Positions 1 to 32,000 of a stretch of 32,000 nt of DNA are shown piece by piece (within the stretch, counting starts at the first letter, position 1; each line of letters starts with the position of its first letter). The notes beneath the pieces were generated by a model. The model did no database searches and was not told the origin of the DNA. It worked only from the letters and a program-made list of their open reading frames with translations. Location: contig NZ_DS995298.1 of assembly GCF_000155895.1 (NCBI RefSeq), forward strand, positions 1,260,001 through 1,292,000. Direction: 5' to 3'. The DNA comes from Candidatus Pelagibacter sp. HTCC7211. Its GTDB lineage: Bacteria > Pseudomonadota > Alphaproteobacteria > Pelagibacterales > Pelagibacteraceae. Position numbers and translations under genes: made by a program.

Positions 1-1
1 A

Positions 2-112
2 AGGGCCCTTGAAAGCGGAAAAACTGCATGTATCAATGTTAAAGCTAAAGGTGTCATTAGTCCAATTGTTGCTGCTGTTAGTGATAAAAGAGATAAGGCG
101 TCGATTGAATAA
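2..112 (+). CDS. 3' end of an unidentified CDS entering from upstream of the window
   Basis: Frame 2 is open from the window edge to TAA at 110-112 (...GKTACINVKAKGVISPIVAAVSDKRDKASIE*). It stops 4 nt before the ATG at 117, which fits the tight spacing seen elsewhere. Thirty-six residues are too few to assign a family. Confidence 0.35.
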   Translation, partial: RALESGKTACINVKAKGVISPIVAAVSDKRDKASIE

Positions 113-116
113 ATTT

Positions 117-452
117 ATGGCGACTTTATCTTCTCACCTACTTAATTCAGTAAATGGAACACATGCAAGTGGTGTTAAAGTAATTATTAATCAAATAAGC
201 GTATCTGGAGAGAAAAAAATATTTTTTGAAACCGAAACTGATAGTGGAGGAAGAATTTTAAAAGATTTTGAACTCTCAAAAGAAGACTGTGATTGTGAAT
301 ATGAAATGGTATGTAAAACTTCAGATTATTTTTCTGAAAAAAAAATTGTTTCTGAAATAGTTATCAAATTTAAAATGGAAGATCCTGAAAAAAAATATCA
401 CTTGCCAATTATTATATCACCTAATAGTTACTCTATTTGGTGGTCTCAATAA
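117..452 (+). CDS. Transthyretin-like / 5-hydroxyisourate hydrolase family protein (111 aa) with a non-canonical C-terminus
   Basis: From ATG 117 the protein begins MATLSSHLLNSVNGTHASGV, the canonical M-x-LSTHVLD-x3-G-x-PA-x-G start of the family. Near the end it has YHLPIIISPNSYS (family YHVPLLLSP-x-YS). The track ORF start at 9 is a TTG giving an implausible 36-aa extension. Confidence 0.7.
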   Translation: MATLSSHLLNSVNGTHASGVKVIINQISVSGEKKIFFETETDSGGRILKDFELSKEDCDCEYEMVCKTSDYFSEKKIVSEIVIKFKMEDPEKKYHLPIIISPNSYSIWWSQ

Positions 453-474
453 CAACTAAAAAATAAAATTTTTT

Positions 475-1620
475 ATGTCAAAAAATATAAAATTAAATAT
501 GTCTAGAAGAATAAGAAGAACTCCTTATACAAATAGAGTTGAACAACATGGAGTTTCAGATTTTACAGTAGTAAACCATATGCTTTTACCAAAAGGTTTC
601 AAAAATACTGTTGAAGAAGATTATTTACATCTAAGTAAAGAGGTTCAGATGTGGGATGTTTCTTGTCAGAGACAAGTTCAAATTTGTGGTCCAGATGCTG
701 CTAAACTAATTCAAAAATTAACACCTCGTTCAATAAAAGATATGACAATAGGTAAATGTTTTTATATCCCAATGCTTAACGAGAATGCTGGAATGATAAA
801 TGATCCAGTTTTACTCAAATTAGATGATGATATGTTTTGGATATCAATTGCAGACTCTGATATTTTGTTGTGGGCCAAAGGATTGGCGTTAGGTTTAAAC
901 TTAAATGTAGTGATTGAAGAGCCAGATGTTTATCCATTGGCAATACAAGGACCAAAATCAGAAGAATTAATGGTTTCAATATTTGGAGATGAAATTAAAA
1001 AGATTAAATTTTTTAATTTCAGAGTGATAGACTTTGAGGGGACAAAACAAATTATTGCAAGATCTGGATACAGTAAACAAGACGGTTTTGAAATTTATTT
1101 TAAAGTTCATGAAAACTATTTTGATAAAGTTGAAATGGGTGAAAAACTTTGGGATACCATTTGGGAAGCAGGTAAAAAATTTAATATTTCTCCAGGTTGT
1201 CCAAACCTAATTGACAGAATTGAAGCTGGGCTAATGTCATATGGAAACGATTTTACTGGTGAGAATAACCCTTTAGAGTGCAACCTAGAAAAGTATTGTA
1301 AAGCAGATGCTTCTCATGACTTTGTTGGCAAACAAGCTCTAACAAAAATTCAAAGTGAAGGCATAATACAAAAAATGAGGGGCATTATCTTTGATGGTGC
1401 TCCTTGTGCAGCAACTGGACAACCTTTAAAAATATTTTCAAAGGACAATAAAAGAATTGGACAAATAACATCTGGTATTTTCTCTCCTAGAATTAAAAAA
1501 AATATTGGTTTATCAATGATTTTAAAAGATTATTGGAACGTAGGTAACGAAGTCATTATTGAAACTCTTGATGGTGAAAAAAGAAATGGGACGATAACAT
1601 CTTTGCCATTTCCAGATTAA
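475..1620 (+). CDS. dmdA: GcvT-family aminomethyltransferase, DMSP demethylase (DmdA)-like
   Basis: 381 aa. N-terminal SRRIRRTPYTNRVEQHGV...FTVVNHMLLP, then EEDYLHLSKEVQMWDVSCQRQVQICGPDA, PLAIQGPKS and ARSGYSKQDGFEIYF. These run colinear with DmdA of Pelagibacter and Ruegeria as I recall them. ATG start. Confidence 0.6.
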   Translation: MSKNIKLNMSRRIRRTPYTNRVEQHGVSDFTVVNHMLLPKGFKNTVEEDYLHLSKEVQMWDVSCQRQVQICGPDAAKLIQKLTPRSIKDMTIGKCFYIPMLNENAGMINDPVLLKLDDDMFWISIADSDILLWAKGLALGLNLNVVIEEPDVYPLAIQGPKSEELMVSIFGDEIKKIKFFNFRVIDFEGTKQIIARSGYSKQDGFEIYFKVHENYFDKVEMGEKLWDTIWEAGKKFNISPGCPNLIDRIEAGLMSYGNDFTGENNPLECNLEKYCKADASHDFVGKQALTKIQSEGIIQKMRGIIFDGAPCAATGQPLKIFSKDNKRIGQITSGIFSPRIKKNIGLSMILKDYWNVGNEVIIETLDGEKRNGTITSLPFPD

Positions 1621-1639
1621 ATAGCTATATATACCCATT

Positions 1640-2761
1640 ATGTTTAGAGCAGTTATAGCGGGTTATTCAAGATCTCCTTTCACAATGGCAAGAAAAGGTG
1701 AATTGATTGACGTAAAACCTGTAAATTTACTTGCTGAAGTTGTTAGTAATCTTGTTTCTAAAACTAAAATTAATAAAAAAGAAATAGAAGACATTATAGT
1801 TGGATGTGCCTTTCAAACAGGTGAACAATGTTTCAATATTGGTAAATTAGTAACTTTTCTAACTGATATGGATATTAAAACATCTGGCATGACAGTAGAC
1901 AGATGGTGCGGATCATCCATGGAAGGTATTCATATAGCTGCAGGAAAAATAGCTATGGGATCTGGAAAAGTTTTTATTTGTGGTGGAGTTGAAAGTATGA
2001 CCAGAGTAACTACTGGTTTTGATGCTATACCATACCCTTTTGCTGAAAAAGAAAATCCCAATGTTTATTTTTCAATGGGTACCACTGCAGAAAATGTTGC
2101 TAAACAATATTCTATTTCAAGAGCTGAACAACAAGAATTTGCAATATCAAGTCATCAAAAAGCATCTAAAGCACAATCAAAAGGAAATTTTGATAATGAG
2201 ATTGTTGCTATTGGAAAATGTTCACAAGATAGCAATATCAGACCAAACAGTAATCAAGAAAAATTAGATGGATTAAAATTAGCGTTTGATCAAAATGGGA
2301 CTGTTACAGCTGCAACATCCTCACCACTTACAGATGGAGCTGCTGCTACACTTATATGTGAAGAACAATATGCAAAAAATAATAATTTAGAAATACTAGC
2401 AAGAATTGTATCGACAGCAGTTCAAGGGTGTAAAGCTGATACAATGGGTTTAGGTCCTATTGGTGCATCTCAAAAAGCACTGACAAGAGCTAAATTAACA
2501 ATGAAGGATATTGATATTGTAGAAATAAATGAAGCATTCGCATCTCAATCATTGGCATGCATTAAAGATTTAGAAATAGACACACATAAAATTAATATAG
2601 ATGGTGGTGCGTTAGCGCTAGGTCATCCTCTAGGTGCAACTGGAGCAAGGATCACTGGGAAAGCAGCTCAGCTTTTAAAAAGAGAAAATAAAAAATACGC
2701 CCTAGCTACACAGTGTATTGGGCTTGGAATGGGTATTGCAACAATTATTGAGTCTGTATAA
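1640..2761 (+). CDS. Thiolase (3-ketoacyl-CoA thiolase / acetyl-CoA C-acyltransferase)
   Basis: 373 aa. Nucleophile motif DRWCGSSMEG, then NEAFASQ, GGALALGHPLGATGARI and C-terminal CIGLGMGIA. Confidence 0.85.
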   Translation: MFRAVIAGYSRSPFTMARKGELIDVKPVNLLAEVVSNLVSKTKINKKEIEDIIVGCAFQTGEQCFNIGKLVTFLTDMDIKTSGMTVDRWCGSSMEGIHIAAGKIAMGSGKVFICGGVESMTRVTTGFDAIPYPFAEKENPNVYFSMGTTAENVAKQYSISRAEQQEFAISSHQKASKAQSKGNFDNEIVAIGKCSQDSNIRPNSNQEKLDGLKLAFDQNGTVTAATSSPLTDGAAATLICEEQYAKNNNLEILARIVSTAVQGCKADTMGLGPIGASQKALTRAKLTMKDIDIVEINEAFASQSLACIKDLEIDTHKINIDGGALALGHPLGATGARITGKAAQLLKRENKKYALATQCIGLGMGIATIIESV

Positions 2762-2772
2762 AAGATTGAAAC

Positions 2773-3651
2773 ATGCAACAATTACCATTCGATAAAAGAT
2801 CAGGAAAAATTTGGTTTAATAATGAATTATGTGATTGGCAGGATGCTCGAGTTCATATTATTAGTCATGGTATGCACTATGCTAGTTTAGTTTTTGAAGG
2901 CTTAAGAGTTTACAATACAAAAATTTTTAAATTAAAAGAACATACAGATAGACTTTTCAATTCTGCTAAAATTTTAGATATGAAAATTCCTTATTCATAT
3001 GATGAAATTATTGAGGCTACTGAAAAACTTGTCTCTGATCAAAATATTCAAAACGGATATATTAGACCTTTTGTTTGGAGAGGCAGTGAAATGATGGGGG
3101 TTTCTGCGCAGAATACTAAGATTAATGTAGCTATAGCAATATGGGATTGGCCAACATACTTCAATGCTGAATTAAAGTTAAAAGGTATTAAATTAAATAT
3201 TTCTAAGTGGCAAAGGCCACCTCAAAATTCATCACCTTGGGAGAGTAAAGCTGCTGGTTTATATATGATTTGCACACTTTCTAAGCATCAAGCTGAAAAA
3301 GATGGGTTCACAGACTCGTTGATGTTGGATCATGAAGGCAACATAGCTGAAGCTACAAGTGCTAATATTTTTTTTAAAGATGAAAATAATGAATTACATA
3401 CACCAATTCCAGACTCATTTTTAGATGGTATCACTAGAAAAACTGTTATTGATTTAGCAAAATCAAAAAATATTAAAATAATAGAAAGAAAAATTTCTCC
3501 TAAAGAAATTTCTAGTTTTAAAGGATGTTTTATCACAGGTACAGCAGCAGAGATTACACCTGTTGGAAGTATTCAAGATGATAAATTTGAAGTATGTGAT
3601 TTGATTAAAGATCTTTCTTCTAGTTATGAAAAATTAGTTGGAAAAAACTAG
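2773..3651 (+). CDS. ilvE: Branched-chain amino acid aminotransferase (PLP fold type IV)
   Basis: 292 aa. Motifs HYASLVFEGLRVY, IRPFVWRG, EATSANIFF, DGITRKTVI and ITGTAAEITPV. Confidence 0.8.
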   Translation: MQQLPFDKRSGKIWFNNELCDWQDARVHIISHGMHYASLVFEGLRVYNTKIFKLKEHTDRLFNSAKILDMKIPYSYDEIIEATEKLVSDQNIQNGYIRPFVWRGSEMMGVSAQNTKINVAIAIWDWPTYFNAELKLKGIKLNISKWQRPPQNSSPWESKAAGLYMICTLSKHQAEKDGFTDSLMLDHEGNIAEATSANIFFKDENNELHTPIPDSFLDGITRKTVIDLAKSKNIKIIERKISPKEISSFKGCFITGTAAEITPVGSIQDDKFEVCDLIKDLSSSYEKLVGKN

Positions 3652-3653
3652 AA

Positions 3654-4508
3654 CTATCTATTAATTCCTCTTAGTCTTTCAGACCTTCTTCTTAAAAGTT
3701 CTGCGGTAACCAGAATTAAAGTGGACATTACAATTAAACATGTTGCAACTGCCATTATTGTTGGGCTTAATTGTTCTCTTAATCCTACCCACATTTGAAT
3801 CGGGATAGTAGTATTTTCTAATCCAGCTAAGAATAATACAACTACAACTTCATCAAACGATGTCACAAATGCAAATAGTGCACCAGAAATTACGCCAGGC
3901 ATAATTAAAGGCAGTGTTATTTTCATAAATGTATTTACAGGATTACTTCCTAAACTTGCTGCAGCTCTTGTTACACTATGGTCAAAACCAGATAAAGTTG
4001 CTGTAACTGTAATTACAACAAACGGAGTTCCTAAAATTATATGTGATAAAACAATACCGGTATGTGTTGCAGCTAATCCTACTTTTGCCATAAAGAAAAA
4101 GATTGCAGTACCAGAAATAATTAATGGAACAATCATCGGTGAAATCAACAAAGCCATGAAAGCTGCTTTATAAGGCATGTGTCTACTACTCAAACCAAGG
4201 GCGGCTACTGTTCCAAGAATTGTTGATCCAATTGTAGCGAAGAAAGCTATAATTAAACTATTCTTTGTTGCTAATCCCCAGGGGTTTTTTGTTCCAAAAA
4301 TCATATCTTCATACCATCTTAATGAAAAACCTTCTGGATCAAGTGCTAACATTTTTGCAGAAAAGTGAATGTATTGCTCAGCGTTAAATGAAAGTGGCAA
4401 AATTACAAACAATGGAGCAATTAAAAAAAAGAATACTAGACCGCAAAATGTCAAATAAGTGTAATGCCAAATTCTATAATTTAAAGGTGTATGATTTGGT
4501 AAAGCCAT
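3654..4508 (-). CDS. ABC transporter permease, PotC-like
   Basis: 284 aa with about six hydrophobic spans. EAA-loop-like AAASLGSNPVNTFMKITLPLIMPG. Its ATG lies 3 nt after the stop of the upstream permease. Confidence 0.8.
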   Translation of the reverse strand: MALPNHTPLNYRIWHYTYLTFCGLVFFFLIAPLFVILPLSFNAEQYIHFSAKMLALDPEGFSLRWYEDMIFGTKNPWGLATKNSLIIAFFATIGSTILGTVAALGLSSRHMPYKAAFMALLISPMIVPLIISGTAIFFFMAKVGLAATHTGIVLSHIILGTPFVVITVTATLSGFDHSVTRAAASLGSNPVNTFMKITLPLIMPGVISGALFAFVTSFDEVVVVLFLAGLENTTIPIQMWVGLREQLSPTIMAVATCLIVMSTLILVTAELLRRRSERLRGINR

Positions 4509-4511
4509 AAA

Positions 4512-5759
4512 TTATCCTAACTTAATATTATCTATTCCAACTAGTTTATTATAAACCCAATAAATTGCTAAAACCCCTACTAACAGCATTGTTCCAAGTG
4601 CAGATGCAAAAGCCCAGTCTAAAGAACTTTTCATATGATATGCAATAGTATTACTAATTAGCGATCCACTTGCACCTCCAACTAGTGCAGGTGTAATGTA
4701 ATAACCTATAGCTAAAATAAATACCAATAAACATCCAGCACCAATACCTGGAATAGTTAAGGGAAAATAAATTTTTACAAAAGATACTAGTGGTGTTCCA
4801 CCTAATGATTTACCTGCTCTCATCAAACTTGGAGATATAGTTTTCATCACACTGTACAAAGGTAAAACCATAAAAGGTAATAATATTTGTGTCATAGCAA
4901 CAAATGTACCAATAACATTGTACATGAGCTCGGGCCTATTATCGTCTGCAGCTAGGCCAAGCCAAACAATCAAGTCATTAATGGGTCCCTGCTGTTGAAG
5001 TAAAACCATCCAGCTAGAAGTTCTAACTAATAATGATGTCCAAAAAGGAAGTAGAACACAAATCATTAACAAATTACTGTATTTCATGGGTAAAGTTGCT
5101 AGTAAATGTGAAATTGGGTAAGCAAGAATAAAACAAAAAAGAGTAACCCAAAAAGCTACGTTTATTGTTCTCATCCACAAAATTTTATAAATTCTTCTGT
5201 CTTCCTCTACCTGAACTATGTTTTTATCCTGATCAAATCTCATATCCACACCCTTTAGATATTTTGCATATGACCAATTGGGAGCTGCATTTCTTAAAGC
5301 AACTAAATATTCGGGCTGACCCCATCTTTTATGAATTTTAATGAATTGTTCTTTATAATTACCTTCTTCTATCTTCTTTAATTTTCTAACAGTTTTTTTA
5401 ATTAAACTACTAAAACCAGATTTTTCATAATTTAATCTTGCAATAATTTTTCCATAAGTTTTATTTTCTTTTAAATATTTTAAATCTTCATATATAGCCT
5501 TATAGACAGGCTCATCCGGTAAATCTTGTCCATCCCAACTTTCCATAGCTTTAAATGTTTTAGGAAGCATTTTTGTGATCATACGATCATCAACACTTCT
5601 AAATAGCATATCTCCAATTGGAAAGACGTAAATAATAAGTAGAAATAAAAAAAGTGGAGCTACTAGTAAAACTGCCTTAAGCTTATTTTTTCTTTCTGCT
5701 TTTTTAAGGCTTTGCTCAAGAGGTATTCCGTCAGATGATAAAATTTGATCTTGGCTCAT
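4512..5759 (-). CDS. ABC transporter permease, PotB-like, with a large extra periplasmic loop
   Basis: 415 aa. TM1 covers about residues 27-50. A hydrophilic stretch of about 140 aa follows before the core BPD_transp-type domain with RAGKSLGGTPLVSFVKIYFPLTIPG. Confidence 0.8.
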   Translation of the reverse strand: MSQDQILSSDGIPLEQSLKKAERKNKLKAVLLVAPLFLFLLIIYVFPIGDMLFRSVDDRMITKMLPKTFKAMESWDGQDLPDEPVYKAIYEDLKYLKENKTYGKIIARLNYEKSGFSSLIKKTVRKLKKIEEGNYKEQFIKIHKRWGQPEYLVALRNAAPNWSYAKYLKGVDMRFDQDKNIVQVEEDRRIYKILWMRTINVAFWVTLFCFILAYPISHLLATLPMKYSNLLMICVLLPFWTSLLVRTSSWMVLLQQQGPINDLIVWLGLAADDNRPELMYNVIGTFVAMTQILLPFMVLPLYSVMKTISPSLMRAGKSLGGTPLVSFVKIYFPLTIPGIGAGCLLVFILAIGYYITPALVGGASGSLISNTIAYHMKSSLDWAFASALGTMLLVGVLAIYWVYNKLVGIDNIKLG

Positions 5760-5761
5760 AA

Positions 5762-5795
5762 TAAAAAAAGGGCAGTTATAAATAACTGCCCTTTT
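5762..5795 (-). terminator. Rho-independent terminator/attenuator between the binding-protein and permease genes
   Basis: The minus strand reads AAAAGGGCAGTTA-TTTA-TAACTGCCCTTTTTTTAT. That is a 12-bp stem (5767-5778 / 5783-5794) with a 4-nt loop, followed by a T7 run. Confidence 0.6.
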
Positions 5796-5829
5796 AATAT
5801 AGTATAAAAAACTATTCTATAAAACTAAA

Positions 5830-6957
5830 TTATAGACCAGCTTTCATTGCTTCCCATTTCTCATTAATCTCATCCTGGTTATCTGCCCAGTAATCAGGGT
5901 TCATAAGAATGTGGCTTTTTAAGTTTGATGGAGCTGTTGGCATATGTGGTACCATGTTAGTTTTACCATCTTTAAACCAAGGCTCTCCAGCTTCCATAAT
6001 AGCAATTGAAGATTTTCTCCAAGGAGCGTAAGCAATATACTTAGCACTTCCTGCTAAACCTTCTGTACTAGTCATTTCAGCAAGTACTTTCATAGCACTA
6101 CCGTCAGCATAGCCAGGACCATCTTTAACTAATGCAAAATATTCATAGTCAAGAATTTGAGCGTCCCAAACTTGTACAAGTGGAGTTCCCTCCATTTGTG
6201 CATTAAAGAATCTGCCGTTCCAACCTGTAGCCATTACTACTTCACCATTAGCTAATAGTTCTGGTGGTTGAGCTCCCGCATTCCAAAATACACATCCACC
6301 GTTAGGATCTGTACAAAGTTTTTTAATTTTAGCTAAAGCTCTGTCTATACCAGCACCTTCCATTTTTCTGTAAAGTAAGTCACCACCAGCTTGCGCTCCG
6401 CTAGCTTTAACTCCATCAGCAACTAATGCGATCTCTAAGTTAGACATTGCACCTTTGTAAATTGCTCTTTTACCTGGAAACTTTTTAGTATTAAAAAAAT
6501 CTTTGATTGATTTTGGTTTTTTATCTCCAATTTTTGCATCATTGTAAGCAAAGTTCCAAGAGTACAAGATGTTTCCAACAGCACACTTAGACGGCATGCT
6601 TGTAAAGAAATCTTGACTTGCTGGCGTTCCATCTGGAGCCGGCAAGAAGTCTTTGTCAAAATCAAATTCGTGGAAAATTCCTTCGTCACATCCAATGATT
6701 GTATCTTTTGCATATACATCCATGATGTCCCAAGTAATTGCTCCAGCTTCTTTTTGAGCTTTAATCTCTGATAATCCACCAGTGTAGTCTACCCAATTAA
6801 CAGGTATTCCTAATTTTGCAGCTGTAGGATCACCATACCCTAATTTTTGTGACTCTGTGTAAGCTCCACCCCAAGACACTACAGTAACTGCAAATGCTGA
6901 AGTTGTTACAGAAAGTACAAAAGAAAGAGCAAGTAATAATTTACTTAATTTTTTCAT
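5830..6957 (-). CDS. Periplasmic substrate-binding protein of a PotD/PotF-type ABC importer
   Basis: 375 aa. Signal peptide MKKLSKLLLALSFVLSVTTSAFA|VT. A mature region starting VVSWGGAY is typical of family-1/polyamine-type SBPs. AGGAG sits 8 nt upstream of the ATG. Confidence 0.75.
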   Translation of the reverse strand: MKKLSKLLLALSFVLSVTTSAFAVTVVSWGGAYTESQKLGYGDPTAAKLGIPVNWVDYTGGLSEIKAQKEAGAITWDIMDVYAKDTIIGCDEGIFHEFDFDKDFLPAPDGTPASQDFFTSMPSKCAVGNILYSWNFAYNDAKIGDKKPKSIKDFFNTKKFPGKRAIYKGAMSNLEIALVADGVKASGAQAGGDLLYRKMEGAGIDRALAKIKKLCTDPNGGCVFWNAGAQPPELLANGEVVMATGWNGRFFNAQMEGTPLVQVWDAQILDYEYFALVKDGPGYADGSAMKVLAEMTSTEGLAGSAKYIAYAPWRKSSIAIMEAGEPWFKDGKTNMVPHMPTAPSNLKSHILMNPDYWADNQDEINEKWEAMKAGL

Positions 6958-7001
6958 TTATTCTCCTATTTAACGTTAACGTTTAGTTTTTATAAAGCGA
7001 A

Positions 7002-7030
7002 AGTAAAACAAGATAGCAAAGCATAGTCAA
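7002..7030 (-). promoter_or_regulatory. Candidate internal sigma70-type promoter for the binding-protein gene
   Basis: The minus strand reads TTGACT (7030-7025), a 17-nt spacer, then TTTACT (7007-7002), upstream of the AACGTTAACGTT palindrome and the SD. The -10 is weak and the background is AT-rich, so support is low. Confidence 0.3.
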
Positions 7031-7054
7031 CAGTTGATTAATATTTGCTAAAGA

Positions 7055-7088
7055 TTAAGTATTTATTTGATATTTTAAGTATTTATTT
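7055..7088. repeat. 14-bp direct repeat TTAAGTATTTATTT x2, 20-bp period
   Basis: Exact copies at 7055-7068 and 7075-7088. The second copy overlaps the ATPase stop codon. Both lie just upstream of the candidate -35 on the minus strand. Confidence 0.7.
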
Positions 7089-8168
7089 AGGGTCTAATGC
7101 TCTGCAGTCAACACTGTTCCAACCGATATTTATCTCTTTACCTTCTTTAATATCCATCCTGTTTGAACTATTTGGAACTTTTAAGATAAATTGTTTGTTG
7201 CCAAGCAAATCAACTCTTAATCTCGTATGATCTCCATGATAAATTACCTCTTCAATTTTACCTTTGTGATTATTATCCATTTCTGACTCAGGATCTATTA
7301 GCGCTCTTTCAGGTCTTAGAGAAACTGTAGTCTTTTCCCCTTTTGATTTTGCAACAATTGGATTTGCTAAAATTTCTGTTCCTGAATTTAATTTAACTTT
7401 ACACTTATCCCCCGCTACATCTGACACCTCCCCAGCGAAAGTATTATTCTCACCAATAAATTCAGCTACAAAGGAATTGACAGGTCTTTCGTATAATTCA
7501 TCTGGACTTGAAAGCTGTTGAACTTTTCCATCATTAAAGACTGCAATTCTATTAGACATAGTTAAGGCTTCTGTTTGATCGTGCGTAACATATACAACTG
7601 TTACACCAATACTTTCGTGTATATGTTTAATTTCATATTGCATACTTTCTCTTAAATTTTTATCTAAGGCTCCTAAAGGTTCATCCATTAATACTAGTTT
7701 TGGGTCAAATACTAACGACCTTGCAACAGCTACTCTTTGTTGTTGACCACCCGACAATTGCATGGGCATTCTTGCTTCAAAACCTTGAAGGGAAACCATT
7801 GATAAAGCTTTATCAACTTTTTTATCAGCTTCATCTTTTGGAATTTTTCTAACTCTTAACGGAAATGCTAAATTTTCATAAACTGTCATATGTGGAAACA
7901 ATGCATAGTTTTGAAATACCATTCCTATGCCTCTTTTATGTGGAGGAATATCTGAAATGACTTTGTTGTCTAAATAAATTTGTCCATTAGTTGGTGTTTC
8001 AAAACCAGCCAACATCATTAAACAAGTTGTTTTACCTGATCCAGATGGTCCAAGCATTGTAACAAATTCACCTTCTTCAATATCTAGATTTAAACCCTTT
8101 ACGACAAGTTGTTTACCATCGTAACTTTTATCAACATTTTCAAATCTTACGAAGTGATCATTACCCAT
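7083..8168 (-). CDS. ABC transporter ATP-binding protein, PotA-like
   Basis: 361 aa. Walker A GPSGSGKTT, signature LSGGQQQRVAVARSL, Walker B LVLMDEPLGALD, H-loop VTHDQ, and a C-terminal TOBE-like domain. Confidence 0.85.
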   Translation of the reverse strand: MGNDHFVRFENVDKSYDGKQLVVKGLNLDIEEGEFVTMLGPSGSGKTTCLMMLAGFETPTNGQIYLDNKVISDIPPHKRGIGMVFQNYALFPHMTVYENLAFPLRVRKIPKDEADKKVDKALSMVSLQGFEARMPMQLSGGQQQRVAVARSLVFDPKLVLMDEPLGALDKNLRESMQYEIKHIHESIGVTVVYVTHDQTEALTMSNRIAVFNDGKVQQLSSPDELYERPVNSFVAEFIGENNTFAGEVSDVAGDKCKVKLNSGTEILANPIVAKSKGEKTTVSLRPERALIDPESEMDNNHKGKIEEVIYHGDHTRLRVDLLGNKQFILKVPNSSNRMDIKEGKEINIGWNSVDCRALDPK

Positions 8169-8207
8169 AAGACGTTAAAACATTAGTTAGATTGATAATC
8201 AAGCAAT

Positions 8208-9374
8208 TTATTTAATGAATAATTCCTTACTCATATTACAAAATAATTCACTACCACTCTCTGTTACTCTTACTGCTTCTGAAGCTTCAACTCCCCAGTC
8301 ACCAAATTGCATTACTGCTATCATATGAAAACAAACATTGGGTTCAAGAATAGTCATGTCTCCTTTATAAATATTAAGAGTATGTTCTCCCCAATCTGGT
8401 GGGTAGCCAATACCTATCGAATAACCAGTTCTAGACTTCTTTTCAATTCCATACTTATCTAGTATTTTCCAAAAAGCCTGAGCAACGTCATCTGCAGTAT
8501 TTCCTGGTTTTGTAGCACTAATACCAGCCTCTAAAGCTTCAATAGTTTTTTTCATAGTATCAATTTTTAGTTGATCTGGTTTTCCAAGTAATACAGTTCT
8601 TGCCATAGGTGCATGATATCTTTTGTAAACTCCTGATAGCTCAATAATAGTAGATTCACCTTCTACAAACTTATCCTGAGATGCAGTTAAATGAGAGGCA
8701 GATGTTCCTTTTCCTGTAGGAAGTAACGTTGCTATACTTGAGTATTCACCACCAAACTCTTCGGTTCCATAAAATAATGTCTTTTGAATTTCACCTACAG
8801 CATCACATTGCCTTACTCCTGGATTTATAACTTCCATAGCGGTTTTCATCCCTTTTTCAGAAATTTTAGCAGCTGACTTCATAAATTCAATTTCAGTATC
8901 TGATTTAACTAATCTTACCCAGTTAACTAATCTATCACTATCAACTATCTTTGCATTTGGTAAACCTTGTTTTATTTTTTCATGACAAAATGCTGTATAG
9001 TAGTGTGCATCCATCTCTACACCAATACAAAGTTTGTCCCATTTTTTTTCTTTGATGATTTGAACTAAGTAATCATAAGGATGCTTTGGCCAAGTATGAA
9101 TGTAATTTTCATCATAAACTATAATATTTTCATTTTTAAGATAAGATTTTATATAAGCTCCACCAGCATCTTGAGCTCTAACAAAACATAAAGGTTCATC
9201 TGCATTGACATGAACTATTGCACATTGTGCATAATAAAAAGACCAGGCATCATAACCAGTTAAGTAATTTAAATTATTTGTATCATGAGAGATTAATAAT
9301 TCGATGCCTTTTTCTCGCATCATTTTTTGAGTCTTCTTTAATCTATCTTTGTATTCTTCTTTTGTAAAAAGCAT
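8208..9374 (-). CDS. M24-family creatinase/prolidase-fold hydrolase, ectoine hydrolase (DoeA/EutD)-like
   Basis: N-terminal creatinase_N-type region (LTGYDAWSFYYAQCAIV) and C-terminal pita-bread domain (SRTGYSIGIGYPPDWGEHT). These match DoeA better than creatinase as I recall both. The track start at 9377 is TTG; the ATG at 9374-9372 is preferred and overlaps the upstream stop as TGATG. Confidence 0.6.
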   Translation of the reverse strand: MLFTKEEYKDRLKKTQKMMREKGIELLISHDTNNLNYLTGYDAWSFYYAQCAIVHVNADEPLCFVRAQDAGGAYIKSYLKNENIIVYDENYIHTWPKHPYDYLVQIIKEKKWDKLCIGVEMDAHYYTAFCHEKIKQGLPNAKIVDSDRLVNWVRLVKSDTEIEFMKSAAKISEKGMKTAMEVINPGVRQCDAVGEIQKTLFYGTEEFGGEYSSIATLLPTGKGTSASHLTASQDKFVEGESTIIELSGVYKRYHAPMARTVLLGKPDQLKIDTMKKTIEALEAGISATKPGNTADDVAQAFWKILDKYGIEKKSRTGYSIGIGYPPDWGEHTLNIYKGDMTILEPNVCFHMIAVMQFGDWGVEASEAVRVTESGSELFCNMSKELFIK

Positions 9375-10120
9375 CAATTACTTTGGAATAATTTTCCAAA
9401 TCCTTCCACTGAATTATTTTTATTTATTTTCTCAAGTGTATCCCAAATCAAAGCCTGATTACTGGATAGAACAGTTGTATTTAATTTTTTTTCTAATTCA
9501 TCAATTATTGGTAATACTGGTAAGGCTGTACATGAAACAAATAAAGCCTCTGCTCCATTTAAATCTATTTTAGATAAAACTTCACACAAATAATTCTGAT
9601 CAACTTTACCAATGTCATAATCTGCTTCTATATCAAAATACGCATTTGAAGTAATTTCAAATCCTTCACTTTTAAAGTATTCAGCTACATCATCATTAAG
9701 TTTTTTACTATAAGGAGTAAAAAGACATATCTTATTAATATTCAATTTTTTTAAAGCTTTTATTGCAGCAGTACTTGGCGTCGTAACATCTGCCATCGGT
9801 TTGGCTACTTTAATTTTTTGCTCTATAGAACTATAACCCGCAGCTATAGTTCCTGAGGTGCATCCATAAACAACACAGTCGATATCTTGATCTGGCAAAA
9901 TGTCTTTTGTAACTTCTGTAACTTTATTAGACATTTTTATTAGATTTTCCGTAGTTAGTGGATTGTAACATTCGATACGGTTAACAAAAAAGTCAATATC
10001 ACGGTCTTTAATTACATTTATAAAGTCTCTTTCAATCATAAAGTCACTTGCAAGTGCTATTAAACCAACTCTAGGATTTGATTTAGAAATATATTTTGGT
10101 TCTATTTTTGTTGAATTCAT
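9374..10120 (-). CDS. Asp/Glu/hydantoin-racemase superfamily protein (maleate isomerase / arylmalonate decarboxylase / EutA-like)
   Basis: 248 aa. VGLIALASDFMIERDF near the N-terminus and two catalytic-type Cys motifs, VVYGCTSGT and LFVSCTALP. Confidence 0.6.
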   Translation of the reverse strand: MNSTKIEPKYISKSNPRVGLIALASDFMIERDFINVIKDRDIDFFVNRIECYNPLTTENLIKMSNKVTEVTKDILPDQDIDCVVYGCTSGTIAAGYSSIEQKIKVAKPMADVTTPSTAAIKALKKLNINKICLFTPYSKKLNDDVAEYFKSEGFEITSNAYFDIEADYDIGKVDQNYLCEVLSKIDLNGAEALFVSCTALPVLPIIDELEKKLNTTVLSSNQALIWDTLEKINKNNSVEGFGKLFQSN

Positions 10121-10175
10121 AATTTAAAAGGGTGAATATATCATAAGTTCTTTAATCATTAATATAAAAAACAAT

Positions 10176-11048
10176 ATGAATATAAAAGACACCTTTGTTG
10201 CATCTTTGGTGCCTATATTTTTAGGTTTTGGTTTTGTTATAGCCAAACCTGCATTTGAGTCTTTTCCTCCAATTTTGTTAATGGGAATTCGATTTATGTT
10301 TGCAGCGTCTATTTTAATTTGGTGGTTTCCAATACCGTGGGGATACTTAAAAAAAATTTTTATTGCATCTTTTATAGCTAATACATTGCAATATAGTATT
10401 ACGTATTCTGGTTTAAATTTAATAGATGCTTCTGCAGCGGTACTATTAGTGCAAACTGAAGTTCCTTTTGGGGTAATTTTTGCATATTTTATGCTTAAAG
10501 AAAAACCAACCATACGAGCTTTGGTTGGGATTGGAATTGCTTTTATTGGAGTTTACGTTTTAACAGGATCGCCCAGTTTAGATGGAAAGTTTATTGGTAT
10601 CGGTCTAACAATTTTAGGATCTGCAATATGGGCGCTAGGCCAAGTTGTTGTTAAGCCACTGAGTAAAGAAATTAACCCACTAGCTTTAGTTGCTTGGTTG
10701 GCATTATTTTCTGGACCAATTTTAATATTTATTTCAGCAATACTAGATGGAAATACGATAGGCTATTTATCAAATGCAAAATTTGATCATTGGATTATTG
10801 CTATTTATATTGGTTTTATAATGCAACCAATTACTTATGGCTGCTTCTATTATGTTTTGAAAAATAATCCACTTTATAAAGTTCTTCCAATTGTAACTAT
10901 GGGTATTCCACCAACAGGATTATTAGCAGCAATATTTCTTTTAGGAGAAAAACCTACACAAGAATTATTTACTGGTGGGGCATTAATTATTGTCGGAGTA
11001 ATTTTAATTGTGATTACAAAAAATAAAAATAATGAGGTTAAAAAATGA
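10176..11048 (+). CDS. EamA/DMT-superfamily transporter
   Basis: 290 aa with about 10 hydrophobic spans in two EamA-like halves. Diverges from the racemase-like gene across 55 bp. Confidence 0.7.
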   Translation: MNIKDTFVASLVPIFLGFGFVIAKPAFESFPPILLMGIRFMFAASILIWWFPIPWGYLKKIFIASFIANTLQYSITYSGLNLIDASAAVLLVQTEVPFGVIFAYFMLKEKPTIRALVGIGIAFIGVYVLTGSPSLDGKFIGIGLTILGSAIWALGQVVVKPLSKEINPLALVAWLALFSGPILIFISAILDGNTIGYLSNAKFDHWIIAIYIGFIMQPITYGCFYYVLKNNPLYKVLPIVTMGIPPTGLLAAIFLLGEKPTQELFTGGALIIVGVILIVITKNKNNEVKK

Positions 11049-11986
11049 AAATAGGATTTATAGGTCTTGGAAATGTTGGAGGTAAACTAGCTGGAAGTTT
11101 GTTAAGGAATAAATTTGATTTAACTGTAAGAGACTTGGATGAGAATTTAACTAACGAGTTTAAAAATTTAGGAGCCAAAGTTGCAAGTTCTGCAAGAGAA
11201 TTAGCGGAGCAAGTAGATTTAATTATTACATGCTTACCATCCCCAAAAATTTGTGCAGATGTTATGGAAGGTGAAAATGGAGTGCTAGAAGGTATAACTC
11301 AAAATAAAATATGGCTTGAAATGAGCACGACTGATGAAGCTGAAATTAAAAGAATTGGCAAAAAGGTTATAGAAAAAAATGGCATACCTTTAGATGGTCC
11401 AGTAAGCGGTGGTTGTCATAGGGCTGCTACTGGAAATATTGCTATCTTTGTTGGAGGAAATAGAGTGGCTTTTGAAAGAATTTTATCTGCATTAACCGTG
11501 ATGGGTAGAAAAGTATTGCATACTGGTGAATTAGGAAGTGCTACAGTTCTTAAAGTTATAACAAATTACTTAGCCTCAGTTCATCTAGTTGCATTAGGTG
11601 AAGCCTGGACTGTTGCTAAAAAATCAAATTTAGATCTTGCTAAAGCTTATAAAGGAATTGCAGTTTCCTCAGGTAATTCTTTTGTGCATGAAACTGAAAG
11701 TCAGGTGATTTTAAATGGGTCTTACAATATAAATTTTACTATGGACTTAGTTTTAAAGGATACTGGTTTATTTGATGATCTAGCAAAAAAATTAAACGCT
11801 GGATTAGAGATTTCTCCAAAAATTGTTGAGATATTTAAAGACGGTCAAAAAAAATATGGTTCAAGAGCATGGTCTTCAATGATTGTTAAAAGAATGGAAG
11901 ATTCTAATAATATAGATTTTAGAGCAGATGGATTTCCTGAAGAGTTAACTGATAATGAGCCTGAGGAAAAAGGATACGAAATCTAA
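11045..11986 (+). CDS. NAD(P)-dependent beta-hydroxyacid dehydrogenase (3-hydroxyisobutyrate/6-phosphogluconate DH family)
   Basis: 313 aa. MKIGFIGLGNVGGKLA Rossmann motif, DGPVSGG, and KVITNYL. ATGA overlap with the EamA gene. Confidence 0.75.
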   Translation: MKIGFIGLGNVGGKLAGSLLRNKFDLTVRDLDENLTNEFKNLGAKVASSARELAEQVDLIITCLPSPKICADVMEGENGVLEGITQNKIWLEMSTTDEAEIKRIGKKVIEKNGIPLDGPVSGGCHRAATGNIAIFVGGNRVAFERILSALTVMGRKVLHTGELGSATVLKVITNYLASVHLVALGEAWTVAKKSNLDLAKAYKGIAVSSGNSFVHETESQVILNGSYNINFTMDLVLKDTGLFDDLAKKLNAGLEISPKIVEIFKDGQKKYGSRAWSSMIVKRMEDSNNIDFRADGFPEELTDNEPEEKGYEI

Positions 11987-12068
11987 TATTTAAAACTTAA
12001 AGTCTAAAAATCGTTCTTTATATAAGATATTATCAATTCTATATTCAATTCAAAGTTGTTTGCGTCCA

Positions 12069-12097
12069 TTGACATATTGATTTCCTAAACTTAATGT
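12069..12097 (+). promoter_or_regulatory. Candidate sigma70-type promoter of the proX operon
   Basis: TTGACA (12069-12074), a 17-nt spacer, then TAATGT (12092-12097). It lies about 40 nt upstream of the ATG, with AAGAGGA as the SD. Confidence 0.4.
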
Positions 12098-12135
12098 GTT
12101 GTGTTTGATAAATATAAACTATTAAGAGGAAAACA

Positions 12136-13149
12136 ATGAAAATGATTAAAAAAATAGTTCTCTCTTCATTAGCTGTTTTAGGTTTCACTTTATTTACTGG
12201 TGTTGCTAATGCTGCATGTGGAAAGATTACAATTGCTAATATGAACTGGGCATCAGCGAATTTCATGGCTGAAGTAGATAAAATTATACTTGAAAAAGGT
12301 TATGGATGCGAAGTTGAACTTGTTCCAGGTGCTACAATGCCTACTTTCACTTCAATGAGTGAAAAAGGTGAGCCAGATGTTGCTCCAGAATTCTGGGCAA
12401 ATGCTGCAATCGTAGCTTTAAATAAAGCTGAGGATGAAGGTAAAATGCACTCAGTTAACAAAGCACCTATTACTGGTTTAGGTGAAGGTTGGTGGGTATT
12501 ACCTGCAACTTTAGAAAAGCATCCTGAACTTACAACTGCAGATGCAATTTTAAAAAGACCTGACCTATTTCCACATCCAGAAGATCCTTCAAAAGGTGGA
12601 TTTCATATCTGTCCTCCAGGATGGAACTGTGAATTAAGTAACAGAAACCATTTTAGAGCTTGGGGTATGGAAGAAAAAGGATGGATGATTGTAGAGACAG
12701 GTTCTGCTGCTGGATTAGATGGTTCAATAGCAAAAGCTGCTGAAAGAGGTGAAAACTGGTTTGGATACTACTGGTCACCAACTGCACTTATCGGAAAATA
12801 CAACATGCAAGCTGTAGACATGGGTGAATTTGGCGGCAAAGATAACTGGGATAACTGTTTAGTTAAACCAGAACAAGAATGTGCTAATCCAAAAAAATCA
12901 TCATGGGTAAAATCTGAAGTTTTCACAGTAACAACTGATAACTTTAAGAAAACAGCTGGTAAAGATGGTATGAAATACCTTGAGAATAGAACTTATCCAG
13001 GTCCAGTAATGAATGGTATGCTAGTATGGATGGGTGAAAACCAAGCAGAAGGTGCAGATGCTGCAATTGAATTCCTAAAAACACAAGAAGATGTGTGGAC
13101 TAAATGGGTTTCAGGTTCAGCTGCTTCAAAAATCAAAAAAGCACTTTAA
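12136..13149 (+). CDS. proX: Glycine betaine/quaternary amine ABC transporter substrate-binding protein (ProX/OpuAC type)
   Basis: 337 aa. Signal peptide ...GVANA|A, then ITIANMNWASANFMAEV...PEFWAN and GEGWWV, typical of ProX-type betaine binders. Confidence 0.8.
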   Translation: MKMIKKIVLSSLAVLGFTLFTGVANAACGKITIANMNWASANFMAEVDKIILEKGYGCEVELVPGATMPTFTSMSEKGEPDVAPEFWANAAIVALNKAEDEGKMHSVNKAPITGLGEGWWVLPATLEKHPELTTADAILKRPDLFPHPEDPSKGGFHICPPGWNCELSNRNHFRAWGMEEKGWMIVETGSAAGLDGSIAKAAERGENWFGYYWSPTALIGKYNMQAVDMGEFGGKDNWDNCLVKPEQECANPKKSSWVKSEVFTVTTDNFKKTAGKDGMKYLENRTYPGPVMNGMLVWMGENQAEGADAAIEFLKTQEDVWTKWVSGSAASKIKKAL

Positions 13150-13160
13150 TTAAAAGTATT

Positions 13161-13196
13161 AATCGAACCCGTTAAATTTTAACGGGTTCGATTTTA
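13161..13196 (+). terminator. Rho-independent terminator/attenuator immediately after proX
   Basis: AATCGAACCCGTTAA (13161-13175), loop ATT, then TTAACGGGTTCGATT (13179-13193). This is a perfect 15-bp inverted repeat running into TTTT. It ends 19 nt before the proW ATG. Confidence 0.6.
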
Positions 13197-13214
13197 TAGT
13201 ATAATAAATTTAAT

Positions 13215-14102
13215 ATGGAATTTTTAAGCAAGATACCAGTAATGGATAGAGACGCTCTTAGAGAGTTAAAGAAAGGTATCGATTATAGTTTTAAAAACTT
13301 TTCAAGAGAATACGGTGATGCAATTGAAGGTTTCTTTGATCCACTTTTATCATTTTTAATTTTTCTTGAAAAATTATTAGTAAATACTCCGTGGCCTATA
13401 GTTATTGGTGTTTTTGGTATTTTAGCATGGATAGGATCTAGAAATTATAAATTAGTAATTGGTACAATAGCCTGTTTTATAGTTATTGGTTATTTTGGAA
13501 TGTGGAAAAACTGTATGGCAACAGTTGCAATTATTTCTGTCTCAACGCTTGTATGTATAGTGGTTGGAATACCAATCGGTATTCTAATGTCAAAATCGAG
13601 CAGAGCAGAAAGGACTATATTGCCAGTTCTAGATATGATGCAAACAATTCCGAGCTTTGTTTATCTAATACCTATTATTATGTTATTAGGAATTGGAAAA
13701 GTTCCAGGTCTATTGGCTGTATGTATTTATGCTTTGCCTCCTGTTGTAAGGTTAACAAACTTAGGGATAAGAGAGGTAGATAAAGAAACATTAGAAGCAG
13801 CTGAAGCTTTTGGTGCTACTCCAATGCAAAAATTAAGATCTGTTCAAATACCTTTATCTCTTCCAACAATTTTTGCTGGAATAAACCAAACAATTATGAT
13901 GGCTTTAGCAATGGTAGTAATTGCTTCTATGATTGGTGTAAGAGGATTAGGTGTTCCAATTTTGCAAGCAATTTCTAATCAATACTTAGCTCTAGGTCTA
14001 ATGAATGGTCTAGCAATTGTTGCTCTTGCAATTATATTTGACAGGGTTACTCAGGAATACGGAAATAGAATTCAAAGACATCGTGGGACAACAAAAAAAT
14101 AG
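13215..14102 (+). CDS. proW: Glycine betaine ABC transporter permease (ProW/OpuAB type)
   Basis: 295 aa. N-terminal cytoplasmic/periplasmic head followed by a BPD_transp domain with EAAEAFGATPMQKLRSVQIPLSLPTI. Confidence 0.8.
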   Translation: MEFLSKIPVMDRDALRELKKGIDYSFKNFSREYGDAIEGFFDPLLSFLIFLEKLLVNTPWPIVIGVFGILAWIGSRNYKLVIGTIACFIVIGYFGMWKNCMATVAIISVSTLVCIVVGIPIGILMSKSSRAERTILPVLDMMQTIPSFVYLIPIIMLLGIGKVPGLLAVCIYALPPVVRLTNLGIREVDKETLEAAEAFGATPMQKLRSVQIPLSLPTIFAGINQTIMMALAMVVIASMIGVRGLGVPILQAISNQYLALGLMNGLAIVALAIIFDRVTQEYGNRIQRHRGTTKK

Positions 14103-14119
14103 ATATTGATAATCTGTTA

Positions 14120-14767
14120 ATGCCTCAACTATTAATTCACAGAGGTCTTGCTAAAAGGAAATTCTTAGAAAATAATATAAATTCTTTTAAATATTGTTTT
14201 AATAAAAATTATGGGATTGAAACAGATATTCATGCAACAAAAGATGGTGAGTTTATTTGTTTTCATGATTTTACACTTAAAAGAATTTTTAAAAAAAATT
14301 TAAGTGTAAAAAATCTCAATTATTCAAAAATTAAAGAAATAAGCAAAAATCTTAATAATCCAGTTCCATTATTAAAAGACCTATTAATTTTCTCAAAAAA
14401 TAAATGCTCGTTATTTATTGAAATAAAGCCAACCTTATCAATGTCGCTACTTAGAAAGCTCTTTAAGGAGACCTCAAAATTTAAAAGATGTGTATTTATA
14501 TCTTTTAAGCATGAAAATGTTTACAATTTATTAAAGATTAACAAAAAAGTTAAAGTTGGATTATCTTTTGCACCACCAACCAGTATTAAAAAAATACTTA
14601 AAAAAGCGAGCAATAAAGATATCAACTGCCTAATACTGGACAAATCATACTTAAAAAAAAAAAAAATTCAAAATTTAAAAATTAAAAAATATTTTTATAC
14701 GATCAAGTCCAAATTGGATTTTAATAAATACAGAAAAAATTATAATTTAATTTTTGAGAATCTATGA
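14120..14767 (+). CDS. Glycerophosphodiester phosphodiesterase (GDPD) family, short form
   Basis: 215 aa. Motifs HRGLAKRKFLENN and ETDIHATKDGEFICFHDFTLKR (GDPD HRG...EN / E-x-D-x-x-x-T-x-D-G-x6-HD). Very Lys/Asn-rich and visibly more AT-rich than its neighbours. Confidence 0.65.
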   Translation: MPQLLIHRGLAKRKFLENNINSFKYCFNKNYGIETDIHATKDGEFICFHDFTLKRIFKKNLSVKNLNYSKIKEISKNLNNPVPLLKDLLIFSKNKCSLFIEIKPTLSMSLLRKLFKETSKFKRCVFISFKHENVYNLLKINKKVKVGLSFAPPTSIKKILKKASNKDINCLILDKSYLKKKKIQNLKIKKYFYTIKSKLDFNKYRKNYNLIFENL

Positions 14768-14769
14768 AG

Positions 14770-15897
14770 TTATTGTTTTTTTAAATAATTTAATCTTCCA
14801 ATGATTTCATCTCGATCCATATAATAACCTTGTAAATGTCTATGCCCTGAGTTTGGATCAAATTCTGTTCTTCCATGCAATACTCTTCTATTATTAAATG
14901 AATAAATGTCACCTGGTCCTAAACGAAATTTAATTTGAAACCTATCATCATGTAATAAGTTTCCAAATCTATGGTGAGCTTTATAAACTTTTTCCATTAG
15001 ATCAGGATGACAATCAAGCACATCCATTGTTGCTACACTAAATCTAATATCATGATAATCTCCATCTTTAGTCAAGCTGATTGCTGGTGCATGAAATGCC
15101 CTATGAGACACTTGTGTATAATCTGTATCTTTAAATTTTAATGGCACGTTAACTAATGTTTCAAAAATTTCTTTTTCATTATTCTTTAAATATTCAGCAA
15201 CTGCAAATCCATCTACAGCCGAAGAGTCGCCGCCTTTAGCTGAATTAATTAAGCAGTGAAGAAATTGATATCCTGGAGGCAGTTCAAACCAAGGCAAATC
15301 CATATGATTTCTTAGTGCATGTGCTGTGTATGCTGAATTATTTGGTTTTGGAATATTTATAACCTCAAAAGGTGTTTTAAAAAAAGTTTCTCTTATGTGG
15401 CTTATTCTATTAAGTAATGGAAAAGCAGATCTTTTTTCTACTGGTGCGTTCTTAACTATTGCAATACCCGTATGATGCAAAAGCTCTAACCATTTTATCA
15501 AGCCCTCGTCAGAGTCTAAAATTTCGTCATGCTCTATACAAATTGACTCGAATTTATTTCCAAGATTTTGATCCCATAAATTGTAAGGAGAAATATATTT
15601 TGATTTATTTTTTAATGTATAGCAATTTTGACGAAGCCAATTCAGATCATAGAAACTAGTATGATCTCCTTCACTCCATTGAACTTCAAGAGACCCTTTG
15701 TCATCTATTTTAAAATCTTTTACTGATAAATTTTCTGAAACATTTAAAATATTAAACATTCTGTGATGAGAATCTTTGTCATGAGCTGTAGGACAGTTAT
15801 CTCTAAGCCACATATAGTTAAATTTACTTTCTTCTCCATCACTCCATTTAATTTTTAAATCTGATGTATCTTTTTCAATTTTATCTATTTGAAACAT
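14770..15897 (-). CDS. Fe(II)/2-oxoglutarate dioxygenase, gamma-butyrobetaine dioxygenase (BBOX/TMLH family)
   Basis: 375 aa. N-terminal DUF971-type repeats (KIKWSDGEESKFNYMWLRDNCP; EVQWSEGDHTSFYDLNWLRQNC). TauD-fold core with HMD triad motif (RNHMDLPW) and distal NNRRVLHGR. Confidence 0.75.
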   Translation of the reverse strand: MFQIDKIEKDTSDLKIKWSDGEESKFNYMWLRDNCPTAHDKDSHHRMFNILNVSENLSVKDFKIDDKGSLEVQWSEGDHTSFYDLNWLRQNCYTLKNKSKYISPYNLWDQNLGNKFESICIEHDEILDSDEGLIKWLELLHHTGIAIVKNAPVEKRSAFPLLNRISHIRETFFKTPFEVINIPKPNNSAYTAHALRNHMDLPWFELPPGYQFLHCLINSAKGGDSSAVDGFAVAEYLKNNEKEIFETLVNVPLKFKDTDYTQVSHRAFHAPAISLTKDGDYHDIRFSVATMDVLDCHPDLMEKVYKAHHRFGNLLHDDRFQIKFRLGPGDIYSFNNRRVLHGRTEFDPNSGHRHLQGYYMDRDEIIGRLNYLKKQ

Positions 15898-16006
15898 TTA
15901 CTGATGATTATTTACTCATTAAAATTTGTCAATGCAATTAATAGTTGTAATTATCGATTTCTTTCCTTTAATCTATTTAGCAGTTTTGTTACAAGTTCAT
16001 TGAAAA

Positions 16007-17029
16007 ATGTCAAAAATAGAAATCAATAATATTTATAAAATCTTTGGTAATAAGCCACAATCAGTAATGCAAATGGTTAAAGACGGGGCGACCAAAGAGG
16101 AAGTTTTAGAAAAAACTGGTCACACTGTGGGACTAGATAACGTTTCGTTAAAGATTGAAGAAGGGGAAACTTTTGTTTGCATGGGATTATCTGGATCAGG
16201 AAAATCTACATTAATTAGACATCTTAACAGATTAATAGAACCCACATCTGGTGAAATATTAGTTGAAGGCACAAATGTAATGTCTTTGAATAAACAAGAA
16301 CTAATCGAATTTAGAAGACATAAAATGAGTATGGTTTTTCAAAGATTTGGTCTTTTTCCCCATAAAACAGTAATTCAAAATGTAGGCTATGGTTTAGAGA
16401 TGAGAAATATAACTCAAGAGGAAAGAAATAAAATAGCAATGGAAAAAATTGAGGCCGTTGGACTTAGTGGTTTTGAAAATCAATATCCAAATCAATTATC
16501 TGGAGGTATGCAACAAAGAGTTGGTCTTGCTAGAGCTTTAGCAACAGACTCGGATATCATGTTAATGGACGAAGCATTTAGTGCTTTAGATCCTTTAATA
16601 AGAAGTGATATGCAAAAACAATTAATTTCTCTTCAGTCAGAATTAAAAAAAACAATTGTCTTTATAACTCATGATTTAGATGAATCACTACGACTTGGAA
16701 ATCATATTGCAATTTTAAACGCAGGTAAATTAGTTCAAGTTGGAACTCCGGTTGATATTGTTATGAATCCAGCAGATGATTATGTTGCAGCATTTGTTAA
16801 AGATGTAAATAGAGCAAAAGTTTTAAAAGCAAAAGTAATTATGACTGATGCTAAAGAAGGACAACCCTCTGGAGAAAATAGATTAAAAGTTCATGAAGAT
16901 GAATTTTTAGAGGAATTTTTACCAAAAATTGTTCTTAATGATGTGGTTGTTGATGTCGTAGACTCAGCTGGACATATAAAAGGATATATAACAAATAAAG
17001 AATTACAATCTTCTTTAGTTAAATCTTAA
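16007..17029 (+). CDS. proV: Glycine betaine ABC transporter ATP-binding protein (ProV/OpuAA type), short C-terminal domain
   Basis: 340 aa. ProV-type N-terminus (IYKIFG...), Walker A GLSGSGKST, signature LSGGMQQRVGLARAL, Walker B IMLMDEAFSALDP. Only about 75 aa follow the ABC domain. Confidence 0.8.
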   Translation: MSKIEINNIYKIFGNKPQSVMQMVKDGATKEEVLEKTGHTVGLDNVSLKIEEGETFVCMGLSGSGKSTLIRHLNRLIEPTSGEILVEGTNVMSLNKQELIEFRRHKMSMVFQRFGLFPHKTVIQNVGYGLEMRNITQEERNKIAMEKIEAVGLSGFENQYPNQLSGGMQQRVGLARALATDSDIMLMDEAFSALDPLIRSDMQKQLISLQSELKKTIVFITHDLDESLRLGNHIAILNAGKLVQVGTPVDIVMNPADDYVAAFVKDVNRAKVLKAKVIMTDAKEGQPSGENRLKVHEDEFLEEFLPKIVLNDVVVDVVDSAGHIKGYITNKELQSSLVKS

Positions 17030-17089
17030 AATGAATTACCATCACTACTTGGTAGTTGTGATGAGAATGATTATATTTGCAAATAATTA

Positions 17090-18310
17090 ATGTTAGAAAT
17101 TAAAAATCTGACAGAGATTACAAGTAATGGGCTATGCATAGGTTGTGGACTTTGTCAAAGTGTTGTTGGAAAAGAAAAAATTCAAATTTCAATGACTGAT
17201 AAAGGAAGATTAGAACCAAGAGAAACAACATCTTTATCTAATGAAGACTTTAGAAAAATAAAAGAAATATGTCCCGGTGTATTAGTTGAGGGGTTACCTA
17301 AAAAAGAGATAAGTAAAAATTCAAAAGAGGATTTAATATGGGGAGTTTACAATTCTTTATACTACGCATGGTCATCTGATAAAGATATCAGATTTCAAAG
17401 TTCAACCGGAGGGCTTTTAAATGGAATTTCTTTATATCTGCTAGAAACTAATAAGGTAGATTTCATTTTACATACTGCGGGAGACCCCGACAAACCAATG
17501 AGAAGTATTCCAAAGTTCAGTTATTCAAAAAAAGATTTATTGAGTTGTGAGAGTAGATCAAGATATGGTCCCGCCTCACCTTTAAGTAAATTTAATGAAG
17601 CCCTAGATAAAAATAAAAATTTTGCTTTTATTGGAAAGCCTTGTGATATTTCTGCAATTAGACTTCTCTCTAAAACTGATAAAAGAGTAGATAAATATTG
17701 TAAATATTTATTAACTCTTGTCTGTGGTGGTTCTACAGAATTTACTAAATCTCAAGATTTTATAGAAAGCTACAATATTAAAGAAGAAGAGCTAGATATT
17801 TTTAGATACAGAGGATACGGCAATCCTGGTCTGATGTACGTCAGAACAAAGGATGGAAGAGAACATGATAAAGAATATAATTCTTTTTGGGGAGATGAAA
17901 GTAACTGGAGAGTTCATTTTAGATGTAAGATTTGTCCTGACGCAATAGGTGAAAGCGCTGATATAGCAGCCCTTGATACATGGAGGGGTGGATCTCCCAT
18001 AGGAGAGGATGAGGGATTTAATGCAGCAATTGTAAGAACTGAAAAAGGATTAGATATATTAAATAGTGCAATTAAAGATGGATATATTGAAAAAGGAAAT
18101 CATTTAAAAATTGATGATATAAATGACTTTCAGCCTCATCAGGTAAATAAAAAAAAATCTGTATACGCAAGACATTTAGGTCTTAAAAAAAATAATTTAC
18201 CTATTGTTGAAACTAGTGGATTAAGAATAAAAGAACTTTATGATAATAATGAAAGTGAATTTAATATTAAAGAGGAGAAAGGCATCACTTTAAGAATAAA
18301 TAAAATTTAA
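17090..18310 (+). CDS. FrhB/FdhB-family (coenzyme F420 hydrogenase/dehydrogenase beta-like) flavin/Fe-S protein
   Basis: 406 aa. N-terminal CIGCGLCQSV; GKPCDISAIRLL (FrhB_FdhB_N type); C-terminal FRCKICPDAIGESADIAALDTW (FrhB_FdhB_C type). Confidence 0.6.
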   Translation: MLEIKNLTEITSNGLCIGCGLCQSVVGKEKIQISMTDKGRLEPRETTSLSNEDFRKIKEICPGVLVEGLPKKEISKNSKEDLIWGVYNSLYYAWSSDKDIRFQSSTGGLLNGISLYLLETNKVDFILHTAGDPDKPMRSIPKFSYSKKDLLSCESRSRYGPASPLSKFNEALDKNKNFAFIGKPCDISAIRLLSKTDKRVDKYCKYLLTLVCGGSTEFTKSQDFIESYNIKEEELDIFRYRGYGNPGLMYVRTKDGREHDKEYNSFWGDESNWRVHFRCKICPDAIGESADIAALDTWRGGSPIGEDEGFNAAIVRTEKGLDILNSAIKDGYIEKGNHLKIDDINDFQPHQVNKKKSVYARHLGLKKNNLPIVETSGLRIKELYDNNESEFNIKEEKGITLRINKI

Positions 18311-19093
18311 ATGAATATTTTAAAAAATAAAAAAATAATTATTTCAGCTGGTGCATCTGGCATAGGTTTAGCTACTGCAAAAATTTGTCTTGCTAGAGGA
18401 GCATACGTCTATCTATGTGATATTAATACAAAATCTCTAACTAAATTGAATAAAAATTCTTTAAAAAATAAAAGATTATTTACTTACTATTGTGATGCCT
18501 CTGATGAAAAACAAGTTTCTGATTTTTTCCAAAAAATAAAAAAGAAAACAAAAAAAATTGATGCTTTAATTAATAATGTAGGAATAGCTGGTCCTACTGG
18601 ATCTCTTGAAAAATTAAAATCAAAAGATTGGGAAAATACATTACATGTAGATGTTAATAGTCATTTTTATTTTACAAAAAAATCAATTCCTTTACTTAAA
18701 AAATCTAAAAATGGTTCAATAATAAATATCTCATCAACTGCCGGGATACTTGGTTTTCCATTGCGTTCTCCTTATGCGGCAAGTAAATGGGCTATCATTG
18801 GTGTTACAAAAACATTAGCAATGGAACTCGGTAAATTTAATATTAGAGTTAATGCTGTATGTCCTGGCACAATTAAAGGTGATAGAATGAAAAGAGTAAT
18901 AAGAGATAAAGCAAAATTCACTAAAGTATCAACAAAAACTATTGAAAAAGATTTTATTTCAATGAGTTCAATGAAACAATGGATCCTTGAAGAAGATATT
19001 GGAAAAATGTGTTCTTTTTTAATTTCTGATGATTCAAGTAGAGTTTCTGGACAAGTGATATCTGTTGATGGCCATACTGAAAGGAATGATTAA
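18311..19093 (+). CDS. Short-chain dehydrogenase/reductase (SDR)
   Basis: 260 aa. Motifs ISAGASGIGLATAK, NNVGIAG, and the catalytic YAASKWAIIG (YxxxK). Its ATG directly abuts the stop of the FrhB-like gene. Confidence 0.85.
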   Translation: MNILKNKKIIISAGASGIGLATAKICLARGAYVYLCDINTKSLTKLNKNSLKNKRLFTYYCDASDEKQVSDFFQKIKKKTKKIDALINNVGIAGPTGSLEKLKSKDWENTLHVDVNSHFYFTKKSIPLLKKSKNGSIINISSTAGILGFPLRSPYAASKWAIIGVTKTLAMELGKFNIRVNAVCPGTIKGDRMKRVIRDKAKFTKVSTKTIEKDFISMSSMKQWILEEDIGKMCSFLISDDSSRVSGQVISVDGHTERND

Positions 19094-19094
19094 G

Positions 19095-20036
19095 TTATCT
19101 TAATTTTTTTTCGTACTTTTTTCTAAGTTTTTGAAGTTCAACAAGATATTCGTCTCTTATATTTGCAATTTTTGTAACTGATTTTCCTTTAGATTGTTTT
19201 TTAGTGCCTGCCACTAATCTATTTATTAATTTATTTGACAAATTTGGAGCTTTTAACTTTGTCCAAGGTAATTTTAAGGCTGGACCAAATTGTTCTAACA
19301 TATGTCTCATGCCAGCTTTTCCTCCTGCTAAATGAAAAGTTAGGAAAGTTCCCATTAATGACCATCTCAATCCTGGCCCATCTTCAATTGCTCTATCTAA
19401 ATCTTCAGTGGTTGCATGTCCTTCATTGATTATATGTAGTCCTTCTCTCCACAAAGCCTCTTGTAATCTATCTGATAAATAACCAGGCAATTCATGCTTA
19501 ACCATTATTGGATTCATTGAAATCGATTTATAAAATTTTTTAGCATTATCTAAATATTCATTTGAAGTTTTTTTACTAGGCACAATTTCAACTGCAGGTA
19601 ATAAATAAACTGGGTTAAATGGATGTCCAATAATTGTTCGTTGAGGATTTTTACATTTGGAATAAATTTTAGTAGGTAATAATCCCGATGAGCTAGATGA
19701 AATTATCGCTTTAGGTTTTGCATGCTTGCCTATAGTTGCCATTAATCTAGTTTTTAAGGCATAATTTTCGCTAGCACATTCTTGAATAAAATCCGCATCT
19801 TTCACAGCTTCTTCAAGAGAAGTAAAATATTTAAAATTTTTTAATTTAAGTGTTTTTTTATTAAAAAGCTTTTTAACATAAGGCCATGTTCTCTTAATTT
19901 CAGATACTAAGTTTTTTTTAAGTTTTAAATCTTTGTCAAAAGCGTAAACAATTTTATCGTGTGCCAAGCAACGAATTATCCATCCGGCACCAATTACACC
20001 AGTTCCTATAATGGCTATTTTTTTTATTTTATTCAT
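19095..20036 (-). CDS. lcdH: L-carnitine 3-dehydrogenase (3-hydroxyacyl-CoA DH / lambda-crystallin family)
   Basis: 313 aa. IAIIGTGVIGAGW, ADFIQECASE, IGHPFNPVYLLP, and the long block GPGLRWSLMGTFLTFHLAGGKAGMRHMLEQFGPALKLPWT. That block matches carnitine dehydrogenases as I recall them. Confidence 0.7.
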   Translation of the reverse strand: MNKIKKIAIIGTGVIGAGWIIRCLAHDKIVYAFDKDLKLKKNLVSEIKRTWPYVKKLFNKKTLKLKNFKYFTSLEEAVKDADFIQECASENYALKTRLMATIGKHAKPKAIISSSSSGLLPTKIYSKCKNPQRTIIGHPFNPVYLLPAVEIVPSKKTSNEYLDNAKKFYKSISMNPIMVKHELPGYLSDRLQEALWREGLHIINEGHATTEDLDRAIEDGPGLRWSLMGTFLTFHLAGGKAGMRHMLEQFGPALKLPWTKLKAPNLSNKLINRLVAGTKKQSKGKSVTKIANIRDEYLVELQKLRKKYEKKLR

Positions 20037-20038
20037 TT

Positions 20039-21049
20039 TTAATTTAATAACTCTTTAATATTCTTATCTAGTTCTTTTTCAAATTTTCTATCATTACCAG
20101 GATTTGCAGCACAATGGCCGAAGGATGAATTAATTGGTCTTAATGATGAACGTGGAATATATCTTTTTTCATATTCATTATCTTTGGTTCTAAAGTATAG
20201 ATCTTGATTGCATGGCATTAAAATTGTTTTTGCTTTTATAGATTTAAGTGCCTTAATATAATTATTCTTATAAGTTGGTCCTCTACTTATATCATTCAAT
20301 TGCCAAGTTTTTAATTTTGATAGTAAATTATTAGCATCCCAATTTTTTGCATGATCTTCTGCCCAATCATTTAATAATTCTTCTGAATTTTTATATCCAA
20401 GTTTCTTGAATAGTTTTTCTCTATAAAAATTTTGAGAAAAAGCCCATCCTGCGTAAACACGACCAAAAGCTCTTAGACCTACAACAGGTTGTCTTTTATA
20501 ATTACCTTTATTCCAATTCTTGTCAGCTGTAAGTGCAGCTTTTACTCCCTCTAAAAAAACATGATTATGAATTGATGTTTTAGATGATGCACAAAATGGA
20601 AGAATTGCTTTTACCATATTTGGAAACTGTGCAGCCCATTGATATGATTGACATCCAGCCATTGACCAGCCAGTTACTAATGCTATTTTTTTTATTTTTA
20701 GTTTTTCAGTAATGAGTTTATGTTGGCAATAAATATTGTCCCATAAAGTTAATGTTGGAAATTTTGAACCAGATTGATTTTTGATTGTATTACTTGGAGA
20801 CGATGAAAAGCCATTACCAAACATATTAATTGATACAATGAAATATTTATTAGGATTAATTGCTCTATTCTTTCCAATAAATCCCTCATTTCTAATATGG
20901 CTTCCTGTATAAAAAGTTGGAAGAATAATTACATTTGAGGCACTTTTATTTAATTTGCCGTAGGTTTTGTATGCTAATTCCGCTGAACTTAAAATTTTAC
21001 CAGATAAAAGTTTAATATTTCCTAATTTAAACTTTTCATAATTCTTCAT
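20039..21049 (-). CDS. Alpha/beta-hydrolase, MetX (homoserine O-acetyltransferase)-like acyltransferase/esterase
   Basis: 336 aa. AYKTYGKLN...NVIILPTFYTGSH, FIVSINMFGNGFSSSPSN, and nucleophile elbow GWSMAG. Confidence 0.6.
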   Translation of the reverse strand: MKNYEKFKLGNIKLLSGKILSSAELAYKTYGKLNKSASNVIILPTFYTGSHIRNEGFIGKNRAINPNKYFIVSINMFGNGFSSSPSNTIKNQSGSKFPTLTLWDNIYCQHKLITEKLKIKKIALVTGWSMAGCQSYQWAAQFPNMVKAILPFCASSKTSIHNHVFLEGVKAALTADKNWNKGNYKRQPVVGLRAFGRVYAGWAFSQNFYREKLFKKLGYKNSEELLNDWAEDHAKNWDANNLLSKLKTWQLNDISRGPTYKNNYIKALKSIKAKTILMPCNQDLYFRTKDNEYEKRYIPRSSLRPINSSFGHCAANPGNDRKFEKELDKNIKELLN

Positions 21050-21052
21050 GAA

Positions 21053-22474
21053 TTAATAAAGTCTGAGATATTCTTTCACTTCCCAATCAGTAACTGCTTG
21101 ATGGTATCTTTCCCATTCATCATTCTTATAAGCTAATAAAGAATTTTTCATAACCGTTCCTATAACTTCATCAGACAATCTATCATTCTTTAGAGCTTCT
21201 AAAGCCATAAGTAAATTTCTTGGCAACCTTTTAATCCCAAGTTTTTTAAACTCTTTATCGGTCATTTCATAAAGATCTTGATCTGTAGGTTTGCCTGGAT
21301 GAATTTTCATCTTAATTCCCTCTACTGCAGCTGCAAGTGTCATTGAAAAAGCTAAATATACATTCATGGTCATATCTGCAGCTCTATTTTCTATACAATA
21401 TCTATTTTGAGGTAATCTAAATTGAGCAGATCTATTGTTGTGTCCATAAGTAATATTTGTTGGCGCCCAAGTAACTGTGCCTCCTTCAAATCCTCCCACT
21501 CTAGGAACTAATCCATTATACGAATTTACTGTTGAGCATGTAATTGAAGTTAATGCCTCAGCATGTTTCATTAATCCACCTACAGCAAATAATGATTCTT
21601 TTGACCATTTGTTACCTGCATCAAAAATATTTTTTCCATTTTTACCGACCATGGAGAAATTTATATGCGCTCCTGATCTCCAGTCTCCAATAGTAGGTTT
21701 TGGCATAAATGTAATAAACATATTATGTTTTTTAGCGACCTCTTTGAGAAGGATACGAAGAAAAACTAATCTATCAGCCATCTCCAAAAGATTTGTATAA
21801 TGAAAATCTAATTCAAATTGTGAGTAAGCACCTTCAGCAACCACATCATGAAGCTGCCATCCTAAACCGTTAAGAATATCAATTAATTCTTTTAAAAAAT
21901 GCATTGAGTCTAATGAGTGCTCAACGTCATAACCAAAAGCTTGTCTTCTAGGCCTAACTCCCTTTATTGGATCAGTATCAATAGCTTTTATTGGCTGACC
22001 ATTTTCATCATATTTCATTGCAATAAACTCAGGTTCGACCCCTGCCATACCTCTATATCCAGCATCTTGAGCTTTTTGCATATTACGTTTTAAAGCTTGT
22101 CTTGGACAAACATTGTAAGGTTTATCTTCCCAAAATAGATCTGCAAAAATTATTGCTGTTGATGTGTCCCAAGGACAAATATAAACAGCGTCTAAATCTG
22201 GTAGCATAACTTGATCCGAGTCTGCTGGAGTTAGTTCTGGAACATAAGAGATTGAATGAACTGCAAACTGAGGTCCCTTTCCTAAACACAAAGGTTCAAA
22301 ATCAGACATTGGAACAGGTTTTGTTTTTGGAATACCATGGAGATCAATCCAACTTGATAAAACGTATTTTACACCAGCGTTTTTTAATTTTTTATAAACT
22401 GAAGGTATTTTTTTTCTATTACGCTCAACTGCATCTTTAAAATTAACGTAATAAATTTTTTCATTTTTACTCAT
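21053..22474 (-). CDS. Glutamine synthetase-family ligase (gamma-glutamyl-amine synthetase-like, GmaS/PuuA-like)
   Basis: 473 aa. Beta-grasp N-domain (VKYVLSSWIDLHGIPKTKPV), GVEPEFIAM, FMPKP...SGAHINFS, YGHNNRSAQFRLP, and ENRAADMTMNVYL. Confidence 0.7.
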   Translation of the reverse strand: MSKNEKIYYVNFKDAVERNRKKIPSVYKKLKNAGVKYVLSSWIDLHGIPKTKPVPMSDFEPLCLGKGPQFAVHSISYVPELTPADSDQVMLPDLDAVYICPWDTSTAIIFADLFWEDKPYNVCPRQALKRNMQKAQDAGYRGMAGVEPEFIAMKYDENGQPIKAIDTDPIKGVRPRRQAFGYDVEHSLDSMHFLKELIDILNGLGWQLHDVVAEGAYSQFELDFHYTNLLEMADRLVFLRILLKEVAKKHNMFITFMPKPTIGDWRSGAHINFSMVGKNGKNIFDAGNKWSKESLFAVGGLMKHAEALTSITCSTVNSYNGLVPRVGGFEGGTVTWAPTNITYGHNNRSAQFRLPQNRYCIENRAADMTMNVYLAFSMTLAAAVEGIKMKIHPGKPTDQDLYEMTDKEFKKLGIKRLPRNLLMALEALKNDRLSDEVIGTVMKNSLLAYKNDEWERYHQAVTDWEVKEYLRLY

Positions 22475-22494
22475 GTTGATCTCTTCAATTTTTA

Positions 22495-22890
22495 TTATTG
22501 TGGCATATCTTCAGGATCTATTCCAGGAACAAATGTTATGCCTGCTTTTTGTTTCCAATCATGAGGGTACGCTGCATAAAATATTACACATTTTTCATCA
22601 CATTCATAAGCTATATGGTTATCCTTAGGTATATAAAGAACATCACCAGGATTACAGATATAAGACTCTCCATCACATGTTAGTCTAAAAGTTCCTTCCA
22701 TACAGTAAATAATTTCATCACAAGTTAAATCCCATGGCACAGAAACTTTATTTAAGAAATTTAATCCACCACACATCGTGTTACTTACTTTGCTGGTAAC
22801 AAAGGGTTTAATATAACTCTTGCCTGGTTCTAAAGTATGAAGTCTATTTTCTATATCTTTAAACTTATATAGTTGTGGCTTCTTTGACAT
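22495..22890 (-). CDS. Cupin-fold protein, EutQ-like (lacks the HxH metal motif)
   Basis: 131 aa. PWDLTCDEIIYCMEGTFRLTCDGESYICNPGDVLYIPKDNHI...FYAAYP resembles the EutQ pattern (DEidYVleG...aGDvifIPkGs...YvtyP). No His at the cupin motif-1 positions. Confidence 0.5.
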   Translation of the reverse strand: MSKKPQLYKFKDIENRLHTLEPGKSYIKPFVTSKVSNTMCGGLNFLNKVSVPWDLTCDEIIYCMEGTFRLTCDGESYICNPGDVLYIPKDNHIAYECDEKCVIFYAAYPHDWKQKAGITFVPGIDPEDMPQ

Positions 22891-22907
22891 TCTTATTTCC
22901 TTTCAGT

Positions 22908-23327
22908 TTAGACTTTTATTGGTTCATTTAATTCAACTTTATATCCATCAGGATCCTCACAAAATGCTATTACTCTTGTTCCATGTTTCATTGGACCTGG
23001 TTTACGAGTAATATTCACACCAAGTTTTTCAAGATCTTCACAAGCTTTATAAACATCTGGAGTTTCAATACAAACATGCCCCCATCCGTTTCCTTTGTCA
23101 TAATCTTCTTTTTGATCCCAATTGTGTGTTAATTCTAAACAAGGAGACTCTGTTTCAAGTCCATAGCCGATAAATGCATTTGTAAATTTTCCCTCAGGAT
23201 AATCTGTTTTTCTTAAAACTTTCATACCTAATGTTTTGCAATAAAAATTAAAAGATGCTTCTAGATCTTTAACTCTTATCATTGTATGGGCTAGTCGATA
23301 TCCCTCTAGATTGATTTCTTTAGACAT
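22908..23327 (-). CDS. gloA: Lactoylglutathione lyase (glyoxalase I)
   Basis: 139 aa. HTMIRVKDLEASFNFYCKTLGMKVLRKTDYPEGKFTNAFIGYG...LELTHNW...GWGHVCIE...FCEDPDGYKVELNE. Colinear with bacterial GloA. Confidence 0.85.
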   Translation of the reverse strand: MSKEINLEGYRLAHTMIRVKDLEASFNFYCKTLGMKVLRKTDYPEGKFTNAFIGYGLETESPCLELTHNWDQKEDYDKGNGWGHVCIETPDVYKACEDLEKLGVNITRKPGPMKHGTRVIAFCEDPDGYKVELNEPIKV

Positions 23328-24456
23328 TTTTTTTCCTTTTTATTGATTTTGAAGATTTCATTGTAGCATCAACTATGAGCTTTTGAAATGCTTGAACACC
23401 TTTTTCCCACACAGGAGACAAAAGACCACCTTCGTAAGATGCTGGAGAGTGCCTTCCTTCTTGAAGTCTTTCACACATTTCATGATCTTCTTTATGAACA
23501 CTCCACCATATGTTTTTAACCATTTTAATTTCTTCTTTACTCATGTCTTTACCGTCTGTTGTGTAAATTATTCTTTTTTGAGATGTTAAACCTGGGCTTA
23601 TTGGCACGTTAAGATAAACTCCGATTTGATTAGGAAAATAAGTTCCAATTATAAAATTTGGAAAAAGAGACAAATATCTAGATGTTACAGATAAAGCAGT
23701 ACTATTTTTAGTGTCTTCTTCATAAACGTCTACTCCACTGCCATAACATACTCCGTCTACAACAGTGTAATGATCTTTTAAAGGCTGATTGGTAGTAGTC
23801 TTATGAACAAACTGTACATGATAAGGCTCTATAAAGTTTTCAATTAAAAATTTCCAATTAGTATTTATATTTCCAAAATTTAACGTAGCTGCATATCTCA
23901 ATTTAGTAAAATCAATATCATTGAATTTTGAAATAAGTGGTTTTGCATATTGTTCAAATTTTTTTGCTTTTCCATTAAAATTTATAAAAATCCAATCGTG
24001 CCAAATATGAATCTTTATTGGTTTCAAACCATGATCAAAAAAATTAAATCCTTTTGGCTTGTGTTGATCTGTACCACCAACATGAGGTGCTGCTTTTAAG
24101 TTACCATCAAGATCATAGCTCCATGCATGATAAGGACAACGTATCATTTTTCCTACATTTTTTTTTTCATCTATAAGCTTTAGGCATCTGTGACTGCAAA
24201 CGTTATGGAAAGCTTTTATTTCGTTATTGTTATTTCGTACAAGTAATATTGGTTTATTTGCAATAAATAATGGAATTACATCACCAGTATTTTTAAGTTC
24301 ATGAGCAAAACCTACAAATAACCAATCATTAGATAAAACTGTTTCACATTCTTTTTTCCAAAAATTTTCATCAATATAAGATTTAGCTGGTAGGCCAAAT
24401 ATAGTATTGGCATTTTTTGATTTCTTTATTTTTACTAAATTTTTTTCTTTAGACAT
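23320..24456 (-). CDS. Rieske [2Fe-2S] non-haem-iron oxygenase alpha subunit, CntA/YeaW/GbcA/choline-monooxygenase-like
   Basis: 378 aa. Rieske CSH-x17-CPYH (CSHRCLKL...IRCPYHAWSY). Catalytic-domain motif NWKFLIENFIEPYHVQFVH. Size and layout resemble CntA/YeaW (about 371-374 aa). The stop overlaps the gloA start by 8 nt. Confidence 0.7.
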   Translation of the reverse strand: MSKEKNLVKIKKSKNANTIFGLPAKSYIDENFWKKECETVLSNDWLFVGFAHELKNTGDVIPLFIANKPILLVRNNNNEIKAFHNVCSHRCLKLIDEKKNVGKMIRCPYHAWSYDLDGNLKAAPHVGGTDQHKPKGFNFFDHGLKPIKIHIWHDWIFINFNGKAKKFEQYAKPLISKFNDIDFTKLRYAATLNFGNINTNWKFLIENFIEPYHVQFVHKTTTNQPLKDHYTVVDGVCYGSGVDVYEEDTKNSTALSVTSRYLSLFPNFIIGTYFPNQIGVYLNVPISPGLTSQKRIIYTTDGKDMSKEEIKMVKNIWWSVHKEDHEMCERLQEGRHSPASYEGGLLSPVWEKGVQAFQKLIVDATMKSSKSIKRKKNV

Positions 24457-24542
24457 GGGCTAGTAGAAAATTATTAATTATATTGAAAACCCTATTTTAG
24501 AATATTAAGATTTACAATAAAATATTTGAATAGTGCAATTAG

Positions 24543-25898
24543 ATGGGAAATAACAAATTTATAGAAGAAGATTTTAGAGGCTATAAACAGTCTACAGTAC
24601 CAAAAATAGATGAGGTTTTAGCAAGAACAAATCCAAAGACAGCTTGTGGAGAATATTTAAGACGCTATTGGCATCCTGTTGCTTTAACTTCTGAGGTAAG
24701 TCATATCCCAAGAGAAATTCGTATTTTAGGAGAGGATTTAGTAATATTTAAAACTTCTAAAGGGAATATAGGTTTGGTCCATAAAGCATGTCCTCACAGA
24801 AGAGCTTCTATGGCCTATGGTAAAACTGAAGAAGAAGGAATTAGGTGTTGTTATCATGGATGGCTTTTTTCTCCTAACGGTGAAATACTTGAAACACCTG
24901 GTGAAGACCCAGAGTCAAAACAAGCTAAAAAACTAAGAGAAACTTTTAAACTTGGAGCTTACCCTGTAATAGAATTTAACGGTTTAGTATTTTCTTATCT
25001 TGGACCAATGGATAAAATTCCAGAATTTCCACATTACGACTCATTTGAAATACCAGGAAATACTTCGAGTCCATATCGTATAGATTATAACTGTAATTGG
25101 ATCCAAGTCTTAGATGCAATCATGGATCCTCTTCATACATCATTTTTACACGGTCAAAGTTCTGGTCTTCAATTCTCTGAAGGTTTTGCTGAAGTTGGAG
25201 AAATAGAATTTTATGAAAGAGGAATTCAATATCTAGGATGTAATACGCGAAGAATAAATGACAATGTTTGGGTAAGAGTAAATGAATTAATTTTACCTAA
25301 TTTTACTCAGGCTGGAGCTGCATTTGCAGCTGATGGTACAAAAAGTAAATACTTTGGAAGAAGTTCTTTTACAAGGTGGGTTGTGCCTATTGATGATCAT
25401 CATTGTGTTGCTTTAGCTTGGGCAAATTTTGGTGAAAGAGGAGATCCGATAGAATACAATAATCAAGAAGGATACGAAAGAATTGAAGCTGGTGAAATTT
25501 CAAATAGAACTAAAGAAGAAAAACAAAAAAGTCCTGGTGATGCAGAAGCTGTTGAGGGGATGGGTTCAATAAGTGGTCATAAAGGAGAACATCTAATGCC
25601 AACTGATAAAGGTGTTATGATATATAGAAGAAGAACAAGAAAATTAATTAAAGATTTAGAGCAAGGATTAGAACCACCTCAACCTCAAAAGACAAAAGGA
25701 GAAGTCGTGAGAACTAATGGACAAGATACGGTATTAAAAGCCCCAAAAAGAAGTAATAATGATAAAGAGTACGTCAAATCAATATGTTCTTCAGTGATGA
25801 ATATGCAATTTGATTTAGAAGAAATGCCGTTAAAAGAAAGAGACAATAGTATTATTAAAAATCTTCAACAAATGGAGGCGAGGGGTAATTTTGACTGA
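24543..25898 (+). CDS. Rieske [2Fe-2S] oxygenase, VanA/KshA/PaO (class IA demethylase/monooxygenase)-like, with a long charged C-terminal extension
   Basis: 451 aa. RRYWHPVA, a Rieske CPH...CCYH motif (CPHRRASMAYG...IRCCYHGWLF), and NWIQVLDAIMDPLHTSFLH. Confidence 0.7.
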   Translation: MGNNKFIEEDFRGYKQSTVPKIDEVLARTNPKTACGEYLRRYWHPVALTSEVSHIPREIRILGEDLVIFKTSKGNIGLVHKACPHRRASMAYGKTEEEGIRCCYHGWLFSPNGEILETPGEDPESKQAKKLRETFKLGAYPVIEFNGLVFSYLGPMDKIPEFPHYDSFEIPGNTSSPYRIDYNCNWIQVLDAIMDPLHTSFLHGQSSGLQFSEGFAEVGEIEFYERGIQYLGCNTRRINDNVWVRVNELILPNFTQAGAAFAADGTKSKYFGRSSFTRWVVPIDDHHCVALAWANFGERGDPIEYNNQEGYERIEAGEISNRTKEEKQKSPGDAEAVEGMGSISGHKGEHLMPTDKGVMIYRRRTRKLIKDLEQGLEPPQPQKTKGEVVRTNGQDTVLKAPKRSNNDKEYVKSICSSVMNMQFDLEEMPLKERDNSIIKNLQQMEARGNFD

Positions 25899-26919
25899 AA
25901 ATAAAAAGATAAAAATTCATGTTAAGAATAATCATTGGGCACCAGGCTCCTTCCCTACTGATGCCGAAGGTGAAAAAAATTTTACTATTACAAAAGAGCA
26001 CTTAGAAAATGCGCTTAAAGATCTTCCAGAAATAAAAAACAAAGTAGAAATATTTGTTGATTGGGATGAAGATAATTTTGAAAAATCAATGTCTAATTCT
26101 GATATTTTATTAGCTTGGAACTTTCCTACACAAAATCTAAAAAAAATTTCACCTAATTTGAGATGGATACATGTTGTTTCTGCGGGTGTTGAGCATTTGC
26201 TTCCTTTGGACTGGATGTTTGATGATTTAGTATTAACTAATAGCAGTGGTGTCCATGCCAAAAAAGCTGGTGAATACGGGTTAATGGCTATTTTGATGTT
26301 GCAAAATCATATGACCAAAATTGTTACCAATCAAAAAAATAAAGAGTTTGTCTCTTTATTTAGCAATCCTATTGCAGGCAAAACAGTGGTTGTTGTTGGA
26401 ACAGGATCTCTAGGATCTTCAATGGCAAAACACATCAAATCATTAGGAGCAAATGTGATTGGTGTAAATAAAAAAGGGAAAAAAGTAGAAGGATGTAATG
26501 AGGTTATTACTATCGAAAGTATTGATACTGTTTTACCAAATGCAGATTTTTTGTACCTAGCTGTACCTGAAACTCCAGATACAAAAAATATGATTAATAA
26601 AGATAGACTTGATATGCTTAAACCAACATGTGGAATAGTTAATGTTGGAAGACAGTCAGTAATGGATTATGAAGTAATGGCTGATAAACTTAATAATAAT
26701 GAATTAGCTGGCGCAATACTTGATGTTTTTACCCACGAGCCTTTAGATAAGTCTTCAAGACTTTGGGATACGCCAAATCTAATTTTAACACCTCATGTAT
26801 CGTCTGACGATCATGGTGACTATGTAAGATTAACTCTGAATATATTTATAAAAAATTTAAAATTATTTTTTGAAGATAAAGAGTTAATGAATCAGATTGA
26901 TAAAAAGCTTGGATATTAA
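25891..26919 (+). CDS. D-isomer-specific 2-hydroxyacid dehydrogenase family protein
   Basis: 342 aa. VVVVGTGSLGSSMAKHIKSLGANVIGV, NVGRQSVMD, ILDVFTHEPL, and LTPHVSS. TTG start at 25891 preceded by GGAGGCGAGGGG. It overlaps the Rieske stop (TTGACTGA). Confidence 0.7.
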   Translation: MTENKKIKIHVKNNHWAPGSFPTDAEGEKNFTITKEHLENALKDLPEIKNKVEIFVDWDEDNFEKSMSNSDILLAWNFPTQNLKKISPNLRWIHVVSAGVEHLLPLDWMFDDLVLTNSSGVHAKKAGEYGLMAILMLQNHMTKIVTNQKNKEFVSLFSNPIAGKTVVVVGTGSLGSSMAKHIKSLGANVIGVNKKGKKVEGCNEVITIESIDTVLPNADFLYLAVPETPDTKNMINKDRLDMLKPTCGIVNVGRQSVMDYEVMADKLNNNELAGAILDVFTHEPLDKSSRLWDTPNLILTPHVSSDDHGDYVRLTLNIFIKNLKLFFEDKELMNQIDKKLGY

Positions 26920-26957
26920 AAAAATTTTATAAAATTAATTAAGCTAATATTTTTAAC

Positions 26958-27845
26958 TTACTTGTGTTTAATAAGTTTAAGTTTTTCTCTTGTTTCAGCT
27001 GGCGTCATTGGTGAATAGCCTATTTCATCTGCAATTCTTATTGCTTTTTCAACCAACTGCGCATTTGTAGCTAATTTTCCTTTTGATAAATATAAATTAT
27101 CTTCTAAGCCAACTCTTGGATTTCCACCCATCAAAATAGTTTGAGCAACAAAAGGCATTTCATTTTTTGAAATTGCAAAACCAGACCAAACACCCTCTTT
27201 TGGCATTATATCCTTCATTGCTTGCATTGCTAATGTTGTTGCTGGTGCACCCCAAGGTATTCCTAAACACATCTGAAACATTGGTGGGTCACTTAATAAG
27301 CCCTCTTTGTACAATTGGGCACCAAACCACATATTGCCTAAATCAAATGCTTCAATTTCAGGTTTTACCCCTATGTCTTTTAATTTTTTGGCAGCTTTTC
27401 TCAAATCATTTGGCGTATTAACTGTTATAACCGAACTATCGCCGAAGTTTAGTGTTCCAGCATCGAGTGTACAAATTTCAGGTAAAAACTGTTCAGCATT
27501 TGCAATTCTTTCCATAACATTTGCCATATCAGTCATTGGGCCAAAATCTAAAGGGTTATCACCTTGCCCGATATCAAGGTCACCTCCCATACCTGTAGTT
27601 AAATTTAAGATTACATCAGTGCCACTAGATCTTACTCTATCTACTACTTCTTTATATAGCTCTAACCTCCTACTAGGAGTACCATCTTCTTCCCTAACAT
27701 GAATATGAGCAATTGCAGCACCTGCTTTAGCAGCTTCGATAGAAGCTGTTGCTATTTGTTCAGGAGTTTTTGGCAAATCAGGGTGTTTGCTAGCAGTGTC
27801 TCCAGAACCAGTTACCGCGCAAGATACAAAAACTTTATTGTTCAT
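26958..27845 (-). CDS. BKACE (3-keto-5-aminohexanoate cleavage enzyme, DUF849) family; candidate dehydrocarnitine cleavage enzyme
   Basis: 295 aa. VFVSCAVTGSGDTASKHPDLPKTPEQIATASIEAAKAGAAIAHIHVRE is the hallmark BKACE N-terminus. LGIPWG and RVGLEDNLY are also present. Confidence 0.75.
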   Translation of the reverse strand: MNNKVFVSCAVTGSGDTASKHPDLPKTPEQIATASIEAAKAGAAIAHIHVREEDGTPSRRLELYKEVVDRVRSSGTDVILNLTTGMGGDLDIGQGDNPLDFGPMTDMANVMERIANAEQFLPEICTLDAGTLNFGDSSVITVNTPNDLRKAAKKLKDIGVKPEIEAFDLGNMWFGAQLYKEGLLSDPPMFQMCLGIPWGAPATTLAMQAMKDIMPKEGVWSGFAISKNEMPFVAQTILMGGNPRVGLEDNLYLSKGKLATNAQLVEKAIRIADEIGYSPMTPAETREKLKLIKHK

Positions 27846-27880
27846 AATTTATAATTCACTTATAGTTTAAAAAAGTAAAA

Positions 27881-28606
27881 ATGGAAATAACTGAATTACA
27901 AAAAGATTTAGCTGCAACATTTAGATGGGCTGCAAGATTAAATATGCATGAAGCAGTTGCAAATCACTTTAGTGCTTGCGTTCCAGGTTCCTCAGATTTT
28001 TATGTAAATAAAGCCGGCATTCATTTTAGCCGAATAAAAGCAAGTGATTTAATTTTAATAACAAAAGAAAATATTAATGAATTTAGAAATAAACCCGAAA
28101 TAGTAGACTCTACGGCATTAAATATACATGGAACAATTCATGAAAAAGCTCCACATGCTAAATGTATTTTTCATGTTCATTCAAAATATGCAACTATCCT
28201 ATCAACACTAAAGGACCCAACGTTAAAACCTATAGATCAAAATACTATGACTTTTTATAACAAGATTGCTGTCTATAATGATTTTGGAGGATTGGGATTT
28301 CAAGAAGAGTCAATCAAAATGGCAAATGCTTTAGGCAATAAGCAACATATGATTTTAGCTAATCACGGAATTATAACAACTGGAGAGACAGTTGCTGAAG
28401 GTTTCAATTCATTATATTATTTTGAAAAAGCTTCCGAAACTTACATTACAGCTCTATCAACTAATAAAGATTTAAACATTGTAAGTCATGAAATTGCTGA
28501 AAAAACTTCAGAGGAGGCTGCAAATTATCCTGTTGATACAGCAAAACAATTTTTATCAGAGATTAGATGTATCTTAGATAAAGAAGAACCTGATTATGTA
28601 AATTAA
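27881..28606 (+). CDS. Class II aldolase/adducin-domain protein
   Basis: 241 aa. GNHFSA-type start (ANHFSACVPG), HGTIHEKAPHAKCIFHVHSKY (metal-binding His cluster), and ILANHGIITTGETV. Confidence 0.65.
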   Translation: MEITELQKDLAATFRWAARLNMHEAVANHFSACVPGSSDFYVNKAGIHFSRIKASDLILITKENINEFRNKPEIVDSTALNIHGTIHEKAPHAKCIFHVHSKYATILSTLKDPTLKPIDQNTMTFYNKIAVYNDFGGLGFQEESIKMANALGNKQHMILANHGIITTGETVAEGFNSLYYFEKASETYITALSTNKDLNIVSHEIAEKTSEEAANYPVDTAKQFLSEIRCILDKEEPDYVN

Positions 28607-28607
28607 T

Positions 28608-29078
28608 ATGAGTATATTTCTTACTAAACAAAAAATAATAAAAGATTGGACAGACTATAATGGACATATGAATGTTGCATATTATGTTCTCATATTTGAT
28701 CAATTTGGATCAGAAGTCTTATTAACTAGTTTTAATATGGGCGAACATTCTGCAAAAACTACAAAAAAAAGCACTATGGTTGTAGAATCTCATATTACCT
28801 ATGATCAAGAGGTTAAAGAAAATGACGAAGTAGATATTAACTTAATTTATTGTGACCATGATAAAAAAAGAATTCAATATAAGTTAGAAATGATACATTC
28901 AGAAAAAAAATACTTATCCGCAACTCTAGAAGCTTTATCGCTTTATGTTGATCTAGATGAAAGAAAAGTTGTTGAATTTGAAAAAGAAAAAGTGGATCTA
29001 ATGAGAGAATTCATTTCTAAAAATAATAGTACTTTTAAAACTGATAATTTAAAATTTTCTTCTAAATTAAAAAAATAA
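28608..29078 (+). CDS. Hotdog-fold (4HBT-like) acyl-CoA thioesterase; candidate betainyl-CoA thioesterase
   Basis: 156 aa. DYNGHMNVAYYVLIFDQ is typical of 4HBT_2-type thioesterases. Its start lies 1 nt after the aldolase-like stop. Confidence 0.6.
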   Translation: MSIFLTKQKIIKDWTDYNGHMNVAYYVLIFDQFGSEVLLTSFNMGEHSAKTTKKSTMVVESHITYDQEVKENDEVDINLIYCDHDKKRIQYKLEMIHSEKKYLSATLEALSLYVDLDERKVVEFEKEKVDLMREFISKNNSTFKTDNLKFSSKLKK

Positions 29079-29082
29079 ATAC

Positions 29083-29415
29083 TTAAGCATCATTCATAGT
29101 ATTGACTATAACAACACCAATAACAATAAGCACTAAGCCTATTGTGGTTGCAAGGTTCGGAATTTGCTTATATTTAAAAATTCCTATCAAAGACAATGCA
29201 ATTATGCCTACACCTGACCATGTAGCGTAAGTTATTCCAATCGGTAAAATTTTCATTGCATGAGACATTGTATACATACAAATGGCTATGGCTAAAATAC
29301 AGATTAAAGAAGGTACCCATTTAGTAAAACCATCTGTAGCTTTTAGAGTTCCTGTAGAAATTATTTCTCCTGCAATTGCTACTGCTAATAATATATAGGC
29401 CTGAGTCAAAGTCAT
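29083..29415 (-). CDS. SMR-family quaternary-cation exporter (EmrE/QacE-like)
   Basis: 110 aa with four TM spans. Conserved membrane Glu in AIAGEIISTGTLK, and YATWSGVGI. Colinear with EmrE. Confidence 0.8.
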   Translation of the reverse strand: MTLTQAYILLAVAIAGEIISTGTLKATDGFTKWVPSLICILAIAICMYTMSHAMKILPIGITYATWSGVGIIALSLIGIFKYKQIPNLATTIGLVLIVIGVVIVNTMNDA

Positions 29416-29430
29416 CCTATCTTATACATT

Positions 29431-29459
29431 TTGACAAATGAAAATTCTAGCGATAAGTT
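29431..29459 (+). promoter_or_regulatory. Candidate promoter directly abutting the TauD-like start codon
   Basis: TTGACA (29431-29436), a 17-nt spacer, then TAAGTT (29454-29459). The ATG at 29467 is only 7 nt downstream and there is no SD. Confidence 0.3.
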
Positions 29460-29466
29460 ATTTTAA

Positions 29467-30300
29467 ATGAATGTAAAATTATTATCAGGCGCATTAGGTG
29501 CAGAAATTAGTGGAATTGATTTAACTGATACTTCTGATCAAAATTTTAAGAAAATAAATGATTTATTATTAGAACATAAAGTTATTTTTTTTAGAGATCA
29601 GCCCATTACAAATGAACAGCAAATAGCTCTTGCAGCAAAATTTGGTCCATTAGAGACTCATGCATATGTTAAAGGATTAAAAGATCATCCAGAGATTGTA
29701 AGAATTATCAAAGGTAAAGAAGAAAAAAATCAATGGGGTGAAAACTGGCATAGCGATGTAAGTTATAATTCCAAGCCTACTAAAGCAGTGATATTAAAGT
29801 CAGTCAAAATTCCTCCTGTTGGTGGAGATACTTGTTTTTCAAATATGGAATTAGCCTGGGAAACATTAGACCCTAAAATCCAAAGCAAAATAATTAATAA
29901 AAAAGCAGTTCATAGTTCACTTGGAGCAGAATTTTTTATTGATAATTATAAATACATGGAAGGTAATGAAAAAAGAAATTATGACTCTTATTCTAATGAG
30001 CATCCAATAGTAAGAACACATCCTGAAACAGGTAAGAAAATTTTATATGTTAACTGGACCTACACAAAACAGATTATAGGTTTAGAAAAAGAGGAAAGTG
30101 ATCAAGTTTTAAAGGAAATATTTGAACATCAAGCTAGATTGGATCTAACCTGTCGATTTAGTTGGACAGAAGACACTGTTGCTATTTGGGATAATAGAAG
30201 TGTAATTCATTATGCAATAGCAGATTTTTTTCCTGGAAGAGGTCTTGGATACGAGAGAATAATGGATCGAATTGCAATTGAGGGTGACCATCCTCAATAA
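29467..30300 (+). CDS. TauD/TfdA-family Fe(II)/2-oxoglutarate dioxygenase
   Basis: 277 aa. WHSDVSY (HxD), GGDTCFSNM, HPIVRTHPETG, and WDNRSVIHYA. Confidence 0.8.
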   Translation: MNVKLLSGALGAEISGIDLTDTSDQNFKKINDLLLEHKVIFFRDQPITNEQQIALAAKFGPLETHAYVKGLKDHPEIVRIIKGKEEKNQWGENWHSDVSYNSKPTKAVILKSVKIPPVGGDTCFSNMELAWETLDPKIQSKIINKKAVHSSLGAEFFIDNYKYMEGNEKRNYDSYSNEHPIVRTHPETGKKILYVNWTYTKQIIGLEKEESDQVLKEIFEHQARLDLTCRFSWTEDTVAIWDNRSVIHYAIADFFPGRGLGYERIMDRIAIEGDHPQ

Positions 30301-30308
30301 GTAAGATT

Positions 30309-30340
30309 TAAATTCTTAATAAATTAATATAAATTCTTAA
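30309..30340. repeat. 11-bp direct repeat TAAATTCTTAA x2, 21-bp period, immediately upstream of betA
   Basis: Exact copies at 30309-30319 and 30330-30340. The second ends 5 nt before the ATG at 30346. Confidence 0.6.
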
Positions 30341-30345
30341 AAATT

Positions 30346-31929
30346 ATGAAATTTGATTATTTAGTTATTGGTGCAGGTACAGCAGGATGCGTATTGGCAA
30401 ATAGGTTGTCGGAGAATTCACAAAATAATGTTGCGATTTTTGAAGCAGGAAAAAATAGTGATATTTGGAAAGTAAACATGCCACTTGCAATTTTGTATAC
30501 GATGCATGATCCAAAATATAATTATAAATATTATTCAGAACCTGAACCTCACTTAAATAATAGAAAACTTTTTTGTCCAAGAGGAAAGATGATTGGCGGC
30601 TGCTCTGCTCATAATGGAATGGTTTATGTAAGAGGAAATAAAAATGATTATGAAAGATGGGCTTCGTTTGGACTAAGAGATTGGTCATATGAAAAAGTTT
30701 TACCTTTCTTTAAAAAAATTGAAACTTGGTCTGAAGGTGAGAACGAGTATAGAGGTGGAAGCGGCATACTTCCGATTAATCAATCTAAAAATAAAAACCC
30801 ATTATTTAGTGCTTTTTTAAACTCAGCTAAAGAAGCAGGTCATAAAATTAATAATGATATGAATGGAGAAGATCAGGAAGGCTTTGGAATGTATGATGTT
30901 ACCATTCATAAAGGTGAAAGAGCTAGTGCTTCCAAATATTATTTAAATCCAGCCAGAAAAAGAAATAATTTAAAAGTATTTACAGAAACATTTGTTGAGA
31001 AAATTATTTTTGATGGAAAAAAAGCAATAGGAATTGAAGTTAAAATTAAAAATAAAGTTGAAAAAATATATGCAAATAAAGAAATAATACTTAGTGGTGG
31101 ATCAATAAATTCACCCCAATTACTTATGCTTTCAGGTGTTGGACCAGCAGATCACTTAAAGGATAAAGGAATTGAAGTAATTCATGAACTTAAAGGGGTT
31201 GGTAAAAATCTACAAGATCATTTAGAAACCTATATTCAACAAGAATGTAAAACTCCAGATACTTTATATTCATATGTCAACAAATTGAATATGGTTAGAA
31301 TTGGAATTCAGTGGTTTCTAAATAAAAGTGGTCCCTGCTCTACATCATTTTTAGAAGCTGGAGGATTTTGCAAATCATCAGCAGATAAAGAGTATCCAAA
31401 TATTCAGTTCCACTTCTTTCCTGCATTTGTAATAGATCACGGCACGGTGGATCCTGACCGACATGGATTTCAATTACATGCAAGTTTAAATCAACCAAAA
31501 AGTAGAGGACAAATTACATTGAATAGTTCAAATCCTTATGATTATCCAAAAATTCAATTCAATTACTTAGAAGATGATTATGATCTTAAAGAGACAATTA
31601 AGTGTATTCACGTAGCAAGAAAAATACTTAGTCAAAACTCTATGAAGCCTTATACGGGAAAAGAAGTTGGTCCAGGCGAAAGTGCTCAAACAGACAGTCA
31701 AATCGAGGAATATATTAGATCAAAAGCAGAAACTGCTTATCATCCTTCTTGCACTCTTAAAATGGGTGTAGATGATATGGCTGTAGTTGATGAAAAACTT
31801 AAAATACATGGATTACAAAATATAAGGGTTGCCGATGCTTCTATAATGCCTGAAATAACAAGTGGTAATTTAAATGCACCTACCCTAATGATTGGAGAAA
31901 GAGCATCTGACTTTATTATGAATTCATGA
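30346..31929 (+). CDS. betA: GMC oxidoreductase, choline dehydrogenase
   Basis: 527 aa. FDYLVIGAGTAGCVLANRLSE, GKMIGGCSAHNGM, NLQDHLETYIQQECK, FLEAGGF, PNIQFHFFP, HGFQLH, and HPSCTLKMG...DASIMP. Colinear with E. coli BetA as recalled. Confidence 0.75.
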   Translation: MKFDYLVIGAGTAGCVLANRLSENSQNNVAIFEAGKNSDIWKVNMPLAILYTMHDPKYNYKYYSEPEPHLNNRKLFCPRGKMIGGCSAHNGMVYVRGNKNDYERWASFGLRDWSYEKVLPFFKKIETWSEGENEYRGGSGILPINQSKNKNPLFSAFLNSAKEAGHKINNDMNGEDQEGFGMYDVTIHKGERASASKYYLNPARKRNNLKVFTETFVEKIIFDGKKAIGIEVKIKNKVEKIYANKEIILSGGSINSPQLLMLSGVGPADHLKDKGIEVIHELKGVGKNLQDHLETYIQQECKTPDTLYSYVNKLNMVRIGIQWFLNKSGPCSTSFLEAGGFCKSSADKEYPNIQFHFFPAFVIDHGTVDPDRHGFQLHASLNQPKSRGQITLNSSNPYDYPKIQFNYLEDDYDLKETIKCIHVARKILSQNSMKPYTGKEVGPGESAQTDSQIEEYIRSKAETAYHPSCTLKMGVDDMAVVDEKLKIHGLQNIRVADASIMPEITSGNLNAPTLMIGERASDFIMNS

Positions 31930-32000
31930 CAACAGCACAAAACAATACCAAGGGTATTCTTTTTATTCTTGTTGGAATGGTTGTGTTTTCAATTCAGGAT
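31926..32000 (+). CDS. 5' end of an EamA/DMT-type transporter gene (partial, runs out of the window)
   Basis: ATG at 31926 overlaps the betA stop (ATGA). MTTAQNNTKGILFILVGMVVFSIQD is a typical EamA first helix. Confidence 0.5.
   Translation, partial: MTTAQNNTKGILFILVGMVVFSIQD

Follow-up and report, generated by a model that had tools for sequence, protein, structure and literature searches.

Gamma-butyrobetaine is turned into betaine in Sinorhizobium and Rhizobium by a CoA-dependent route (bco genes together with cdh), in which it is activated as its CoA ester, no oxygenase is needed and the pathway also proceeds via carnitine dehydrogenase and a BKACE-family enzyme. In Pseudomonas the corresponding enzymes are encoded by cdhCAB, accompanied by CdhR (P. 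aeruginosa; P. putida PP_0301-0303/PP_0305), and in Burkholderia (cenocepacia, ambifaria, stagnalis) and some Pseudomonas a gamma-butyrobetaine hydroxylase (BBOX) is linked to cdhCAB. The fitness of P. putida PP_0301-0303 on carnitine and the BKACE reaction have been reported (bioRxiv 10.1101/2021.12.09.472016), and carnitine induces CdhABC in Ruegeria (PMC12478193). For SAR11, an Arctic genomic island with essentially the same gene set as the one described below was published in mBio in 2025 (PMC12421898); its authors list the island genes and infer betaine uptake and production, giving the thioesterase no role. SAR11 carnitine genes are also mentioned in a 2025 report (ISME J). We found no test of any SAR11 enzyme or culture on carnitine or gamma-butyrobetaine in the literature.

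The DNA examined here is a 32,000-nucleotide stretch of Candidatus Pelagibacter sp. HTCC7211 (the window; contig NZ_DS995298.1, positions 1,260,001 to 1,292,000), in which a first-pass annotation had placed four enzymes leading from gamma-butyrobetaine through carnitine to glycine betaine. An ORF check of the window found all four genes full length and uninterrupted, and Pfam and NCBIfam agree with the proposed families; an NCBIfam equivalog cutoff is reached by none of the four proteins.

14770..15897, minus strand: BBOX1, a 2OG/Fe(II) dioxygenase of the gamma-butyrobetaine hydroxylase group, proposed to convert gamma-butyrobetaine to L-carnitine
19095..20036, minus strand: LcdH (CdhA ortholog), predicted NAD-dependent L-carnitine 3-dehydrogenase
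26958..27845, minus strand: BKACE (CdhC ortholog), predicted to convert dehydrocarnitine and acetyl-CoA to betainyl-CoA and acetoacetate
28608..29078, plus strand: CdhB-type hotdog thioesterase, proposed to convert betainyl-CoA to glycine betaine and CoA

The best annotated homologs of all four proteins belong to a single co-directional BKACE-LcdH-thioesterase-BBOX cluster of B. cenocepacia (57.5, 48, 29, and 36% identity, respectively), and reciprocal best hits in the HTCC7211 genome, a check suggested by the first-pass annotation, were obtained for every one of them. We consider it likely that the four genes supply the core enzymes of an accessory island in SAR11 which funnels quaternary amines to glycine betaine, and that their scattered layout is secondary.

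The path from L-carnitine to 3-dehydrocarnitine, betainyl-CoA plus acetoacetate and finally glycine betaine remains the best reading of the locus, as BKACE and LcdH both fall in cdh-operon clades. BKACE (PF05853, 306 bits), the sole member of its family in the genome, is 55–58% identical to BKACEs from GlxA-BKACE-carnitine dehydrogenase(-thioesterase) operons and lies within a 41-member cdh-linked clade parted from paralogs by a branch of length 1.3 (SH-aLRT 100); its Zn ligands H47, H49, and E248 are invariant. Where a BKACE of at least 50% identity occurs outside SAR11 (51 loci), LcdH lies within 300 bp of it in 47 and a thioesterase within 3 kb in 43. LcdH, with 3HCDH_N/3HCDH domains, scores best on the L-carnitine dehydrogenase model NF005471 (361.8 bits, under the cutoff of 414) and far lower on a 3-hydroxyacyl-CoA dehydrogenase model (220 bits), while its Burkholderia/Caballeronia counterparts (48% identical) reach 615–682 bits on NF005471. 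It retains 53 residues with a conservation of at least 95%, H138 and E150 among them, keeps the GxGxxG motif and is placed, on a long and compositionally biased SAR11 stem, inside a 40-member clade of BKACE-adjacent dehydrogenases, with three paralog dehydrogenases outside. Because reciprocal best hits, trees and gene context concur, BKACE and LcdH are, by these sequence criteria, orthologous to CdhC and CdhA, respectively, from the carnitine operon of Pseudomonas/Burkholderia.

It is very improbable that this pair acts instead on another beta-hydroxy or beta-keto acid, such as 3-keto-5-aminohexanoate (lysine fermentation), gulonate or an unknown quaternary amine. Pairing of a BKACE with a dehydrogenase of the HADH family is a common plan, seen also in paralogous clusters, the SAR11 LcdH scores below its equivalog cutoff, and in HTCC7211 its gene closes a Rieske/GS-like operon; however, both trees set the paralogs with other contexts apart from the cdh-linked clades, so that the phylogenetic check does not refute the carnitine route, and the Kce model gives BKACE 239 bits (cutoff 382), about the same as a cdh-linked Burkholderia BKACE (248). 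The linkage of LcdH to the operon is itself secondary, since the inserted block is found without LcdH in four other genomes.

The thioesterase is a 4HBT_2 hotdog protein whose sole NCBIfam match is the C-terminal thioesterase domain of a fused carnitine 3-dehydrogenase model (NF005716) and whose best PDB match is 2hlj, a P. putida-group cdh-operon thioesterase that scores 283 bits to that of P. entomophila. Its identity to CdhB is 23–31% (E 1e-14 to 1e-19), with DYNGH and DHDKKR-type motifs common to both. These matches, the presence of a single copy of the family in the genome and the divergent pairing of the gene with BKACE across three SAR11 genera and a sister alphaproteobacterial group argue against the alternative of a general acyl-CoA thioesterase that serves no dedicated purpose, with betainyl-CoA released by another enzyme or spontaneously. 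That alternative, which we judge unlikely, draws on the low identity to CdhB, on the FadM-like label given to the island thioesterase in the mBio table (PMC12421898) and on orthologs (57–69% identical) in all eight sampled genomes of the genus, six complete ones carrying the gene in unrelated neighborhoods without BKACE or LcdH. The first-pass assignment of this step is upheld as far as homology goes and qualified as to dedication: the protein appears from its sequence to be a divergent CdhB-type hotdog enzyme, presumably specific for betainyl-CoA.

Operation of the enzymes in reverse, from glycine betaine to carnitine, has been suggested for marine communities on the basis of seawater incubations in which labeled betaine gave labeled carnitine, CDH and BKACE being reversible in principle according to the authors (PMC9321204). 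For the present locus this direction is extremely improbable, as the thioesterase and the 2OG oxygenase are effectively irreversible and both point towards betaine; moreover, neither a betaine-CoA ligase nor such a transferase came up in the window, and the genome lacks any gene of the CoA-transferase family. The ligase, acyl-CoA dehydrogenase and hydratase set of a Sinorhizobium-type route was likewise not seen in the window.

The claim that gamma-butyrobetaine hydroxylation feeds into the pathway depends on BBOX1, which combines TauD and GBBH-like_N domains. Among NCBIfam models it matches gamma-butyrobetaine dioxygenase TIGR02409 best (323.7 bits, under the cutoff of 414.75, as is a cdh-linked Burkholderia BBOX with 397.9 bits); on the TmpA model NF049936 it scores 275.2 bits, the opposite preference to that of another paralog in the same genome, which reaches 333 bits on TmpA and scores higher there than on BBOX. 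In a PDB search BBOX1 scores nearly equally for human BBOX1 (3ms5/4bg1) and Leisingera TmpA (6npb), both of which share its fold and domain pair (residues 14–374). Comparison with the active-site residues of TmpA and BBOX (PMC9296572) shows that BBOX1 keeps the Fe triad (H198, D200, and the equivalent of H347), the 2OG-binding arginine (R360 equivalent), the aromatic cage (F/F/Y/Y at Y177/W181/Y194/Y366) and the first substrate-carboxylate asparagine (human N191, here N187). The equivalents of N292/N293 are S-V in all SAR11 orthologs, RFSVATMD standing in place of the NN acid-binding motif, so the second acid-binding asparagine of BBOX is gone; the Asn-Asn-Arg phosphonate-binding motif and the R288 of TmpA are absent as well. 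The N-terminal Cys3-His Zn site is degenerate, two of the three cysteines being lost and the first Cys and the His remaining, whereas the cdh-linked Pseudomonas/Burkholderia BBOX enzymes retain its CxCxxC. In the tree BBOX1 forms its own SAR11 clade, deep, isolated and on a long stem, within the BBOX group that holds cdh-linked bacterial and Capsaspora/eukaryotic enzymes; the split from the TmpA-like and TMLD-like paralogs of the genome has an SH-aLRT of 91, deeper branching being unsettled, and no relative above 40% identity was found outside SAR11.

A reading in which the carnitine-to-betaine steps are right but BBOX1 hydroxylates some other trimethylammonium compound, and does not feed carnitine in, is somewhat unlikely. 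It gains from the sub-cutoff score, the near-equal PDB scores, the altered NN motif and Zn site, the SAR11-only lineage and the location of the gene next to an importer and GDPD instead of cdh genes. Against it are the higher score on the BBOX than on the TmpA model, the grouping in the tree, the missing TmpA R288, the variability of the N292 motif among cdh-linked bacterial enzymes too, and the occurrence of BBOX1 within 10 kb of BKACE in 11/11 SAR11 loci. Candidate substrates other than gamma-butyrobetaine include a trimethylated phosphonate, beta-alanine betaine or another osmolyte. Gamma-butyrobetaine is the likely substrate judging from the sequence features above, which leaves the feeding step plausible in a weaker form than originally proposed.

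The surroundings of the four genes comprise the following features:

1640..2761, plus strand: thiolase (Thiolase_N/C)
12136..14102, plus strand: OpuAC-type binding protein and ProW-type permease of a betaine/choline-family ABC importer (PF04069, 157 bits; ProW/ChoW models, 264–266 bits)
16007..17029, plus strand: ProV-type importer ATPase, divergent from BBOX1 (TIGR01186, 369 bits, above the cutoff of 326.6)
18311..19093, plus strand: SDR (adh_short; 3-hydroxybutyrate dehydrogenase models, 173–177 bits, under cutoff)
20037..26957, mixed strands: seven-gene segment between LcdH and BKACE (Pfam/NCBIfam), with MetX-like, GS-like, cupin, GloA-like, and Rieske1 genes on the minus strand and Rieske2 followed by a 2-hydroxyacid dehydrogenase (2-HADH) on the plus strand
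27881..28606, plus strand: class II aldolase/adducin-family gene (PF00596; NF005689, 291.7 bits), in one unit with the thioesterase

BBOX1 is flanked by GDPD and proV, both on the plus strand, LcdH is the final gene in a run of six on the minus strand, BKACE has the plus-strand 2-HADH and class II aldolase genes on either side, the latter 35 bp from its start, and the thioesterase follows the aldolase after a 1-nt gap. The four core genes are hence in four separate transcription units, as the first-pass annotation had stated, because strand orientation alone dictates it. The counterparts of cdhCAB are spread over three of them, with no contiguous co-directional BKACE-dehydrogenase-thioesterase operon, and the first-pass annotation was right to contrast this layout with the one operon of Pseudomonas. 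Searching the whole genome by tblastn for a CdhR-type regulator, with three CdhR-like sequences as queries, gave no match at E <= 0.01, and no GlxA/AraC-type or other regulator was present among the scanned window ORFs.

BKACE occurs in 10 of 71 genomes of the family, all ten of which also encode BBOX1 and thioesterase orthologs and nine of which encode LcdH. Near BKACE in 11 eligible wild SAR11 loci are found BBOX1 (11/11), LcdH (9/11), and the thioesterase (8/11). The co-occurrence of the four families is not due to chance, since the same families are neighbors in these wild loci and, in Burkholderia and several Pseudomonas, are encoded together in a single co-directional cluster. The set lies on an accessory island held by a minority of genomes, which tempers the earlier view of a real investment by a reduced genome. 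The dispersal over 14 kb is present in HTCC7211 but is a derived, local rearrangement at the strain level and not a SAR11 trait, BKACE-LcdH adjacency being the rule in relatives (G041, G024, G033, and 9/11 SAG loci). The five-gene minus-strand block that precedes LcdH here is an independent module: it stands by itself in four genus-mates (G160, G118, G090, and G148), lies co-directionally between BKACE and LcdH in G104 and is absent from 17 wild SAR11 loci. Other island components also vary: the class II aldolase gene separates the thioesterase gene from BKACE in G041, G104, and some SAGs and is missing in G024, G009, and G003; proV shares 76–82% identity with its island counterparts in G041 and G104, and proXW only 30%/47% with the proXW usually found on the island. 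The SDR gene neighbors LcdH and proV in every island variant. The finding is largely ordinary: the intact genes are real, and an island with essentially this gene set was already published in 2025.

In the proposed pathway, the OpuAC/ProWV-type importer would take up substrates and BBOX1 would hydroxylate gamma-butyrobetaine to L-carnitine with O2 and 2-oxoglutarate. LcdH is predicted to oxidize L-carnitine to 3-dehydrocarnitine with NAD+, BKACE, by orthology, to transfer the betainyl group onto acetyl-CoA, yielding betainyl-CoA and acetoacetate, and the thioesterase, by homology, to release glycine betaine; hydrolysis of betainyl-CoA would make the route irreversible. Acetoacetate may be recycled by an acetoacetyl-CoA synthetase encoded elsewhere in the genome (789 bits, cutoff 520.9) and the thiolase, which could split the acetoacetyl-CoA derived from the BKACE product; a possible, speculative role of the SDR is that of an acetoacetate/3-hydroxybutyrate enzyme. 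Betaine may stay in the cell as a solute or lose methyl groups to the BHMT-like and DMGDH/SARDH-like enzymes encoded in the genome; the sequence is compatible with its use as an osmolyte as well as a C/N/energy source. As for the layout, an unrelated gene block probably entered between the members of an ancestral BKACE-LcdH pair, with reshuffling of the transporter genes as well. A quite unlikely alternative is a joint one, namely that BBOX1 is a trimethylammonium hydroxylase of a new specificity class, acting on a compound other than gamma-butyrobetaine, and, separately, that the Rieske/GloA/cupin/GS-like/MetX-like block is functionally integrated; if so, the block would give quaternary-amine catabolism a branch not described before, expressed together with carnitine dehydrogenase.

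Compared with Pseudomonas cdhCAB, the SAR11 locus encodes the same three enzyme families, with orthologous BKACE (56–58% identity) and dehydrogenase (46–49%) and the same predicted chemistry yielding betainyl-CoA, acetoacetate and betaine. Unlike the Pseudomonas genes, those of HTCC7211 are non-contiguous and without CdhR, their products score under curated cutoffs, and the thioesterase is divergent in sequence and transcribed divergently upstream of BKACE instead of downstream of the dehydrogenase. The Burkholderia and Pseudomonas four-gene clusters hold the same four families in one neighborhood, contiguous and co-directional; their BBOX enzymes, 35–38% identical to SAR11 BBOX1, have the full Cys3 Zn site and R[MV][AG]NFLRG, whereas BBOX1 has motifs of its own. 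The Arctic SAR11 island (PMC12421898) differs from HTCC7211 in having an ALDH between HADH and GDPD, a different proXW at another position and an order uninterrupted by the seven-gene CDH-BKACE segment and the FrhB-like gene after proV. It shares HADH, GDPD, BBOX1, the ABC importer, SDR, CDH, BKACE, class II aldolase, thioesterase, SMR, TauD-like, and CHDH genes in nearly the same order, and its layout is that of G041.

The window, with a G+C content of ~31% and densely packed genes, occupies 1,260,001-1,292,000 of a genome that is complete as a single contig of 1,456,888 bp, and all of its close relatives point to Pelagibacter/SAR11. The four open reading frames from which the first-pass annotation had assembled a route leading from gamma-butyrobetaine through L-carnitine, 3-dehydrocarnitine and betainyl-CoA (+ acetoacetate) to glycine betaine were found in full length and without interruption, and Pfam and NCBIfam profile searches returned the enzyme families that it had named. 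None of the four proteins passed a curated NCBIfam equivalog threshold:

14770-15897, minus strand: BBOX1, with TauD and GBBH-like_N domains; best NCBIfam model gamma-butyrobetaine dioxygenase (TIGR02409), 323.7 bits vs a cutoff of 414.75
19095-20036, minus strand: LcdH, with 3HCDH_N and 3HCDH domains; best NCBIfam model L-carnitine dehydrogenase (NF005471), 361.8 bits vs a cutoff of 414
26958-27845, minus strand: BKACE (Pfam BKACE); no carnitine-specific NCBIfam model, Kce equivalog 239 bits vs a cutoff of 382
28608-29078, plus strand: thioesterase (4HBT_2); sole NCBIfam match the thioesterase domain (345-475) of fused carnitine 3-dehydrogenase (NF005716)

The claim that these genes lie in four transcription units is borne out by the strand layout, since plus-strand genes part the three minus-strand genes and the thioesterase itself is on the plus strand. 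Consensus scans for promoters (92 found vs 94 expected) and terminators (9 found vs 8.8 expected) gave the same result as shuffled sequence.

On sequence grounds, the orthology of BKACE with CdhC and of the dehydrogenase with LcdH is well supported and considered firm. The genome contains one BKACE and one LcdH-like gene, and the catalytic residues of both proteins are intact. A protein search with BKACE returned solely near-identical marine metagenome proteins with uninformative names; the nearest annotated homologs (55–58% identity) are encoded on Rhizobium, Caballeronia and Novosphingobium replicons, in operons composed of a GlxA-type regulator, BKACE and carnitine dehydrogenase, in some cases with a separate or fused thioesterase. 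The closest BKACE relatives from named genomes were sampled as 80 loci, and the count was restricted to the 51 outside SAR11 that have 3 kb or more of flank on each side: an LcdH homolog occurs within 300 bp downstream of BKACE in 47 of them, and a thioesterase, either as its own gene or fused, no more than 3 kb away in 43. The non-SAR11 loci sampled include the P. putida group, in which the fitness defects of PP_0301-0303 are specific to carnitine and biochemical work has established the BKACE reaction (bioRxiv 10.1101/2021.12.09.472016). Since BKACE paralogs below ~47% identity have hydantoinase, cyclase or other HADH-family dehydrogenases as partners, the pairing of BKACE with a dehydrogenase is generic and tree placement carries weight. 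In maximum likelihood trees (quick IQ-TREE searches for BKACE, LcdH and BBOX, with SH-aLRT support only) a long, fully supported branch parts the cdh-linked BKACE clade, which includes the window protein, from the paralogs, and the window LcdH falls inside a 40-member clade of BKACE-adjacent carnitine dehydrogenases that leaves all three paralog dehydrogenases outside. The phylogenetic check proposed in the first-pass annotation thus places both enzymes with their cdh-linked counterparts, and their reciprocal best hits hold. The sub-threshold model score of LcdH (true LcdH references reach 615–682 bits) is attributed to the SAR11 stem, which is long and compositionally biased. Readings of these enzymes in terms of lysine fermentation or gulonate were rejected on the trees and model scores.

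The one exception in the cdh-linked BKACE clade is a long-branch sequence from a Mesorhizobium huakuii plasmid (fetched locus L110:3501-4391), which has hydantoinase/oxoprolinase genes and an SDR as neighbours and no carnitine dehydrogenase nearby; its function could be changed. Outside the clade, Paracoccus versutus pTAV3 (fetched locus L111:2499-4839) carries dehydrogenase, BKACE and thioesterase genes as a trio of paralogs (43% and 36% identical to their window counterparts), with a betaine-type binding protein close by, and the substrate of this trio may be another quaternary amine.

The genome encodes three BBOX-family paralogs, each of which tops a different model. The window copy (BBOX1) scores best on BBOX; the other two are:

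C1:675319-676404 (fetched locus L007:1483-2586): TmpA-like paralog, best on TmpA with 333 bits (cutoff 400)
C1:142826-143860 (fetched locus L008:1474-2568): TMLD-like paralog, best on trimethyllysine dioxygenase with 270.2 bits, just above the 268.3 cutoff

The TmpA-like paralog neighbours an inositol-monophosphatase-family gene and DUF924, with no TmpB-like HD-domain partner among the adjacent genes, and the TMLD-like paralog adjoins a DMT transporter and a PDH E2 gene. Over residues 14–374, BBOX1 aligns equally well, by score, with human BBOX and TmpA. It retains the Fe triad, the 2OG arginine, the first acid-binding Asn and the aromatic cage. In place of the second Asn motif (NFNNATRD in human BBOX and RFNNR in TmpA; PMC9296572) it has RFSVATMD, and two of the three Zn cysteines are gone; these motif and Zn-site features are common to all SAR11 orthologs and set them off from the cdh-linked Pseudomonas/Burkholderia enzymes. 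The N292 motif was dropped as a discriminator between BBOX and non-BBOX enzymes because the cdh-linked Pseudomonas/Burkholderia enzymes vary there too, with a different variant of their own. Searched exhaustively, a set of 1.8 billion representatives yielded no BBOX1 relative above 40% identity outside SAR11, the nearest named ones being Marinomonas and Capsaspora BBOX. In the tree the SAR11 BBOX1 clade branches within the BBOX group and separately from both other paralogs, the TmpA-like and the TMLD-like one, without firm support for its deeper position. Genomic context favours gamma-butyrobetaine as the substrate: a BBOX homolog is found directly 3' of cdhCAB in Burkholderia and several Pseudomonas, and in SAR11 BBOX1 lies within 10 kb of BKACE (11/11 loci) and occurs in every BKACE-positive genome of the family sample. 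Hydroxylation of gamma-butyrobetaine by BBOX1 is, on this basis, moderately likely.

The gene at 29467-30300, labelled BBOX(2) in the mBio 2025 island list (PMC12421898), lacks a GBBH-like N-terminal domain and has taurine dioxygenase as its top-scoring model (225 bits vs a cutoff of 313), which leaves the BBOX label in some doubt.

The thioesterase shares only 23–31% identity with CdhB proteins and carries the CdhB signature motifs; it is the sole member of its family in the genome. Its best PDB match, 2hlj, is a CdhB-type protein as judged from its score of 283 bits to the P. entomophila cdh-operon thioesterase. In SAR11 the gene is usually located divergently upstream of BKACE, at a distance of 35–50 bp or separated from it by a class II aldolase gene, a layout that spans three SAR11 genera and a sister alphaproteobacterial group. 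Counting against a dedicated role, orthologs occur in 8/8 genus genomes sampled, six of them complete and lacking both BKACE and LcdH; in the two such contexts examined, both from complete genus-mates (L026:5529-5999 in G050 and L027:5264-5737 in G023), the orthologs are 67–69% identical, lie in unrelated neighbourhoods and are without the class II aldolase. We infer that the substrate in this step is betainyl-CoA.

A genome of the same genus (G041) has a compact island consisting of HADH, ALDH, GDPD, BBOX1, proXWV, SDR, LcdH, BKACE, aldolase, thioesterase, SMR, TauD-like and CHDH genes, with a BKACE-LcdH gap of 5 bp. This adjacency, also present in two related genomes (G024 and G033), 9 of 11 wild SAR11 loci and outgroups, is therefore the ancestral state. 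In the window BKACE and LcdH are parted by 20037-26957, and the genes concerned in the altered layout are:

17090-18310: FrhB/FdhB-like flavo-iron-sulfur gene
20039-24456, minus strand: five genes, Rieske1, GloA-like, cupin, GS-like and MetX-like
24543-26919: Rieske2 (LigXa-like) and D-2-hydroxyacid dehydrogenase

The five-gene block is an independent module. It stands alone, without cdh genes, in four genus-mates (G160, G118, G090, G148), near the same ABC-transporter/creatinase-like genes that occupy 3654-10120 of the window, and is absent from G041, four other genomes checked and 17 wild loci. In G104 it lies between BKACE and LcdH, co-directional with them, and in the window its place between the two makes LcdH the last gene of the block's operon, with a 2-nt gap. 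The Rieske2, D-2-hydroxyacid dehydrogenase and FrhB/FdhB-like genes, found in none of the islands examined (G041, G104, G003, G009, G024, G033 and 17 SAG loci), look like strain-specific additions. The window proXW pair (12136-14102) is not orthologous to the one that islands usually carry (only 30%/47% identity); its proX and proW are 65% and 74% identical to the pair adjoining the relocated LcdH of G003 (L029:8422-10398), hinting that the binding protein travels with the carnitine dehydrogenase. Several wild SAR11 genomes have BKACE followed directly by SDR-proV without LcdH, and in one genus LcdH is ~50 kb from BKACE or on another contig (L036, L038, L040, L041; G003, G056, G064), so the two genes have parted more than once. 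The scattering described in the first-pass annotation is therefore real in the window but not original: with adjacency kept in relatives and an independent block inserted between the genes, it is a secondary, strain-level rearrangement of an already published island.

Acetoacetate can regenerate acetyl-CoA, as the genome encodes an acetoacetyl-CoA synthetase (789 bits, above cutoff) and the window a thiolase; no CoA-transferase family gene was found in the genome. Betaine could be demethylated, as the genome has three genes for BHMT-type methyltransferases and three of the DMGDH/SARDH type (810 aa). Operation of the enzymes in reverse, from betaine to carnitine, has been suggested for marine communities (PMC9321204); the irreversibility of the oxygenase and thioesterase argues against this carnitine-forming direction. 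The SDR at 18311-19093 (plus strand) keeps its place beside LcdH and proV in all island variants. It resembles 3-hydroxybutyrate dehydrogenases, with scores short of their cutoffs, and acetoacetate from BKACE might be its substrate. A GDPD-family phosphodiesterase (14120-14767) and a choline dehydrogenase (30346-31929; 743 bits, above the subfamily cutoff) suggest a parallel branch from glycerophosphocholine through choline to betaine; the aldehyde dehydrogenase of the G041 island is absent from the window.

In the sea, carnitine and gamma-butyrobetaine can be measured in organic matter, both dissolved and particulate. SAR11, the heterotroph with the highest abundance in the surface ocean, uses glycine betaine as a solute, as a methyl donor and for its glycine supply. 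Should the predicted pathway operate, a sizeable SAR11 subpopulation would act as a sink for carnitine and gamma-butyrobetaine and would supply glycine betaine. The BKACE gene is present in 10 of 71 genomes of the family and in 2 of the 8 from the window's own genus. TmoX of HTCC1062 does not bind carnitine, and no biochemical or culture test of the carnitine/gamma-butyrobetaine pathway in SAR11 was found in the literature. Overall, the observation made in the first-pass annotation stands and its interpretation is partly supported. The added value is modest, comprising firm orthology for two steps, two steps marked as inferred, the location of the thioesterase and the strain-level nature of the scattering. 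Carnitine metabolism genes have been described in offshore SAR11 genera (ISME J 2025; PMC12636525), and a 17–20 gene island with the same gene set in 8 of 16 Arctic SAR11 isolates was interpreted by its authors in terms of betaine uptake and production, acquisition by HGT and enrichment at high latitude (mBio 2025; PMC12421898). The window locus is a rearranged variant of this known, published kind of island.

Follow-up and report, generated by a model that had tools for sequence, protein, structure and literature searches.

Gene content and arrangement

The window, a stretch of 32,000 nt of the Candidatus Pelagibacter sp. HTCC7211 genome, contains an array of six minus-strand ORFs, a divergent gene pair and the genes of a quaternary-amine island.

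10176..19093, no strand assigned: left part of the island, with DMT/EamA, HIBADH-like, OpuAC, ProW and GDPD genes and, further, gamma-butyrobetaine/TmpA-like dioxygenase, ProV, FrhB-like and SDR genes
19095..20036, minus: CDH, 3-hydroxyacyl-CoA-dehydrogenase family, probable L-carnitine dehydrogenase (NF005471, 362 against a cutoff of 414)
20039..21049, minus: MetX-like alpha/beta hydrolase, PRK07581 subfamily, MekB/CgHle esterase type (NF005757, 430 above 332; MetX, 154 below 500)
21053..22474, minus: ATP-dependent ligase of the GS family, acid-substrate site remodelled (Gln-synt_C, 292 bits, under every equivalog cutoff)
22495..22890, minus: EutQ-like cupin without canonical motif-1 histidines, third gene of the trio (PF06249, 64.8 above 21)
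22908..23327, minus: GloA (glyoxalase I), overlapping RIE1 by 8 nt (TIGR00068, 155.5 above 120)
23320..24456, minus: RIE1, alpha-only Rieske monooxygenase with clade Va signature, first gene of the trio (Pfam Rieske and Ring_hydroxyl_A)
24457..24542, no strand assigned: divergent RIE1/RIE2 intergenic region of 86 nt, presumed promoter region (sequence read)
24543..25898, plus: RIE2, second Rieske oxygenase, phthalate 4,5-dioxygenase-related, divergent from RIE1 (Pfam Rieske, weak LigXa_C)
25891..26919, plus: D-isomer-specific 2-hydroxyacid dehydrogenase (2HADH), overlapping RIE2 by 8 nt (PF02826, 154 bits)
26958..27845, minus: BKACE (PF05853, 306 bits)
28608..29078, plus: CdhB-like thioesterase, 4HBT type, carnitine island (PF13279)
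30346..31929, plus: choline dehydrogenase-type GMC oxidoreductase (PRK02106, 743 above 605)

The six ORFs of the array were re-found with coordinates and intergenic spacers (-8, 17, 20, 3 and 2 nt from RIE1 to CDH) exactly as in the preliminary description, and all six translations are identical to the annotated HTCC7211 proteins. Direct reading of the junctions gave ATGTCTAA as the 8-nt Rieske/gloA overlap and TAA-AA-ATG between hydrolase and CDH. Profile searches upheld the six domain assignments at the superfamily level (Pfam, in array order: Rieske with Ring_hydroxyl_A, Glyoxalase, EutQ/cupin, Gln-synt_C, MetX-like Abhydrolase_1, 3HCDH). Curated cutoffs were passed by GloA and the hydrolase (PRK07581) only; the scores for GbcA (148, cutoff 670), type III GS (354, cutoff 470) and GlnA (303, cutoff 429) fell below them, as did those for MetX and L-carnitine dehydrogenase.

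Co-transcription of the six genes in HTCC7211, as previously suggested, is plausible from the sequence: the spacing is tight, a search of the minus strand found no terminator-like sites within the array, and promoter-like matches inside it are no more numerous than expected by chance. Small gaps are common across the window and separate convergent genes too (1-2 nt at 19093/19095, 14767/14770 and 3651/3654). Because close packing is the rule, spacing alone is weak evidence for shared function, and conservation across relatives is the decisive criterion. The RIE1/RIE2 intergenic region gave zero Rfam family matches and promoter-like matches at consensus level only.

Mosaic structure of the array

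Among the top 80 loci by similarity (66 SAR11 and 14 non-SAR11, skewed to HTCC7211 relatives), genes 1-5 are colinear in 55 of 66 SAR11 and 6 of 14 non-SAR11 loci. The expectation of a conserved neighbourhood held for these five genes and failed for the sixth: just 15-16 of 53 SAR11 loci have CDH behind the hydrolase, and of 11 non-SAR11 loci none has. The trio RIE1-GloA-cupin, conserved across Alpha- and Gammaproteobacteria, can stand apart from the rest of the array, the ligase/hydrolase pair being absent beside it in L174, L175, L176, L177 and L179. Reciprocally, the pair lacks the trio in L002, L084, L085, L091, L074 and L079, and where it is found alone an AsnC regulator usually lies alongside. 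Ligase and hydrolase adjoin in 60 of 66 SAR11 and 13 of 14 non-SAR11 loci, and an ABC transporter is inserted between them in L085 and L090.

The same-strand gene upstream of CDH is BKACE in 41 metagenome loci, with a gap of -1 nt in 33, and the hydrolase in 18. The left part of the island in HTCC7211 has the same gene list and order as the island of PMC12421898; the sixth gene of the array is named CDH in the paper on the Arctic SAR11 island, which lists BKACE next. The thioesterase at 28608..29078 aligns with the thioesterase domain at the C-terminal end of PRK07531, a model of the fused carnitine 3-dehydrogenase. CDH is a gene of the carnitine-to-glycine-betaine island and has become joined to the array in the HTCC7211 lineage alone. 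L100 and L008 show the order BKACE-RIE1-GloA-cupin-ligase-hydrolase-CDH, and insertion of the block between BKACE and CDH would have made CDH the last gene of the array. Thus the array is a lineage-specific joining of three separable units, and the earlier reading of a single six-gene pathway is not supported: trio and pair each occur apart, and the usual upstream partner of CDH is BKACE.

Around the module in SAR11 are found choline dehydrogenase, CDH, BKACE, a betaine ABC transporter and gamma-butyrobetaine-type dioxygenases; other neighbours are DMGDH-like, GcvT-like and MTTB genes. At most module-bearing SAR11 loci, CDH and choline dehydrogenase are absent within 10 kb, and in the SAR11 and other Alphaproteobacteria examined the module has no reductase nearby; both observations count against the explanation proposed below. 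In Aliamphritea the trio has a BCCT transporter, a GbdR-like regulator and a choline dehydrogenase (3 kb from the trio) as neighbours and is followed by a ferredoxin-NAD reductase and a true GloB (TIGR03413, 320 above 201). A BCCT transporter occurs in only one of five gammaproteobacterial contexts, the remaining four showing LysR regulators and uninformative neighbours, which likewise weighs against that explanation.

The oxygenase, glyoxalase and cupin

RIE1 scores far under the cutoff for every curated family, a point against the proposed explanation; GbcA, its best NCBIfam match, covers the N-terminal half only, and the JGI annotation is choline monooxygenase. The closest PDB sequences are NagG, 3n0q, Stc2 and CntA (E 1e-23 to 1e-28), and a C-terminal motif is common to RIE1, Stc2 and 3n0q. 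Clade Va enzymes (CntA, choline monooxygenase, OxyBAC) carry an aromatic residue where clade Vb demethylases have Asn (PMC7948474). The RIE1 motif EN-F-I-E-PYHVQFVH places Phe at the CntA Y203 position and Glu at E205, with two His; the former position is aromatic (Phe or Tyr) in 65 of 65 orthologues, and the bridging Glu is also present. RIE1 thus carries the clade Va signature, and the lack of the Asn sets it apart from clade Vb, which argues against RIE1 being a plain betaine demethylase. These features argue for a quaternary amine as probable substrate, as do the gene contexts in Aliamphritea and SAR11, and for C-hydroxylation or C-N cleavage as the reaction, so that the earlier idea of C-N cleavage beside a carbonyl, giving trimethylamine and a 2-oxoaldehyde, gains support.

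GloA shares 45-50% identity with its E. coli counterpart, and its metal ligands H5, E56, H74 and E122 are invariant. Every RIE1 context seen includes GloA, and the -8 nt overlap recurs in 48 of 55 SAR11 loci. Since this coupling is conserved and Aliamphritea adds GloB and a reductase, the product of RIE1 is, on good grounds, taken to be a 2-oxoaldehyde, as was proposed from the overlap. Alternatively, GloA could have a protective role off the pathway.

The cupin scores 55 against the EutQ acetate-kinase equivalog (cutoff 193), and its AF2 model (pLDDT 93) has EutQ structures 2pyt/4axo as top Foldseek matches (TM about 0.66). It is 59-98% identical among Alpha- and Gammaproteobacteria, a high conservation that counts against the route proposed below, which gives it no step.

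The ligase/hydrolase pair

Ligase sequences from Rhizobiales, Rhodobacterales and other groups show 76-79% identity, and the motifs DWRSG[AG]H and NSYNG are present in 82 of 82 orthologues. Relative to E. coli GlnA/PuuA and a true GmaS, metal and ATP residues are retained, but D50 is replaced by Ala, N264-G265 by W-R and R321 by Gly. In GmaS a glutamate analogue is bound by Gly231 and Arg288, the equivalents of changed ligase residues. The acid substrate is probably not glutamate in the canonical binding mode. With these residues altered and nothing in its support, the suggestion that the ligase traps a primary amine is not upheld; to our knowledge, a tertiary amine cannot serve as its substrate. 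The solved chains closest to the hydrolase are 5d6o (E 5e-63) and 5e4y (E 2e-57), and nothing was found in support of an acylcarnitine or thioester hydrolase.

Proposed explanation

From this architecture and these signatures we infer a mosaic array in which the first unit cleaves an onium substrate to trimethylamine and a 2-oxoaldehyde, an explanation that, taken whole, has in our judgement about an even chance of being correct. RIE1-GloA-cupin would be a Rieske monooxygenase system, with its own reductase and GloB elsewhere. RIE1 would use a pi-cation contact to bind a cationic substrate, most likely a quaternary-ammonium compound, and hydroxylate the carbon flanked by the onium group and a carbonyl; the hemiaminal would collapse to trimethylamine and a 2-oxoaldehyde, which the dedicated GloA would turn at once into D-2-hydroxyacyl-glutathione. 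The second unit may be an ATP-dependent conjugation/hydrolysis pair, and CDH belongs to the known carnitine-to-glycine-betaine route (CDH, BKACE and thioesterase).

All candidate substrates share the motif (CH3)3N+-CH2-C(=O)-R: betaine aldehyde, from choline dehydrogenase, would give glyoxal; 3-dehydrocarnitine, from CDH, 3,4-dioxobutanoate; and trimethylaminoacetone, from decarboxylation of 3-dehydrocarnitine, methylglyoxal. Dehydrocarnitine and trimethylaminoacetone, put forward originally, thus stay among several candidates, and an obligatory link to carnitine is not supported; the gene contexts fit betaine aldehyde equally well. The GMC oxidoreductase at 30346..31929 is a possible source of betaine aldehyde, and in HTCC7211-type genomes CDH, the maker of 3-dehydrocarnitine, would be co-expressed with RIE1. 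The literature searched contained no description of these units or, as anticipated, of the gene set. RIE1 and GloA may represent a new aerobic route from choline- or carnitine-derived compounds to trimethylamine and a reactive aldehyde.

RIE2 (PDB matches 7fhr, E 1e-45, and 7fjl) and 2HADH (NF041369, 186 against 400; nearest PDB 3hg7/8hpg) form a fourth, divergent unit. Of the 66 SAR11 loci, 41 have both RIE2 and the module; L072, L074 and L079 combine RIE2 with just the ligase pair, and L176 with just the trio. The RIE2/2HADH and ligase/hydrolase pairs, which the proposed route does not need, are found beside the trio so frequently that they cannot be unrelated to it, an observation against that route. 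2HADH adjoins RIE2 in every uncut locus showing RIE2, and a choline dehydrogenase homologue abuts 2HADH in L035, L036, L047, L050, L057 and L067.

Gene order and genomic setting of the array

The six genes lie on the minus strand, from position 24456 to 19095 of the window, and encode in order of reading a Rieske oxygenase (RIE1), glyoxalase I (GloA), a EutQ-like cupin, a glutamine synthetase (GS)-like ligase, a MetX/MekB-type alpha/beta hydrolase and a probable L-carnitine dehydrogenase (CDH). Re-reading of the ORFs confirmed these coordinates and the spacers of -8, 17, 20, 3 and 2 nt reported in the preliminary description, and annotated proteins of Candidatus Pelagibacter sp. HTCC7211 match all six products, and those of the two divergent genes beside them, at every residue. 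Two junctions were read directly: ATGTCTAA belongs both to the 3' end of the Rieske gene and to the 5' end of gloA, and TAA-AA-ATG stands between the hydrolase and dehydrogenase genes. A terminator scan found no terminator-like site on the minus strand within the array, a promoter scan gave matches at chance level only, and no riboswitch or other RNA element upstream of it was matched in Rfam. Given the 2-nt spacer and the lack of a terminator, CDH is probably co-transcribed with the array in HTCC7211. Tight spacing is nevertheless the norm across the window, even between convergent genes, which are separated by 1-2 nt in three places. Spacing alone therefore says little and was rejected as functional evidence, leaving conservation as the real test. 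The preliminary domain assignments hold at superfamily level in profile searches of each ORF, and curated cutoffs are passed by only two of the array proteins, GloA and the hydrolase (subfamily PRK07581). A search of the literature, which was not exhaustive, returned no description of this gene combination.

The window is a quaternary-amine catabolic region, in which the array is flanked by the following genes:

10176-19093, left of the array: DMT transporter, HIBADH-like dehydrogenase, OpuAC, ProW, glycerophosphodiesterase, gamma-butyrobetaine/TmpA-like dioxygenase, ProV, FrhB-like protein and SDR
19095-24456 (minus strand): the six-gene array
24543-26919, divergent from the array: a second Rieske oxygenase, phthalate-dioxygenase-like (RIE2), and a D-2-hydroxyacid dehydrogenase (2HADH), overlapping by 8 nt
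26958-27845 (minus strand): BKACE, the usual upstream partner of CDH
Further right: class II aldolase, CdhB-like thioesterase, SMR, TauD-family dioxygenase and choline dehydrogenase (PRK02106, 743 against a cutoff of 605)

CDH scores just under the cutoff of the L-carnitine dehydrogenase model NF005471 (361.8 against 414), and its expected partners, BKACE and a CdhB-like thioesterase, are both encoded in the window. Like the caiX-cdhCAB-hocS genes of P. aeruginosa and the Arctic SAR11 genomic island, the window contains CDH, BKACE, the thioesterase and a betaine-type ABC transporter, as well as choline dehydrogenase and gamma-butyrobetaine-type dioxygenases. Its gene list and order match the Arctic island (PMC12421898); nearly all of the island genes have HTCC7211 homologues (10176-19093 and 26958-31929) in the same order, split by a block of seven genes. 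CDH and BKACE are consecutive entries in the published island gene table, which includes no Rieske protein, GloA, cupin, ligase or hydrolase, whereas in HTCC7211 the seven-gene block lies between them, and HTCC7211 is listed among 18 genomes without evidence of the island arrangement (PMC12421898, Table S5). Because the block is inserted before CDH, CDH is read from a foreign block in HTCC7211.

A metagenome scan with CDH as the query yielded 68 informative contigs. The same-strand upstream neighbour of CDH was BKACE at 41 loci (with a gap of -1 nt at 33 of them) and the hydrolase at 18. Contiguous BKACE-CDH was also the commonest arrangement among marine metagenome contigs whose CDH is 75-97% identical to the HTCC7211 protein, and BKACE-CDH is the order found in the cdhCAB operon of P. 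aeruginosa. Loci such as L100 and L008 (L numbers label homologous loci from the genome and metagenome scans) read BKACE-Rieske-GloA-cupin-ligase-hydrolase-CDH, which places the block inside the BKACE-CDH operon. CDH belongs to the known route from carnitine to glycine betaine and is a lineage-specific passenger of the array, fused to it only in genomes of the HTCC7211/HTCC8051 type.

Conservation and separable units

The ligase was used to scan one genome per species, and ORFs at the resulting loci were labelled by BLAST against the window proteins. The best 80 loci (66 from SAR11 and 14 from elsewhere) form a set biased to relatives of HTCC7211. Within this set, the colinear order Rieske-GloA-cupin-ligase-hydrolase is present at 55 of the 66 SAR11 loci and at 6 of the 14 others, the non-SAR11 carriers being Hoeflea, Ruegeria, a Hyphomicrobiales MAG and uncultured Alphaproteobacteria. 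The 8-nt overlap of the Rieske and gloA genes is kept in 48 of these 55 SAR11 loci. Of the SAR11 loci, 53 have visible sequence downstream of the hydrolase, and in only 15-16 of these is CDH the next gene; in the 11 non-SAR11 loci it never is. Five genes rather than six are therefore conserved together, and the proposal of a single six-gene pathway fails on conservation of gene order, the ground on which the preliminary description had itself offered to abandon it.

The five genes in turn fall into a trio (RIE1, GloA and cupin) and a pair (ligase and hydrolase). A Denitrobaculum MAG carries the pair with an AsnC/Lrp regulator and nothing else, and the pair is joined to RIE2/2HADH in three genomes. 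An ABC transporter of the NitT/TauT type is found between ligase and hydrolase in Methyloceanibacter and on a Leisingera plasmid, and next to both genes in Alisedimentitalea; for the transporter inserted at L085, no informative solved or curated relative of the substrate-binding protein was found. In reciprocal fashion, a search with the cupin revealed five gammaproteobacterial contexts, with two different gene orders, in which the trio stands without ligase or hydrolase. In Aliamphritea hakodatensis (L174) a divergent BCCT transporter gene is followed by Rieske, GloA, cupin, an FAD/NAD and 2Fe-2S reductase (9540-10499 of that locus), a bona fide GloB (TIGR03413, 320 against 201) and a GbdR-like regulator, with a choline dehydrogenase 3 kb beyond the unit. 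The reductase follows the cupin in a second genome as well, and the BCCT transporter was present in one of the five contexts examined. One MAG has the trio followed by AsnC, RIE2 and a 2-hydroxyacid dehydrogenase. The four units (trio, pair, CDH and RIE2/2HADH) are seen in every pairwise combination, which points to separable steps of a related metabolism; RIE2/2HADH itself travels as a unit and accompanies, depending on the genome, the pair, the trio or both. The analysis shows that in streamlined genomes unrelated modules can be joined by operon-like packing.

Several other genes recur beside these units. In many SAR11 genomes (L035-L067) three genes take the place of CDH after the hydrolase, across a gap of about 134 nt, and by eye these resemble a luciferase-like monooxygenase of 389 aa, a TPP enzyme of 565 aa and a protein of 195 aa. 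Genes of the arginase/agmatinase family lie beside the module or the pair in three independent contexts (L080-L082, L090, L091), and at L080 a true GmaS (TIGR03105, 627 bits) and an Amt transporter are encoded nearby. SBP56 genes (selenium-binding/methanethiol-oxidase family) adjoin the module in Hoeflea and a Hyphomicrobiales MAG (L001, 14166-15521; L083, 3312-4676), the Hoeflea gene lying with those for a TPMT methyltransferase, a ferredoxin and an enoyl-CoA hydratase.

The oxygenase, glyoxalase and cupin

RIE1 has the expected metal-site motifs of a Rieske oxygenase: CSHRC...CPYH and E-P-Y-H-x4-H, the Rieske centre and the 2-His iron motif, are invariant in 13 aligned orthologues, and the motif EN-F-I-E-PYHVQFVH includes the bridging glutamate (E205). 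The quaternary-ammonium Rieske oxygenases of clade Va (CntA, choline monooxygenase and OxyBAC) are marked by an aromatic residue at the position of CntA Tyr203, which makes a pi-cation contact beside bridging Glu205, while the clade Vb demethylases GbcA/BmoA and Stc2 have asparagine there; CntA Y203F is still active, and CntA and OxyBAC cleave the C-N bond adjoining the onium group (Quareshy et al., PMC7948474). The equivalent residue of RIE1 is phenylalanine in HTCC7211, and across 65 orthologues it is phenylalanine in 61 and tyrosine in four. RIE1 therefore carries the clade Va signature and is likewise alpha-only, with the bridging glutamate and two-His motif. It is not CntA proper, to which it is about 30% identical over residues 16-230 only (E 3e-23); it is shorter (378 aa), passes no curated model, has no adjacent CntB reductase and, unlike CntA, is always partnered by GloA and a EutQ-like cupin. 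Profile searches found no reductase gene for RIE1 in the window, and none was linked to the module in the Alphaproteobacteria examined; in two genomes a dedicated FAD/NAD and 2Fe-2S reductase gene does lie beside the RIE1-type gene, a feature shared with CntA/CntB. The AF2 model of RIE1 has a pLDDT of 42, the underlying alignment being shallow.

The second member of the trio is a genuine glyoxalase I. It passes TIGR00068 (155.5 against a cutoff of 120), is 45-50% identical to E. coli GloA and, when aligned with it, keeps all four metal ligands (H5, E56, H74 and E122). A true GloB accompanies it in the Aliamphritea unit, and no GloB was found in the alphaproteobacterial versions of the module. 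What distinguishes this GloA from the familiar GloA/GloB system is its place inside an oxygenase operon, to which it is translationally coupled; this implies that its substrate is made deliberately and that it does not serve housekeeping detoxification.

The cupin belongs to the EutQ-like Pfam family PF06249 (64.8 against 21) and lacks the canonical motif-1 histidines. Its AF2 model (pLDDT 93) has the EutQ structures 2pyt and 4axo as top Foldseek matches (TM about 0.66), suggesting a EutQ-like fold. It is not EutQ itself by the equivalog model NF012001 (55 against 193) or by operon context, as no eut genes were present at any locus examined. The family comprises two sequence types. The HTCC7211 cupin is 92% identical to that of Hoeflea sp. 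TYP-13, while the adjoining Rieske proteins are only 57-58% identical; Asp58 and Glu59 do not vary, and conservation is at least 90% for Cys57, Cys63 and Cys101.

The GS-like ligase and its hydrolase

The ligase is a member of the GS superfamily (Gln-synt_C, PF00120, 292 bits) that falls below the cutoffs for both GlnA (TIGR00653, 303 against 429) and type III GS/GmaS (TIGR03105, 354 against 470). Aligned with E. coli GlnA, it keeps the metal and ATP ligands E129, E131, E212, E220, H269, E357, R339, R344 and R359 and replaces Asp50 with Ala, Asn264 with Trp, Gly265 with Arg and Arg321 with Gly. The changes in the glutamate site are invariant in 82 of 82 orthologues, and the canonical residues are retained by E. 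coli PuuA and by a true GmaS from one examined locus. In GmaS the equivalents of Gly265 and Arg321 (Gly231 and Arg288) bind a glutamate analogue (PMC7948447). With Asp50 and Arg321 lost and the curated scores failed, an ordinary glutamine synthetase was considered and rejected. Identity of 76-79% between SAR11 and other alphaproteobacterial orders points to strong constraint. The kept ATP and metal residues and the Ala at position 50 indicate, on sequence grounds, that the ligase is catalytically active and does not use ammonia in the manner of GS. Because the residues that hold glutamate have been swapped, its acid substrate is probably not glutamate in the usual binding mode; loss of the carboxylate-binding arginine and gain of a tryptophan would, speculatively, fit a betaine shaped like GABA, for instance gamma-butyrobetaine or carnitine.

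The hydrolase fails the MetX model (TIGR01392, 154 against 500), passes PRK07581 (430 against 332) and has a readable GxSxG serine and Asp/His motifs. Its nearest solved chains, 5d6o and 5e4y (E 5e-63 and 2e-57), were both deposited as homoserine O-acetyltransferase, and we take them to be the esterases CgHle and MekB. The resemblance to MekB/CgHle extends over the full length at an identity of about a third at most, and the partners differ, being a GS-like ligase and an AsnC regulator instead of a Baeyer-Villiger monooxygenase. A role as a substitute for GloB was considered and rejected, since the hydrolase tracks the ligase and not GloA and a true GloB occurs with the Aliamphritea trio.

Proposed function and alternative explanations

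A genuine GloA is coupled to the oxygenase everywhere the latter was seen, and GloB is added in one genome; the system thus seems built for a 2-oxoaldehyde. This strengthens what the preliminary description had concluded from the overlap of the Rieske and gloA genes, and the clade Va signature lends weight to its further suggestion of a CntA-style cleavage to trimethylamine (TMA) and a 2-oxoaldehyde. RIE1 would bind a quaternary-ammonium substrate and, as clade Va enzymes hydroxylate carbon and not N-methyl groups, would cleave the C-N bond, a prediction drawn from genomic context and residue signatures. The product expected is a 2-oxoaldehyde instead of the malic semialdehyde formed by CntA. 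C-N cleavage can give a 2-oxoaldehyde only if a carbonyl adjoins the N-CH2 group, which leaves three fitting candidates: betaine aldehyde, 3-dehydrocarnitine and trimethylaminoacetone, the decarboxylation product of 3-dehydrocarnitine. The enzymes that would produce them, choline dehydrogenase and CDH, are the ones encoded nearby in SAR11 and Aliamphritea. Co-expression of CDH could be adaptive if 3-dehydrocarnitine is a substrate.

We tentatively propose that RIE1-type proteins represent a new clade of quaternary-amine Rieske oxygenases that split alpha-(trimethylammonio)carbonyl compounds into TMA and a 2-oxoaldehyde, the latter being made on purpose and converted via the dedicated glyoxalase to glycolate, D-lactate or D-malate. 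The cupin would be an obligatory third component, the re-engineered ligase would belong to the same regulon, and in SAR11 and other abundant marine Alpha- and Gammaproteobacteria the whole may constitute an O2-dependent route by which choline or carnitine yields TMA.

TMA and TMAO are major nitrogen-containing, climate-relevant compounds of the surface ocean. The TMA-forming enzymes known to us are choline TMA-lyase, CntA, betaine reductase and TMAO reductase, of which only CntA needs O2, the others serving anaerobic or respiratory routes. If correct, the proposal would have a Rieske system make TMA from what are ordinary oxidation intermediates of choline and carnitine, an added oxic source term in members of the sea's most abundant bacterial clade, and would link it to the known oxidation of TMA and TMAO by SAR11 and to the need of SAR11 for glycine and pyruvate precursors. 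As a metabolic design, an operon built to feed a glyoxalase would be unusual, and the GS-like ligase with its swapped arginine offers a clean target for enzymology.

A doubtful alternative is catabolism of a small primary amine (aminoacetone, 1-aminopropan-2-ol or ethanolamine) by a gamma-glutamylation-type pathway, in which the ligase conjugates the amine, the conjugate is oxidised by the Rieske enzymes and the dehydrogenase, its C-N bond is cleaved to give glutamine and methylglyoxal or glyoxal for GloA, and the alpha/beta hydrolase replaces the GATase-type enzyme. Pathways for aniline, 1-naphthylamine, isopropylamine and putrescine share this logic of ligase, oxygenase and hydrolase (PMC11335346 and, in part, general knowledge). 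As in the PuuA/PuuD, GmaS, aniline and 1-naphthylamine systems, the ligase has intact ATP and metal sites, lacks Asp50 (Ala, as in PuuA, so that ammonia would not be the nucleophile), is always paired with a hydrolase and lies near oxygenases. The resemblance of the cupin to EutQ and the presence in some contexts of a GDPD gene and an APH/choline-kinase-like gene are also consistent with this explanation. Against it, the glutamate residues differ from those systems (Gly to Arg, Arg to Gly and Asn to Trp), with the arginine lost and Trp-Arg gained just where the alpha-amino-acid group of glutamate is held. The hydrolase is a MetX/MekB-type serine enzyme, and no gene for a GATase-type gamma-glutamyl hydrolase was found in the module at any locus. 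The oxygenase trio does not need the pair, as its five gammaproteobacterial contexts without any ligase demonstrate, and the clade Va signature of RIE1 points to quaternary amines.

The full scheme of the preliminary description is unlikely. It assigns all six genes to a single carnitine pathway: CDH yields dehydrocarnitine and from it trimethylaminoacetone, RIE1 releases TMA and methylglyoxal, GloA detoxifies the latter, the ligase traps a primary amine and the hydrolase frees carnitine from its esters. The scheme accords with the probable co-transcription of CDH in HTCC7211, with an insertion exactly inside the BKACE-CDH operon that recurs in 18 of the 68 informative contigs, with the RIE1 signature and its coupling to GloA, and with the acylcarnitine hydrolase (hocS) carried by the P. 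aeruginosa carnitine operon. However, CDH is not beside the module in about 70% of the SAR11 loci and in all non-SAR11 loci of the best 80, and trio, pair and CDH are each found separately. The canonical fate of dehydrocarnitine is already provided by BKACE and the thioesterase in the window. The hydrolase tracks the ligase and not CDH, and no primary amine arises in the scheme. The roles given to the ligase and hydrolase find no support.

It is equally improbable that RIE1 is a betaine N-demethylase of the GbcA/Stc2 kind that releases formaldehyde, with GloA, the cupin and the others as bystanders or as general protection against aldehyde stress. GbcA (NF058607) is the best NCBIfam match of RIE1, the C-terminal EDxE...SPxxE motif is shared with Stc2, and the genomic settings are betaine-catabolic, with DMGDH-like, GcvT-like and betaine transporter genes among the neighbours; HTCC7211 also has a glutathione-dependent formaldehyde pathway (PMC3160333). 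The GbcA match, however, amounts to 147.6 bits against a cutoff of 670 and covers model positions 25-224 of 420, the N-terminal half only, and all 65 orthologues have Phe or Tyr in place of the clade Vb asparagine. The conserved partners GloA and GloB would have no role in demethylation, as to our knowledge neither processes formaldehyde.

Still less likely is a sulfur version of the cleavage, in which RIE1 splits X-CH2-C(=O)-R, with X being methylthio or dimethylsulfonio (as in 3-methylthiopyruvate or an oxidised derivative of DMSP), into methanethiol or DMS and a 2-oxoaldehyde. The SBP56/methanethiol-oxidase-like genes beside the module in Hoeflea and the Hyphomicrobiales MAG, ECH-family genes at L177 and L001, the DmdA encoded in the window, the general ability of BCCT transporters to carry DMSP, and AsnC and EamA neighbours suggestive of amino-acid-like effectors would all fit. 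These associations are few and mostly not immediately adjacent, the choline/betaine-type context is stronger, and we know of no characterised Rieske oxygenase of the clade of RIE1 that acts on sulfur compounds. Least probable of all is an aniline-type cluster for aromatic amines or acids (ligase, ring-hydroxylating oxygenases, VOC ring-cleavage enzyme, cupin dioxygenase and meta-cleavage-product hydrolase), which is suggested by a domain set superficially like that of meta-cleavage clusters, by salicylate 5-hydroxylase as top PDB match of RIE1 and by the likeness of RIE2 to phthalate 4,5-dioxygenase, but is contradicted by a VOC protein that is a genuine GloA, a EutQ-like cupin without metal-binding histidines, a hydrolase of another type, the absence of beta subunits and lower-pathway genes, and contexts of osmolyte and amine catabolism.

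Other features of the region

The FrhB/FdhB-like iron-sulfur flavoprotein and SDR genes (17090-19093) have a 0-nt spacer and are absent from the published list of 17 island genes. On some metagenome contigs (L143, L153) they follow CDH on the same strand, and they abut the hydrolase gene at L040, L042 and L044; their products could be an electron-transfer partner. In several SAR11 genomes (L010, L014-L020) a 132-aa ORF follows CDH, about 940 nt past the hydrolase, and encodes a Cys-rich, putative GFA-domain (glutathione-dependent formaldehyde-activating) protein, as judged by eye.

At the left of the window, a DoeA-like gene (ectoine hydrolase family, below cutoff) and a EutA-like gene (8208-10120) adjoin potABCD (3654-8168). 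Where a SAR11 genome lacks the island, this stretch is the immediate, convergent neighbour of the hydrolase gene, which places the window within a variable region bounded by potABCD. A polyamine pathway was considered because of this adjacency and rejected, as the orientation is convergent, only some SAR11 genomes show it, and the PuuA model is a weaker match to the ligase. A 129-aa ORF at 10124-10513 (minus strand) has no Pfam match, overlaps EamA on the opposite strand and is probably not a gene.
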